Assembly: GCA_964036045.1 (NCBI GenBank)
Contig: OZ038378.1
Span: 141,980,001-142,044,000 of the forward strand
Reading direction: 5' to 3'
Length of the DNA: 64,000 nt
Source: Eutreptiella sp. 'Long Island Sound 2002'
Lineage: Eukaryota; Protista; Euglenida
The first letter of the stretch is position 1, and every line of letters begins with the position of its first letter. The notes beneath the pieces are model-generated. The model was given only the letters and a program-made list of their open reading frames with translations. It made no database searches and was not told where the DNA came from. Below are positions 1-64,000 of this stretch, one piece after another. The translations under genes were made by a program, and so were the position numbers.

Positions 1-2110
1 CCACAACCACGCCGAGTCACAGTCCCACTTTCAGTCCCACCCACAGTCCTACCCCCACTCTTACACCCTCTAACACTTTCACGACAACGCCGAGTCAAAC
101 TCCCACTTTCAGTCCGACTGCCACTCCCTCTGCCACTCCAACGACCACGCCGAGTCACAGTCCCACCTGCAGTCCCACCCACAGTCCTACTCCCACTTTT
201 ACACCCTCTGCCACACCTACGACAACGCCGAGTCACAGTCCCACTTTCAGTCCCACCCACAGTCCTACCCCCACTGTTACACCCTCTAACACTCCTACTA
301 CAACGCCGAGTCAAACTCCCACTTTCAGTCCGACTGCCACTCCCTCTGCCACTCCAACGACCACGCCGAGTCACAGTCCCACCTGCAGTCCCACCCACAG
401 TCCTACCCCCACTTTTACACTCTCTAACACTCCTACGACAACGCCGAGTCAAACTCCCACTTTCAGTCCGACTGCCACTCCCTCTGCCACACCTACGACC
501 ACGCCGAGTCACAGTCCCACCTGCAGTCCCACCCACAGTCCTACTCCCACTTTTACACCCTCTAACACTCCTACAACAACGCCGAGTCAAACTCCCACTT
601 TCAGTCCGACTGCCACTCCCTCTGCCACTCCAACAACCACGCCGAGTCACAGTCCCACCTGCAGTCCCACCCACAGTCCCACCCCCACTGTTACACCCTC
701 TAACACTCCTACAACAACGCCGAGTCAAACTCCCACTTTCAGTCCGACTGCCACTCCCTCTGCCACACCTACGACCACGCCGAGTCACAGTTCCACCTGC
801 AGTCTCACCCACAGTCCTACTCCCACTTTTACACCCTCTAACACTCCTACAACAACGCCGAGTCAAACTCCCACTTTCAGTCCGACTGCCACTCCCTCTG
901 CCACACCTACGACCACGCCGAGTCACAGTCCCACCTGCAGTCCCACCCACAGTCCTACTCCCACTTTTACACCCTCTAACACTCCTACAACAACGCCGAG
1001 CCAAACTCCCACTTTCAGTCCGACTGCCACTCCCTCTGCCACTCCAACGACCACGCCGAGTCACAGTCCCACCTGCAGTCCCACCCACAGTCCCACCCCC
1101 ACTGTTACACCCTCTAACACTCCTACTACAACGCCGAGTCAAACTCCCACTTTCAGTCCGACTGCCACTCCCTCTGCCACACCTACGACCACGCCGAGTC
1201 ACAGTCCCACCTGCAGTCCCACCCACAGTCCTACCCCCACTGTTACACCCTCTAACACTCCTACTACAACGCCGAGTCAAACTCCCACTTTCAGTCCGAC
1301 TGCCACTCCCTCTGCCACTCCAACGACAACGCCGAGTCACAGTCCCACCTGCAGTCTCACCCACAGTCCCACCCCCACTGTTACACCCTCTAACACTCCT
1401 ACGACAACGCCGAGCCAAACTCCCACTTTCAGTCCGACTGCCACTCCCTCTGCCACACCTACGACCACGCCGAGTCACAGTCCCACCTGCAGTCCCACCC
1501 ACAGTCCTACCCCCACTTTTACACCCTCTAACACTCCTACAACAACGCCGAGTCAAACTCCCACTTTCAGTCCGACTGCCACTCCCTCTGCCACTCCAAC
1601 AACCACGCCGAGTCACAGTCCCACCTGCAGTCCCACCCACAGTCCTACCCCCACTTTTACACCCTCTGCCACACCTACGACCACGCCGAGTCACAGTCCC
1701 ACCTGCAGTCCCACCCACAGTCCTACCCCCACGTTTACACCCTCTAACACTCCCACGACAACGCCGAGTCAAACTCCCACTTTCAGTCCGACTGCCACTC
1801 CCTCTGCCACTCCAACGACCACGCCGAGTCACAGTCCCACCTGCAGTCCCACCCACAGTCCTACCCCCACTTTTACACCCTCTAACACTTTCACGACAAC
1901 GCCGAGTCAAACTCCCACTTTCAGTCCGACTGCCACTCCCTCTGCCACTCCAACAACCACGCCGAGTCACAGTCCCACCTGCAGTCCCACCCACAGTCCT
2001 ACTCCCACTTTTACACCCTCTGCCACACCTACGACAACGCCGAGTCAAACTCCCACTTTCAGTCCAACTGCCACTCCCTCTGCCACTCCTACATTTTCGC
2101 CCACTCCCAC
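1..2110 (+). repeat. Coding tandem repeat of 60-bp (A) and 78-bp (B) units, mostly AB (138 bp), with occasional extra B
   Basis: A units (gccgagtcaaac...) start at 89, 305, 443 and 581. B units (gccgagtcacag...) start at 149, 227 and 365. Confidence 0.95.
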
Positions 2111-2133
2111 CGCCACGTCCACGCCCACTGCAA
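3..2133 (+). CDS. Host gene exon (5' partial): Thr/Ser/Pro-rich mucin-like stalk of a polycystin-1/REJ-like protein
   Basis: Frame +3 reads [36 protein letters not shown]... It ends at GCAA|GTATGT (donor 2134, phase 1), matching the phase of the next exon. Confidence 0.75.
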
Positions 2134-2190
2134 GTATGTTGTGCGTCTGTTGCACCGAGGGAGTAACGCCTCCCCTCCTTAACCAAAGTA

Positions 2191-3064
2191 CCCTAAACCC
2201 CCCTTGCAAACTCCCCCCCCTTGCAATCCCCCCCCCCCCCACCCGGGAGACCGTCACTTCCATGTTTTTCTAGTTAACATGTATTATGCTGGTTTGTGTT
2301 GCCCATCTGGTTTACGCATGGCCTTGCATTGCTCTCCCATTACTACAAATCAAGCACCTGTGTGTGTTCTGTGATATTCTCTCTCCAAAGGCGTTGTATG
2401 GGTGTGTTGTGTTGCTACTTCAGACCCAAGATGTTTTCTCCCGGTGACCATGTACGGTACCACTCACGCACACTTGGTGCACATGCGTTGGCCACTGTTG
2501 TGGGGCCTTCGCCAAATGGGCCGCAGTTTTGCCACATTCGGTACATACGCCCTGGTGGGGTCACTCCGGTGGATCATGAGAGTGCTCAACTCTCAAGGCT
2601 AGAGGCTGTGGCGGTTGAATCACCCAAGTCTCCAGAGTCACCAGAGTCACCGGATGTTACCCCCATGGCTCCGCAACCCCAAACACCGGCTCAGCCCACA
2701 CAACCCACTATGGCCGCAAGCGTGCCCCGGAAGCGCAGCTTGCAGTCCACGTTGGATGCCTTCTTGAAGCCGAATCCCATTGTGACGGACGATGGTAGCG
2801 ATGCCATTGTGCAATTGACGGGCAGTCCCACCCAAGCCAATAACATTAGTGTTGGATGAAACACATTGGCACCGCATCAATGCGAAAGTCGCTTCACACG
2901 TGTTCTCTTTGCTTGCATCGGTGGAGGGTACCACAGTTTGCCTTGAAATACCCTTGCAATCCCCCCCCCCCCCCCCGGGAGACCGTCACTTGGCGACCGT
3001 CTTCCCCCCCCCACCCGGGAGACCGTCGCGCGCTAACCCGGGAGTTTGCAAGGGGGGTACAGGG
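2191..3064. mobile_element. Non-autonomous TIR DNA transposon with TA target-site duplication
   Basis: TIRs are ccctaaaccccccttgcaaactccc (2191-2215) and the reverse complement of 3040-3064, matching at 23/25. TA lies at 2189-90 and 3065-66. A paralogous empty site with a single TA is at 5430-31. Subterminal ccgggagaccgtc repeats are present. Confidence 0.85.
2431..2859 (+). pseudogene. 142-aa ORF inside the TIR element, probably a truncated transposase N-terminus (SH3/Tudor-like segment, SP-rich linker, PIP-box-like motif)
   Basis: MFSPGDHVRYHSRTLGAHALATVVG... followed by RKRSLQSTLDAFLKP. No DDE core is visible. Confidence 0.5.
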
Positions 3065-3361
3065 TAGAAGCAGGAGACTCCCATCCACGGTTTTGCACGT
3101 TGAGCCAGGGCCGTAGTCTTCACATTGATTGAGCGATGGTGTCAAAAGATCAACGTGCACTGATAATTCCTTGTAAGGTTTCCTCAATAGTCTGCAATAA
3201 ACCCGGTTTCTGTAACCCTGCGGCGCCTGCGGCCCCTGTGGTTTTCTTCATCTTTCCACTTTGCACCCTGTTCGACTGTGACTGCAACCTGTTCCGTGGC
3301 TTCCAACAGTATCTTTCCAGTGTGCTCCCCGGTCTCTCACTCTACCGCCTATTTCCTTCAG

Positions 3362-3469
3362 CACCGACCCCGACGTCAACGTCTGCTGCCACAATTTCCG
3401 TCGGTCAGACTCTGTCCGTCTCAGTGACTGCAACGCCCACTGCAACAGCCTCTTGTTCTTCAACACCAG
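3362..3469 (+). CDS. Host gene exon (Thr/Ser-rich)
   Basis: ttccttcag acceptor and GTGTGT donor at 3470. 108 bp, phase 1-1, encoding PTPTSTSAATISVGQTLSVSVTATPTATASCSSTP. Confidence 0.6.
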
Positions 3470-6178
3470 GTGTGTTGTCCTGTGGTGGACTATGCTGCCC
3501 GGGACTGATGTGTTCCTGAACGTCAGGCTGTCAGAAGCTTGTCACTCGTCACTCGGTGTGGTTTGGGTTCCCAACAGTATCTTTCTGGTGTGCTCCCCTT
3601 CAGCATGTGATGCCGCCTCGTACGTGCCTCCAGCAGCATCTTTCCAGTGTGTAACTCTTCAGCCTGTGTGACAGCCTCTCACTCGTCCGCCTATTGCTTG
3701 AGCACGGACTCCGAGCTCAGCACCAGCGTCCGCTGGCGCGACTTGGGTCAGTCAGACTCTGTCGGACACAGGGGCTGCCAACCCCTGCCGACCCCTGATG
3801 TGGGTTGGTACACTAAAGGAGTGATGAAGGGTGAGGCAAATACCCCCCATTACTAATTCATCGGGGTATTTCGGGGCACTGTGTACTACTTTTAGGGCAG
3901 AAATGGGTATTTCTAGTGCTCTGGTTAGGATCTTAGCAGCAGTGATGTCATGCCCTATCGTTGGCCATTCTTTCGTCTTGGTGGAGCCTGATACCCACAC
4001 CCAGCCCTCCAAAATCGTTCCGAAGCATCCCGTTCGCTTGCGAATGGGGGTTGGTTGCATTGGTCTGATACTAGACTGAACCCCACTGTACTGCAGATTT
4101 ATTTTTTGTTTGAGTGGTTGGGTCTGACCTCCCACCCACCCACCCATACAGAGTCGTCCATGCACAGGTCGTTGGAACTAAGACATTTGTGAGCCAGATG
4201 GCTGGTGAGTGTCTGCTATGCAATCGGGATTTGCTTTGATTTGTATGCCATGTCCTGATGCAACATGTTTTTTCGATCCCCCACCAAAAATGGGGGGTGG
4301 GGTCCTTAACCCCACCCCAAATTCCATCTGCTGGTGGGCCGGGGAGGGGGGGGGGGGGCACAAACGGATAATTGCCGTCTATGTATATGGATGCTGGACT
4401 TGGGGGGAGGGGGTTCTTCGGGCCTATTTCTTGCAAAACCCCAGCAATTATTGGAAAATCGGTTCTTGAGGCCCATGATTGTTGTATTTTTAGGAGCCCC
4501 ATAGCCCCCCCCCCCCTATTTTGGATATGGACCATCCAAGAAACCATCTATTGGAGGCCAAGTGAATGGCGGCTGGACAGGCTGAAGGCTTTTTGCGGTT
4601 TTTTGACCTACTGCACCTCCTGCTGCATAGGATCACAATGCACTGCGCATGTAAGTGGCAAGACACGAAGAGATGGACCATTTGAGGCCGCTTTATTCCA
4701 CTTTGATCTCGGTTTGCCCCCATGAGCCACCAACTGGAGTCTTCCAGTAAGCACCGGACACATAACCAGTGCACTGCTGCATCCGTGCCCTTATGCGGCT
4801 CGCCACCACCCTGTGTGCCCCCTATTAGCGGCACCACAAGTAGGGCGCCCCGGTGTGCCCCCTGCACAGCGCCAGAGAGCCCTTCGCTAAATCAAACAGC
4901 ACACTAAGTGCCACCTTTTTTGCGCAATTTGGATTGGCAGATTTAGTGTTGCATTGTTGATGGTCTTGAGGGCTACACCCCTGTGTGGCCCCTTGAGTTG
5001 GGGATACGGACTCCCACACTTTGGTGTGGCCCCTTGAGTTGGACGAAAGCATGTACAGTGGATTCTAACTCATCCACATGCTCGTCCACCTCCTCGTCAA
5101 GTTTATCATCGCTCACCCCGAAGGATACCCCGTGCAGCAGTGATGCGATTGAGTCAGAGGTCAATTACTCCCCGGATGACGAATAAAGTGGGAGTGGCCA
5201 TGGAAGGCACCGAACCGACACCTACATGGGATTGGGCACTCCATGTGGTGTAACTCGAAACGATACGAAGCGCGAAACAAAACGAAACGCTCGTCGTGCG
5301 GGAATGGGCACCCCGTTCGGTGAGGGGGGGTCGTTGCCAGCAACCTCTCCTTGGGGTATGGGGCAGAAGCAGCAATGGGGCTCTGCTACTTCTCGCCGAG
5401 GGAGTAACGCCCCTCCTCCGCAACTACAGTAGAAGGGCGCGATTCCCTACCACGCTTTGCACATTGAGCAGGGGCCGTAGTCTCTCCATTGTAGAGAGCG
5501 ATGGTGTCAACAGATCAATGTGCACCCCCCCCCCTCCCCCCCAACCCCAAACCCCTCCCACTCAGTGGGTTTTGTATAGGCAGGTAGTCCAAATGGTCAT
5601 TGAATGGTGTTTTTTCTTTCTTGTTGCAAGTTTCACTATTTCTGCATTTTAAGAGGATTATTCCTGCCCTGCGGCGCCTGCAGCGCGCACGAGTAGCCCT
5701 CCTGGGGTTGATTTGGTTGGAAGAGCGGCGATTCCTGGTGTGCTTTGGAGCCTCTCTAGGCGAGGGGAAGTTCCAGACAAAGCTTCAAAACAACTATCCA
5801 GGACATTTGCCCAAAGGTAGCGCGTCAGTACACTCCCCTTTTGCCCCCCCTTCCCCCCCAAGGGAATTTTGGCCATGCAAGTAATGCATGGTCTCTTTAT
5901 CCGACACTGATTGCTGATGTCTGACTGACAGCTACTGACTGTGATTGTGTGACGAACTGGAGTCAGACGTGATGTTATATTTTCTGTTTCAGAAACAGTC
6001 TGTGTCCTGTTGAAGCGTCCTGCTCGTGTGCTGGTATTGCAGTGTTGACGAAACGCTGAATTTTCCGTTGTGATAATGACCTCTGGAGGCTGGAGGCTGT
6101 GTGTCAACATGCTGCTCTCGTATTCAGCATGTGCATAGTCTTGGTGACTGTGAATCCCTTGATTGCCTTTTCCTTCAG

Positions 6179-7239
6179 CACAAACTGGAACTCCGACCTT
6201 GACAACAACGACCACACCCTCTTCTACACCCTCTACAACCCCTACGCCCTCTGCCACATCCACAAGCACGCAGGTGTTATCAGCGACGTGTTCTCCAACG
6301 GCATCTTGCAGCCCGAGTATGACGCCATCCATCACCCGGTCCCCATCCCCAAGCTCGACTCCTTCACACACGCAGACTCCAAGCCGCAGCACTTCAACCG
6401 GCTGCACTACAACCTCATCCCCCACACCCACTACGACTCCTTCACACACGCAAACTCCATCGTGCACCGCTTGGGCCTCCCTCACTGGAACGCTTTCGCA
6501 TTCTCCCACGGGCCTGCCCTCTGCCTCGCCCTCATTGTCGCTCACCCAGACCCCGAGAAGCAGCACCACCATGACCCCCACCCCATCGTCTACCCCATAC
6601 GCCACCACCACACCCTCTTCTACACCCTCTACAACCCCTACGCCCTCTGCCACATCCACAAGCACGCAGGTGTTATCAGCGACGTGTTCTCCAACGGCAT
6701 CTTGCAGCCCGAGTATGACGCCATCCATCACCCGGTCCCCATCCCCAAGCTCGACTCCTTCACACACGCAGACTCCAAGCCGCAGCACTTCAACCAGCTG
6801 CACTACAACCTCATCCCCCATACCCACTATGACTCCTTCACACACGCAAACTCCATCGTGCACCGCTTGGGCCTCCCTCACTGGAACGCTTTCGCATTCT
6901 CCCACGGGCCTGCCCTCTGCCTCGCCCTCATTGTCGCTCACCCAGACCCCGAGAAGCAGCACCACCATGACCCCCACCCCATCGTCTACCCCATACGCCA
7001 CCACCACACCCACCTCCACTCCTACCGCGACCAGTGTCCTCACCGCGTCAGCCACCCGGACCGCCACCATCACCCCCGTCTCCACACACACACCCTCAAA
7101 CACGCCCGGTCCTTCCCCCAGTGCCAGCCCCTCCGCTACTCCCTCACACAACCCCACGCTCTCCCCGACAGCGACCTGCTCCCCATCGGCCACGCACGCC
7201 ACGACGCGCACCGGGACCAGCACCACAACCCTCACAGAC
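6179..7239 (+). CDS. Host gene exon: mucin-like, with an internal 396-bp (132-aa) duplication
   Basis: tttccttcag acceptor (phase 1) and GAC|GTGCGG donor (phase 0). Near-identical blocks start at 6211 and 6607. Confidence 0.75.
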
Positions 7240-8877
7240 GTGCGGCTGGGCATGTACGCCTCGTACCAGTTGGCTGTGGTATTCGGCATGCAGGTTGCAG
7301 TGTGCGGCGTGTGCCAAGCTGGCGGGGTGCAGACGGGGGAACGCGGGTGTCCGTCAGATTTGATATTACCACCGGAGGAAAATTTAGATCAGGACAAAAT
7401 TGATGTGGACAAATTTGGAGGCCCTCCCTCCTACCAAATATTTCCTTCAATTTTAAGGATGCTATGGCCAAGGCCTTGTGCCAGCCCCCCCCCCCCCGCC
7501 CCCCTGCACCCCCCAAGGCAGGGCAAACATGGAAAGCCCAGAGGAACCAGGACAGGGGGGAAAGGTAACACAAGGGGAGGCAACGGGACAAGACAGACTG
7601 CGCTCGCCGCAAATAGTGCAGAGCACCAAAGGAGGCAAAGAAAGGACGAAAGGGAAAGAATCATCGTGGTTGTTAGAAGCCCCTGTCAGGAAAATCCTGC
7701 AGATGCACACACCAGCGCGCACAAGTCAATGCTGGAGTTGGCAAACCCGGCATGGACTCGGAGTGTGCATCTGGATGCACCTGGTCAACGGCACGCGCAA
7801 CAGCCCGTCTCTGGGTCGGCCGACCCCGGAGTTGTAAAACAGGACACGTCATCCAGGGGCTCCGTTGACACAACCAATCGACGTTCGGACCCACAGAGGG
7901 TCAGGATGAACACTGGCGAGAGGCCAATGGGCGCCGCCAACGACAAAAAAACAAACCACATGGCCTCGTGCCAACTCCCCCCCCCCCCCCCCGCAGGCGA
8001 GAAACACGCCGTACACTTGAAAATTGAAAGGTTGACGCTTTGATGTTTTCCGTCGTCTGCGTTGGGATAGCCCTCGGGCCAAGCGGAATCAGGGGCATCC
8101 GCTATCAGTGGGTTGTGTCCCAATGGGCAGCGTGGGCTATTGTGTGCATCTTCAGGTGTCGCCTGCTGCCTGCGCCACTGCTTGACGACGGTGGTGCGTG
8201 AGTTTCCCATCTTATGTGCCTTTGTGTCCGCTGGTGTGCCTGCCCGCTTGCCTGTGTGTCCGTCTGTGTGCCTCCGTACTCTGCCCGTGTGCGTGTGTGC
8301 CTGTGTGATACATGTGGTACAAACAGGCAGGCAGGTCTGCTACCACCAGTTGTGGGGCCCGTCCCAGTCTGTTGTCTGTCCATCCGCCAACCCCTGCCCC
8401 AGGGACGCATTAGAACAAAAAAAGTGTAAGGAGGAGCCCCCCACGTCCAAACCCCTCCCTCTCTTCCAAGTCACCTGAAAAAAATTTTCTTCGGTGCCTT
8501 CGGCGCCAATGTACTGTGTGTTCCTCATTCAGGGTGTGAGTCAGCTGTTCACATCGAACAGTATCTCTATGAAAATGGACTGCCATGAATTGATACTGCC
8601 TTATTGTGGAAATAGACTTCGCCACAAATTTATTGCTTTGAGTACACCTTGCACTGTGACATTTGTTGACAAGGAGGAGGGTCAACCAAGTATGGGCTTT
8701 TGGTATGGAAAGAAAAAGTTTCTGTTGCCTTTGGCACCGAATATGTTTGGGAGTCCTGTTGGCAAGGAGGAGGGTCAATCCCCCTCAGACCTCCTCCCCT
8801 CCAGTCCAAACCCCCCAGCCTCCTCCTCCTCCGCTCCAATGCGTGCCTGCCCTGCCCCTGTACTCTACGCTGTGCAG

Positions 8878-9003
8878 CCGGATCAGTTTGATGCGGCCGC
8901 CGCGGAGTCCCTCCAAACGACTCTGGCCACGAAGTTGGAGGTGGCGCCCTATCGCATCCAAGTCATCTCCGTCCTGCCCGGCTCCACGGTGGTGGTGTTC
9001 CAG
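8878..9003 (+). CDS. Host gene exon: SEA-like segment
   Basis: tgtgcag acceptor and CAG|GTGTGC donor, phase 0-0. Encodes PDQFDAAAAESLQTTLATKLEVAPYRIQVISVLPGSTVVVFQ. Confidence 0.7.
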
Positions 9004-9984
9004 GTGTGCCACGGGGGGGGCACTGGGGTTGCAGTGTTGGGGCCATGCCGCTGGAGAAGGCAGGAGGTTGCCTTGGCTGCTCTGAAACACACACACAGAC
9101 ACACACCCGGTAGGCGCATGGAGGACCGTACATAGTCTTTGTGTCGTGCTGAGAGGGAGGAAAGGCCACACGGAGTGGGGCAACCAAACACTGCCGCAGT
9201 GCGAACGTTGCTGTAGAGAGGCGGTGTGTTATAGCGAACGCTATGGATTTGGTGAATATTTGGGCGTCACACACGCCCCTGTCCAACGAATGCTTCCGTT
9301 CGGGCCGTATTTTTTGAGGACTTTATTGTTCGCCGGACTCGGGGGTGGGGGGGGGACGAAGTTGACATAATACGAACGTCAGCGCTGCCAAACATGTGGC
9401 AAAGCATGAGATGATGTCAAACAGTCGGTTTTCCAGGATTGTGATTCACTGCGGCATCCGATGACCCCTACCGTGCAGTGGCGCCCCCCCCCCCCCCCGG
9501 CCAACCCCTACCCACCCCCTGACGTGGCCATGACCTGCTTCACAAGATGTGGGGAAGTCGGGTTTTCAACTGGCGGGGGTGAGGAGTCAATAGAGCCCCC
9601 AAAAACTGGGGGCGGGGGGGGGGGGGAAGGTCTCAATTGACAGGATCATTAATGAGTTGTTATGAACTCTGGCACTAAAGGCGCCGAAATTTTTTTTGAA
9701 AACCGTCAATTCTTTTTTTCACCAAATACATGGCACATGGTGATTTTTCTGAACCCCCTCGACGCGCTGATTCCAAACATCCCATTGTCCTTTTTTGCCG
9801 AATTTTGGGTCTGGGTCACCTCCGGGGCTCAGGGGTCAGTCTCGGTAGGATTTGGGGGGGGGGGGGACGTCAATTGAGCCCTTTGGGGGGGGGGGGGGAG
9901 TCCCGGCCAGAGGGCTGTATCGACCCCCGCCCCGCCCCGCCCCCGGTTGAACACCCGCTCACCCGTGCCTGTGGCCCCCCACAG

Positions 9985-10615
9985 GTGCTGCTGGAGCTCA
10001 CGGACAATGGGGCGTGGATTGTGCCCAAGCTGCGGGGTAGCGAGTCCACCATCCAGGCCTCCATGGCGGCCACGGGCTTCCCCCACCCCGTCATTGAGGT
10101 CATCCCCCGCATCGCCACCTCCGACTCCCGCAGCACCCAGCCCACCGCCTGCCCCTGCGGGCCCCAGAGCCTCGCCGTTCGCCAGCCCGACTCCCAGACC
10201 ACCTTCGGGCCTCGCGACGGCGCCTCCGCCGACGCCGCGGCCCTCAGCCCAGTGCACGTGCGCGTGCGCGTCGGCGCGGCGGTACTGACGCGCGCGCGGC
10301 GGCTGGTGGCGGACATGAACCTCACGCAGAGCGACTGCTGCCCGTTCGACACGCTGGTGGACGTGCAGTGGCGGCTGCAGGGGCCCGACGGGGGGCACCT
10401 CCTGGACGACCTCCTGAGGGCCGGGCAGGCGAAGGTGGTGGAGGGGTGGCGGCTGGTGGTGGCCCCGTCGGCGCTGGAGGGGCACGCCGCCCCGTACACC
10501 GTCGGAGTGGTGGCGCGGCACGCGGGCACGGCGGAGGTGCTGGGCATGGGGCTGCAGGCCTTCACGGTGGCGGACCCCCCGCCGCGGGGCGCGCTCACGG
10601 TCGTGCCGGCGAGCG
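9985..10615 (+). CDS. Host gene exon: REJ-domain-like segment
   Basis: ccacag acceptor and GCG|GTATGC donor, with GC-rich coding-like sequence. The end, ...LVVAPSALEG..YTVGVVAR...DPPPRGALTVVPASG, resembles the REJ 'PP.GG...V.P..G' motif. Confidence 0.7.
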
Positions 10616-10630
10616 GTATGCGTTGGGCGG

Positions 10631-11350
10631 GAGGTGATGTGAGGTGAGGTGAGGTGAGGTGAGGTGAGGTGAGGTGAGGTGAGGTGATGTGAGGTGATGT
10701 GAGATGAGATGAGGTGCAGTGGAGTTGGAGGGGGGGTGAGGTGAGGTGAGGTGAGGTGAGGTGAGGTGAGGTGAGGTGAGGTGATGTGAGGTGATGTGAG
10801 GTGAGGTGCAGTGGAGGTGAGGTGAGGTGAGGTGAGGTGAGGTGAGGTGAGGTGAGGTGAGGTGAGGTGAGGTGAGGTGAGGTGAGGTGAGGTGAGGTGA
10901 GGTGAGGTGAGGTGAGGTGAGGTGAGGTGATGTGAGGTGATGTGAGGTGATGTGAGGTGAGGTGCAGTGGAGGTGAGGTGAGGTGAGGTGAGGTGATGTG
11001 AGGTGAGGTGCAGTGGAGGTGAGGTGAGGTGAGGTGAGGTGAGGTGAGGTGAGGTGAGGTGAGGTGAGGTGAGGTGAGGTGAGGTGAGGTGAGGTGAGGT
11101 GAGGTGAGGTGAGGTGAGGTGAGGTGAGGTGAGGTGAGGTGAGGTGAGGTGAGGTGAGGTGAGGTGAGGTGAGATGAGGTGAGGTGAGGTGCGGTGAGGT
11201 GAGGTGAGGTGAGGTGAGGTGAGGTGAGATGAGGTGAGGTGAGGTGAGGTGAGGTGAGGTGAGGTGAGGTGAGTTGGAGGTGGAGGTGGAGGTGGAGGTG
11301 ATGTGAGGTGGAGGTGAGGTGAGGTGGAGGTGGAGGTGAGGTGGAGGTGG
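10631..11350. repeat. (GAGGT)n pentanucleotide satellite
   Basis: Direct reading, with GATGT and GCAGT variants. Confidence 0.98.
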
Positions 11351-12232
11351 TCAGGGGAGGGGGGGGGGGCATGATGATGGAATGTGCGCAGGAGGGCCTT
11401 TGAAAAGGGGCGGTCCGAGGACCGGTGATCCCTCACGAACGAGGCTGCCCAGCGGCCCCGAGGGACACACACTTCCCGCGAGTCACACCTCCAAAAGTGA
11501 CCACCGTGTCGCGGGGGATCGTGAAAGCGAAAGCCAAAGGACAAAGCAAAAGCCTTCAAACGCATAGACACAAGATGTTCAAGCGACCACAAACAGAGTC
11601 AGGGGGGCGGAAAAAGTTGTGCGCGCGAGGGGGGGGGGGGGGGGGCGTTCGAGCCCCTGAAGGAGGCGGGGGCGGAGGGGCTTTCGTGACAGGCCAGGCC
11701 AAGGACGCTAGCTTCAGCACTAGTAATGACTCACACACGGGGCTGCCAAGCGGCCCGGAAGGCTGTTGTTTTCAAAAACAATTTCCCCCATGACGTATAC
11801 CTCAAAATGATCAGCGCATCGTGGGGGATCATTTTGAGTCATGCATGTTGGGGTACCTCACCCCCCCCCCCCAGTAGGCCCGTCGTGGGTCCCCCTCACG
11901 TGAGTCCTGAAAGGGGGGGGGTTTCTGGAAAAGGGGCTCCAATGACCCCCCCCCCTCACGCAAAACTTTTTTCTTGAAGGAGAGGCAGGCAGGCAGAGGG
12001 GTATACCTGCCCAACGTAAGTGGGTTGGTCGGTGGTCTGGCAAAGGGGGGGGCTCAACCCCCCCCCCCCCCTCCCTCGGAGTTGCAAAGGACTGCAGGCC
12101 CGGCCCAACCGCCAGCAACGGCAGTGACCAGCGGACCGCTTGCGGTTTGGGGCCAATGCCGCGCGGGCCCCACACCGCCGTCCGTCGTGTACCTCCTGGG
12201 GGACCAGAAGTTTGCTCTGATTGGGGGGGGGG

Positions 12233-12432
12233 NNNNNNNNNNNNNNNNNNNNNNNNNNNNNNNNNNNNNNNNNNNNNNNNNNNNNNNNNNNNNNNNNNNN
12301 NNNNNNNNNNNNNNNNNNNNNNNNNNNNNNNNNNNNNNNNNNNNNNNNNNNNNNNNNNNNNNNNNNNNNNNNNNNNNNNNNNNNNNNNNNNNNNNNNNNN
12401 NNNNNNNNNNNNNNNNNNNNNNNNNNNNNNNN
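12233..12432. other. Assembly gap (200 N)
   Basis: Run of N. Confidence 1.
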
Positions 12433-13559
12433 CCCCTTCCCCAGACCAAAGTGACCATCGTGGGAAAAAACACAATCCCGAGAGAGAAAATCCCCCAACG
12501 AATTTTTTTGATTGTGACCCCCCCCCCCCCGTACCTGGGTACCCCTTTTTGGTGGACGGGTGGGGGCTGAGGGGTGGGGGGTCAAAAGTTCTTTGCGTAT
12601 AGCGGCTGCTGTGTGTGGATTCAGGTCCTCAAGAATTTTTTTCTTCTATGTGGATCCCCTACCCCATGGCGGGGGTCCCGAGTCCCAACTCCGGGTACCC
12701 TCAATCGGCCACCCCCATATGGGCCCTTGCCAATGAGGACTTCACTTTTGTTTTCACGCTGGTTGGGCCGTTCAGTGGCACTTGACAATTTTTCGAAAAT
12801 TTGACTCTTTCCGAAACCTGTCTATCGCCCCTGGGATGGGTTTGGGTGATCATTTGGTGACAATATGGGTACTTGAGCACCCATGGGGACCCACGTAGTA
12901 GCCGCTAGGCCAATGTAGCCCACCCCATGGGCCCCCCGAAAGCACCAAAATCACCTCGTTAGATCAAAGCCAGGTAGGCAGGCAGGCGTATATAGGGGAA
13001 AACACCACCCCCATACCCCCACATTTTGGACCTTTTTGGGCCTATTTGCGTACCCTACCCCAAGGGCTTGAATCGTTAGTTTAACCCCTTGTAAAATCAT
13101 TATTTTATCCAATGAATGCATCCCCCAACGAGTTTTTGGTCTGGACCCCCCCTAGACCCCCCCCCCACTTGACACCCACTTTTTGGACCTTTTGAGGGAG
13201 GTGGGGGGGGGTCAAAAAATGACCCCCCCTTTTTTTGGGTTGAAAATCATGAATCGTTTGGTTATTTTTTATTTTGAGCCGAAAAAGTCTTTCCGCGTCC
13301 CGACTGCATGCGGTTTTATGGGGCGGAGTGGGACGAGCGCCGTTTATGCACTTTTCAGCCATTTTTGCTATGTTGGCAGTTTTGGCGACCTCGGTGACCC
13401 CGTGCTACCCACTCTTAGGGGTGTGAGTGGGGATACTGTGACAGCATATGCCTACTAGGATACGAAAGGACGTTTTTTTGCAGTATGTAGCCTTGCCGAG
13501 GGCCAGTCAAAACCCGTGCCAACAACGCGAAATGACTGTTTCCACCAATAATGGGCTAG

Positions 13560-15965
13560 TGTATGGGCCCTTGCACAACCTGCTCATGTAGTTTTTCACC
13601 TTCGGTAGCTCAAAAATCGAAGTTTTCGAAGTTTGTTTTTTGATATTATCATCACCTAAAATGACTATCCAAGGTATGTTTTAGGCCGTATTTGCGTGGT
13701 TTTCACCTTATTTGGGTATTGGGCGCGCAGGGGGACTCCCCCCCCCCCCCCCAATTTCCCTGAGCGCAATCACCACTTGACACACCCACGTGTCACCGCA
13801 CGGGGGGGGGGGTCTCCCAAGGGATTGGTACACGACTTGCTCATGCAGTTTTTCACCCCGGACAGCTCAAAAATTGAAATTTTCGAAACTTATTTTTTTT
13901 TTGATATTGTGATCACCTAAAATGACTATCCAAGGTATGTAAAGCATGCCTTAGGCCGTATTTATGTGTTTGTCACCTTTTTTGGGCAGTGGGCATGCGG
14001 GGGCGGGAGGGGGGGTCTCCCAAGGGATTGATTGGTACATGACCTGCGCATGCAGTTTTTCAACCTGGGGAGCTCAAAAATCGAAGTTTCGGAAACTTAT
14101 TTTTTTATACCGTGATCCCCTAAAATGTCCATCCAAGGTATTGAAAGCATGTTTTAGGCCATATTTATGTGTTTTTCATCCTATTTGGGTATTGGGTGCG
14201 GGGAGGGGGGGGGTCAGACGGCATTGGCCCTGCTCATGCAGTTTTTCACCCTATACAACTCAAAAATTGAAGTTTCTAAAACTTATTTTTTTTGGTATTT
14301 TGATCACCTAAAATGAACATCCGAGAGATATTAAGCATGTTTTGGCCCGTGTTATGCTGTTTTTACCCTGTTTTGGGTGTGTGTTGCTTGGGGTAGATTC
14401 TCTGCGAGCTGGACTTGCCGAAGGCAATAGAAAGACTGTTGTTTGGGTGGTTTAGTGTCACCCGCGAATTTGGCAAACTTTGACCGTTTCCAAAACCTAT
14501 CTGTCGCCCTTGGGATGGGTTAGAGTGGTCATTTGGTCACAATACGGGTACTTGAGCACCCATGGGGACCCACCTAGTAGCCGCCAGGCCCATCTAGCCT
14601 GCACCATGGACCCTGCAGAAGCTCGAAAATAACCATTTATACCACAAATATGGTAAAAGCTGCTTGTGTGCACAAATCGCTAAGCAATTTTTGAGCCTCA
14701 AAAGCTCAAAAACCGAATTTTTCGGAACTTGTTATTTTGCTATTCTGACCACTAAAAATGATCATACATGCTATGTAAAGCATGTTTTAGGCCCGTTTTA
14801 GGAATTTTTCACCCTATTTGGGTATCGTACACACAACCTGCTGGTACAGTTTTCAGGCCTCTAGAGCTCCAAAATCGAAATTTTCGAAACTTGTTTTTAT
14901 TTCGCTGTTGTGACAGCTCAAAATGATCATACATACTATGTAAAGCATGTTTTAGGCCCGTTTTAGGTGTTATTCACCGTAATTGGGTATCGGGTGCCGG
15001 AGGGGGTCTCCCAAGGGACTAGTACACACAACCTGCTTGTTGCAGCTTTCAGGCCTCTAGAGCTCCAAAATTGAAATTTTCGAAGCTTCTTTTCTTTGCT
15101 ACTGTGACCACTCAAAAGGATCATACATAATATGTAACGCATGTTTTAGGCCCGTTTTACCTATTTTTCACCGTAATTGGGTATCGGGTGCCAGAGGGGG
15201 CCTCCCAAGGGATTAGTACACACAACCTGCTTGTTGCAGCTTTCAGGCCTCTAGAGCTCAAAAATCCAAATTTTCGAATTTTTTTTGCTATTGTGACCAC
15301 TCAAAATGATCATACATGCTATGTAAAGCATGTTTTGGGCCTGTTTTAGGTGTTATGCACTATATTTGGGTATCGGGTGCCAGAGGGGGTCTCCCAAGGG
15401 ACTAGTACACACAACCCACAACCTGCTTATGCAGTTTTTAGGCCTCTAGAGCTCAAAAATCCAAATTTTCGAAACTTGTTTTTTTGGGCTATTGTGACCA
15501 CTCAAAATGATCATACATACTATGTAAAGCATGTTTTGGGCCCGTTTTAGGTGTTATTCACTGTATTTGGGTATCGGGTGCCAGAGGGGGTCTCCCAAGG
15601 GACTAGTACACACAACTTGCTTGTTGCAGCTTTCAGGCCTCCAGAGCTCAAAAATGGAAATTTTCGCAACGTGTTTTCTTGCCATTGTGACCAATCAAAA
15701 GGATCATACATGCTATGTAAAGCATGTTTTACTCCCGTTTTACCCGTTTTTCACAGGAATTGGGTATCGGGTGCCAGAGGGGGTCTCCCAAGGGACTAGT
15801 ACACACAACCCGCTTGTGCAGTTTCCAGGCCCCTAGAGCCCAAAACTCGAAATTTTTAAAACTTGTTTTTTTTCCCGCCATTGTGACCACTCAAAATGAT
15901 CATACATACTTTGTAAAGCATTTTTTAGGCCCGTTTTGCGTGTTATTCACCGTAATTGGGGATCG
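13560..15965. repeat. ~190-200-bp tandem satellite, more diverged at its 5' end
   Basis: The unit gggtatcgggtgccagagggggtctcccaagggactagtacacac...atgatcatacat...aagcatgttttaggcccg recurs near 14986, 15180, 15368, 15569, 15762 and 15959. Confidence 0.9.
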
Positions 15966-16885
15966 GGTGTGGCGCAAGGCTGGTCCCCTCTTCAAGGTGC
16001 CTTGCCGAAGGCAGTAGAAATTACAAGAGGGAAAATTTTTTGGTACACAAATTTTGGGTCCCCAACCCCCTCCCCCCCTCCCCGCTCAAAAGACGCCCTG
16101 ACCGGCACACTGACACCTGCCATGGGCCCCCATTTGGAGGCCCGTGGGCTTGGCAGTAACTGCCCATGTGGGGTTGAGGGTCAACCTTGCTGGGCAGGGA
16201 TGCGATAGTGTTGTGCACCCTGTCAATGCACTTTGCCTATGCATGCAAGTAGAAAGCGAGCTGTGTCCCATGGACACTACATTCTCTTTGGGTTTCTCCG
16301 CTGCACTCCTGGGGAGGCGTTTATGGTACCACTGATGAGACTTTCCTGGGGCGTTTTCTCCCCCCCCCCCCTTGTCCAATCGACACCTATGTCCAAGCAA
16401 CACTAGGCGTTGGGCAGATTGCGCAGAGCGGGGATGATTCAAACAAGGTTGGCTACATAAACCCTGATGTCTTGGGGTTCCCACAGCGGGGAGTGTTCAA
16501 ACAATGGCTAATTAACTTTGTGGTCTGTGGGATCCCAAGGTAGGGAGGCAGACCGTGGTTCCATAACCCTTGCCATCCCGGGGTCCCGAAAGTGTGTGCT
16601 TTTTTTGCACTGCAATTGTCAATTTCTTTTTGCTGTAATAGGAGTAGTGGTTTTTTTGTGGTGCCTTTGAGAACCAAATTTTTTGCATGTTCCTCCAAAT
16701 GACTTCTAAAAAGCTTAATGGCATTAAAAAACAAGAAAAACACGATTGCTCGCACTACAACATTTCAGGCATTCGCAAAACGATTTTCTGTTGCTCTTGG
16801 TCGTAGCAAAAATCTCCGATTTACAACGTACACGCCGGGGCACAGCCAGGAGCAAGAAGCCCGAGAAGGTCTTGTTGTAGTGCAG

Positions 16886-17557
<672 letters not shown>

Positions 17558-18480
17558 GTCTGCCTAGAGGGGCATTCCGCTTCGCTGCACAGGTGGACAA
17601 TCGATAAGCCGATGGACCTACGGTGAAAACAGGTTTGTTGAAAAAATAAAGTACACAACAAACACAAAGGGAATACAAAATGAACATGTTTCAACTAGAC
17701 ACAAACCAGAAGTTGAGTACAGAAACAGGAAACAAAAATAAGAAAAAAAGGGGGTGACATAAAACAGGGCCATTTTCAGCCCAACCAGAAAGGGCAGTTT
17801 TCAGCCCCACACCCCACCCTAGCCTAGAGATTCACCCCGCAAACGTAATTACATTTTACACAAAAGTTTTTTGTAGGTACACGGGTCTACTCAATCACAC
17901 CCCCCTGCTTGGAGGGGTTCGTTGTCAAGGGGGGCTACCGGTCCTGCCCTGCGATGCAATGCGGGACAACCTTGACAACGGGCCCCGTCGGTCTTGGGTG
18001 TAGGTTAGAGCCTCTTGACCCCGTGGTCGCTTGTACTGGGTTACAGCACCATACGCGTGCACTACTGGAAAAAATGTGGGGTGAAATCTCTGAGGCAAGT
18101 AGAGGCAGGGTGGGGAACAAGGGAAGTAACACAGGGGTATACAACATGCAGAGACAAAGGCACACTTACAAACACACGGCACACTTGTGCGCGCACATCC
18201 AATGGCAGGGCCCGGAGGTGCACACTCGCCCGGAGGGCGTCACAGAGTGTGGGCCTCGCGGTGGCGGCCGTGGAGCACGTGGTGGTGCACGCTCACACAA
18301 ACAAGAGATTCCACAAACCACTCACGTACATACAACAAACGGTAAGCAAATGCACAACACGTGTCTCCCTCTCATGTCTCCCTAGGAACACGGGTCCCTC
18401 CCTCCCTCCCGCTCACCCCTAGGTTAATGGGTCTCTCCATCCATCTCCCCCTTTCTCGCTCCCCTAGGAACTTGAGAACT

Positions 18481-18793
18481 GTGGGCGACCGCACCCTAGA
18501 ACCGGCGGAGGAGGAGGCCCCTGGTTTGCAATTGGTGGGCGACCGCACCCAAGAACCGGCGGAGGAGGAGGCCCCTGGTTTGCAATTGGTGGGCGACCGC
18601 ACCCAAGAACCGGCGGAGGAGGAGGCCCCTGGTTTACCAATGGTGGGCGACCGCACCCAAGAACCGGCGGAGGAGGAGGCCCCTGGTTTACCAATGGTGG
18701 GCGACCGCACCCAAGAACCGGCGGAGGAGGAGGCCCCTGGTTAACAATTGGTGGGCGACCGCACCCAAGAACCGGCGGAGGAGGAGGCCCCTG
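18481..18793. repeat. 54-bp tandem repeat, ~5.8 copies
   Basis: gtgggcgaccgcaccc... starts at 18481, 18535, 18589, 18643, 18697 and 18751. Confidence 0.95.
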
Positions 18794-18989
18794 AGTTCAG
18801 AACGGACCCCCCACCCCAACTCACTGGCACCACGTGGTCCTAGTGAGTTGTGAGTAAGGTAGTAGTAAGGGTGGGGAGAGGTAAAAAGGGGCAAACCGGC
18901 GGGTCGACGGTTTCTCCTGGGGGAAAACAGACCCATCCGCCCAAATCAAGGTAAACCAGACAGTAGGAGACTAAAGAACAAGGAGGAGC

Positions 18990-21900
18990 GACGGAATTGC
19001 GCACGTATATTTTTGCTGCCACTGGGTGGCAGGCCTTTTTTGCTGCCACTGAGCGGCATGTAGGGGTAACCACAGAGTGCAGGCCTTTTTGCTGCAACTG
19101 GGTAGCAGGCCCTTTTCCTAGCGCTGAGCAGCAGGCTTTTTTGCTCTCAAAACCGTCAATAGCTGTAATTACGCAGCAAGCTATATGCTGCCAAGGAGCA
19201 GCAGGTGTTTTAGCTGCCGCTGAGTGGTGAAGCAACGTGCTGTCACAGAGTAGCAGGTTTTTTGCTGCCACAGAGTGGTGCAGCTTTGTGCTACCACGGA
19301 GCAGCAGGTTTTTAGCTGCCACAGTGCAGCGGACTCTACAGCTACCATGCAACAGAGCAGCAGGGTTTTGGCAGCCACTGTGCGGCTGGATTTTGCAGCC
19401 ACTGAGTAGCAGGTGTTTTCCTGTCACACTGTAGCACCAGTAGTACCAGTTTTTGTTGCGACTGAGCAGCAAGCTACTTGCTACTACTGAGCGAAAAGCT
19501 TTCTGCGGCCACTGAACACAAGTTTTTTTTTTACTGCCGCTAAGCAGCATGCTTTCCAGCTGCCACAGAACGGAGGTATTTCTAGGCGGCCACTAAGCAG
19601 AGGGACTTGAGCGGCCATGGAGGAGCGAGCATTTTTTGCTGCAGTTGGGGGTTTCTAGCAGCCACAAAACAGATGACTTTTTTGAGGCCCCTGACAGGCA
19701 GGCTTCTTAGCAACCTCGGGATGCCAGGCCTTTTGTGGCCACAGAGCAGCAAGGTTTTTGGCTGTCACGAAACAACAAGCTTTTTTACAGCCAATGGGCA
19801 GCAGGACCATTGTGGTTGTAGAGCCGGCCCTAGGTCCGCTGGGGGACTAGTACCCAGAGTAGGGGTGCAAAGGAGGCAGCCCAAGGTCCACTGGGGGACT
19901 AGTACCCAGAGTTGGGGCGTGACTGAGACGGCCCTAGGTCCACTGGGGGACAAGTACCCAGAGTTGGGGCGCGACTGAGACGGCCCAAGGTCCACTGGGG
20001 GACGAGTACCAAGAGTTGGGGCGCAACTGAGACGGCCCTAGGTCCACTGGGGGACTAGTACCCAGAGTTGGGGCGCGACTAAGACGGCGCTAGGTCCACT
20101 GGGGGACTAGTACCCAGAGTTGGGGCGCGACTGAGACGGCCCTAGGTCCACTGGGGGACAAGTACCCAGAGTTGGGGCGCCACTGAGACGGCCCTAGGTC
20201 CACTGGGGGACAAGTACCCAGAGTTGGGGCGCGAATGAGACGGCCCTAGGTCCAATGGGGGACGAGTACCAAGAGTTGGGGCGTGACTGAGACGGCCCTA
20301 GGTCCACTGGGGGACGGGTACCCAGAGTTGGGGCGCGACTGAGACGGCCCTAGGTCCGCTGGGGGACGAGTACCCAGGGCGCGACTGAGACGGCCCTAGG
20401 TCCACTGGGGGACTAGTACCCAGAGTTGGGGCACGATTGAGACGGCCCTAGGTCCGCTGGGGGACTAGTACCCAGAGTTGGGGCGCGACAGAGGCAGCCC
20501 TAGGTCCACTAGGGGACTAGTACCCAGAGTTGGGGCGCGACTAAGACGGCCCTAGGTCCACTGGGGGACGATTACCCAGAATGGGGTACGGTTGGGACGG
20601 CCCTGGGTCCACTGGGGGACTAATACCCAGAATTGGGGCGAGACAGAGCAGCAATTTTTGCGCTGCCACAGAGCGTCGTGTGTTTTGTGTTGCCGTAGTG
20701 AACGTATTTTAGTTCTGCCACACAGTAGCGTGTGGTGTGGGCTGCTACAGAGCAGCAGATTTTGACTGTTGCCATGGTGCAACGCTTTTTTAGTTTGTTT
20801 TTGTGTTTGTGCTATAATATTGTTTTTGGTGACTCTGTTTCTTGTGCAGCGTTTTTTTTTTGTGCTATCACAATGCCGCATTTTCCTTGTACAACCACAG
20901 TGCAGTGTGCAGTTTTTCAGTTTCTGCTGCCTCAGTGCGGCATGTTTTTTCAGTGCTGCCACGGTGCAGTGTGTGTTTTTTGTGCAGCCAGAGGGCGGCA
21001 TGTTTGGGTTTTTTGCTTTGTGCTTCCTCAGTGCAGCATGTTTTTTGTGTGCTGCCGCAGGGCATGGTTTTGTGTTGATCTTGTTTTTTGATTTCTGTGC
21101 TACCACAGGGCAGCATGGTTTTTGTGCCGCCGCAGTGCAGCGTGTTTTTTGTCCAGCTGCAGCTGCAGTGCTGCAGTATCCTTTGTTTTTTTTTTGCAAT
21201 GAGCGATGAGGGTTTTTTTGTTGTTGTTGTTTGTATTTGTTTTTTGTGATGCCACATTGTTTTGGGCCCACCATTTCTAGTTCCGCGAGTGTCTAGTGCT
21301 GCCCCAGTGCAGCGCATTTGTTGTGCTGCTACAATGTAGCATATTATGGTGTTGCAATGCAGCGTGTTATGGGTGTTGCCACAGTGCATCAATTTTTTAT
21401 TTTTTTTTGGTTTTTGTTTTTTCTGCTACCAAAGCGCGGTGTGTTTTTGTGCTGTTGCAATGCAGCGGTTTGTATGATGCCACATTGCAGCGGGCTTTTG
21501 GTTCTGCCGCGGTACAGCATGTTTTTTTGTTGGTGTTGCCACAGTCCAGCTTGTTTTTGTGATGCCGCAGTGCAGCGTGTTTTGTGTGCTGCCACACTGC
21601 GGCATCAAATTTTGTGCTGCCATGGCACAGCTTTTTTATGTAGCTGCCATAGTGCAGCATGAAATTGTGTGCTGCCACGGTGCAGCGCTTATTGCTGTGC
21701 TGCCATAGTGCGGCTTGTTTCGTGCAATGGTGCGGTGCTGCATGTTCTTTGTGTTGTCATAGTGCTGGGTATTTGTGTGCTGCCACAGGGCAGCGTGTTT
21801 TTTTGTTCTGCCACAGTACAGCATTGTTTTTTTTTGTTTTGTTAGTGCGGCCACGGTGTAGCTGTTTATCTTCCTTGTGTTTTCTGCTGCCGCAGTGCAG

Positions 21901-24900
21901 CGTATTTTTTGTGCTGCCACCGTGCAGCTTGTTTTTGTGCTGCCGCACTGCGGCATGGTATTTGGCGCTGCCACAGTGCAGTGTTTTTTGTGTTGCTGCC
22001 TATTTTTGTGCTGCCACTGTGCTGTGTGTTTTTTGAGCTGCCGCAGGGCAGCGTGTTATTTGTGCTGCCACAGTGCAGCGAGTGTTTTGTGCTGCTGCAG
22101 TGCTGTTTTTCTTTCTTTCTTTCTTTGGCTGCTACAGTGCCACAACAATCGGGACCAAATGGTGTCATGGGCCCATTGGGAGCCCAATACCCCAGGTGCA
22201 GGTGGGGGTGCGGCTGGGATGCACCCCAAGTCCACTGGGGGACAGGTACCCAGAGTTGGGGTGCAACAGGGACACACCCTAGGTCCACTGGGGGACGAGT
22301 ACCCAGAGTAGGGGTGTGACAGCCACAAAGTAGTATGCCCTTTAGCCGCCACGGAGCATGCGGCTTTTTTGTAGCGACATGGTGGCATGCCTTTTTTGCT
22401 GCCACTGAGTAGCCGTCCTTTTAGCTATCGCTGATCGCTGATCGTTGGGCCTTATAGCTGCCACTGAGCAGTATGCTTGTTTGTAGCCATTGGCTTTTAG
22501 GCAGCCACGGATCATGGTTTTTTTGCTGGCGCAGCGGGCTTTTTTGTTGCCGCGGCGGCATGCCCTTTGCAGCCACTACTCAGCGAGCTTTTTGCTGCCG
22601 TTGAGCACCAAGGTTTTTGCTGCCACGAGGTAGCTGGCTTTAAGCGGCCACTGAGCAGCAAGCTATTGCTGAGCAGCAGGTTTTTTAGCAGCCACTGCGC
22701 GTGGGCCTCTTTGCTACCACTGAGTAGCAGGCCGTTATGCAGCCACCGGGCACCAGCCTTTTAAGCTGCATAGAGCAGCGGCGTCTGTTGCTATCATAGG
22801 GCAGCAGGGTATTTTGCTACCATTGAGCAGCAGGATTTTTGCAGCTTAAAAGTAACAGGGTTTTTGCGACCATTGAGTTGCAGGCCTTCTTGCTGCCACT
22901 GAGCGCCAGCCTTTTTTGATGCATGGAGCAATGGGGTCTTTTGCTGCCATAGGGCAGCAGGGTTTTTTGTTGCCGCAGAGCAACGGGGCTTTTTGCTTCT
23001 TCTAAGCAGCTGGGTTTTTTGACTGCCAGTGAGCTTCTGACCCTTTTGCAGCCATAGAGCAGGAGAATTTTTGCTGCCATTGAGCAGTGGGCCTTTTCGC
23101 GGCCACTGGGCAGCATGCCTTTTTGATGCCACTGAGCAACAAGTCTTTAATTTGCAGCTACGTAACAAGCTCCTTTGCTGTCACCGGGCAACAAGCCTCT
23201 TTGCTGCACCAAGGTAGCATGCTTTTATGCTGCCACCGAGCCATGGGCCTTATTGTTGCCACAGAGCAGCATGTCCAATTACTACCACAGATCGCCAAAA
23301 ATTTCTGCTGTTCTGAGCCACAGAGCCATAGAGCAGCAGGGTTTTTCTTAGCTGCCGCAGCACAATGGGCCTTTGTGCTGCCAATGAGCAGGAGGGTTTT
23401 TGCTGCCGCAGAGCACCAGGCCATATTGCTGCCACACACTGGCGGCGTTTTTCGCTGCCATTTAGCGGCAGGCTTTTTTGCTGCCCTAGGGCAGGTTTTG
23501 TTTTTCCTCAGTCACTGAGCAGCAAGCTTTTTCACAGCAACTGAGTAGCATGCTCTTTTGCTGCCACTGAGCGGCAGGCTTTTTAGCTGCAACTGAGTAG
23601 CATGCTCTTCTGCTGCCACTGAACAGCAGGCCTTTTTGCTGCAACAGAGTAGCATGCTCTTTTGCTGCCGCTGATTGGTAGGTTTTTATTGGCACTGGGC
23701 AGGAGGCCTTTTTCGCTACCACAGTGCGGCAGACCTTTTTGCTGCCATGAGCAGCAGAACAATTTTTGATTTCTTTTATTTTTTATTTTTATTTTTTTTT
23801 TGCTGCCACCGAGCAGCATGTCCCTTTGCAGCCACTGAGCACCAGGCCATTGTGCTTCACTCGGCAGCGTGCTGTTTTGCTACCGTTGGGCAGCGGGGTT
23901 TTTTGTTTGCTGCCACTGAGCAACAGGCCGTTTTTGCAGCCACTCAGCAGCAGGTTTTTGCGTACCAGAGAGCAATATGTCGTTTTGCTGCCATTGTACC
24001 CCATGCTTTTTTGCCGTCACAGAGCACCCATTCTTTTTGCTGCAACTGCGTGGCATGCTGTTTTGCTGCCACTGGGCAACAAGCTCTTTTGCTGCAACTG
24101 AGCAGCGTGCTTTTTTGCTCCCACAGCGTGTCAGGCCTTTAGTGCAACCACGTGGCATGCTCATTTGCTGCCACTAAGCAACAGGGCTTTTGCGGGCATA
24201 AGCAGGGGGCTTTTTGCTACCACACAGCAGATGGATCCTTTGCTGCCACAGAGCAGCATGTCTCTTTGCTGCCACTGAGCGCCAGGCTTTTTTGCGGCAA
24301 GTGAGGAGCATGCTCTTTTGCTGCCACAGAGTGTCAGGCTTTTTAGCAGCAACTGTGTGGCATGCTCTTTTGCCGCCACTGAGCTGCGAGCTTTTTTCCT
24401 GCCGCAGAGCAGCGAGTCCTTTTGCTGCCACCGAGCAGCAGGCCTGTTTGCTGCACTGAGGAGCGGTCTCCTTAGCTACCATTGAACAGAAGGTCCTTTT
24501 TTTGCCGCCACTGAGCAACGGGCCTTTTTGCGGCCACTGAGAAGCGGAGTTTTTTACTGCCACAGAGCAGCGTGTTTTTTGCTGCCAAGGAGCGGTGGGC
24601 TTTCTTGCTGCCACGACGAGGCATGTTTTTTGGCTGCCACTGATCAACAGGCTTTGTTGTTGCCACTAAGTAGCATGCCTTTTTGCTGCTACTGAGCGTC
24701 AGGTTTTTTTGCTGCCACTGAGTGGCAGTTTTTTGCCTACCACAGAGCAGCATGTCGTTTTGCTGCCGCTAAACACCGCGCCTTTTTTGCTGTCACTACG
24801 CAGCACGCTTTTTGCTGCCACAGAGCATCGTGTCCTTTGGCTGCCATTGAGTGGCAGGCCTTTTTTGTTGCCATTGAGCATGCTCTTGTGTTGCCACTGA

Positions 24901-27900
24901 GCGCAAGCCTTTTTGCTGCAGATGTTTGTAGCAGGTGTTTTCCTGTCACTTTTGCTGCCGCCGGGGCTTTCTTGCAGCCACAGACCGGCAGGGGCCACAT
25001 AGGGGCCACATAGCAAGGCAGTAGGGTGTTTTGCAACCATCGAGCGGCAAGCTTTTTGGTAGCCGCTGTGCAGCACGATGATTTGTAGCCACTGAGTACC
25101 GCGCTTTTTTGCGACAACCAACAGTGGGCCTTGTTGCTGCCACTGAGCAGCAGGACCTTTAGTAGCGGCTGAGCAACAGGTCTGTGTGCTACCGGTAAAC
25201 TGCAGGCTTTTTTGCGACCAAGGACTAGCGAACCGTTTAGCTGCCACCAAGTGGCAGGTCTTGTTGCTGCCACTGAGCGGCATACCTTATAGTGGCCACT
25301 AGCTTTTTGGCAGCCACGCAGCTGCACGGCTCTTTGCCGCCCAAGAACCACAGGCTTTTAGTAGGTTTTTTGGAGCGGCGGGCTTTTTGCTGCCGCAGAG
25401 GAGCAAGCCCTCGTGCTACCACAGAGTGGCAATTTTTTTTTTTTTTTTGCTGCCACAGAGTAGCAGGTTTTGGCAGCCAAAGGGTGGCATGTCCTTTGGC
25501 TACCGCTGAGCGGCAGGGTCTTTTGCATTGAATGGTAAGCTTAGTAGTTGCCACTAGGCAGCGTGCATTTTTGCCGCCACCGAGCAACAGGTTTTAGCTG
25601 CCACTGGGCGGCCTGCCTTTCTGCTGCCACTTAGCAGCAGGGACTTTTGTTGCCATAGAGCGGCAAGCTTTTTAGCAGCCATTGGGCAGCAGTCTGTTTT
25701 TGCTGTCACCTAGCAGTGTGTTTTTTTTTATTTTGCTGCCACCGAGCTGCAGGTTTTTGCAGCCACTGAGCGGCATGCCTTTCTGAAGCGACTGGCCAGC
25801 AGGGTCTTTTGCAGCTATTGAGCGACAAGCTTTTTAGTTGCCGTTGAGCAGCACGCTTTTTAGGTGCCACTGGGGAGCGGATCTTTTTGTGGTCACCTGG
25901 CAGTGTGCTTTTTTGCTGCCACTGAGCAGCAGGTTTTGCAGCCACTAAGCACAAGGTTATGCGGCCACAGAGCGTTGTGTCCTTTTGCTGCAGGTGTGCA
26001 CGAGGCTTTTTTAGCTATCACTAGGTTAGGGCTTTTCTTTAGTTTTTGTTGCAGCAGGGCTTTTTGCTGTAAGTAAGCGTAAGTAAGCGGTGTGCTTTTT
26101 TTGGTGCCGCTGAAAAGCATGCTTTACTGCTGCCGCTGAGCAGCATGCCATGCGGCGGCCACAGCACAGCACACCACAGAGTGGCAAGTTTTTAGCTGCC
26201 AGTAAGCAGCAAACTTATTGGCTGCCGCTCAGCAACAGGTCTTTTTGCTGCCATTGAGCAGCGTGCCTTTTTGCTGCCACTGAGCAGCAAGCTTTTTCGT
26301 TGCCAATGAGTAGCAGGTCTTTTTGCTGCCACTGAGCAGTGTACTTTTTGACAGCAAGCCTTTTTTGCTCCCGATGGGCCGCAAGCTTTTTAGCAGTGGC
26401 GGAGTCGCGTGTTTTTGCTGCCACTCAGCTGCATGCCTTTAGCTACCACCGCGCGGCGTGTCTTTTTGCTGCCGCTGAGCAGCATGCTAAATAGCTGCCA
26501 CTAAGCAGCAGGCTTTTCAGCCGCCACTAAGTGGCAGGCTTTTCGCTGCCACAGGCCATCAGGGATTTTTGTTGCGGCTGCGCAGCACCCTTTTTAGCAG
26601 CCGCAAAGTCGCAAGTTTTTGCTACCACTGAGCAGCATGCCTCTCTGCTACCGATGAGCAGCGTGCTTTCTAGCTGCCACTGCGCTGCAAGCTTTTTAGC
26701 TGCCACTGAGCGGCATGCCTTTTTGCTGCCACTGAGTAACAGATCCTTTGTTGCTGCTGTGCAACGTGCCTTATCACTGCCACTGGGTGGCAGCAGGCCC
26801 TGCTGCAGTTGCGCCGCAGCATGCCTTTCTACTGCCACTGGGCAGCAGGGGCTTTTGCTGCCACTGAGCGGCAATTCGTTTGGATACCAGTGAGCGGCAA
26901 GCGTTTTAGCTGCCATAGAGCAGCAAGCTCGTTAGCTGCCACTAAGTGGCAAGCTTTTCTGCTGCCATTGAGCAGCATACCTTTTTGCTGCAGCTCCGCA
27001 GCATGCTTTTTTGCTACCACTGAGTAGCGAGGTTTTTGACTGCTGCTAAGCGGCACTTTTTTTAGCAGTCACTGAGTAGCGGGCTTCCTTGCTGCTACTT
27101 TTTTTTTTGGCCGACACTGAGCACCAGGCTTTTTTGCTTTCACCTAGCGGTGTGCAGTTTGCTGCCACTGAGCAGGTTGGGGGTTGCCAGTGAGCACCAG
27201 CTTAAATGGCCACAGGGCAACATGTCCTTTTGCAGCCGGTGTGCAGCAGGCCTCATGATGGCGCTAAGCTGCAGGCTTTTTGGTGCCACTAGCCAGCTAG
27301 TTTTTTGCAGTCACTAAGCAGCATGCTTTTTCGCTGCCACTGAGCAGCACGGCTTTCTGCTGCCACAGAGGAGCATGCCTTTCTGCTGCCATTGAGTAGT
27401 AGGGGCCTTTGTTGGAATTGAGTGGCAAATTGTTTAGCGACCGTTGAGCAGCAAACTTTTTAGCAGCCACTGGGCAGCAGGTCTTTTGTTGCCACTGCGC
27501 ATCAAGCTTGTTAGCGGCCACTGAGTGGCAGGGTTTTTTGCAGCCACTGGGCAACATGCCTTTGTGCAGCCGCAGAGCAACAGGCGCTTTAGCCGTCTCT
27601 AAGTAGCTAGTTTTTGCTGCCACTGAGCGGCATGCCTTTTTGTTGCCGCTGAGCTGTATGCCTTTTTGCAGCTGCTGAGCAGCGCGTTTTTTAGCTGCCA
27701 TCGAGCAGCAAGCTTTTTTGCAGCCACTGAGCGGCAGGCCTCTTTGCTGCCGCTGAGCACGGTGCCTACTTGCTGCCCCTGAGCAGCAGGTTTTTGTAGA
27801 CACTGAGCAGCGGGTTTTTTGTAAGCACTGAGCAGTGGGCTTTTTTCCTGCTCTTCGGCAGCACCCCTTTGTGCTGCTGCTGAGCAACAGAGGCTTGGAT

Positions 27901-28020
27901 GCCACTGAACGGCGGCGGTCGCTTTTGCCGCCACAGGGCACCGTGGTGCAGTGCAGCAGGTTTCCTACTGCTGCAGTGCTGCGCAAGCCAGTGTTAGCGG
28001 TGTAGGTCCGCCACACTCAT
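18990..28020. repeat. ~9-kb degenerate array built on ttttgctgccactgagcagca-like motifs
   Basis: The motif recurs hundreds of times with variable spacing. There is no long ORF. Confidence 0.85.
19826..20642. repeat. 52-bp tandem repeat (~15 copies) nested in the 9-kb array, with further copies at ~22225-22317
   Basis: Unit gactgagacggccctaggtccactgggggacaagtacccagagttggggcgc, for example at 19921 and 19973. Confidence 0.95.
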
Positions 28021-28330
28021 AGGCCCCTCTAAGTGATGGAGGCTTGCGCAGCAGAGGCTGTTGTTGTAGTGTTGTTGTTGCTCTGTTCAGACAACAGAGG
28101 GGACAGGTATTTTCGAAAACTACCCTTTTCCGGATTTTTGGTGGCCAGTTTTTTCGACACGCACGCCAGCACAGTTTTTTTTTGGGGTTTTTTCGGGTTG
28201 TTTTATATATTTTACAAAATCGTTCTCCCACGCACCCATCTTGTACAGGTCCATCGGTGCACGGTCCATCCAGAACGGAATGATGCGCCTCCGGGTAAGA
28301 GGGCTACGGGGCCTGCGTGTATACCGTCCC

Positions 28331-29045
<715 letters not shown>

Positions 29046-29600
29046 GTGCATCCGTTACTACCTACTGTGGACTGAGGTCTCTACAATCCTCGGGAGGGCG
29101 GTGGGCAGAGAGGGAGTACAGTTTCCGTCTCTGACCTATGGGATAACATTCTTCACATGTATTCGTCTATTAGTTCACACGGTGCTGGGCTGGGCTGGGC
29201 TGAGGGTGAACTGACGTGATGCCGTCGTGTGACGAGCTGGTTCTGCAAGAGGCAGAGCCTGGCTTTCCGTTTCCTGTAGGTTCCGTGGACGATGTTGTGC
29301 GCCTCTCCCTGCAGAAAAGACTGGCTTTGGACATGCTTTGTCTTGTTTGATGACCAGCTGACGAGGAATTGACATCCGGACTTGGCATTGTGCTCGTCTG
29401 CTTGTTGACAACCGTGTGTGTGTGTGTGATGCTGGGCTGGGCTTTGCTGGGCTGAGCTGGGCTGGCCTGGGACGTGCAGAGCCAATTCTGACCCTACGAA
29501 CAGTGCCAGTGTTGTCCACAAGGCAGTACTGCATGTTGCGTTCGTCATGGCTGTCGCCGGAGCGAGCTGCCGCCGGGCATCCTATTTCCTGCTCCCCCTA

Positions 29601-29664
29601 CAGAAAGGCCCTTAGTGTGTATCATGCACTACTTTTGTGGCCTGCCATGACGCGCGCCTGACGA
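29601..29664 (+). ncRNA. Candidate permuted (type II order) hammerhead-like motif
   Basis: GAAA-ggccct-TA, then stem I gtgtgtatcatg/catgacgcgcgc (11 of 12 pairs including GU), then CTGACGA. Stem II is not canonical. Confidence 0.45.
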
Positions 29665-29710
29665 GAATCTTTGCACTCAGCGCCTTCATAGTGCCTGTTT
29701 GTCACGTTCA

Positions 29711-29744
<34 letters not shown>

Positions 29745-29849
29745 TTGTTTTTGCTGGCCTGACGAGCTGAAGCTGTCCAGTGCAGGGGCCTGTTTGCCTC
29801 CAGGGTTGTTGTGTTGGATCCATTGCATAGTGTGTGTGTGCCTGGTGGT

Positions 29850-31620
29850 GAACACGATGGGTGATGTCCGTGTGTCCTGTGGCCACCTGGCTGTAGTACC
29901 CCTTCACGCACACGACACGCACGGTCGTGAGCTTAGACCGAGAGACCCCCTCCCAATCAATGGGCTCCATGCCCGGTCCATTGCATGCAAGAGAATTGCG
30001 GCAATTGCCAAACAGATTGGAGGGAACACTCCTGATCTTCTGACTGCACTTCCCTGTAGTCTATTTCCTGAGACAGGAAATGACCTTAAGAGGGCGCAAA
30101 GCATGGCTAGGGCTGTCACGGGACAATTGTATGTTCGTATTGTTGATAAAGGGGCGGGACTCATGTGGGGATTTTGTGCTGCATGGGTTTGGGACACAGT
30201 CCGCAAATTTCTTATTAAAGAAGGCTATGAACAAACTGCACTTACCCCGGGTGACATTCTGAATACTCTGCATGGGGTGGTGGCGCATAATGGGTGGCGG
30301 GAGAACAAGAACACAAAGATGTGCCGGCTGTACCTTATGGTAAAGCCAAAAGTCTCTTGAGGCCAGAATGGCTATGGAGGCCAATAGCTGCGAATCCCTA
30401 GCCCCTCATTGATAGCCAAACCCTTACTGTTGCTGCAAGAGCCTTCACCTGCTTCCTCCGATTTCTCATTGCTGAAATTCCCATGTCCTTCATGATTCTA
30501 AAAGTTACAGACGCTGCACCCTGGTTTACCTGGACAGCGTCACTAGGCCTCAATGTGCTGTGTGAACTAGACTGCAAAGAGCAATTTAACAAAGTGCGAC
30601 CCGAATGGATCACAGATCACATGAATAATGCGAGTTCACGGCTGGGGGCGCGCAAGCGCTGGCGTGGTACCACCCTCATGTGGTGTGTGCACTATGATCA
30701 CAAAAAACTTGACAGAGCGGGGCAGGCTAGTGGGCAGGGTTTCTGCTGCATAGCGCATGACACCTTATTGGATCAGGTCAGCTTCGACCTCATGCGAAAT
30801 AATTACTGTGCCGCGGCAGGGTCTGCCCGGGTACTCCGTGGCTGCATCCCGATGGGGGGCCCGTTTAGTTCGCAAAGTGCTGACCTTCACTGCGTCTGGG
30901 GGCGTACAGAACAGAAACATGTTTCGTGACGTGGGCCAGCTCATTATTTCAGAATCCGGATACGCCTACTGGGTCAGGGAATGGACCATTGCCCTGCGTC
31001 AATTTAGAGACAACATTCTCATGGCAACAGATGCATCTGAAAAGGACCGGGGCAGGGTGGTAGAGCTGGTCAAGGGAGTGCTCCGGCGGGCATGGGGATT
31101 GCCAGTCGTATGCCCATGCATTACAGCTGAAAACCCGCAGTGCCAAGGAGCATGATGTGGCCAGGTATGCAAAGCAATGGGAGTAGTTTTTGTTAAGGAT
31201 GAACAGGAGAATGGGATGGCGTTCGCTGAGCCATGTGCACTCACTGAGTACTGGACCCTCCGCCTAGCAGAACCCCTTCCGACCCCAGCATGTGCGTATC
31301 CAGGGAACCTCGATGCAATTTTCACGGGAGTGCTCAAAAATGGACTACCATTCACCGAAAGCTGGGCACGGCAAATTTTAAGCGCAGCACCATGGCTCCA
31401 AGTTGCCAGACTGTCAGGGTACTCTCGGGCAGAAGCAATGAGAGCAATGCACAAAGGCCTACATCGATCATATGCTACATCCCCCCACAACATTCAGGCC
31501 ACAATCAAGGCTGTTTACAATCTATCGTACAGGCTACCATGCACAAGAGCCCGGGCAGCACAACACGTTCTCCACTGGATTCAAAAACACGCATACTGGG
31601 ATGGGGTAAAACACAGCTAG
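29850..31620 (+). pseudogene. Frameshifted PLE-type reverse transcriptase
   Basis: ORF pieces 29713-30360, 30483-30929, 30757-31155 and 31177-31620 are colinear with the RT-containing part of the intact ORF2. Confidence 0.85.
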
Positions 31621-32082
31621 CGTCTAACAAAATCGGTGGGACTGAGTGATATCACTGGTGTCTGGGAGGATCATTGCGGGTGCCTGCGAGTGCTCACAGA
31701 ATCAATATGAAGGCTGTGTGTGTGTATCACCCCGGTGACGGGGCGACCTGATTGCATTTCTTCCTCATCCTTGAATGTAACTACCCCCGAATGTACCAAA
31801 AATGCTCAATGGTTTGGTGACGTCCTCTTGTCCTGGGCCGAGGAGGGGAGCAGGCAGAAATGATGGCTTAGCCCAGAGCCTGTGCAGCAGCAACGGATCG
31901 AGTTGCCTGGTGGTACCCCTGCCGTAGTGCTAGATGGAGGGACAGATGAGGGGCTGGGCTGGGCTGGGTGCTGCCAGGCGGCTTGCACATGGCTGTATCC
32001 TACAGGCCTGTGTACCGGCGGCGCTGGCAGTGGTGCTGAACATGGGCGGGTCCCAACCCTCATCTCCATATGTCTTGTACTA

Positions 32083-32143
32083 CAGAAAGGCGCCTAGCGC
32101 AGCCAGACAATGGCCATGCTCTTGTGCTGACTGTGCCTGACGA
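32083..32143 (+). ncRNA. Candidate permuted hammerhead-like motif
   Basis: GAAA, palindromic AGGCGCCT, H17=A, stem I gcgcagccag/ctgactgtgc (9 of 10 pairs), then CTGACGA. Confidence 0.5.
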
Positions 32144-32209
32144 GAATCTGTGCAAACAGGCCTTCTTGACTGCTGCCCGCGTCTTGGCTGATGCCCGTTT
32201 GTTGCGTAT

Positions 32210-32302
<93 letters not shown>

Positions 32303-32305
<3 letters not shown>

Positions 32306-32620
32306 CGGCGGGTTACACCCGTCTCCAGCTAAGTACCTCCAGAGTAGACATGTAAGTAGCGCTGCGGTTTTCAACAGATCATACAATCATTGGCTAGACA
32401 GGGCCGGACAGTGGGCAGGGTCTGTAGTGATCAGCGCACAATGCACTGTGAGAACAAACTCCTCCTCACCGTCACTCCTGTCTCAGAAAGGACCTTGCCT
32501 ACCTTTTTGTTAATGGCCTGATGAAATTGTCTCGGTGACCAGTGCTCTGCCTTCGCTTGCTTTCGTCTTCACTGACGTCGTGCCCCGCGTTTGGTCCCCA
32601 CTGGTTTTCCCGCACGAAGT
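32303..32620 (+). repeat. 5' direct repeat (pseudo-LTR)
   Basis: gagcggcgggttacacccg...cccgcacgaagt, near-identical to 38312-38628. Confidence 0.95.
32484..32524 (+). ncRNA. Candidate permuted hammerhead-like motif in the 5' repeat (second copy at 38492-38532)
   Basis: GAAA-ggacct-T, a 3-bp stem I (gcc/ggc), then CTGATGA. Weaker than the other two. Confidence 0.35.
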
Positions 32621-32747
32621 GTGTGGTCTGCTGTTGGCACGCCCCCCAGTGTCCGTTCGGCAGTTTGCGTTTTGTTGAAGACATCTCCACGCTTGGCGCT
32701 GCTTTGTCTACTCTACTAATCTTGTTTCTGTATCCTCCGACCCTCTC

Positions 32748-34154
32748 ATGGCCGACCCCCCTATTATCTGCCGCCGATGTCACAAAGGCGGGCACCATGC
32801 CTCTGCCTGTCCAGAAGCTAGCACTGGCAATCGCTTGGAGCGAGGAGGCCGCGGCCCTCCACCATCAAAGTGCTGGACCTGTGAGCTGATCGATGGCGCT
32901 GATGCAAACCACTGGGGAGATGAGTGTCCAGTAGCCGCGCAGCGACTGAAGGATCGCCAATGCACCCTATGTGGTTCGCGAGACCACTGGAAAAAAGGAT
33001 GCCCCAGATACGAAGCAGACAAACATAAGGCCCGCAACCCCACAACCACCTACTGGCCCACCGGTCCCAAGCGATCAGCAATCTCATGGTGCCTGCGCTG
33101 CGGAGTCAAAGGGGAACACCCCACAATGGATTGCACAGCCGCCGGTCCCCCAATCATCCTGCCTGACGCCTCCGATGCCGACGATCTGCAAGATGTCTGC
33201 CTCTGGTGCTCCATTAAAGGCCACTCCCATCAATCCTGCATGCGCCGAGCTCCAATCCAGGCAAAAGAAAATGCTACAGCTATTGCGGGTCTGACAGATC
33301 GCGTGGATGCCCTACAACAATCCGTCACAGACTGCAATGCCTTGTCAGGAAAGGTGTCCACATTGGAGGGACAGATGTCCAGTTTAATGACCTGGAAGTC
33401 AGCTACAGAGGGCCGCTTGACAGTTTTGGAGTCCTGGCAGTCCTCTGCCAACAATAAATTCGTCGCCCGGTCCAGCTTTGATGCATTCGTGGAAGAAAAA
33501 TTCACGCCGACGCAACGACAGGCCGCTACAGCAGTAGCAACATCGACCTTCGATGAATTCGTCAACACGCGCTTCCTCCCAACTGAGCAACAGGCCTCGG
33601 CATCTCTTCCAGCGGAATCGTTCAACGACTATGTCATGAGAATGGAACATGCGGGGTTCAAACCAGCTGACGAGGACACACCAATGTCAACGGCTCGGCT
33701 CACGGGGGCCCCACGCATAGCTTCAGAGTCACAGGAGATCGGTAGCCCAGGGCAAACGGCAAAGGAAAGAGCGGCAAAGCGTGCCCACACTCCGTCTGGC
33801 GCCGGCGGTGCAAGCTCCTCGTCTTCAGTGTTCGCCACGCCGGCCTCCCGTATGCAGGCAGGGGCAGCTGCGTTTGGTGGAGTCTCACCTCCGAGTGCGC
33901 CGTGGCTAGCGCTGAAACCTACAGAAAGCTCTCAGTGGTCAGAAGACGCCCTTGACCTGCTATTCAGCGAATGGACAGCCCATATGGACTCCAGATTGCA
34001 GCAGTGGGCGTCCAAGCATCTCCAGGGTGAAATGAAGAGCACGGTGGAAACCCTGGCCCGTGATACGTGGTCACCAGAGAAGAAGCGTGGCATCTCTGCA
34101 GTGCTGACAACATCTCGAGTTCCAGTGCGCCTGTTCACCAATTTAAATCGGTAG
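32748..34154 (+). CDS. ORF1, Gag-like nucleic-acid-binding protein (468 aa)
   Basis: Zinc knuckles CRRCHKGGHHASAC, CWTC..HWGDEC, CTLCGSRDHWKKGC, CLRCGVKGEHPTMDC and CLWCSIKGHSHQSC, followed by the heptad-like segment IAGLTDRVDALQQSV...LEGQMSSL. Confidence 0.85.
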   Translation: MADPPIICRRCHKGGHHASACPEASTGNRLERGGRGPPPSKCWTCELIDGADANHWGDECPVAAQRLKDRQCTLCGSRDHWKKGCPRYEADKHKARNPTTTYWPTGPKRSAISWCLRCGVKGEHPTMDCTAAGPPIILPDASDADDLQDVCLWCSIKGHSHQSCMRRAPIQAKENATAIAGLTDRVDALQQSVTDCNALSGKVSTLEGQMSSLMTWKSATEGRLTVLESWQSSANNKFVARSSFDAFVEEKFTPTQRQAATAVATSTFDEFVNTRFLPTEQQASASLPAESFNDYVMRMEHAGFKPADEDTPMSTARLTGAPRIASESQEIGSPGQTAKERAAKRAHTPSGAGGASSSSSVFATPASRMQAGAAAFGGVSPPSAPWLALKPTESSQWSEDALDLLFSEWTAHMDSRLQQWASKHLQGEMKSTVETLARDTWSPEKKRGISAVLTTSRVPVRLFTNLNR

Positions 34155-34222
34155 GGGAGGGGGGAGATCATATTCTGTTTCGGGCGTCCTCACCCCCGCA
34201 GACATGCAGTGATGGCCCCCCC
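34142..34222 (+). promoter_or_regulatory. Candidate -1 programmed ribosomal frameshift signal
   Basis: T TTA AAT (34142-48) is in the ORF1 frame, one codon before the TAG. A 5-nt spacer precedes a GC-rich stem (34154-61 with 34187-95), and a second pairing is possible (34182-85 with 34215-18). ORF2 is in the -1 frame. Confidence 0.7.
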
Positions 34223-37200
34223 GTAGACAGTCTGGTCAGCACCATGCTCTCCCTCCAGTGGATACGGCAAAAAATGGGTCTCGCCTCTTACATAGTCCAG
34301 CAAACATCAGAGTTCGTCTCCCATCTGGACACCCACACATACTATCCGATGGACATGACACACACCGGTGATCCGATCCACAACACACGTAACCGTATCA
34401 ACGCCCTATCCCATTGTGACTCCCAAAGCAGTGAGCGTGCCTTATGTGACAAACGACACACCGACAACGTAGCCGGACAGTGGGCACATGCTTCGCCTCC
34501 GCCCCCCCTGCAGGCACAACCATTCAGAGATATACAGTGTTCCAAGGTGCCTGGGTGGGTTTTCCGCAGAGTATGCCACACCCTGTCCGCGGTCAGTGGA
34601 TGGTCCACACCACACGGGTGGCGTACAGCATGTCACATCCAATGGGACAACCCAGCGACACGGCAGATACACTCCTCCTCCTCCCCCCACGTCCTGACAT
34701 CTTGGGACGAATGCAACTCCGTACTCCCTCTGCCCTCCCCCCTCCCTGACCCCCTGCAACACCTGTGGATTTGGGCCCCAGCATCTGAGGTCCCAGCGGT
34801 GCAATACCACTTCCCCCAAATGTCCACTGTGGGTTGGTTCAGCACTTCACAGCCTATTCACCTCATGACCTCGTCCAGTGCCCTGGATGCATGTGACAGC
34901 ATCCAAATACACCGTCTGCACATGTTGTTGTCGCATGAAGGATCGAGCCTCTTGGTCCACCAACCCCCACCCCAGAGCACCAATGTCCTCAGAGCTCTAT
35001 GTATCCAGATGTCACGAGCCCTGTCGGATAAAAATCTTGGTAGATGGGCAGCACTCCACCAACTAAGGATATCCTACCTTCCGTACAACACGCATGCAGC
35101 GCTCAGGATGGCTCGCAGGTTGAGCCACGTCCACGTCTGGTACACTCATGTAACACCCCCCCAGTACGCAGTATACTTAGTATTCCATATATATCTCCAC
35201 CTTGTGTATGTGGGCGTCACAAGCAAAGCACTGATCGTTCGCCTCCGGAAACACCAAACAGACGCATCGAGTTTCCAAGATTGCTCTACACTCCACCGGT
35301 TAATGTTGCAAACGGACAGTGCCCACTGGGGGATCATCCCCCTGCAATTCATGAGTGATGAGTGGTACGCCAGCGTCAGGGAGCGACACTGGTGGTTTGT
35401 GTTCAAAAAATGGGCCTGCAACGATGTTGCGCCAGGCATTAGCACCGAGGGGCAAGGGTCGGGACCACGGGGATGGCTGAACCAACGAGTCCTGCAAGTC
35501 CTGCACAGCATGAAAGTGGCCCGACAGATAAAGGATTTCCCGCGACTTAAATTTCTGCAGCAGGACCTTCACAGTCTGGCCTCGCAGATGAGTGTACCAC
35601 TGTACTCCGTAGGCAGTATCATCGTCCCGAATCTGCAGCCATCTCAGAAAAGTGCTATTCACAGAGTCACCCGAAAAATGATTGCTTCTGTTGCCAGCGC
35701 CGCATGGGAAAAACAGGCCCTGTCTAAGGCCATACGAGTCGTCCGCAGTAGCCCGGTAAACGTCCGCCGCGTTTTTGAGCAACACGCTCGGCGATTCGAT
35801 AAGTTAGGCGACCAGCCCCCATGCAAGTGTCTCACATCACCAAAATTCCCGGGGGTCTCCACAGTCATCGATGGGCACATAGCGTACACACCACTGTGGG
35901 TACCTACCTCAGACACCTATGCCCGACCCAACGACCCCCTACCCCTCAGAGGCTCCTCCGTCCACTCCCAACTCCTCTTTGACCTGAAAAAGATGGCGGA
36001 TCAAATCGGTGCAAGTCTTCCACCCCTCGAACTGATGCTCCCAGACTCCCTGTGGCCAGAGACGGGCCACAAGCTTACACAAGTCACGAAATTTGCCAAG
36101 TCGGTCTGTCAGTCCCATTATGTCCGCATCGTCGACAAGGGGGTGGGAGTCCTATGGGCGTTCTGCCGCCACTGGGTATGGGGCATCATCCAACAGTTCC
36201 TGAAGAGCGAAGGCTACACCCCGTCCCCTAAAACTTTGCCCCAGGCCATGGCCTTCGTCTCTGCAGAGCTCGACGCCAGAGGCTGGGACCGCAACACGGC
36301 CGGTCAACTTCCCCTCCTCTATCTCCTGGGCAAATTCAAATCACTGGCTAAGGGTAAATGGCTCTGGCGCGGCATTACCTCCCTCCCCCAACCCCTGCTA
36401 CCCAAAAAATCGCTGCGCATTGCCGCACGCGCCAACACAGCCTTCCTCCGACTCCTGTGCCAAGAAGTCCCCTGCTGTTTTCTAGCTCAGAGCATCTCAG
36501 AAGTAAGCCAATGGTTCCACTGGTTAGACACCATAAACGCCCGGTTCATCAGTGAGGTGGATTGCAAGGACCAATTCAATAATATATGCCCCACTGACAT
36601 AGAATCCCACCTGACGGCAGCCAGCAAGTGGCTCGCCAAACGCCGCAAGTGGCGCATGACAGATATTGAGTGGTCCATTCACAAAGACTCCAAAATGCTC
36701 GACAGAGCGGGACGTGCAAAAGCAACGAAATTCTGGTACATCACCCACGCCCAAATGTCAGACACAATCACGTTTGAAATGCACTGCAATAATTTCATCA
36801 GAGCAGTGGGAGGGTTATGGTGCCGCCACGGTTGCATTCCAATGGGCGGTTCTTTTTCAGCCCAGGCAGCCGATCTGCACAGCCTATGGCAGGTATATTC
36901 AAATCGCCACCACCTGCGCCGCCTGGGCTCCCGCACTGTTTCCCAGGCAGGGTTCCCCTACTGGGAGTCCCCGCAGGGGATAACCGCCCTATGTCAATTT
37001 AGAGACAACATCCTGATTGCCACCACCAACCCAGACACCACCTCCCACCCCATCATCTCTACAGTGTGTAACCTGCTTGGCGAGGCATGGAACCTGGATG
37101 TGCTCTGTGAGTGTATGTCAGGGCCAGGGGACCCCTGCAAACATCACTGCCACTCAGCGTCCCTCGGCTTTGACATGATTCGGGGGGAAACGGGTAAAGG

Positions 37201-37744
37201 ACTGGCGTACCTACACCCCAGCGCGCTCTCATCAACTTGGAGTCTGAAGAGTGCACCCCCCCTCCTATCCCCTGCAAGCGCCTATCCTGCTTACCTGCCG
37301 GGTATCATGACGGGCGCTTTGAGCAATGCACGCCCTTGGGCCACGACATGGGCGGGGGGGCTGCTGTCCCTCTCTGCTTGGTTACAGATAGCGCTTCTCA
37401 GCGGGTATGCATTGCCACAGGTCACCAGGGCGGCACACTCGGCGGTCACGCGGGGCCTGTCCACCAGCCCCAACGACCATACAGCCACAACCCGCTACCT
37501 GTACACGGTTTGCCACCTCCTCCCCATGCCACACTGCTGCCACCTCACCTTGTGCGCCGCGTGGCTGCGGCGTCATGCACACTGGGCAGGGGACAGCTAC
37601 AGCAGTTGGCACCTGGACCCATCCCTGTCACCAGACGGAACCACGGGCTTCTGGTGCGGAGACTGGGAAATCCTCCACCTCCACGCCGCCAAAGTTAAAC
37701 CCAGCAACCATGACTGCCCCCCTTGGGAGACCATGTGTGTGTAA
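34142..37744 (+). CDS. ORF2: unknown N-terminal region, GIY-YIG endonuclease and PLE-type reverse transcriptase (~1200 aa)
   Basis: GIY-YIG-like YAVY...VYVGVT...RLRKH...RE...ND at ~35165-35425. RT motifs are IVDKG, EVDCKDQF, GCIPMGGSFS and QFRDNILI. The frame is open from 34067. Confidence 0.9.
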   Translation, partial: FKSVGEGGDHILFRASSPPQTCSDGPPVDSLVSTMLSLQWIRQKMGLASYIVQQTSEFVSHLDTHTYYPMDMTHTGDPIHNTRNRINALSHCDSQSSERALCDKRHTDNVAGQWAHASPPPPLQAQPFRDIQCSKVPGWVFRRVCHTLSAVSGWSTPHGWRTACHIQWDNPATRQIHSSSSPHVLTSWDECNSVLPLPSPLPDPLQHLWIWAPASEVPAVQYHFPQMSTVGWFSTSQPIHLMTSSSALDACDSIQIHRLHMLLSHEGSSLLVHQPPPQSTNVLRALCIQMSRALSDKNLGRWAALHQLRISYLPYNTHAALRMARRLSHVHVWYTHVTPPQYAVYLVFHIYLHLVYVGVTSKALIVRLRKHQTDASSFQDCSTLHRLMLQTDSAHWGIIPLQFMSDEWYASVRERHWWFVFKKWACNDVAPGISTEGQGSGPRGWLNQRVLQVLHSMKVARQIKDFPRLKFLQQDLHSLASQMSVPLYSVGSIIVPNLQPSQKSAIHRVTRKMIASVASAAWEKQALSKAIRVVRSSPVNVRRVFEQHARRFDKLGDQPPCKCLTSPKFPGVSTVIDGHIAYTPLWVPTSDTYARPNDPLPLRGSSVHSQLLFDLKKMADQIGASLPPLELMLPDSLWPETGHKLTQVTKFAKSVCQSHYVRIVDKGVGVLWAFCRHWVWGIIQQFLKSEGYTPSPKTLPQAMAFVSAELDARGWDRNTAGQLPLLYLLGKFKSLAKGKWLWRGITSLPQPLLPKKSLRIAARANTAFLRLLCQEVPCCFLAQSISEVSQWFHWLDTINARFISEVDCKDQFNNICPTDIESHLTAASKWLAKRRKWRMTDIEWSIHKDSKMLDRAGRAKATKFWYITHAQMSDTITFEMHCNNFIRAVGGLWCRHGCIPMGGSFSAQAADLHSLWQVYSNRHHLRRLGSRTVSQAGFPYWESPQGITALCQFRDNILIATTNPDTTSHPIISTVCNLLGEAWNLDVLCECMSGPGDPCKHHCHSASLGFDMIRGETGKGLAYLHPSALSSTWSLKSAPPLLSPASAYPAYLPGIMTGALSNARPWATTWAGGLLSLSAWLQIALLSGYALPQVTRAAHSAVTRGLSTSPNDHTATTRYLYTVCHLLPMPHCCHLTLCAAWLRRHAHWAGDSYSSWHLDPSLSPDGTTGFWCGDWEILHLHAAKVKPSNHDCPPWETMCV

Positions 37745-37784
37745 CCCATGAATGTGCATGTTTGTGCCACAGACATGTAAGAGG

Positions 37785-37856
37785 CCTGGAGTGGACCAGT
37801 GGTCAGCGACATAGACTCGCCAGCCTATAGCGGAGGTTCGAATCCTCCTATCGTCG
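37785..37856 (+). ncRNA. tRNA-like / Pol III-promoter-like segment in the element's 3' region (not a functional tRNA)
   Basis: A box TGGACCAGTGG (37792-802), B box GGTTCGAATCC (37835-45), and a perfect T-arm stem GGAGG/CCTCC. The acceptor stem does not pair. Confidence 0.55.
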
Positions 37857-38311
37857 TAAACGCACCACCACCCCCTACAACAGCACACGCGGCCAGCGGG
37901 TCCACGGACACCGGCATCGGGCGGTGCGCCTCGCTTTTTCAGGCAACCCCCCCAAACCCCCGGCCCCCTACACGCGCCGCAAAAAACGCACCACCGCCCC
38001 CTCCGGCAGCGCGCGCCGCTTGCGCGTCTTGAACCCCGGCAGCGTGGCGAGGGGGGTGCATTCGCTGCAGCCGGGCACCTGCAGCGAGTCTTCTCTTCGG
38101 CAGTGCAGCCACGCGCACAGCGGGAATCGAACCGGCGCCTTCACGGCACGAGCCCGGCGATTCTACCCCTGGGGTAGCACACACCACAGCCACAAAAAGC
38201 ACCATGCACACATACCAACACAGCGACACCCCACGATGTGCGCCACAAAGCGACAGCGAAATGCGTCGGATTCACTGACCATGACGGGCCCCTTGGAGTC
38301 TGTGTGTGTGT

Positions 38312-38628
38312 GAGCGGCGGGTTACACCCGTCTCAGCTAAGTACCTCCAGAGTAGACATGTAAGTAGCGCTGCGGTTTTCAACAGATCATACAATCATTG
38401 GCTAGACAGGGCCGGACAGTGGGCAGGGTCTGTAGTGATCAGCGCACAATGCACTGTGAGAACAAAATCCTCCTCACCGTCACTCCTGTCTCAGAAAGGA
38501 CCTTGCCTACCTTTTTGTTAATGGCCTGATGAAATTGTCTCGGTGACCAGTGCTCTGCCTTCGCTTGCTTTCGTCTTCACTGACGTCGTGCCCCGCGTTT
38601 GGTCCCCACTGGTTTTCCCGCACGAAGT
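38312..38628 (+). repeat. 3' direct repeat (pseudo-LTR)
   Basis: Near-identical to 32303-32620 and flanked by (TG)n. Confidence 0.95.
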
Positions 38629-40595
38629 GTGTGTGTGCGTGCGCGCGCGTGCGTGCGAGCATGCGTGCGTGCGTGCGTGCGTGCGTGCGGGCTTGGAGTG
38701 TGTGTTTATGCACGGGTGCATACATGCCTGTGCGTGTTGCACATTTCTGCGTGTGTGTGCCTCTGTGCCGCTGTGCCTGTGTCTGTTTCTGGAGTATTGT
38801 TATCAATTTGGCTGTTCAGGCCAGCGGTCACTGCCCCTTTCCTCCCCATGGGGTAGGAGCCCTTAACATGCCCGGGCTGGGATTTCTTCAAAGGGATGGT
38901 CGCAGTCCCCAGTGTTGTCCCTTGCGCAGAGTTGTGGTGAACTGGCGATGCCTATGGTGACCTGCGGCATAAAATGGCCATAAAAGACAGGGCTATCCTT
39001 GATGAACAAGGACAAAGAGACAACTACGAAGACAGCACACAACACATGGCCGAAGCACTCAAGGGGACAAGCAGGCCATTAGTCATACCCCCGCCCATTT
39101 CATCCACAATCTTATCACCAATGGGGCTGGGGTTATAACTGCGGCTGATGTATATACTGGCGTGAGCACAGCGGCCACTGAGTATGCAATTGATGTGCAA
39201 ATGAGCATGTTCAGAGAGGCTGCCGGAGCCAAGTGGGCACCGGTACAGGGGTGTAGGCGTCCGTTTAGGCGATTTGAGGGTTGCGGGTGGACTCGGAATC
39301 GGATTTTGAGACACTCAGCCTGAGATATGACCCTTCTTGTTTTTGCGGCTGTGCAGCCAAAATTGCGCAGATTTTGGGCCATTTTGGGCCTTTTCCGGGT
39401 GTTTCTCGGACATATTGTGGAGTTAGGCCACCAAGGGGCTCTTTGACACGGAGCAGCCGCACACATTACTTTGGGGGAGATTTCCGCGGTCAATTTGTTT
39501 TTGGTACTAAAGACGAGGCAAATGATGACCCCCCCCCCTCCCCCGGCGACGTGCTCACCGCCCATCGGGCTTCGGTTCCTGCGGCCCTGGGGCTGTGCGG
39601 GTGGGTGTACAATGCACTGGGGGAGCCCCTCCCCTCCCCAAAAAGGGCTCTGACAGGGCCCCCAACTTGGAACGCCCTCCCCGAGGCCCCTGAGGTCACC
39701 TGGACCCAACAAAATCGAGGAACTTCAAAATGGCTTTTCTGGAATCAGCATGCCAAGCCCCCCCCCCCCCCTCCTCCACCTCCTCCGTGTGTGACATGGG
39801 CGCATGCCCCACGCCATTTCTCTTCGGCTCCTGCAGTTCCAGCCCCCCGGGCTCACACGCACTATACGACGTGGGACCTCTTTCTTGGGGCACTCCTCCG
39901 TGTCTCACGGGGGATTATCCCAAGCCTGGGAGAGATTCCATCTGCAGGTGTGCCTGCAAGGCGGGGCGGAGTGTGTGGGCGCAGGCGAACGGTGATTGAC
40001 GGACGGCGGTTGGTGGTCCACGGGCAACGCAATGGGCGGTTTTGGGGGCGGCGAGATGCACAAAGGATTACAAGTGGACAATGAGGGAGCGTTGGCGCGC
40101 CGGGCAATCTTTCAACGGTCACCGTCCCACCCCCAACATTTGGGGGGCATGTGTCTGTATGGGATTTTCTGACCTCGCTTCGCGCAATGGGATTTGGGCA
40201 ACTATTTTAGTGCCCAAGAGAGCAAGCAATGATTCCAAAAGAGGCCAATGTTGTCATTAAACTCCTTCACCACACTTCTTCCATGCATGAATGAGTTGTG
40301 CTTTTGTATTTGTGGAAAGGGCACCCCAAGCTCGGCATGAAGGGGGTAACGCATTGGGATAGAAGGCCGGAGCATTGATTTGGATGCCGGGCGCGCCGGG
40401 CAAACGTTCCCTCAATGGTACACCTGCAATCACATTTGCAAGTCAGGGCTGCAGAGGGCTTATGGGTAGGGACGGGGAGGGGGGCTTTCGGACGGGTTTC
40501 TTTCATTTGTCGGAAACTTTGCACTTCAGTTTGCTGCGGACTTCGCTGCACAAGTTTGGATGAGGTGTGTTCCACATGTTGCACCAGTTGTCGGC

Positions 40596-40667
40596 GTTGT
40601 TGTTGTTGTTGTTGTTGTTGTTTTCGTTGTTGCTGTATTTTCCGTTGTTGGTGTTGTTGCTGTTTTG

Positions 40668-40716
<49 letters not shown>

Positions 40717-40792
40717 TTGGTGGTGGTGGTGGTGGTGGTGGTGGTGGTGGTGGTGGTGGTGGTGGTGGTGCTGTCTTTGTTGTTGTTGTTGT

Positions 40793-40833
<41 letters not shown>

Positions 40834-41250
40834 TTGTTTTGTTGTTTTGTTTTGTTATTGTGGTTGCTGTTATTGGTGTTGTTGCTGCTGCTGTAGTTTT
40901 CTTTGGTGTTGTTGCAAGTCACTCATACCCGCTTCGGGGACCCCATTGCGTCAGCAGTTGCGCCACTTCTTGTGCCAGTTGTCGGCGGTGTTGCTGCTGC
41001 TGTTGTTGTTTTCGTTGTTGTTGTCTTTTTCGTGTTGCTGTTGTTGGTTGCTGCTGCTGCTGCTGCTCTTCTTGTTGGTGCTGCTGCTGCTGCTGTTGTT
41101 GTTTTGTTGTTGTTATTGTGGTTGTTGTGATGAGTGTTGTTGCTGCTGCTGCTGCTGCTGTTGTTATTTTATTGTTATTTTGTTGTTGTTATTGTGGTTG
41201 CTGTGATTGGTGTTGTTGCTGCTGCTGTTTTCTTTGTTTTTGTTGCAAGT
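40596..41250. repeat. Compound (GTT)n/(GCT)n/(GGT)n microsatellite
   Basis: Direct reading. Confidence 0.95.
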
Positions 41251-41734
41251 CCACTCATACCTGCCCAACAGGGCACCGGAAGGTATGCTGTGGTACCCCT
41301 CCCACCGCATGTGCACGTGCGTCCGCATGGGGTACGTTAAGGGGACCGTGCAGAAATGGGTTGAGGCCCAGAATTGTATATACTTGTGCAGGTTCGACGT
41401 TTTATATTTTAATTGGTTATAAGCGTGATGCTGTCATTGGGGAGTTACCTGAAGCTGTTGAGGCTGAGCCGTAGCAACCGCACAGACCTTAGTTTGCTTG
41501 GCTCGCTTGCTTGGTATGCTTGATTTTGGCTGTTCTGTGGTGAGCCAGAACTGACGCCCCCCACCTCCTCTGGGTCATGCGGCTCAGCCATCGCAGCACA
41601 TGGCGCCTGCCCAGGATGTGCGGAGTTCAAGTCCCAGATGGGGCATATGTGACAGCACCAAGCAATCCGGGGCGCTGGGGTGTCTTTGGTGACCCGAAAC
41701 CCTTCGCTGGGGCCTGGAGAGCAGGGCTGTCCTT

Positions 41735-41930
41735 AAATAAGAAGCCAGATTTTTTGTTTGTTAAGGACAGCCTTCAAGGACAGCCCCCAGGGACCACCGA
41801 CCGCCAAGTTCAACCGCCAACCGCCACCAACCGCCACCACCAACTGCCGCCAACTGCCACCAACTGCCAACCACCAACTGCCGCCAACTGCCACCAACCG
41901 CCGCCAACCGCCAACCGCCCACCTTTGAAG
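41735..41930. repeat. Partial copy of the (CCAACCGCCA)-rich MITE family also seen at 63087-63499
   Basis: Shares ttaaggac...cagggaccacc and the accgccaacc repeats. Confidence 0.6.
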
Positions 41931-42444
41931 TAGAGAAGGTCCCATGACCAGGAAGCAGAGAGCGTCCCCGTGAACGTTCGTTTCTGTTGGCGTTACAAGA
42001 ATCCCCCCCCCCCCCCCTGAAGGACAGCCCTGCCGGAGAGCGCCCGGGTCAGGCCTTTTCTTAGTGCCTCTCACACCGGACCCCGGAGGTGGGTGCCTGC
42101 CTTTTTCAAAATTTTGGGTGCCTCCTTCAGATGGGACCCCCCCGCCGGGGGGGTGGGGGTGGGCCAAGAGTGGGTTGGTGGCTTTGGAGGGAAGGGCTAT
42201 ATTCCTGGCGCCAAAGGCGCCGGAAAGTTTTTTCCCTTATATTTCCCTTTGTGTTGGTCAGTCGGTGAGTGGGTGGGTGCCTCTTGGGTTTCATCCCCCC
42301 CCCCCCTCCCGGGGGTGGGGGTGGGTCAAGTGCTGTGCGTGCCTCCCTGCCGATTCTGCCCCCCCCCCCCCCCCTTGGGGTTGCTCTGAAAAGCCCTGGC
42401 CCGGGTGTTCACCTCCACCTCCACCCCTCGCCTCCTCTGTGCAG

Positions 42445-44925
42445 TACGGCAAGCGCCAGTCCATCACGCTGCCGTCGGCCCTGACAAAGCTGCAGCGCCG
42501 GGTCCTCGTCGCCCTCCACAGCCTGAGCCACGCCGCCCACGACTCGGCCGACGGGCTGCTGGCGCTGGAGGAGGTGCTGCGGGGCCCCCCCGGCGACGTC
42601 TGCGCCGGGGCTGGGGAGGCCCGCTCGACGTTCTTACTGAAGCTCCACCGCCACCTCTCCCAAGCCGACCTCACCTGCTCCCCCGCGCCGGAGGACACCC
42701 GCGCGACCCGCCTCGTCGTCCAACGCGCCTCCGACGCCGAGCCGGAGTGCGGCACCTTCGACGCCGGGCCCGGCACTGCGGAGGCCGGCAACGCCGAGCC
42801 CGGCAACGGCAGCAGCGGCCGCAGCAGCAGCAGCAGCAGCAGCGGCGGCGGCGGCGGCGGCTGCGAAGGCCCCGATGACGGGGCCCGCGGTCTTGGCCGG
42901 CGCAGCACCGGCTCCGAGCAGTCGAGCACCGGCATCGACCGGCGGCTGCAGCTGCTCTGTGCCATCGCGTACGCCTCCGAGACCGACCACCCGTGGGTCC
43001 CGGCGTTCGCCACGGCGCTGTCCGAGCACGAGCGCGGCCACGCGCCCTTCAAGTCGTCCGCGGAGCAGGAGCTGCTGCTGCGGGGGCTGGGGGTCACGCT
43101 CGGGCCCGGCGCGGGGCCGGCGCGGGACACGTGGCGGCTGCTGCTGGTCACGATCTGGGGGGGCGAGGGGCCCTGGGCCCTGCTGCTGCTCCGGGCCGCG
43201 CTGCTCCGGACGCAGATCGAGTTCGAGCTCGTCTTCGACCTCGTCGACGGCTGCCTCCCGGTCGCGCGCGCGCAGGTGCGCGCGATCGCGGCGCTGCTCC
43301 TCGGCCACCTCCGGTGCGACGGGTACGCGCGGGAGCAGCGCCTCGCCGACCTGGAGCGGAGCATGGACGCCCTGCGCGCCGGCGAGGGCAACGTGTGGAT
43401 GCTGCCGGGCCTGGGCGCACCGCAGCCCCGAGCCCCGGCGGCGCACGGCGGCTGCGACTCCTGGGGGCCCATGGAGAGTCCCGCGCCGGCCCCAGTGCAC
43501 GCGACCGGCCGCCGCGACTCTTGGAGGCCCATGGAGAGTCCCGCGGCGGGTCCGGGGGGTGCGGGTCTGCTGGTGTGCTCCCCCGCGCCCACGCCGCGGC
43601 CCTCAGGGGCCCTGGAGAAGGGGGAGAGGCCGCAGTGGACCTGGGCCACCCTCGAGTGCGCGCCGCCGAAGGGGAGCGCGCGCGCGCGTCGCCCCAGTCG
43701 TCTGCTGCGCGGATCGCTGGAGCGCGCCCGCCCCGCGGACGTGGGGCTGGAGCTGGGCCATGTGGCGCTGGGCGACGGGCTCCTGGACCTGACCCGGTGC
43801 TGGGGCACCACCGCCGACGGCGCGCGCGTCTCGCCCCCGGACGCCAACGAGACGCACGAGCCCGCGGCCCGCGGAGTGCCACTCGGAGGGCACGCCTCGT
43901 GGCTGCAGTGGCAGGACAGCGCCCCGGGGCCCGCCCCGCCCGAGCGCCCGTCCGCCAACGCGGCGACCCCGAGCCCGACCCCTGCCGAGCCCGAGCCCAT
44001 CACCTCGTCCCTCGTGAAGGAGGTGCTCGTGATGGACTATGGACCGGATCTGGAGCCGGCCGACGACCCGGGCGCGTGCGGCGCGTGCCTCTGGAACCGC
44101 GGCCTCGCCGCGCTGGCCGCCGGGCGCGTCGCGCGCGCGGGCGCGGCCTTCGCGAGCGGGCGCGCGCCGGCGCCGGCGGCGCTGGTGCGCGGCGTCGACC
44201 CCGGTGGCGCGGCGTGGGCGCCGTTCTGGTGCCTGTACTACGCGTGGGCCCTGGGGCACGCGGCGGTCCCGTCGCAGCTCCAGGCGATGGTCCGCGCCAA
44301 CCGCCGGCACGCCGCCCGGGACCTCGCGGCGTCCGTCCGCCTGCTCCCGCTCCCCGGCGGGGCCGCCATCGCGGCCACCCTCAGCGTAATCGCGGAGCGT
44401 GGGCCGATCCTACCGGCCTCAGTCCCCCCGAAACCGCGGCCCGAGGCCGCACCGCCGGTGGTGTCCTTGTGCCCCGACTGCACGACGCACGCCGAGCTGC
44501 CGGGCTTTGAGGCCGCGGCCTTTGGTGGCGCCGCATCTTTTGGTGCCGCCGCGGCTTTTGGTGCCGCCGCGGACGGTGCGCCGGAGAAGCCGCTCCCGGC
44601 GGCCGCGGAGGTGCCGTCTTCGCCGCTGCCGGCCATCGTGAACGGGCTGCTGGGCTTCCCGGACGCGCTGTTCGTGGGGCCCGTGTACGACGCGGCGCAG
44701 CGCCAGACGGGGTCGCTCTTCCGGCCGTTCCACAGCGTGGAGGACGCGCTGCGGCGCGCGCGCAGCGGGCAGACGGTGGTGCTGCTGCCGGGGACGTACG
44801 CGGCCCTGAGGGTGCACGACGTGCAGGCGACCGCGGGGGCCCCCGTGCGCATTCAGGGCCTGGGCAGCGTGGTGATCGCGATGCCTCACAAGGTTCGCAG
44901 GGGGCAGCGCCCGCCCCTCATCAAG
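42445..44925 (+). CDS. Host gene exon (827 codons): predicted cytoplasmic loop, ending in the start of a beta-helix/DUF1565-like domain
   Basis: tgtgcag acceptor and AAG|GTGCCG donor, phase 0-0, with GC-rich coding-like sequence. Contains GSLFRPFHSVEDALRRARSGQTVVLLPGTY. Confidence 0.8.
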
Positions 44926-46217
44926 GTGCCGCCATGCCCCGCACCCACGCCCCACACCCGCACGCTTGGCACAAACCTGAGTGTGTGCCATATCAGGCGG
45001 TTCTCCGGTTTTGCCTCAGGGAGACCAATGACTAGACGTGAACGCAGTGGCCCTCCAGAGTGGTGGTCTCAACAACACTAGAGGTACGGCGCTAGGCCAA
45101 GCTGCAGAGACGTCCCCTGCATCCTGTGGCCCTGTTTTGCCGAACTAGGACTCACCATAATGGAGAGGCACTGGTAAAAAGTGGCCGTGAATGGGTAGAG
45201 GACAACATGGCCCCAGATCTGGTGCCTCCTTCCCTTGCATTATCCAGTGCTGTAACGGGCTTTGACTTGTTATGTGCGCCAAGAATGGTCGTGAGGTTTG
45301 CGCCATGATTGGCCTTTAGATAAACACTTGTGCCAAGCATGGAATTTGGATGGACGTTTTTGTTCTGAATAGCCCTGGAATTGACACATCTCCCCTTGGG
45401 ATTGACATTTCTACGATGCATAGGCTTTAGATTGAACTTTCAGCCATGACTGGGCTTGGGGTCGACGTGCACAGCTTGAAGCCACACGTGTGCTCCATGT
45501 GCCATGAACGGGGCTTGATATTTACGCACTGCAAGGGGTAGACATTTGTATTTGGATTCACAGGTGTCCCATGCAGAGGGTATAGAAATGCAGTTGTGCG
45601 GTGAATGGGCGTAGGATTGCCCAGGATGTGCTTTTGGTGGACAAGTAGGCTTTGGGTGGGAATGGATAGGTGCTGTGAAGCGGTTTTGGATTGGTACTTG
45701 TTCCTTGAATGTGGTTGGATAGACCTTGGCGCCCCAAATGGGATTTGGTGTAACCCGGTTCCCTGGAGGAACATGAGATTGACCATGATGCCCTGCACGG
45801 GTGTTGTCTTGACGGCTTGAGTGCACAAGCATGCATTGGGAAGTCTGAGGGCTTTGTATTGCCTTATGCGCTTTGATGGCGCTGATAAGATGTTTCAATG
45901 GATTGGAGACAAACATTCATCTGCATGAGTGGGTGTGGAATCGGCATTTAGTGCCCGTGTTCAATTGGCTGGGCAGCAGATCTATGGTCGGGCGTTTCGT
46001 TGCCAAATGGCGGTTTGCTTTGGTTTCTTTGGCCACACAGCCGAGCCCTGACCAGATACGTGACAAAGGAAGGGCAAAGGATGCCACCGGAAGATGGGTA
46101 ATCTCCGGGAGGGACCAGTGACCGCATCTGGCCAAAGCGGTTTTTAACAGAGCAAAAAAAAAGCGCCCATGCCCCACACCCATGCCCCACACTCATTCCC
46201 CAAACCCACCCCCTCAG

Positions 46218-46482
46218 GTCAGCAACTGCAACCACGTCGTGTTTGCGGGGCTGGCACTGCGGTCGCATACCGTCGGCATCAGCATCGCCAACGACTGCTT
46301 CAACATCTACTTGCAAGGCATCGTCATGGAGGACACGTTTCGGGCCTGCGAGTACCCTCTAGCAAAGTACCACAACATCCAGTTTGACGAGTGCCTCCTG
46401 AATGAGAGGAGACGGTCTCGGCTAGCGCCTATTTGGTACCGATTAAAGGGAATCAGTCTGCCTCAACGCTGGGTGTACTTAG
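46218..46482 (+). CDS. Host gene exon: beta-helix-like rungs, then the start of a TM4-like helix
   Basis: cctcag acceptor and TTAG|GTATGG donor, phase 0-1. Encodes VSNCNHVVFAGLALRSHTVGISIANDCFNIYLQGIVM...LPQRWVYLG. Confidence 0.75.
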
Positions 46483-48486
46483 GTATGGCAGGATGGCGCA
46501 CCCCCGTACCATATGCCCAAACCCATGGCACGTACATAAGTGCAGCCAGCCTGACCGAATGCATCGGCGTCCTCAACACCCAATATGGGTCTCCCACACA
46601 CACTTACACACACTTACACCCACACACACACACACACACACACACAGCGCAGGAGGCCGAAAACACCGCCGCCCCCATCCCCCCCAGCACCTGTTCCACA
46701 GGGACTGGAAGGTGACGAAGCCGAGAATGCAGTAGCCCGACCACTCTTTCTGTCGAGGCATGGAAGAGCCAGTACTTCGGTCACTTAACCAACAAAACAC
46801 AGAGGTTCTGATTCCGCAGAAGGGGGGGAAACAACGTCACACAGAGGCCTCAGCAGACCTGAGCTGAATGGGGCGTCCAACCCAATGCTGCACAAGGATC
46901 TACCTCATCAAAGTACAGAGCACACACACACACACACACATATCAATATCAACATATCATCTAGGTTTTCTTTTACCTGGCGCCCAGTACTGCGACCAGC
47001 CCCCCCCCCCCCCCTGAGTCTCCAGGGATGCATGGGGCTGGGATGTGGGGAGCGGTAGGGCACACGAGCATGCAATGTGTGTCTTGCTGCTACGTGGTAT
47101 GTGGTTCAAAGGGCAGGAGTCGCGGTGTGTTACTGACACTTGTCAATATGGAGCAATGAGCCCATCAGGGCGGCCCCCCTGCAGGGCTGAACAATGAACT
47201 CATGGTTTGCAGTAGTGCTAGGTCAGTAGGATTGTTGAACCTCGCAGTTTAAGCGTGATTGGAATTGTTACCTTGGCACACACACACACACACACACACA
47301 AGAGCTATAGAACACACCTACACACACAGTGTAAATGCCTGACCTGCATCTGAGGATGCACGGACAATGCAAGCAAAGAACTACCTCTGGCAAGAACCGA
47401 TTGCGTTGAAACCACCCCCGTGGCGGGGCAATTGGCAATTGGCACATGAGCTAGACAGGGGGGGCAGGGGGTTTGCGGCATTTTAATTTCACGTGGGAAA
47501 TTTTGCGTTTCAAATTGGCCGCGAAATTTCCCACGCGAAATCTAGGGGTTTCTGCGACTTTTCCGCACACTAGCAGCAGATACTCTGGACTCCGGTGGGG
47601 GGTGATACACAAAATCCAGGGGGCTCCACAAAATTTCGGACAGCGAAATCTACCACCGCGAAATTGACTTGGCGCGACCCCCCCCCCCTTAAGCCCCGTG
47701 TGGGTTCTACCAGCAGGCCATTCCATACCACTAGGTATGGCAAGATTGCACACACCCATGATGATAGTATGCACGAAGTTGCCCACCCACACCTCCTGCC
47801 GAATCCCCCCCCCACACACCCATTCACACCCTGCACCCCCAAGGTGTGGGGGACGATTTTGTGCAGTATATGCCCATACCACATGCCACGCACACACCGG
47901 CACCCAGCCTTACCGAATGCATCTGCCTCCTCCACGCCCAATATGGGTTACCCAGACACATCTGTACACACACACACACACACACATACACACATGTGGC
48001 TGGTTTCGAAGAAGCCATGGTGTGTTAGCGGCACTTGTACATATGGAGTCCACTGCCCGTCAGGGCAGCCCCCTGCAGGGCAGAACGTTGAACTCATGGT
48101 TTGCAGGGAAGTAGTATTGTCGAACCTTGCAGTTTGAGCTTGATTGGAATTGATACCTTGGCACACAAACACACGCGTGTGCGTCGTATTTTGCTGCCAG
48201 TGTGTTTGTTCGTTGCGGTGTTTCTGCTTTTAACCCGTTTTTCAAGTTTGCTGCGGGGGGCGGGGATCTCTCACCTCTGATGCCACCTAAGTGCAACAGC
48301 AAGCCGACCAGGGAAAGCTGAACGAATGGGCGATGCACATTGGAGCAAGGGAGGAAAGCTGTGTATCAGCGTGCTCGGGGCTTCTGCAGGGCCCACCCGA
48401 ACATTGAACTGATGGTTCTGCAGCGTGGAAGGAAAGTAGGAATGTTGAACCTCGTAGTTTGAGCATGATTGGAATTGATACATTGG

Positions 48487-48518
<32 letters not shown>

Positions 48519-48837
48519 TAGTGCCAACTGGGCTTTTGATATTTGAACACCCATAGGTATTTCCTCCCTGAACCATCAATAGTAACGCGTTGGTCTTTCC
48601 ACCTTTGTGTGCAGCCACAGGCTCGCTGGGGCAAGGAAAGGGCAGGGGCAATGCTGGGATGCAGAGTACGGTAGGAGCAACATGCAGTGTAAGTAATGCA
48701 TGTCCTCCGTTGTGCTGAGAGGGAGGAAGGGGTGTGGGGGGCGCCGAATCCAAACATTGCAGCACTGCAAACATGGTTGTAGAGAGGTGATGTATGATAG
48801 TGAACGCTCTATTTCTATTTCAAAGGATACCACGCCT

Positions 48838-48870
<33 letters not shown>

Positions 48871-50968
48871 CGCCAAGCCTGCGATGGGTTGCACTAGCCT
48901 GTGCAGGCCACATCATACTAGTGGGCTCGCACCCAAGGAAGGACCCTCGCACATGAGATGGGATGCAGGGCGCGGTGCGAGCACAGACATTGTGCAGAGT
49001 CTTGTTGCTCGCCTTGGAGCCCGTAAGTTGTGGCAAAGCTCCAAAAGTCAAGTCGCCCGCAATTGCCTTCACTTTGTGTTTGGTGACCATCCGAGCACGG
49101 TGTACTGTACAGTACTATCGTGCATGGCCGTCACCTCCTCAAATTAGACAATGGAGGTGCCCCCCATTGCCATAGTATGCGACTAGGCATCTAGTACCAG
49201 TTTGACCTACCCCCCAACCTACCCCCACCCCCATCTAGGCCCTCCAGCCCTAGGATACGGCGAGTTCTAAAACACACCCATTGTTCGTTCCAAGGGGCCC
49301 CTGATGGTCAATTTTACGTTTCTTTTTTTCTTCTCCTTGCTCTACATGGCGCTAATACATAGGGAATATGTAACCATTTCCTCTTCTTCCACCCTCCCTT
49401 CTCCGCTCTTGCAGTCGGGAGAATTGGTGTGTCATGGTGCCGCATGGCCACCCCAACCCGACAAGGACAACAGCTTTAGGCCGCCAACTTGACAAGGGGC
49501 CAATGGATGGGAAAGAGGCAGCCTCCCTCTAGTGTGCTTCCAACGGCAAGTTACAGTTATTACAATTAAATGACGGGGCGCGGGTTTGTACTATTGTAGC
49601 TTGGTAACCACTGTAGAGCCGTTCTAGGGTGCGCACGATGAGCAAGCCACTTGATAATGCGAGGCAAGGAGGCACCGGATTTGGGGCCATCGTGCCCCCA
49701 AGCCATTCGCGGCGACTTTTACTAATATCTGTTTGGTATGATGAGTCCTAGTTAGGCATAATAGGGCTATAGGATGCAGGGGACATCTTTGCAGCTTGGC
49801 CTAGTGCCGTACCTCTAGTGTTGTTGAGACTACCACTTTGGAGGCCCACTACCTTGACGTGACGTGTAGTCATTGGTCTCCTTAATGGAAAACCGGGGGA
49901 AACCACCTCATATGGCATACAATCCAAGTTGTGCCCAGCGTAGAGGCTATGGGTATGGCAACAAGAGTTAGCTCGTGTCATGCAGGGCCCCCCCTTAGAC
50001 CCTAGAAATTTATTGTGTTGTTGTTGACACAGCATGCAAGTCTTTAAGTCCCCTTTCAAGAGCTCGTCATCTAAAGGCCCCAGCCAGGACCCATTGGGCT
50101 TTGGGAGTGGCTCGGCAGTGCCAGATACCGGCCAGATGATTGCGGAAGAGATGAGAGCACTTCTGCAGTCTCAATAGGAAGCTATTGGACATCTGCAGGC
50201 ACGCTTGGAGGGTTTGGCGGTCGCCGAGCGCAACGCTGTACGGGATTGGAACGTGGCGGCAGTGGAGCAATTCTTGGGAGGCGACATAGTTGCCAGTTGG
50301 ATGAGGCAGTCGGGCAAAGCCCTGCGTGACTACGTGCGCTCGGCTGATGCTGCGCCAATTTGGCCGTCCGATATCATGGGCAACGCCATGGAATGTCCAC
50401 GAGGAGACCGCTTGGCATACAGGCTCTGGGGAATCATCCTGGACTCGCAGCATGCGCAGGCCCAACGCTATGTGTCGGATGACAGCAGCCGAGCGGACCT
50501 AGCAAACCCGCTGGATGCGTTGAGCTGGTCTGATGCCGTCCAGAGGGGCGGTCCGTCCTTCAAGAACAAGGGCATCGACTTGGCCATGCGGCAAGGCGTC
50601 CTTCATTGGGTGTCGAAGAAGGGGAGGTGGATACCGGTATCACCCAGGCCATCGGGTGACTGGCAGAGATGTGCCAAAACAAATGTCCCACAAGAGCAAT
50701 TGAGGCATTGGCATTGCCAATGCCCCTACTGGTCCTCACGGGACTGCGGCCTCTGCGGCCGGACCGGGTCAGGGTGGCCTTGCTGGTGTTCGGATTCGCG
50801 GTCCGTCGCTAGGAGCTACGCGCCACTGCCCTCCCATGCTCCGGCGCCCACCTTCAAGGCGGCAGCAGCCTGCCAGGCCATGGCGATGGCAGCTGTGGGC
50901 CCGTCCGGGTGGCAGCCGTGGGCGTACGGGGATGGGCACCCAAATCTTAGGCGCGGTACCAGTGTGCG

Positions 50969-51700
50969 TTGTCCACATTGGCTGGCTTTGAGGGGTCTAG
51001 GGCGCTGCAGTCGTCGCTTACTGACACGCTGTCTGAGTTCCTGGCATCGCGGGTCAGTATGGGACAGGCTAGGTCACCCCTCCGTGGGTACGTCTCAGCC
51101 GTTTCGGATGCTGAAGATGTCCAACTGCTCCCGGAACGTGTACGGGACATCCTACGTGTACGGGAGACTTGTGAAGTTGGGCAAGCCCACGCCCGGGCAG
51201 CCATACATGGGACCATGCGGACTCCGTCTCCTCTGGTTCAGAGCGTTGTCACCACAAGACTAAACTTTGGTAGCCCTTGCTTGCCTCAGTTGGTTGCTTT
51301 TCCTCACGGTATCTAAAGCGTTGTCCATCACACTAGCAGGGCTAGCGAGCGACTATGTGGTCCTATTCGACACGACCAAAGTCGGCGGTCATCGAAAGGT
51401 GCGAGGGCGGTCTATGGATGGGGACTGTCTTGGGTCCGTTTCCTCAGGGCCTATGCCCAGGCCTGTTACATCCCTGAAGGTCGGCCGTTGGTTCGGGGAG
51501 GGGTTGAGGCAGTGGAGAAGACCTTCGCGAGCTTCCTCCGCGACATCCCGTACGCGGGTCACCGGTGGCACAGCCTACGGCGGGGGGGCGCCCCCGCCGC
51601 CGCCTTCCCGCTCCCCCAACGTCCCCGGCTTCGTTTGGTGGGGGCGGTGGTGCCGGCTGGCCACGGCTCTGGAGTACGCTGTGGGGTACTTTGACCTCGC
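50969..51700 (+). pseudogene. Tyrosine recombinase (frameshifted)
   Basis: FLASRVSMG..RSPLRGYVSAV, then LFLTVSKAL (catalytic Arg position altered), HSLRRGGA (51569) and WWGRWCRLATALEY. Confidence 0.75.
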
Positions 51701-52769
51701 AGTGGTTGGTGCACTGGAGCTGCCGTGGTCTATTGGCATCCGAGCTGCTAATGGTGGGTTGGTTGCGCTCCTGGCGGACCTGTGGGGCAATGCCATGTAT
51801 GCCAAAACCGAGGGGTCCACCACAAGTGCTGCGTCGGCGGTACTTGCCCCTGTCCGTGCGGTGCGGGGCCTACTGTATCTCTTGCTGATATGGATGTGGC
51901 GAAGGCTCAAAAGGAGATGGACGACAATGGGTCTGATGGTGACTCTACGGCCATTTCGTCCGCTTCGTGAGGATCCGGGGAGTCCCCGGCCTCTGCCAAG
52001 GGTGCAACAACTGGCCTGCCGCAACCACTGCATCCGAGTCCGTCTCCGCAAAGTTCACACCAGGATCCCAACCTCCGACCGGGGTTGGAGGAAGACGGAC
52101 GAGGCGTGCCACGACATCTGCCCAGGCCCCGGGAGTTGGTACGCCGGGTGGAGCTGACACCAACGCGCCGAGGGTCAAGAGGAGGGTCGTTGGTGTGGGC
52201 CGTTCCCTACTTATCCAACGGCATCATGCGGCGAGCGCGGCGGTGGGCTTGGGGTCTGCGAGGACCCGCCAACCTGCCCCCAAGAGACGGCATTCTGATG
52301 GGCTTTCAAGCGGGCCTGCCCGCAAAGCAGCTTCGCATCCCGAAAGTAAGCAGCAAGGCCAGGGCACGGGGCTGGATCCAGTAATGGAGGTGGCGGGGTC
52401 TCTCGGAAGTTCGCCCCCAGAGGGAGTGATTTGCGGATTCATCTTTGCCTGTGACCCAGTGCTGAGATCGGCGCGGGGGTCCTTGCAGGTGCTTACCCCT
52501 CGGATCAAGGGCTGCGGCCGTTGCTTTGGTGTGACCCGCTGTATGTTAGGTCTGAGCCAGTACCGCACTTTGTAGGTTTTTTGAGTATGTTCTTTTCTTT
52601 TGCCCTGGCTTCACCGGGCGTTGTCTTGTAGTGTGTTGTTGCTTATGCGGCGCTTGCATATGTTTGTCCAGCGTATGTTCGTCACCTGTGAGGATTTTCG
52701 GCTCAAGTCGGCGCCGGATATTTTTTTTGATGTCCCGAAGGATTTTACTCGGACTCCTAGGATGCCCTG

Positions 52770-54423
52770 TTGCACCTATCTACGTCACCCGTACCTCAGT
52801 TGGGCAAGGTGGATCCCCAGTTGGTTGGGCACGGGCTGGGTACAGTAGGTAATTATGCGATATCTGACGAGTTGTGGCACGAGATAGCCCCTGTGGAATT
52901 TCAGGCATCTGTTGCACAGTTTTCCTTGCCACGCGATGTTTACTCCCCAACTTGGGAGGACATGGTTTTACCCATGGTTTGTTGGCTCCTGGAGGCGGGG
53001 GTGGTGGACATTATGGATAGAGGCTGCACACCGAGGGCCACGTGCTGGCCTTTCAGAATACCTAAGACCACCGAGAAAGTGTCGCTAATTTTTAACTTGG
53101 TGGATTTGAATGAGGGTTTACAGAGGCCGGCATCGCTCTCTTTGGATGGGTGGGAGCAAATTTCGCGCAAGCTGGCAGAGTGGCCAGCGGAGAGACCGTT
53201 GTTTTGTACGCATGTTGATTTGAAAAACGCATTCCAGAGTTTTACATTGTTGTGGCGATATGCGAGGACTATTCATTTCCGTTTGCGGTGGGAGGGTGAA
53301 GATAGAATTTTTTGTATGTCTTGGATGCCATTCGGGTGGAAACACTCCCCGCTTTTTTGCTAGACAGCCCTCGGCCCTATCGTGCGGCCCCTGATACCAG
53401 GCGGTTACTTCCTTTTTATCTACCTGAATGATTTTCTCATCCTGGGGCCAGACCCGGTGTGGTTGCGCGCTATCACAGTGCGTGTGGTGCGGGCCTTGGA
53501 GGAGGCAGGGTTTCTCGTGTCGGCTAAACACACCTTGGAGCCAGTTACTGAGATTTTTTTCAAAGGTAAATACGTAAATTTAGGTGTGCGCACGGTCATG
53601 TCCCATCCACGGGCATTTCTACATATGTTTAATATTTGGTTGCGTTTGGCCACCCGATCCCGCCCTTCGGCCCGCTTGCTTTCTAAAGCCTTGGGGTTCA
53701 TCCACTTGCACTTCCGACCATGTTTGGGAGGGGGCCCCCTTCTTGCGGGAAGCTATTGTTGCGAGCGGTGGGGGGGGGTTTGAGCGCCCCACCCATTGCA
53801 AAGTACTCCATGGGTTATGTATTGCTATTGTCAGATGAATGGAGCCGTGGGAGCCGCCAGCGTTGGCACGCATTGCGATTTACCATTCTCTGTCGGCGGT
53901 GAGTGATTTGTGGGCAGTGCGTCACTGTGTGATGTTTGGTGATGCGGCGCTGGATATTATCCGATACCGGGGGGGGGGGGGGGTTATACCGCGATTGTTA
54001 GGTATTCGTTCGCAGGTTATTCCCCCGGAACAGCATACACAGCAAAGTGCCGGGCTTTGGGTTTTGGTTTGGCTTGTACGGTTGGCTGTGCAGCTGGGAT
54101 GGTGCTATGTCGTTTTAGTGACGCATTCACAAGTGGCGGCATGCCAGTTGTTTTCCCTGAGAGCTTCCACGTGGTTGAATAGGCAACAGCGACTTTTGCG
54201 TACCTTGGTGTTGCATCTGATGCAACATCACTTGGTTGTGGTGGTGCGCCTCGTGCTAGGGGCATTACAACCGGCTGATCTGCCAAGTAGGCTGGATTCG
54301 AATCATCAATCTAGTATGCAGCGTGCATGTAGCCAAGGTTATGGTTTGTGGTCGGTGCTGCTTCGTCATCCACAGGCAGTGCAGCAAGTGGGTGGTTTGA
54401 TCCTTTGTTGCCTCTTCTTTTGA
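52770..54423 (+). pseudogene. DIRS-type RT and RNase H (interrupted)
   Basis: FRIPK...SLIFNL, HVDLKNAF, MPFGWKHSP and FIYLNDFLI, followed by the RNase H motifs FGDAA, TQQSA and LQPADLPSR. Confidence 0.85.
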
Positions 54424-54453
54424 GTGCTTGTCTTGTGCATAGTGTCCGTTACT

Positions 54454-54915
54454 ATGCCACGTCGTGGTCGGCGCCGCCGGCACCTCAAGGGCCGCGAGCA
54501 CCATCGTCATTCGGCGCAGGCCCTCGAGCGTAGGCGGGAGCGTGCGTGTCTACACATGTGTGCAGTGCGCGCCAGGCGATTGGCGTGGAGACCGGTGGGA
54601 CGCATATGGTTGGGGACGCAGGCGCGGTTGGTGTTTGACAGGGCGTCTCCGCGCAACAAGGCGCCCAAGCTGTTGGAGTTGGCAGCGAAGGACTTGGGGC
54701 AGCGCCTCCAGTCCCACGGTGAGCAACTATTCAAGGTGTCGGGGAGCCCCAATGTTAAGGATGCCGGTAACCACCTTTGCAGGCATCGTTGGCGCGTACG
54801 CGTGGGCAATCACACCACATATCCATCGCTGTCCTCCAACCGCCGGATTGGGGGTGCTAAGTTGCCATACATTTGGGTGCCAGGCACTCAGTCGCTTGTG
54901 CGCCGTGTGGCATAG
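54454..54915 (+). CDS. 153-aa ORF with an Arg-rich N-terminus, downstream of RNase H; function unknown
   Basis: ATG at 54454, MPRRGRRRRHLKGREHHRH..., open to TAG at 54915. Confidence 0.4.
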   Translation: MPRRGRRRRHLKGREHHRHSAQALERRRERACLHMCAVRARRLAWRPVGRIWLGTQARLVFDRASPRNKAPKLLELAAKDLGQRLQSHGEQLFKVSGSPNVKDAGNHLCRHRWRVRVGNHTTYPSLSSNRRIGGAKLPYIWVPGTQSLVRRVA

Positions 54916-57900
54916 ATGTTTCATTCGCTGTGAGCTCAGGTGAGCCTTTTGGTGTGTTGCTCTGGCTATAAGGGGCCAGGCGCCGTGGCTGTTTAGCTGC
55001 TGGGCGGCCGGCGCTCATTGCTAGCCTGAGCAGCAATTTTGGCTGGTGTTGTGGTGTCACGCTTTGTTTGTGCGATATGGCAGTAGAAGATGAGGAATAC
55101 CAGAGGTGTAATGTTGAACTGATTTGGTGCTTTGTCTTGTGTGATCCCCTGTTTTACTTGCCCACTTATCTTTCTTGAGCAGGGGATCACATCTACTGTT
55201 GTGTACACATTTGTTGAAAATTTATTGTGTTCCCACCACCCGCCCCCACCCCCACTTTTTGTACAGTGGTACTCAGGTGTGTGTGTCGGTGGCGAGAGCC
55301 GATGAACTTTGGCTGCATGGTTTGGGTATTATTTGTTTGATGTTTTGAGGGGATTGGGGCGACTTGCATGCTGTGTCACATGTGTGTATGCTAGTGTGAG
55401 TTTGGGTTTGTGTGATGTCCCGAAGGCCCGGCGGGGTCCTTGGAGAGTGTCCACTAAGGCTTGTGGCACTTTGAGCATACATTCTTATGCATTTGATACT
55501 ATTGACAGCGCTGAGGGCGCTTGCTGCACTCTGAATTGTTGATCAGCCAAAGCTGTATTGTTGAACTAATTTGGTGCTTTGTGTTGTGGGATCCTCGGTG
55601 TTGCTCCCCGCGGGCCGGGGGAGAGCCGCCAACCTACACTACCCCTGTCAGGCGTACCAAGACCGACTTGAAAGAGTGGTATGGTGCCAAGACCAACTCG
55701 ATAGAGTGGTATGGTGCAGTACTTGAGCAAGTACCTTCTGAATCCATAGGCTCTTGGCATCCCCTTGGTTGGTTATCACGTATGTTTGACGCGTTAGTGG
55801 TCATGCCACTGTCAGAAACCAGCTCTTGCATTTCCATGTATGCTCAAGTGGAGGCAAGCAGGAGAAGCCATGAGGGACGGACATTGTGGGTTCTAGGGCA
55901 AAGATTACTCCCCGTTATCTGTGACTGCAGCTAGTGTGCCGTCATGCCCCGGAGCAATCGAGAGATACCCGGCGGTATGGTGTGGGCAGCGCTAAGGTAG
56001 ATGCCCACTGCAGTGGATGCGTTGTGGAAAACCGAGATGCCTAGACACAAGTGCGAACATCGTTGCACTAGAGGCCCACGGTTCTGAAGCCTTGCAGATA
56101 TGTGGGGTGCCTAGTCACTAGCAGCCCCAAGAGCGGTGCGAAAGGTGGGAGAGGTGCACCAGGTGCCATGTGCTCACGAGACCGGGGCCCAAGTGGATGA
56201 GTAGGATGTGCATGACCGACAAATCCCCAGGGAGCCACAATGCTGAGGTGGAGTGGGAACAAAGTATGTCGACATGATGATCGGGACCAGCTGCCACACG
56301 CAAGGTGCTAGATGCCCACAGCCGTGTATGCCCCATTAGTGAGCAGGATGCCTAGTCACATGATGCGAGAGGCAGTGTGCTACAAGTCAAACAACGTTGT
56401 TACCCCGTGAGTGGGATGCCTCGTCACTAGCGGTGTGCTAGATGCTCATAGGACTGGAGCAGTGTAGACATGTGCCGCAACAAAGGTGGGTAGTGCCCAT
56501 GGGTGTGGGGTATGGGTGTGGGGCTTGGGTGTGTGGCATGGCCGTGGGGCATGGGTGTGGGTGTGGGGCGTGGGCGGCATTGATTTGTAGCATTGGTGTG
56601 GGGGGTATGGATGTGGGGCATGGGTGTGTGGCATGGGTGTGTGCCTTGGCCATTTACCTTGTCTTTCCTTGCCTTCGATTGCCATGGTTATTCTTTCGCA
56701 CCGGCAAAAGAAATCAAAACAAACCGCCATCTAGCTTACCATGCTATGGCATCATGAGCTCGCTAGAAACTACCAAACATCCATGCTCCTTCTTTGGCCT
56801 CACTGTCCATGAGCTGATTTTCCTGAGATATCCAATCTTGTTGTTGAGACTCATGCTAGGCGGGTACCCATCCCCACTAGGTGGGCGCCGCTCTTTGTGC
56901 CTTGCGGTGTCCATAATGGCCTTGGTTGACTCTTTCCCAATTTTGGCATGCTTCCCTACCGGCCTTGCGTTGGGACAAATGGACATGTTGTCTTGCAGCT
57001 CGTAGGACACGAGGTGATAGTTGATCTCAGGAAGCTATCTACCCACCTGCTTATCTACGAACCTATTGTGGTAAAAATCACTAGTGCGCCATAGTGTGTC
57101 AACACATGCCATTAAGGCACTAGCCAAGAGAGCATGGAGTAGGGTGTCCCCAAGGGAAGCCCAATAAGCATGGCAACGGCTGCAACTATAGGCAATACGC
57201 GATTGGGAGGACATGGAGCCCGTACGCCAATGCCCCAAAATGGGAGTGGCAAACAACAACACTGTGGTCAGTGTGGTTTATAATGTGAGAGTGCACGCCA
57301 CCTGAATTCCATGAGGATGAGGGCGACGACACTTAGAGTGCAAGTGTAGGTCCAAGAAATGCGCGGCATCCTCATTAGTGAAGGGGCCCAAGAAGGCAGA
57401 GTGGCCCCAACATGGGGAGAAGTCCGAGTGTTGGGGAAGCACCAAGTAGACCTATTGTGGTCCCATCTAGCGAGAGCGCCATCCCTACAAGATGGGTACA
57501 TAGCCGGTAGGACAATTTGGCCAATGTGGATTGGTATCAGCCCAGTGCAAGGGGTCAGGGTGCCTTTAGGAAAGGGAGAGGTAAACTATACCAAGGTGAT
57601 AATGTTTTGGGTGTTGGAAGCAGCACACACCATTGTAGGTGGGGGAACGGCATTTGCTAGAGCACCGCATGCCTGTCACAGTGCTGCATGGGTGGCATGC
57701 GGGAACCAACCACGAGGTTGCAAGGGGTCACACGCTCAAGAGGATGAGGGATGGGCCACAACTCCCATTAAAAGTATGGTGGCAATTGTGTCCCGTCATT
57801 CGTGCCCAGTTAGACAGCGCGTTGGTGCTACTTCAACACACCCCGAGTGGAGTACAAGTAGTGACATGGAACCGCGGAGTGCCGAGGAGTGGGAGGCAAC

Positions 57901-59868
57901 ATAGCATAAATCTTTAGAGCAGTAGGGAGCGCAAGGGCGTGGGGTGTATGGGTGCATGGTTGGATACCAGTTGGGTTGGACAGGATACAACAATGATTGT
58001 GGGGTTCATCTATGGTGTTTGATTGTAGACGGAGTTCACGTGCTGTGTGTCATCAAGGATAATGCGATGGGGGTGCAACCAGATGTGCATAGTACCATTT
58101 CCGGCTTCTCATAAGCCAGTCCTCTGAGTCACCCAGCACGGATGGTCACATTCTGTCCCGAGACCATGGCACAAATGCCTGGCGCGAGTCACAACAATCA
58201 AAGGGCCAAGGATGTACGGGAGGCCTGAAGGGGTGCCCATACCATTGGAGCCAACTGTACACCTGCTTGAAAAGCACCGTGCGCAAAGGTGCTTCGGTAA
58301 GGGGACAACACAATAGTGCAGTAAGCGGCTCCAAATATGCCTAGGAATTGTGAGCACCTCCCCACCTAAGACTAAGAGGCCAGTTGTCCAAAGTCATTTT
58401 CCTTGATTTTCCCAAGACACCTGCGTGTATGGCGGTTGTGAGATCAGAGAACTAGCATGGGAGTGTGTATTGCACCCACCCACTACATGTATGTGTAATA
58501 TACGAGAGCTATCGATGATGGTGTAGAGTACATTGAAGTGTACAATGCATGGAGGCAGTTGAGCTGCTACAATTACATGCTAGGTGATGACTGCCTATTT
58601 CCATGTTGTCCCTCGAAGACAGATCCGAGCAAAAATTTTGGTGAGTATATGTGGGTGTGACTGACTAAGCTTGGTGAATGCAGTGCGTCTTCGAGCAACT
58701 CGGCACTTGTAGCCTGTAATGGGTTGTTCAACAATCATCCCGTGCGCCGTACATCAAAAGTGGGAGCAATGCAGAGATCAATTGAAAGAAAACCATAGAA
58801 AAGTACGTGTCTTGTGTAGGGCGACAAATAGGGACAAAATGATACAAAATGATAAGGTGTGTAGCAATGTGTGAAAAGCCCGACTTGCCGGCTAGGCGCG
58901 TGCCCCACCCTCTTGTTCTCTCTCTTGCTTGGGCTCCACTGTCAGGGCCTTAGTGGTCTCTGCGTCGTCCGGCACAAGTGCTCTTTTGGCTTTCCCCGCA
59001 TCATCTTTGGCATACTTCCAACTCCTTTGCATGGATGAGGATCAGGGATGTCGATAAGAGCACGGTCACCTTTGTATTTGGGGAGGGGGGGGGGACTTCA
59101 GTCTTTTGTGACTCAGTGACACACCGGGAGTGACACAATGACAATGATAGTCACAATGGTAGTGGCAGTGGCAGTTGCAGTAACAATGACAGTGACAACG
59201 GTTTTGTCATGGAATTGGGGTCCCCCGTTTATTGGGGGGACCCGCTTTGTGTACTCTATCAGTCACTCACAGGCCAACATACTCCTTAAATCATGTGCAA
59301 CACCCATGACTTGTCCAGTGTTGCATGTTCTAGGTGGGGCCAAGTTTGTTGGTACGTGCAACTTCCGTGAACCCCAAAACTTGCAGCCTAGTCGGCTGTG
59401 GTGAATCGTGTCCCTCGTCACTCGTCACTCTGGGGTGTCCAGAGGGGGGGGGTAGGGTGGGGGGTTATCCGCATCCCTGATGAGGATGCAGCACCCTAGG
59501 GTCCCTCAAGCATCTTCACTTCTTGTTAATTTTGTCATTCCTATTCTTGGCAACATTGCTTGTCCCTCTTTGTGTCCACTGCTCTTTGTGCTCCCGCTTT
59601 CTCCTCTTCCTTTGCCTGTCAATACTTTTTGATGGTCTGCACAAATATTTTCCCCACCGCAAGAGCACCGGCATTGGTGTGCACATTGTGCCCGCCAGTG
59701 CGTGAGTGGGAAGTACATGAGAGGTGTTGATGCTAGTGTAGAGTGTAGTGATGTATATTACGTATGTGTGATACTCGTGCCCGTGGGCCTAGCGACGTCG
59801 GCCTATCCATGGGCAGCTCAGCACGTGCTGCCTACAGTGGGCGGTGCAGCAGTTGCCAAGTATGCTAC

Positions 59869-60128
59869 GCATCAAACATGGGCAAGATGCGGTCATCAAC
59901 AAATGCGCATGACATGCCATGCATCAAACATGGGCAAGATGCGGTCATCAGCAAATGCGAATGACATGCCATGCATCAAACATGGGCAAGATGCGGTCAT
60001 CAGCAAATGCGAATGACATGCCATGCATCAAACATGGGCAAGATGCGGTCATCAGCAAATGCGAATGACATGCCATGCATCAAACATGGGCAAGATGCGG
60101 TCATCAGCAAATGCGAATGACATGCCAT
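59869..60128. repeat. 52-bp tandem repeat, 5 copies
   Basis: gcatcaaacatgggcaagatgcggtcatcagcaaatgcgaatgacatgccat starts at 59869, 59921, 59973, 60025 and 60077. Confidence 0.97.
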
Positions 60129-60507
60129 TGCGTCTTGTGCAGGGGACCAGGGGACCAGGAGGGTTGGTATGCTGGGCCTTACAGCAATGTGGAATCAGTC
60201 CAATGCTTGGCAGTGTATAGAGGGCTAATGATGCCTCAGCATGTTGCGACAGGTGGCAGTTTGCTTTGTTTTCTTTGGCTGCAGTGCAAGGGAAGTGCAA
60301 CAGAAATAAGATTCTAGTAAGGGACATGTACAGGGAAAGAGGACCACCAGAAGAGAAGATGGGTAATCTCTGGGAGGGGACTAGTGACCAAATCAAGCCA
60401 AAGCGGTTTTTGACTAAATAAAACAAAACAAAAACCCCATGCCACACACTCATGCCCCGCACCCATGCCCCACACCGTTGCCCCACATAGTTGCCCATTT
60501 TCACTAG

Positions 60508-60770
60508 GGTACTGCTTCTGCATCCTGTGGATCAGCGCATGCATCGTGCTGCAGTTGGCGCTGGTGTCCACCATCTCCGATGACACGGGCCTTGAATCCG
60601 GGAACGTCACCTCCAAATTGGTCGTGTTATGGGTGCTGACGTTCATTCTGGATTTCTGGCTTATCCAACCCCTCTTCATTTGCCTCCTGAAGTGGGCCAA
60701 GTGGGCCAGCTGGTCCCTCAGTCACCACCAGGATACAGAGCTGTTTTGGTGGCTGCAGTGGCTGAGCTAA
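60508..60770 (+). CDS. Host gene last coding exon: PKD1-type TM4/TM5-like helices and stop codon
   Basis: ttttcactag acceptor, phase 1 matching the donor at 46483. Encodes GYCFCILWISACIVLQLALV...LWVLTFILDFWLIQPLFICLLKW...WLS*. Confidence 0.75.
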
Positions 60771-61277
60771 AGGAATTGTAATGTGGTTGCAACAGCCCTG
60801 CTCTTCTCTTCATTCCCTCTACACTAAGGGTAAGGAAGGGGAGGGGAGCTGTGAGAGGGGGCGCACCGGGCAATGCAAGTTAAGCGAGGGGGTCTTGTTT
60901 TGGGGGGGAGGTCTAGCCAGAGGGCTGTATCGACCCCGCCCCCCCTGACCCCCACTTGAAAGCCTGCCCACCCATGGGGCACCCAGTTGCAGGCCACCAC
61001 CAGGCTTGCAGCGAGTACCTGGGCGCCAGGGCTCACCCGGATGCAGATGCACCCTCCCACTCCGCCCAGGTCTGCCTGGAGGCACCCTGCAACTCTGCCC
61101 GGCTCTGCCCACATACAACACGTGTGGTGTCCCTGGCTGAGGAGAAATGTTCCACATTGTTTCACACACTTTCTTGCACCCGCAAGCCTTCTGGGGGCAT
61201 TTCTGCACAGCGCACACACAGCGCAGGCACAGCGTCCAGGACTTCAATCGGCCCTTGCCCTCGTAAATAGTACAGTT

Positions 61278-61318
<41 letters not shown>

Positions 61319-61320
61319 AC

Positions 61321-61382
<62 letters not shown>

Positions 61383-62659
61383 CCTGCCATTGCCTTGTGC
61401 ACGGGGAAATGTTCAGGGTCGTGTGCAGTTTATTGTTATAATAAAAGCCAGAATAGCTGCACCCCAAAAGCACCGCGGCAGATGGCCTTGCCAACAGTCC
61501 AGCATTCACCCGGATCGAAACCCAACCCTCCCATCTCCCTCTGCCAAAAAAAATGCCGTGTGGAGTGTGATGTACAGGACAAGCCATTGTCGGCACCAGA
61601 GCTATGAGGCCCCTGTGCAGCGCTTGTGGAATCCCACAAAGGTTTCAGGGGAAATGCCACCAACCGTCCTTCTTGACCCCATGTTGGCCCGGTGCTCACC
61701 GTGCGTTGCCCTGTGGTGCTGCCCCCAAAGTGGAACCCCAAACACGGGCAGAAACACTCCATCCGGTTTCATCGCTTCCAAACTGCCAACATGAGCCGGT
61801 TTTCAGTGTATTTTTTAGCCATGGCCATTTCCCGTCCAGGAGCATGACACAAAGCGACCCAACCAAAGGCAGAATGTGCTTGGCGACCTGAAATTCACCG
61901 AAGGACCACCGTGCTACCCCCCGCGCACTTACGCTTGCACGGCTTTATCTAACCCCCCCCCCCCGCCTTGAAAAGTAACCGCGACGGGAGCTGGCACCAG
62001 GGAAAACGGCCACCAGGCTCAGCGGCATGGCGGTGCTTCATGTGGAGCGCGCGGCCAATGGCGGTGGACACCGTACGGCGCTCATCCCGGGGTGGGGGCA
62101 GAAACCAGGGGGACAAAATAGCTTCTGGGGAGCCCAGGGGCTCATCCCCCCTGCCTCCCGGCCATGAAACAACATGCCATGTGCGTGGCTCAAGCCCAAT
62201 TGTTTTTTCGAAGATGCTGTGCAGGCAGATTGTGCGATCAGCCCTTACCCTGGACCACCGCTACTGTGACGCTGTGCGGCTATGGACAGCTCTGTGGCCG
62301 GGGTCCTGCCGTGTGGCAGGTGAGGTTGGGGTCGGCGTGCATCCACCCCCCCCCCCCTCGCACGGCGAGCGGCCTCTCCGAGACGTGCTTGGGGCAGGGC
62401 CCAGCTAATGCAGCCGCATTGATTGGGGCTGGGCCCCTGCTGCTGCAGCCGCCCGTGCAGTGCGGCACGACAAAACGATCCCCCAATGGATTTTTTGATT
62501 TTGAGCCCTGTGTCCCCCCGAAACTGGATACCACGTTTTAGGGGGGTGGGGGTGGGGGTGGGAGTGTCGGGCGGGGGGGGGAGGAGTCAAAAGTTTGTGC
62601 TTTGGAGGATTGGAACCAGGGCTGGGTAAAACAGCTAAAGGACTGGGCAGCCGGCGTTG

Positions 62660-62735
62660 GCGACCGCCGCCCAGGAATCGAACCAACAATCATCGAACTG
62701 TTGGCCGACTGTTCAACCACTCGGCCAATGAGCCT
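62660..62735 (-). mobile_element. tRNA-derived SINE-like head
   Basis: On the minus strand, A box TGGCCGAGTGG (62727-17) and B box GGTTCGATTCC (62684-74). It does not form a cloverleaf. Confidence 0.5.
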
Positions 62736-63086
62736 TGTTGCTCCCCATTGCTTGTAGCTGTAGGTTCCCACCGAAAGCCAAAGTGTGTGTTTCTGCCTAC
62801 CTGTCTGCCTGCCTGCTTGCCTGACTGACTACCTGATTGACTGCTTGCCTGACTGACTGACTGATTGGCTGACTGTTAGCCTAGCTGACTCTAAGTGCCT
62901 TGTTGAAGGCAATAAAATTTACTTAGAAGCTTGAGCTTGAGCTTCTCCTGTGTGTTGGTTGGTTGGACAAGGTAGTATTAGCGGTGCATTGCTGTGTACT
63001 TGAAATTTCTTGCATCCAAGGCACTACACTGTACCCTATGTCATGCAGAACACTTAGTTTTTCGCAATTTCAGCCATGGATGTCGA

Positions 63087-63499
63087 CAGGGCGGTCGTTA
63101 AGGAACCAGATTTTTTTTTTCTGAGGACCGCCCTTAAGGAACCAAGGGACCACCAACCGCCAACCGCCAACTCCCATCAACCGCCAACCGCCACCAACCA
63201 TCAACCACCGCCAACCGCCACCAACCGCCAACCACCAACCGCCGCCAACCGCCAGCGGCAACCAACCGCCAAGTGCCAACCACTGCCAACCGCCACCAAC
63301 CACCAATCACCAATCACCAACCACCACCAACCACCACCAACCGCCACCAACCGCCAGTTGCCAACTGCCAACCACCAACCGCCGCCAACCGCCAACCGCC
63401 AACCGCCACCAACCATGGTGGAGCACATGGAGTGCCCGTGGGCTTTTTTGGGAAAACTGGTACCGGAACACTTTTTTTTTTCCGTTAAGGACCGCCCTG
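63087..63499. mobile_element. MITE with internal (CCAACCGCCA)-type repeats
   Basis: TIRs cagggcggtcgttaa (63087-101) and ttaaggaccgccctg (63485-99), matching at 14/15. Confidence 0.65.
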
Positions 63500-63592
63500 G
63501 ATGTCAATCGCTTTTCTGCACCCCCCCCCCCCCTATCACTCCCTCCCGCTGATGAGCCAAAGGCTGTGCAGCTCACTAGTGAATCTAGCCCT

Positions 63593-63684
63593 CCGAAACG
63601 ATGTGCTTGTCTTGCTTGCAGTGCTTGAAAAAGCCTGTCCGAAACGATGTGCTTGTCTTGCTTGCAGTGCTTGAAAAAGCCTGT
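63593..63684. repeat. 46-bp tandem duplication
   Basis: ccgaaacgatgtgcttgtcttgcttgcagtgcttgaaaaagcctgt at 63593 and 63639. Confidence 0.95.
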
Positions 63685-64000
63685 CAAGCAGCGTTGTAAA
63701 GCCTTGAGGTTGCGTTTTCGCTAATGCAAAATTGTATTTCACGCGTGATGTTCCTGAGCCAACCTGTTTGCCGTAGGGGTTGGAGCCTCCCTGTCAAACC
63801 TGCTCCCAAAAAAAGCTGCCAAACTTCGTGCCAAACCCCCAACCAAGAGTGCAGCCAAACCTGCTGCCCAGGTGGAGGATTGGGTGTTCGTGAGGCGGTT
63901 GTAGAGGGAAAGAAGGGTTCATTAATGTCTATGATTGTTCATTGTGGTCATAAAAGCATTCTACCACACATTGCAGCCAAATGTTGTTTCGGTGTGATTC

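Follow-up and report, generated by a model that had tools for sequence, protein, structure and literature searches.

Penelope-like elements (PLEs) with an N-terminal endonuclease (EN) and their targeting of (CA)n repeats have already been described by Craig et al. 2021 (PMC8557442), and the element analyzed here is of a type known from that work, i.e. a Chlamys PLE with the endonuclease before the reverse transcriptase (RT). The Chlamys elements known from green algae such as Chlamydomonas (Chlamys-3_cRei, the non-autonomous MRC1; PMC8557442) share with our element a GIY-YIG nuclease without CCHH finger or CX2-5CxxC linker, the CxC and DK(G) motifs, an IFD-like insertion, an extension of ~300 aa ahead of the EN, the (CA)n target, pseudo-LTRs, tandems, 5' truncation and the lack of a hammerhead ribozyme, but they are single-ORF elements, whereas our element contains a conserved 468-aa ORF1. 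Chlamys-2_cBra of Chara braunii (PMC8557442) is likewise an N-terminal-EN PLE with pseudo-LTR structure and genome-wide distribution, and it has a gag-like zf-CCHC ORF upstream, for which PMC8557442 states no knuckle number, coiled coil or frame relation. It differs by its canonical 3' hammerhead ribozyme, for which Rfam gave no match in our element. An extra zinc-knuckle/coiled-coil first gene is uncommon in Chlamys-type PLEs, yet reported for the group, and the assumption of an earlier note on this DNA that a knuckle-bearing ORF1 is unknown in EN-positive PLEs is refuted by the Chara element.

More distant systems share single aspects. Athena/Terminon PLEs of rotifers carry additional coiled-coil ORFs, and their ORF1 can be separable by a frameshift with a pseudoknot according to the Fig. 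1 legend of PMC8557442, but the available part of that paper reports no CCHC knuckle for this ORF1, and these elements have no endonuclease and are telomere-associated. Naiad PLEs of invertebrates resemble our element in the EN-before-RT order, the CxC motif, microsatellite targeting and the lack of a canonical hammerhead ribozyme, but their EN contains or is preceded by CCHH and CX2-5CxxC zinc fingers, which our element lacks, and they have DKA instead of DKG, and prefer (TA)n, which our element does not. In LINEs, an ORF1 that codes for CCHC knuckles and/or a coiled coil for multimerisation comes before an EN-RT ORF2, target-primed reverse transcription is used and 5' truncation occurs, all of which is reminiscent of our element, and stop/start overlaps are known in some LINE families. 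In contrast to LINEs, the ORF2 nuclease is of the GIY-YIG type and neither an APE nor a REL, the RT is predicted to be TERT-like rather than LINE-like in its fold, and neither an RRM nor an esterase domain was detected in ORF1 (by Pfam and a fold search with a low-confidence model).

The window, i.e. the whole 64,000-nt stretch of the Eutreptiella sp. 'Long Island Sound 2002' contig OZ038378.1 that was analyzed, very likely contains at 32303-38633 one full-length Chlamys-type PLE unit that sits in a (TG)n/(CA)n microsatellite and is preceded by 323 nt of its own 3' end as a partial tandem copy (Table 1).

Table 1. Features of the element and its surroundings (window positions; aa numbering refers to the ORF2 frame)
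Feature	Position	Strand	Basis or remark
Adjacent degraded copy, 5'-truncated, from another family of this PLE group	29824..31731	+	tblastn
(TG)46 microsatellite, upstream half of insertion target	32212..32302	.	TRF row 32212-32303
Upstream pseudo-LTR, 5'-truncated tandem copy of the unit's last 323 nt	32303..32625	+	repeat comparison
Leader, pseudo-LTR to ORF1 start	32626..32747	+	body start 32626 in window, L003, L004
ORF1, 468 aa, ATG start	32748..34154	+	open frame with neither in-frame stop nor frame change
ORF2 open frame, 1225 codons	34067..37744	+	no internal stop or frame change
T_TTA_AAT (X_XXY_YYZ) heptamer in ORF1 frame, candidate -1 frameshift site	34142..34148	+	ends 3 nt before ORF1 stop
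G-run, then two C-runs: possible stimulatory stem/pseudoknot	34155..34222	+	6-10 nt past heptamer; speculative
ORF2 N-terminal extension, conserved	to about aa 360	+	
ORF2 GIY-YIG nuclease	about aa 367-453, nt 35165-35425	+	Pfam PF01541
ORF2 CxC motif	aa 584-588, nt 35816-35830	+	
ORF2 RIVDKG	aa 687-692, nt 36125-36142	+	
RT motif A	nt 36554-36580	+	
RT motif B	nt 36839-36865	+	
RT motif C, FRDN	nt 36995-37015	+	
ORF2 after motif C: thumb, Cys/His-rich C-terminus		+	
3' UTR, unique part; short internal (TG)5 at its end marks pseudo-LTR copy start	37745..38311	+	
Downstream pseudo-LTR, true 3' end of unit, terminating ...GAAGTGTGTG	38312..38633	+	
(TG)/(TGCG)n microsatellite, the target's downstream half	38634..38700	.	

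All tested Chlamys-type hallmarks are present in ORF2 (GIY-YIG without CCHH finger, CxC, DKG, the long A-B insertion, a TERT-like RT), and the feature set agrees with the published Chlamys definition. The earlier note had recognized an overlapping ORF2 of ~1200 aa with a GIY-YIG domain N-terminal to a PLE-type RT and had pointed to the Naiad/Chlamys type, all of which is borne out, with the assignment now being specifically Chlamys-like. PF01541 matches ORF2 at aa 367-442 with an E-value of 0.0054 in the whole ORF2 and 5.4e-4 in the excised segment, and it matches 9 of 12 relatives (best E 1.9e-5). The GIY-YIG positions Y, G, T, R, K, H, E, W and N show no or almost no variation, among them the expected catalytic R, H, E and N, and no Cys is conserved within the nuclease core. 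In nine proteins of 36-97% identity, no variation is seen in the CxC cysteines, in RIVDK or in the RT motif A and B key residues (Asp, QFN, PxGG), and 92 residues separate motifs A and B in an IFD-like manner. Motif C has DN instead of the canonical DD, which counts against the identity, and the RT has no sequence match to Pfam RVT families or any PDB chain. The PLE-type RT is nevertheless supported by its motifs and by a TERT-like fold: with a low-confidence AlphaFold2 model (pLDDT 59.8, Foldseek TM-scores 0.2-0.27), the top five Foldseek matches were all telomerase TERT (E 1.1e-4 to 2.2e-4), and neither a LINE nor a retroviral RT was among the 50 matches listed.

Two near-identical direct repeats around both ORFs had been noted before, and they indeed differ by only one indel and one substitution (323 and 322 nt, 6008 nt from start to start), with TG-type microsatellite adjoining both outer ends. 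As L003 and L010 each hold tandem copies with one repeat in common, the repeats are pseudo-LTRs that result from partial head-to-tail tandem insertion and not true LTRs. The junction at which the 3' end is directly followed by the body start recurs in these tandem copies and in L004, and the 3' end of the unit is shared by L002, L003, L004, L010 and a solo fragment in L001. The 5' junction of every copy examined borders (TG)n, many copies are 5'-truncated, and head-to-tail tandems with one common repeat also occur. The element is an intact and probably young copy, and the recent activity suggested earlier is supported by the near-identical repeats, the intact ORFs, and 5'-truncated copies of 95-97% identity. 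Activity is further indicated by ORF clusters of 104, 65 and 58 members and by a related family in an MMETSP transcriptome (marine protist). The degraded neighboring copy is closest to the P0005 family (42-54% aa identity, tblastn) and extends from the CxC/DKG motifs up to the C-terminal end of ORF2, with two frame changes.

By analogy with Penelope and Chlamys-3_cRei (PMC8557442), the upstream pseudo-LTR may be the place where transcription starts. The GIY-YIG nuclease would nick the microsatellite, and the RT would copy the RNA at the nick by target-primed reverse transcription. A frequent early stop of reverse transcription would lead to 5' truncation, and tandems and pseudo-LTRs could arise when reverse transcription runs onto a second template.

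How is ORF2 translated? Its frame overlaps ORF1 by 88 nt, is shifted by -1 relative to ORF1, and has no start codon near its beginning. It opens at or before the ORF1 stop in six of six families and lies in the -1 frame in five of them. Upstream of the heptamer, the dN/dS of the ORF2 frame is 3.7, and this part is therefore not coding, while dN/dS is 0.34 from the ORF1 stop to the first Met. Cross-family protein conservation reaches 5' of that first Met, which is replaced by Ile in one copy that is otherwise open over 1238 codons. ORF2 is translationally coupled to the ORF1 end, and its translation probably runs from about 34148 onward.

In the window family, the best candidate for this coupling is a -1 ribosomal frameshifting at U_UUA_AAU that would generate an ORF1-ORF2 fusion, and we give it about an even chance. 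The main alternative, somewhat less probable but to be taken seriously, is termination-reinitiation at the ORF1 stop, as reported for some LINEs (human L1 ORF2, silkworm SART1). ORF2 would then be a separate protein, and there would be no Gag-Pol-like fusion. Reinitiation is favored by the sister families L011 and L012, in which stop and start overlap as ATGA with the ATG in the ORF2 frame, and by a third family (L001, L008) with an in-frame ATG 12 nt past the ORF1 stop. It is also favored by the lack of the canonical heptamer in the 91% and 85% subfamilies, where NNA_AAY alone remains, and by the downstream stem, which with a minimum free energy of -30.8 kcal/mol is no more stable than shuffled sequence (z-score -0.63) and for which RNAalifold found no covariation. 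However, the ORF1 stop of the window family has no ORF2-frame ATG within 87 nt, and the perfectly framed X_XXY_YYZ heptamer is found 3 nt before that stop in all five young copies that are at least 96% identical (the window copy and two each in L003 and L010), while the chance of such a heptamer anywhere in the 29-codon overlap is only ~0.06 by a rough estimate. A short intron across the ORF1 stop that joins ORF1 to ORF2 in part of the transcripts is improbable. All three subfamilies of the window family have a GT at the ORF1 stop (GTAGGG/GTAAGG) and a common downstream AG, which would bring ORF2 back into frame through removal of an 80-89-nt intron, but no comparable donor/acceptor pair is common to other families, the ORF2 frame runs through the junction without a stop in all families, something an intron would not need, and the would-be intron holds a block that is protein-conserved in four families (dN/dS 0.34).

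The terminal direct repeats and the knuckle-bearing ORF1 that overlaps ORF2 in the -1 frame could recall an LTR/DIRS-type retrotransposon or endogenous retrovirus-like element with true LTRs and a gag-pol pair, but this identity is rejected as extremely unlikely, since the repeat is the unit's own 3' end duplicated through tandem insertion, copies are 5'-truncated at arbitrary points, the nuclease is GIY-YIG, TERT is the closest fold to the RT, and Pfam gave no match to protease, RNase H, integrase or tyrosine recombinase. Pfam detected no capsid in the element ORFs either. The term "gag-pol layout" overstates the case. ORF1 is a genuine part of the element. Relatives with 33-50% identity are found directly upstream of ORF2 relatives in four further families, and a sixth family retains a weak C-terminal remnant only, so that, with the window family included, ORF1 precedes ORF2 in six diverged families of one host. 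In tandem copies, ORF1 sits within the repeated unit. The dN/dS is 0.05-0.12 for ORF1 when compared with an 85% subfamily copy, and it is 0.05-0.17 for ORF2, with 1.8-1.9 in control frames, and ORF1 is thus under strong purifying selection. A chance placement of ORF1 between repeat and PLE ORF, be it as an unrelated gene or as a piece of some other retroelement, for which only the rarity of ORF1 among described EN-positive PLEs speaks, has next to no likelihood and is rejected on grounds of this multi-family linkage, the place within the tandem unit, and the purifying selection.

The five CCHC knuckles of ORF1 that had been seen in the sequence are confirmed by frame and motif positions (CX2CX4-9HX4C at aa 8-21, 42-60, 72-85, 115-129 and 151-164; nt 32769-33239). 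Their Pfam matches are weak and below cut-off (E 0.012-0.96), but the full-length relatives retain all five Cys/His sets, and individual copies carry single substitutions. AlphaFold2 predicts a single 74-residue helix at aa 161-234 in a poor model (pLDDT 52.7) that gave no structural match and no capsid, protease, RNase H or integrase in a fold search. This helix is probably a coiled coil as proposed, with moderate support, since strong hydrophobics occupy 8 of 12 a/d positions in the best heptad register, which 62 of 2000 shuffles also reach, and since the helix model is of low confidence. Next come a helix motif (S/T)F(D/N)x(F/Y)V in three copies, with starts at aa 243, 267 and 291, a linker (aa 303-394) that is disordered and rich in Ser/Ala/Pro, and a conserved helical C-terminal domain (aa 399-455). 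LINE ORF1 proteins are described in the available part of PMC3905857 as multi-domain non-Gag proteins, and ORF1 resembles such LINE-type proteins more closely in kind than retroviral Gag. The EN-first PLE, the (CA)n targeting and the knuckle ORF as such are published, and what looks new here is the five-knuckle and coiled-coil ORF1 and the coupling of ORF2 at the ORF1 stop codon. Judged from its composition alone, the ORF1 protein would most likely act like LINE ORF1 as a multimerising nucleic-acid-binding chaperone for the element RNA, and not as a capsid-forming Gag.

The window element is a real, well-preserved Chlamys-type Penelope-like element (PLE) with a conserved ORF1. That it belongs to a known clade, and that its architecture has been mentioned before, follows from the descriptions in Craig et al. 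2021 (PMC8557442), who define Naiad and Chlamys, with microsatellite bias and pseudo-LTRs (direct repeats formed by partial head-to-tail tandem insertion), and diagnose Chlamys by an N-terminal GIY-YIG endonuclease (EN) without CCHH or CX2-5CxxC fingers, a CxC motif, a DK(G) motif and a lengthened region between motifs A and B of the reverse transcriptase (RT). Our filing under Chlamys sets domain order, motifs and insertion pattern against this published description. Chlamys elements have also been reported from the brown alga Ectocarpus (PMC12477816).

In ORF2, the GIY-YIG EN lies N-terminal to the RT within a single frame, with PF01541 matching aa 367-442 and the RT motifs occupying aa 830-983. 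The PF01541 match is sub-threshold for the whole ORF2 (E 0.0054), improves to 5.4e-4 for the excised segment and recurs in nine of 12 relatives with a best E of 1.9e-5. Residues at the catalytic positions are conserved, and little or no variation is seen at the Y, G and T of YIG or at the R/K/H, H, E, W and N positions. The window and most relatives have neither a Cys in the stretch from the GIY-like to the YIG-like motif nor a CxxC upstream of the EN, i.e. they lack both the CCHH finger and the CX2-5CxxC linker, which is what separates Chlamys from Naiad in Craig et al. 2021 (PMC8557442). The other motifs were read from an alignment of nine proteins of the same host that are 36-97% identical. 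Between EN and RT there is a CxC motif (PPCKC, aa 584-588), both Cys of which are invariant in the nine sequences, and RIVDKG (aa 687-692) stands N-terminal to the RT core, with RIVDK being invariant in the nine and the next residue being G, S or C; among 41 relatives scanned, 37 have RIVDKx (29 of them RIVDKG) and four RVVDKG. RT motif A of the window reads EVDCKDQFN, with invariant Asp and QFN, and motif B reads PMGGSFSAQ, with invariant PxGG; from the motif A Asp to motif B there are 92 residues, with extra helices in the model, a possible counterpart of the IFD-like insertion of Chlamys. Motif C is an FRDN beta-hairpin in all eight aligned sequences that cover the site. In the window (36995-37015, ORF2 aa 977-983), FRDN sits at the predicted hairpin turn, as against the usual YxDD, and among 48 relatives covering the site it is found in 41, DD in none.

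The RT region has no Pfam match, and PDB sequence searches, with profiles of ORF2 and the EN region and with the N-terminal extension alone, gave nothing significant. An AlphaFold2 model of ORF2 aa 334-1225 (mean pLDDT 59.8, RT core 65-86) matched at E < 0.001 only five telomerase TERT structures among the 50 fold matches listed; AbiA, group II intron RTs, DRTs and retrons came after these, and no LINE or retroviral RT was among the 50. According to the abstract of PMC8557442, the RTs of PLEs form the sister group to TERTs.

The ORFs, repeats and knuckles that the earlier note had placed in the window are confirmed. ORF1 and ORF2 overlap by 88 nt, with ORF2 in the -1 frame, and in the window copy neither of them contains stops or frame changes. 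Could the two ORFs have come together by chance? This is excluded because ORF1 lies upstream of ORF2 across families, and because of the dN/dS values between the window and a copy of the 85% identity subfamily, which are 0.05-0.12 for ORF1, 0.09-0.17 for the N-terminal extension of ORF2 and 0.05 for the EN, and 1.8-1.9 for other frames of the same DNA. As to the question raised in the earlier note, whether ORF1 travels with ORF2, the two are linked across six families (in that of L011 by a weak remnant), with dN/dS in the purifying range.

Features of the window element, and families and copy state of its relatives (L001-L012 are loci with copies of the window family or of sister PLE families)
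Feature	Position in window	Strand	Details
ORF1	32748-34154	+	468 aa from ATG
ORF2	34067-37744	+	uninterrupted frame, 1225 codons
Direct repeats	32303-32625 and 38312-38633		differ by one indel and one substitution
Heptamer T_TTA_AAT	34142-34148	+	candidate -1 frameshift site
Upstream PLE fragment	29824-31731	+	5'-truncated, two frame changes
Window family (window, L003, L004, L007, L010)			ORF1 directly upstream of ORF2
L001/L005/L008 family			ORF1 directly upstream of ORF2; ORF1 identity about 49-54%
L006/L009 family			ORF1 directly upstream of ORF2; ORF1 identity 45-46%
L002 family			ORF1 directly upstream of ORF2; ORF1 identity 33%
L012 family			5'-truncated copy, ORF1 3' half kept; identity 40-51% by ORF1 query
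L011 family			ORF1 present as weak C-terminal remnant
L003, first copy			one ORF2 frame change
L004			ORF1 intact; ORF2 with three frame changes
L002 and L006, truncated window-family copies			one frame change each
L006, own-family copy			three ORF2 frame changes
L001, L005			one ORF2 frame change each
L008			ORF1 with one frame change; ORF2 intact
L009			ORF2 open, 1203 codons; ORF1 aligned in one stretch
L010			first-copy ORF2 open, 1238 codons; both ORF1 copies align end to end; second ORF2 leaves locus

The direct repeats are spaced by 6008 nt from start to start, and the upstream one is the last 323 nt of the unit set before the element body, a partial copy with its start at a short (TG)5 within the unit. 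At L003, which is a JGI metagenome contig, and at L010, two copies of the same family stand head to tail with one repeat in common. Every examined junction (window, L001, L002, L004, L006), 5' as well as 3', lies in (TG)n, or (CA)n when read on the opposite strand, and the 3' end of the unit always reads ...GAAGTGTGTG, be it in full-length copies (window, L004, L010), in 5'-truncated ones, which start at window position 34864 at L002 and at 35624 at L006, or in a solo 3' fragment (L001). Pseudo-LTRs, tandems, 5' truncation and a bias for (CA)n or (C)n microsatellites are reported for Chlamys in PMC8557442. With Rfam, no hammerhead ribozyme was matched at the gathering threshold over the window, nor at E up to 1 over 29500-39500, and neither another ribozyme nor another RNA family was found, all matches being microsatellite artefacts; the lack of a hammerhead in the window element agrees with most Chlamys. 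The retrovirus-like gag-pol layout claimed in the earlier note is not supported, and an LTR retrotransposon or retrovirus was rejected, since the repeats are tandem-derived, Pfam on ORF1 and ORF2 detects no protease, RNase H, integrase or capsid, and a capsid-like match is absent from the low-confidence ORF1 model.

PLE copies of different families also stand head to tail with (TG)n between them, at window 29824-31731 (+), L002 3-9214, L004 6458-15396 and L006 7001-15458; the cases include the degraded fragment that immediately precedes the window element, as well as truncated window-family copies directly downstream of other families (L002, L006). Microsatellite targeting seems to build mixed PLE arrays, possibly because the terminal TG run of each unit extends the target. 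The solo fragment at L001 2220-2617, which is 90% identical to the window pseudo-LTR, is embedded in (TG)n, with an element of another family downstream of it. It represents either an extreme case of 5' truncation or a 3' module that families have in common.

The rest of the window is rich in satellites and microsatellites. Large arrays at 81-2089, 10631-11349, 17161-17556 and 28357-29014 consist of a 138-nt C/A-rich satellite, (GAGGT)141, (GT)198 and (TGTG)164, and together these four cause the strong strand skews of the window. About 6 kb of degenerate tandem repeats at 21555-27811 have a 26-nt unit with a short palindrome (GCTGCCAC..GAGCAGC) and higher-order periods of 52, 78 and 129 nt. 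No recognisable host gene and no tRNA or rRNA gene was found in the window, and 20 long ORFs elsewhere in it have no significant Pfam match. The region 42001-45081, of about 75% G+C, contains an open frame of 1005 codons and, on either strand, several long ORFs that overlap; none of these has a Pfam match, and they are probably composition artefacts.

The ORF1 protein begins with five knuckles of the form CX2CX4-9HX4C (aa 8-21, 42-60, 72-85, 115-129 and 151-164), the Cys/His sets of all of which are kept in full-length relatives, with single substitutions in individual copies. C-terminal to the knuckles there is a predicted helix of 74 residues with a heptad pattern of moderate significance, followed by three FDxFV-type helix motifs, a disordered linker and a conserved helical C-terminal domain. 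The three motifs (aa 243-312, window 33474-33683) are consecutive units of about 24 residues that start with (S/T)F(D/N)x(F/Y)V and have a helix predicted for each; their conservation extends across the ORF1 families, and they have no known counterpart. Pfam and NCBIfam searches of both ORFs gave only sub-threshold GIY-YIG and zinc-knuckle matches, and an ORF1 profile gave nothing significant against PDB sequences. With AlphaFold, which the earlier note had named as a check on ORF1, the model is poor, and the fold search with it returned no structural match of any kind. The combination of zinc knuckles with a long multimerisation-type helix suggests a nucleic-acid-binding chaperone of the LINE ORF1p kind.

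How might ORF2 be translated? In the window family, its first ATG is at codon 60, and in one otherwise open copy of 1238 codons the position of this Met is occupied by Ile. Upstream of 34142, the ORF2 frame is non-coding, with a dN/dS of 3.7, and between the ORF1 stop and the first Met it has a dN/dS of 0.34 over 29 codons and looks coding, if weakly so; a short block upstream of the first Met is common to four families. What can safely be stated is a coupling of ORF2 translation to the end of ORF1. A -1 frameshift signal was taken to comprise a heptamer of the form X_XXY_YYZ read in the upstream frame, 5-9 nt of spacer, a stable downstream structure and conservation among relatives. T_TTA_AAT occurs exactly 3 nt before the ORF1 stop, in register for -1 slippage, and 6-10 nt past it there is a G-run that is able to pair with two C-runs. 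Heptamer and spacer are present in all five young copies (identity at least 96%); in the 91% and 85% subfamilies and in the sister families, the heptamer is degenerate and only NNA_AAY is kept. The region past the heptamer can form stable stems, but they are no better than those of shuffles, and there is no covariation. For the window family, we give an about even chance to a fusion of ORF1 and ORF2 that would be made through -1 frameshifting. A separate ORF2 protein made by reinitiation is possible at clearly less than an even chance, and splicing across the ORF1 stop, for which candidate junctions were enumerated, is unlikely.

Five of the six families, L011 and L012 among them, have ORF2 in the -1 frame, and the junctions themselves differ. 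At L011 3501-3504 and L012 3471-3474, the ORF1 stop overlaps an ORF2-frame ATG as ATGA, which is the classic termination-reinitiation arrangement, unlike the slippery heptamer found in the window family. The sixth family has an in-frame ATG 12 nt past the stop in two copies and another frame relation in a third; the +1 relation of L005 was rejected as ancestral for its family, as L008 shows the in-frame arrangement.

The relatives are all found in the ENA assembly ERZ25074135, whose contigs reach several Mb at 27-39x coverage, and in a few JGI metagenome contigs. Single-sequence and profile searches with ORF1 found homologues only in ERZ25074135 and on a single JGI metagenome contig, and no relatives came from two scans of JGI metagenome contigs. 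Clusters at 90% identity comprise 104 (window-family ORF2), 65, 58, 35 (ORF1) and 33 member ORFs and include further ORF2s of 1151-1237 aa, and a search of a representative library gave 1570 clusters, the 150 listed all being short fragments. One member of a 90% cluster is an MMETSP transcript, Transcript_78688, which shows that a related PLE family is transcribed and points to a marine microbial eukaryote as host. In a precomputed annotation, AMP deaminase-like (PF19326) and kinase-PPPase-like (PF03618) products adjoin PLE copies (L012 696-2677, L008 221-664) and are possible host genes.

The idea of the earlier note that a multi-knuckle ORF1 may define a new lineage stands in part. A knuckle-bearing upstream ORF has already been published: for Chlamys-2_cBra of Chara braunii, PMC8557442 describes an upstream ORF whose zf-CCHC domain is gag-like, together with a 3' hammerhead ribozyme of the canonical type, and the legend of Fig. 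1 there has a PLE ORF1 split off by a frameshift with a pseudoknot, which we take to be of the EN-minus Athena type. The five-knuckle and coiled-coil form of ORF1 was not found described, nor were its presence across the six-family set, the -1 overlap that contains a canonical heptamer, the diversity of the junctions from one sister family to the next and the DN of motif C. Tentatively, and with confidence a little short of even, we propose that a Chlamys sub-lineage of at least six families, all in one marine-type microbial eukaryote, acquired a LINE-like ORF1 with five knuckles and a coiled coil, and would express EN-RT by recoding at the ORF1 stop, through -1 frameshifting here and stop/start overlap elsewhere.

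The classification remains unchanged by this, as earlier publications already cover the clade, its preferred target and the existence of an upstream ORF with knuckles. The annotation of transposable elements is affected, because neither ORF has a Pfam or NCBIfam match above threshold. Among the major classes of retrotransposons, PLEs have been studied least, and descriptions usually give them a single ORF. If the proposed scenario is true, PLEs arrived by convergence at the two-ORF strategy also used by LINEs and retroviruses, and DN versus DD in motif C would be a further lineage trait. A well-preserved two-ORF Chlamys lineage that shows a clear target preference and tandem structures, and whose sister families differ in the way ORF1 and ORF2 are joined, would be useful comparative material for the questions of how retroelements gain an RNA-binding first protein and how its ratio to the polymerase is set.
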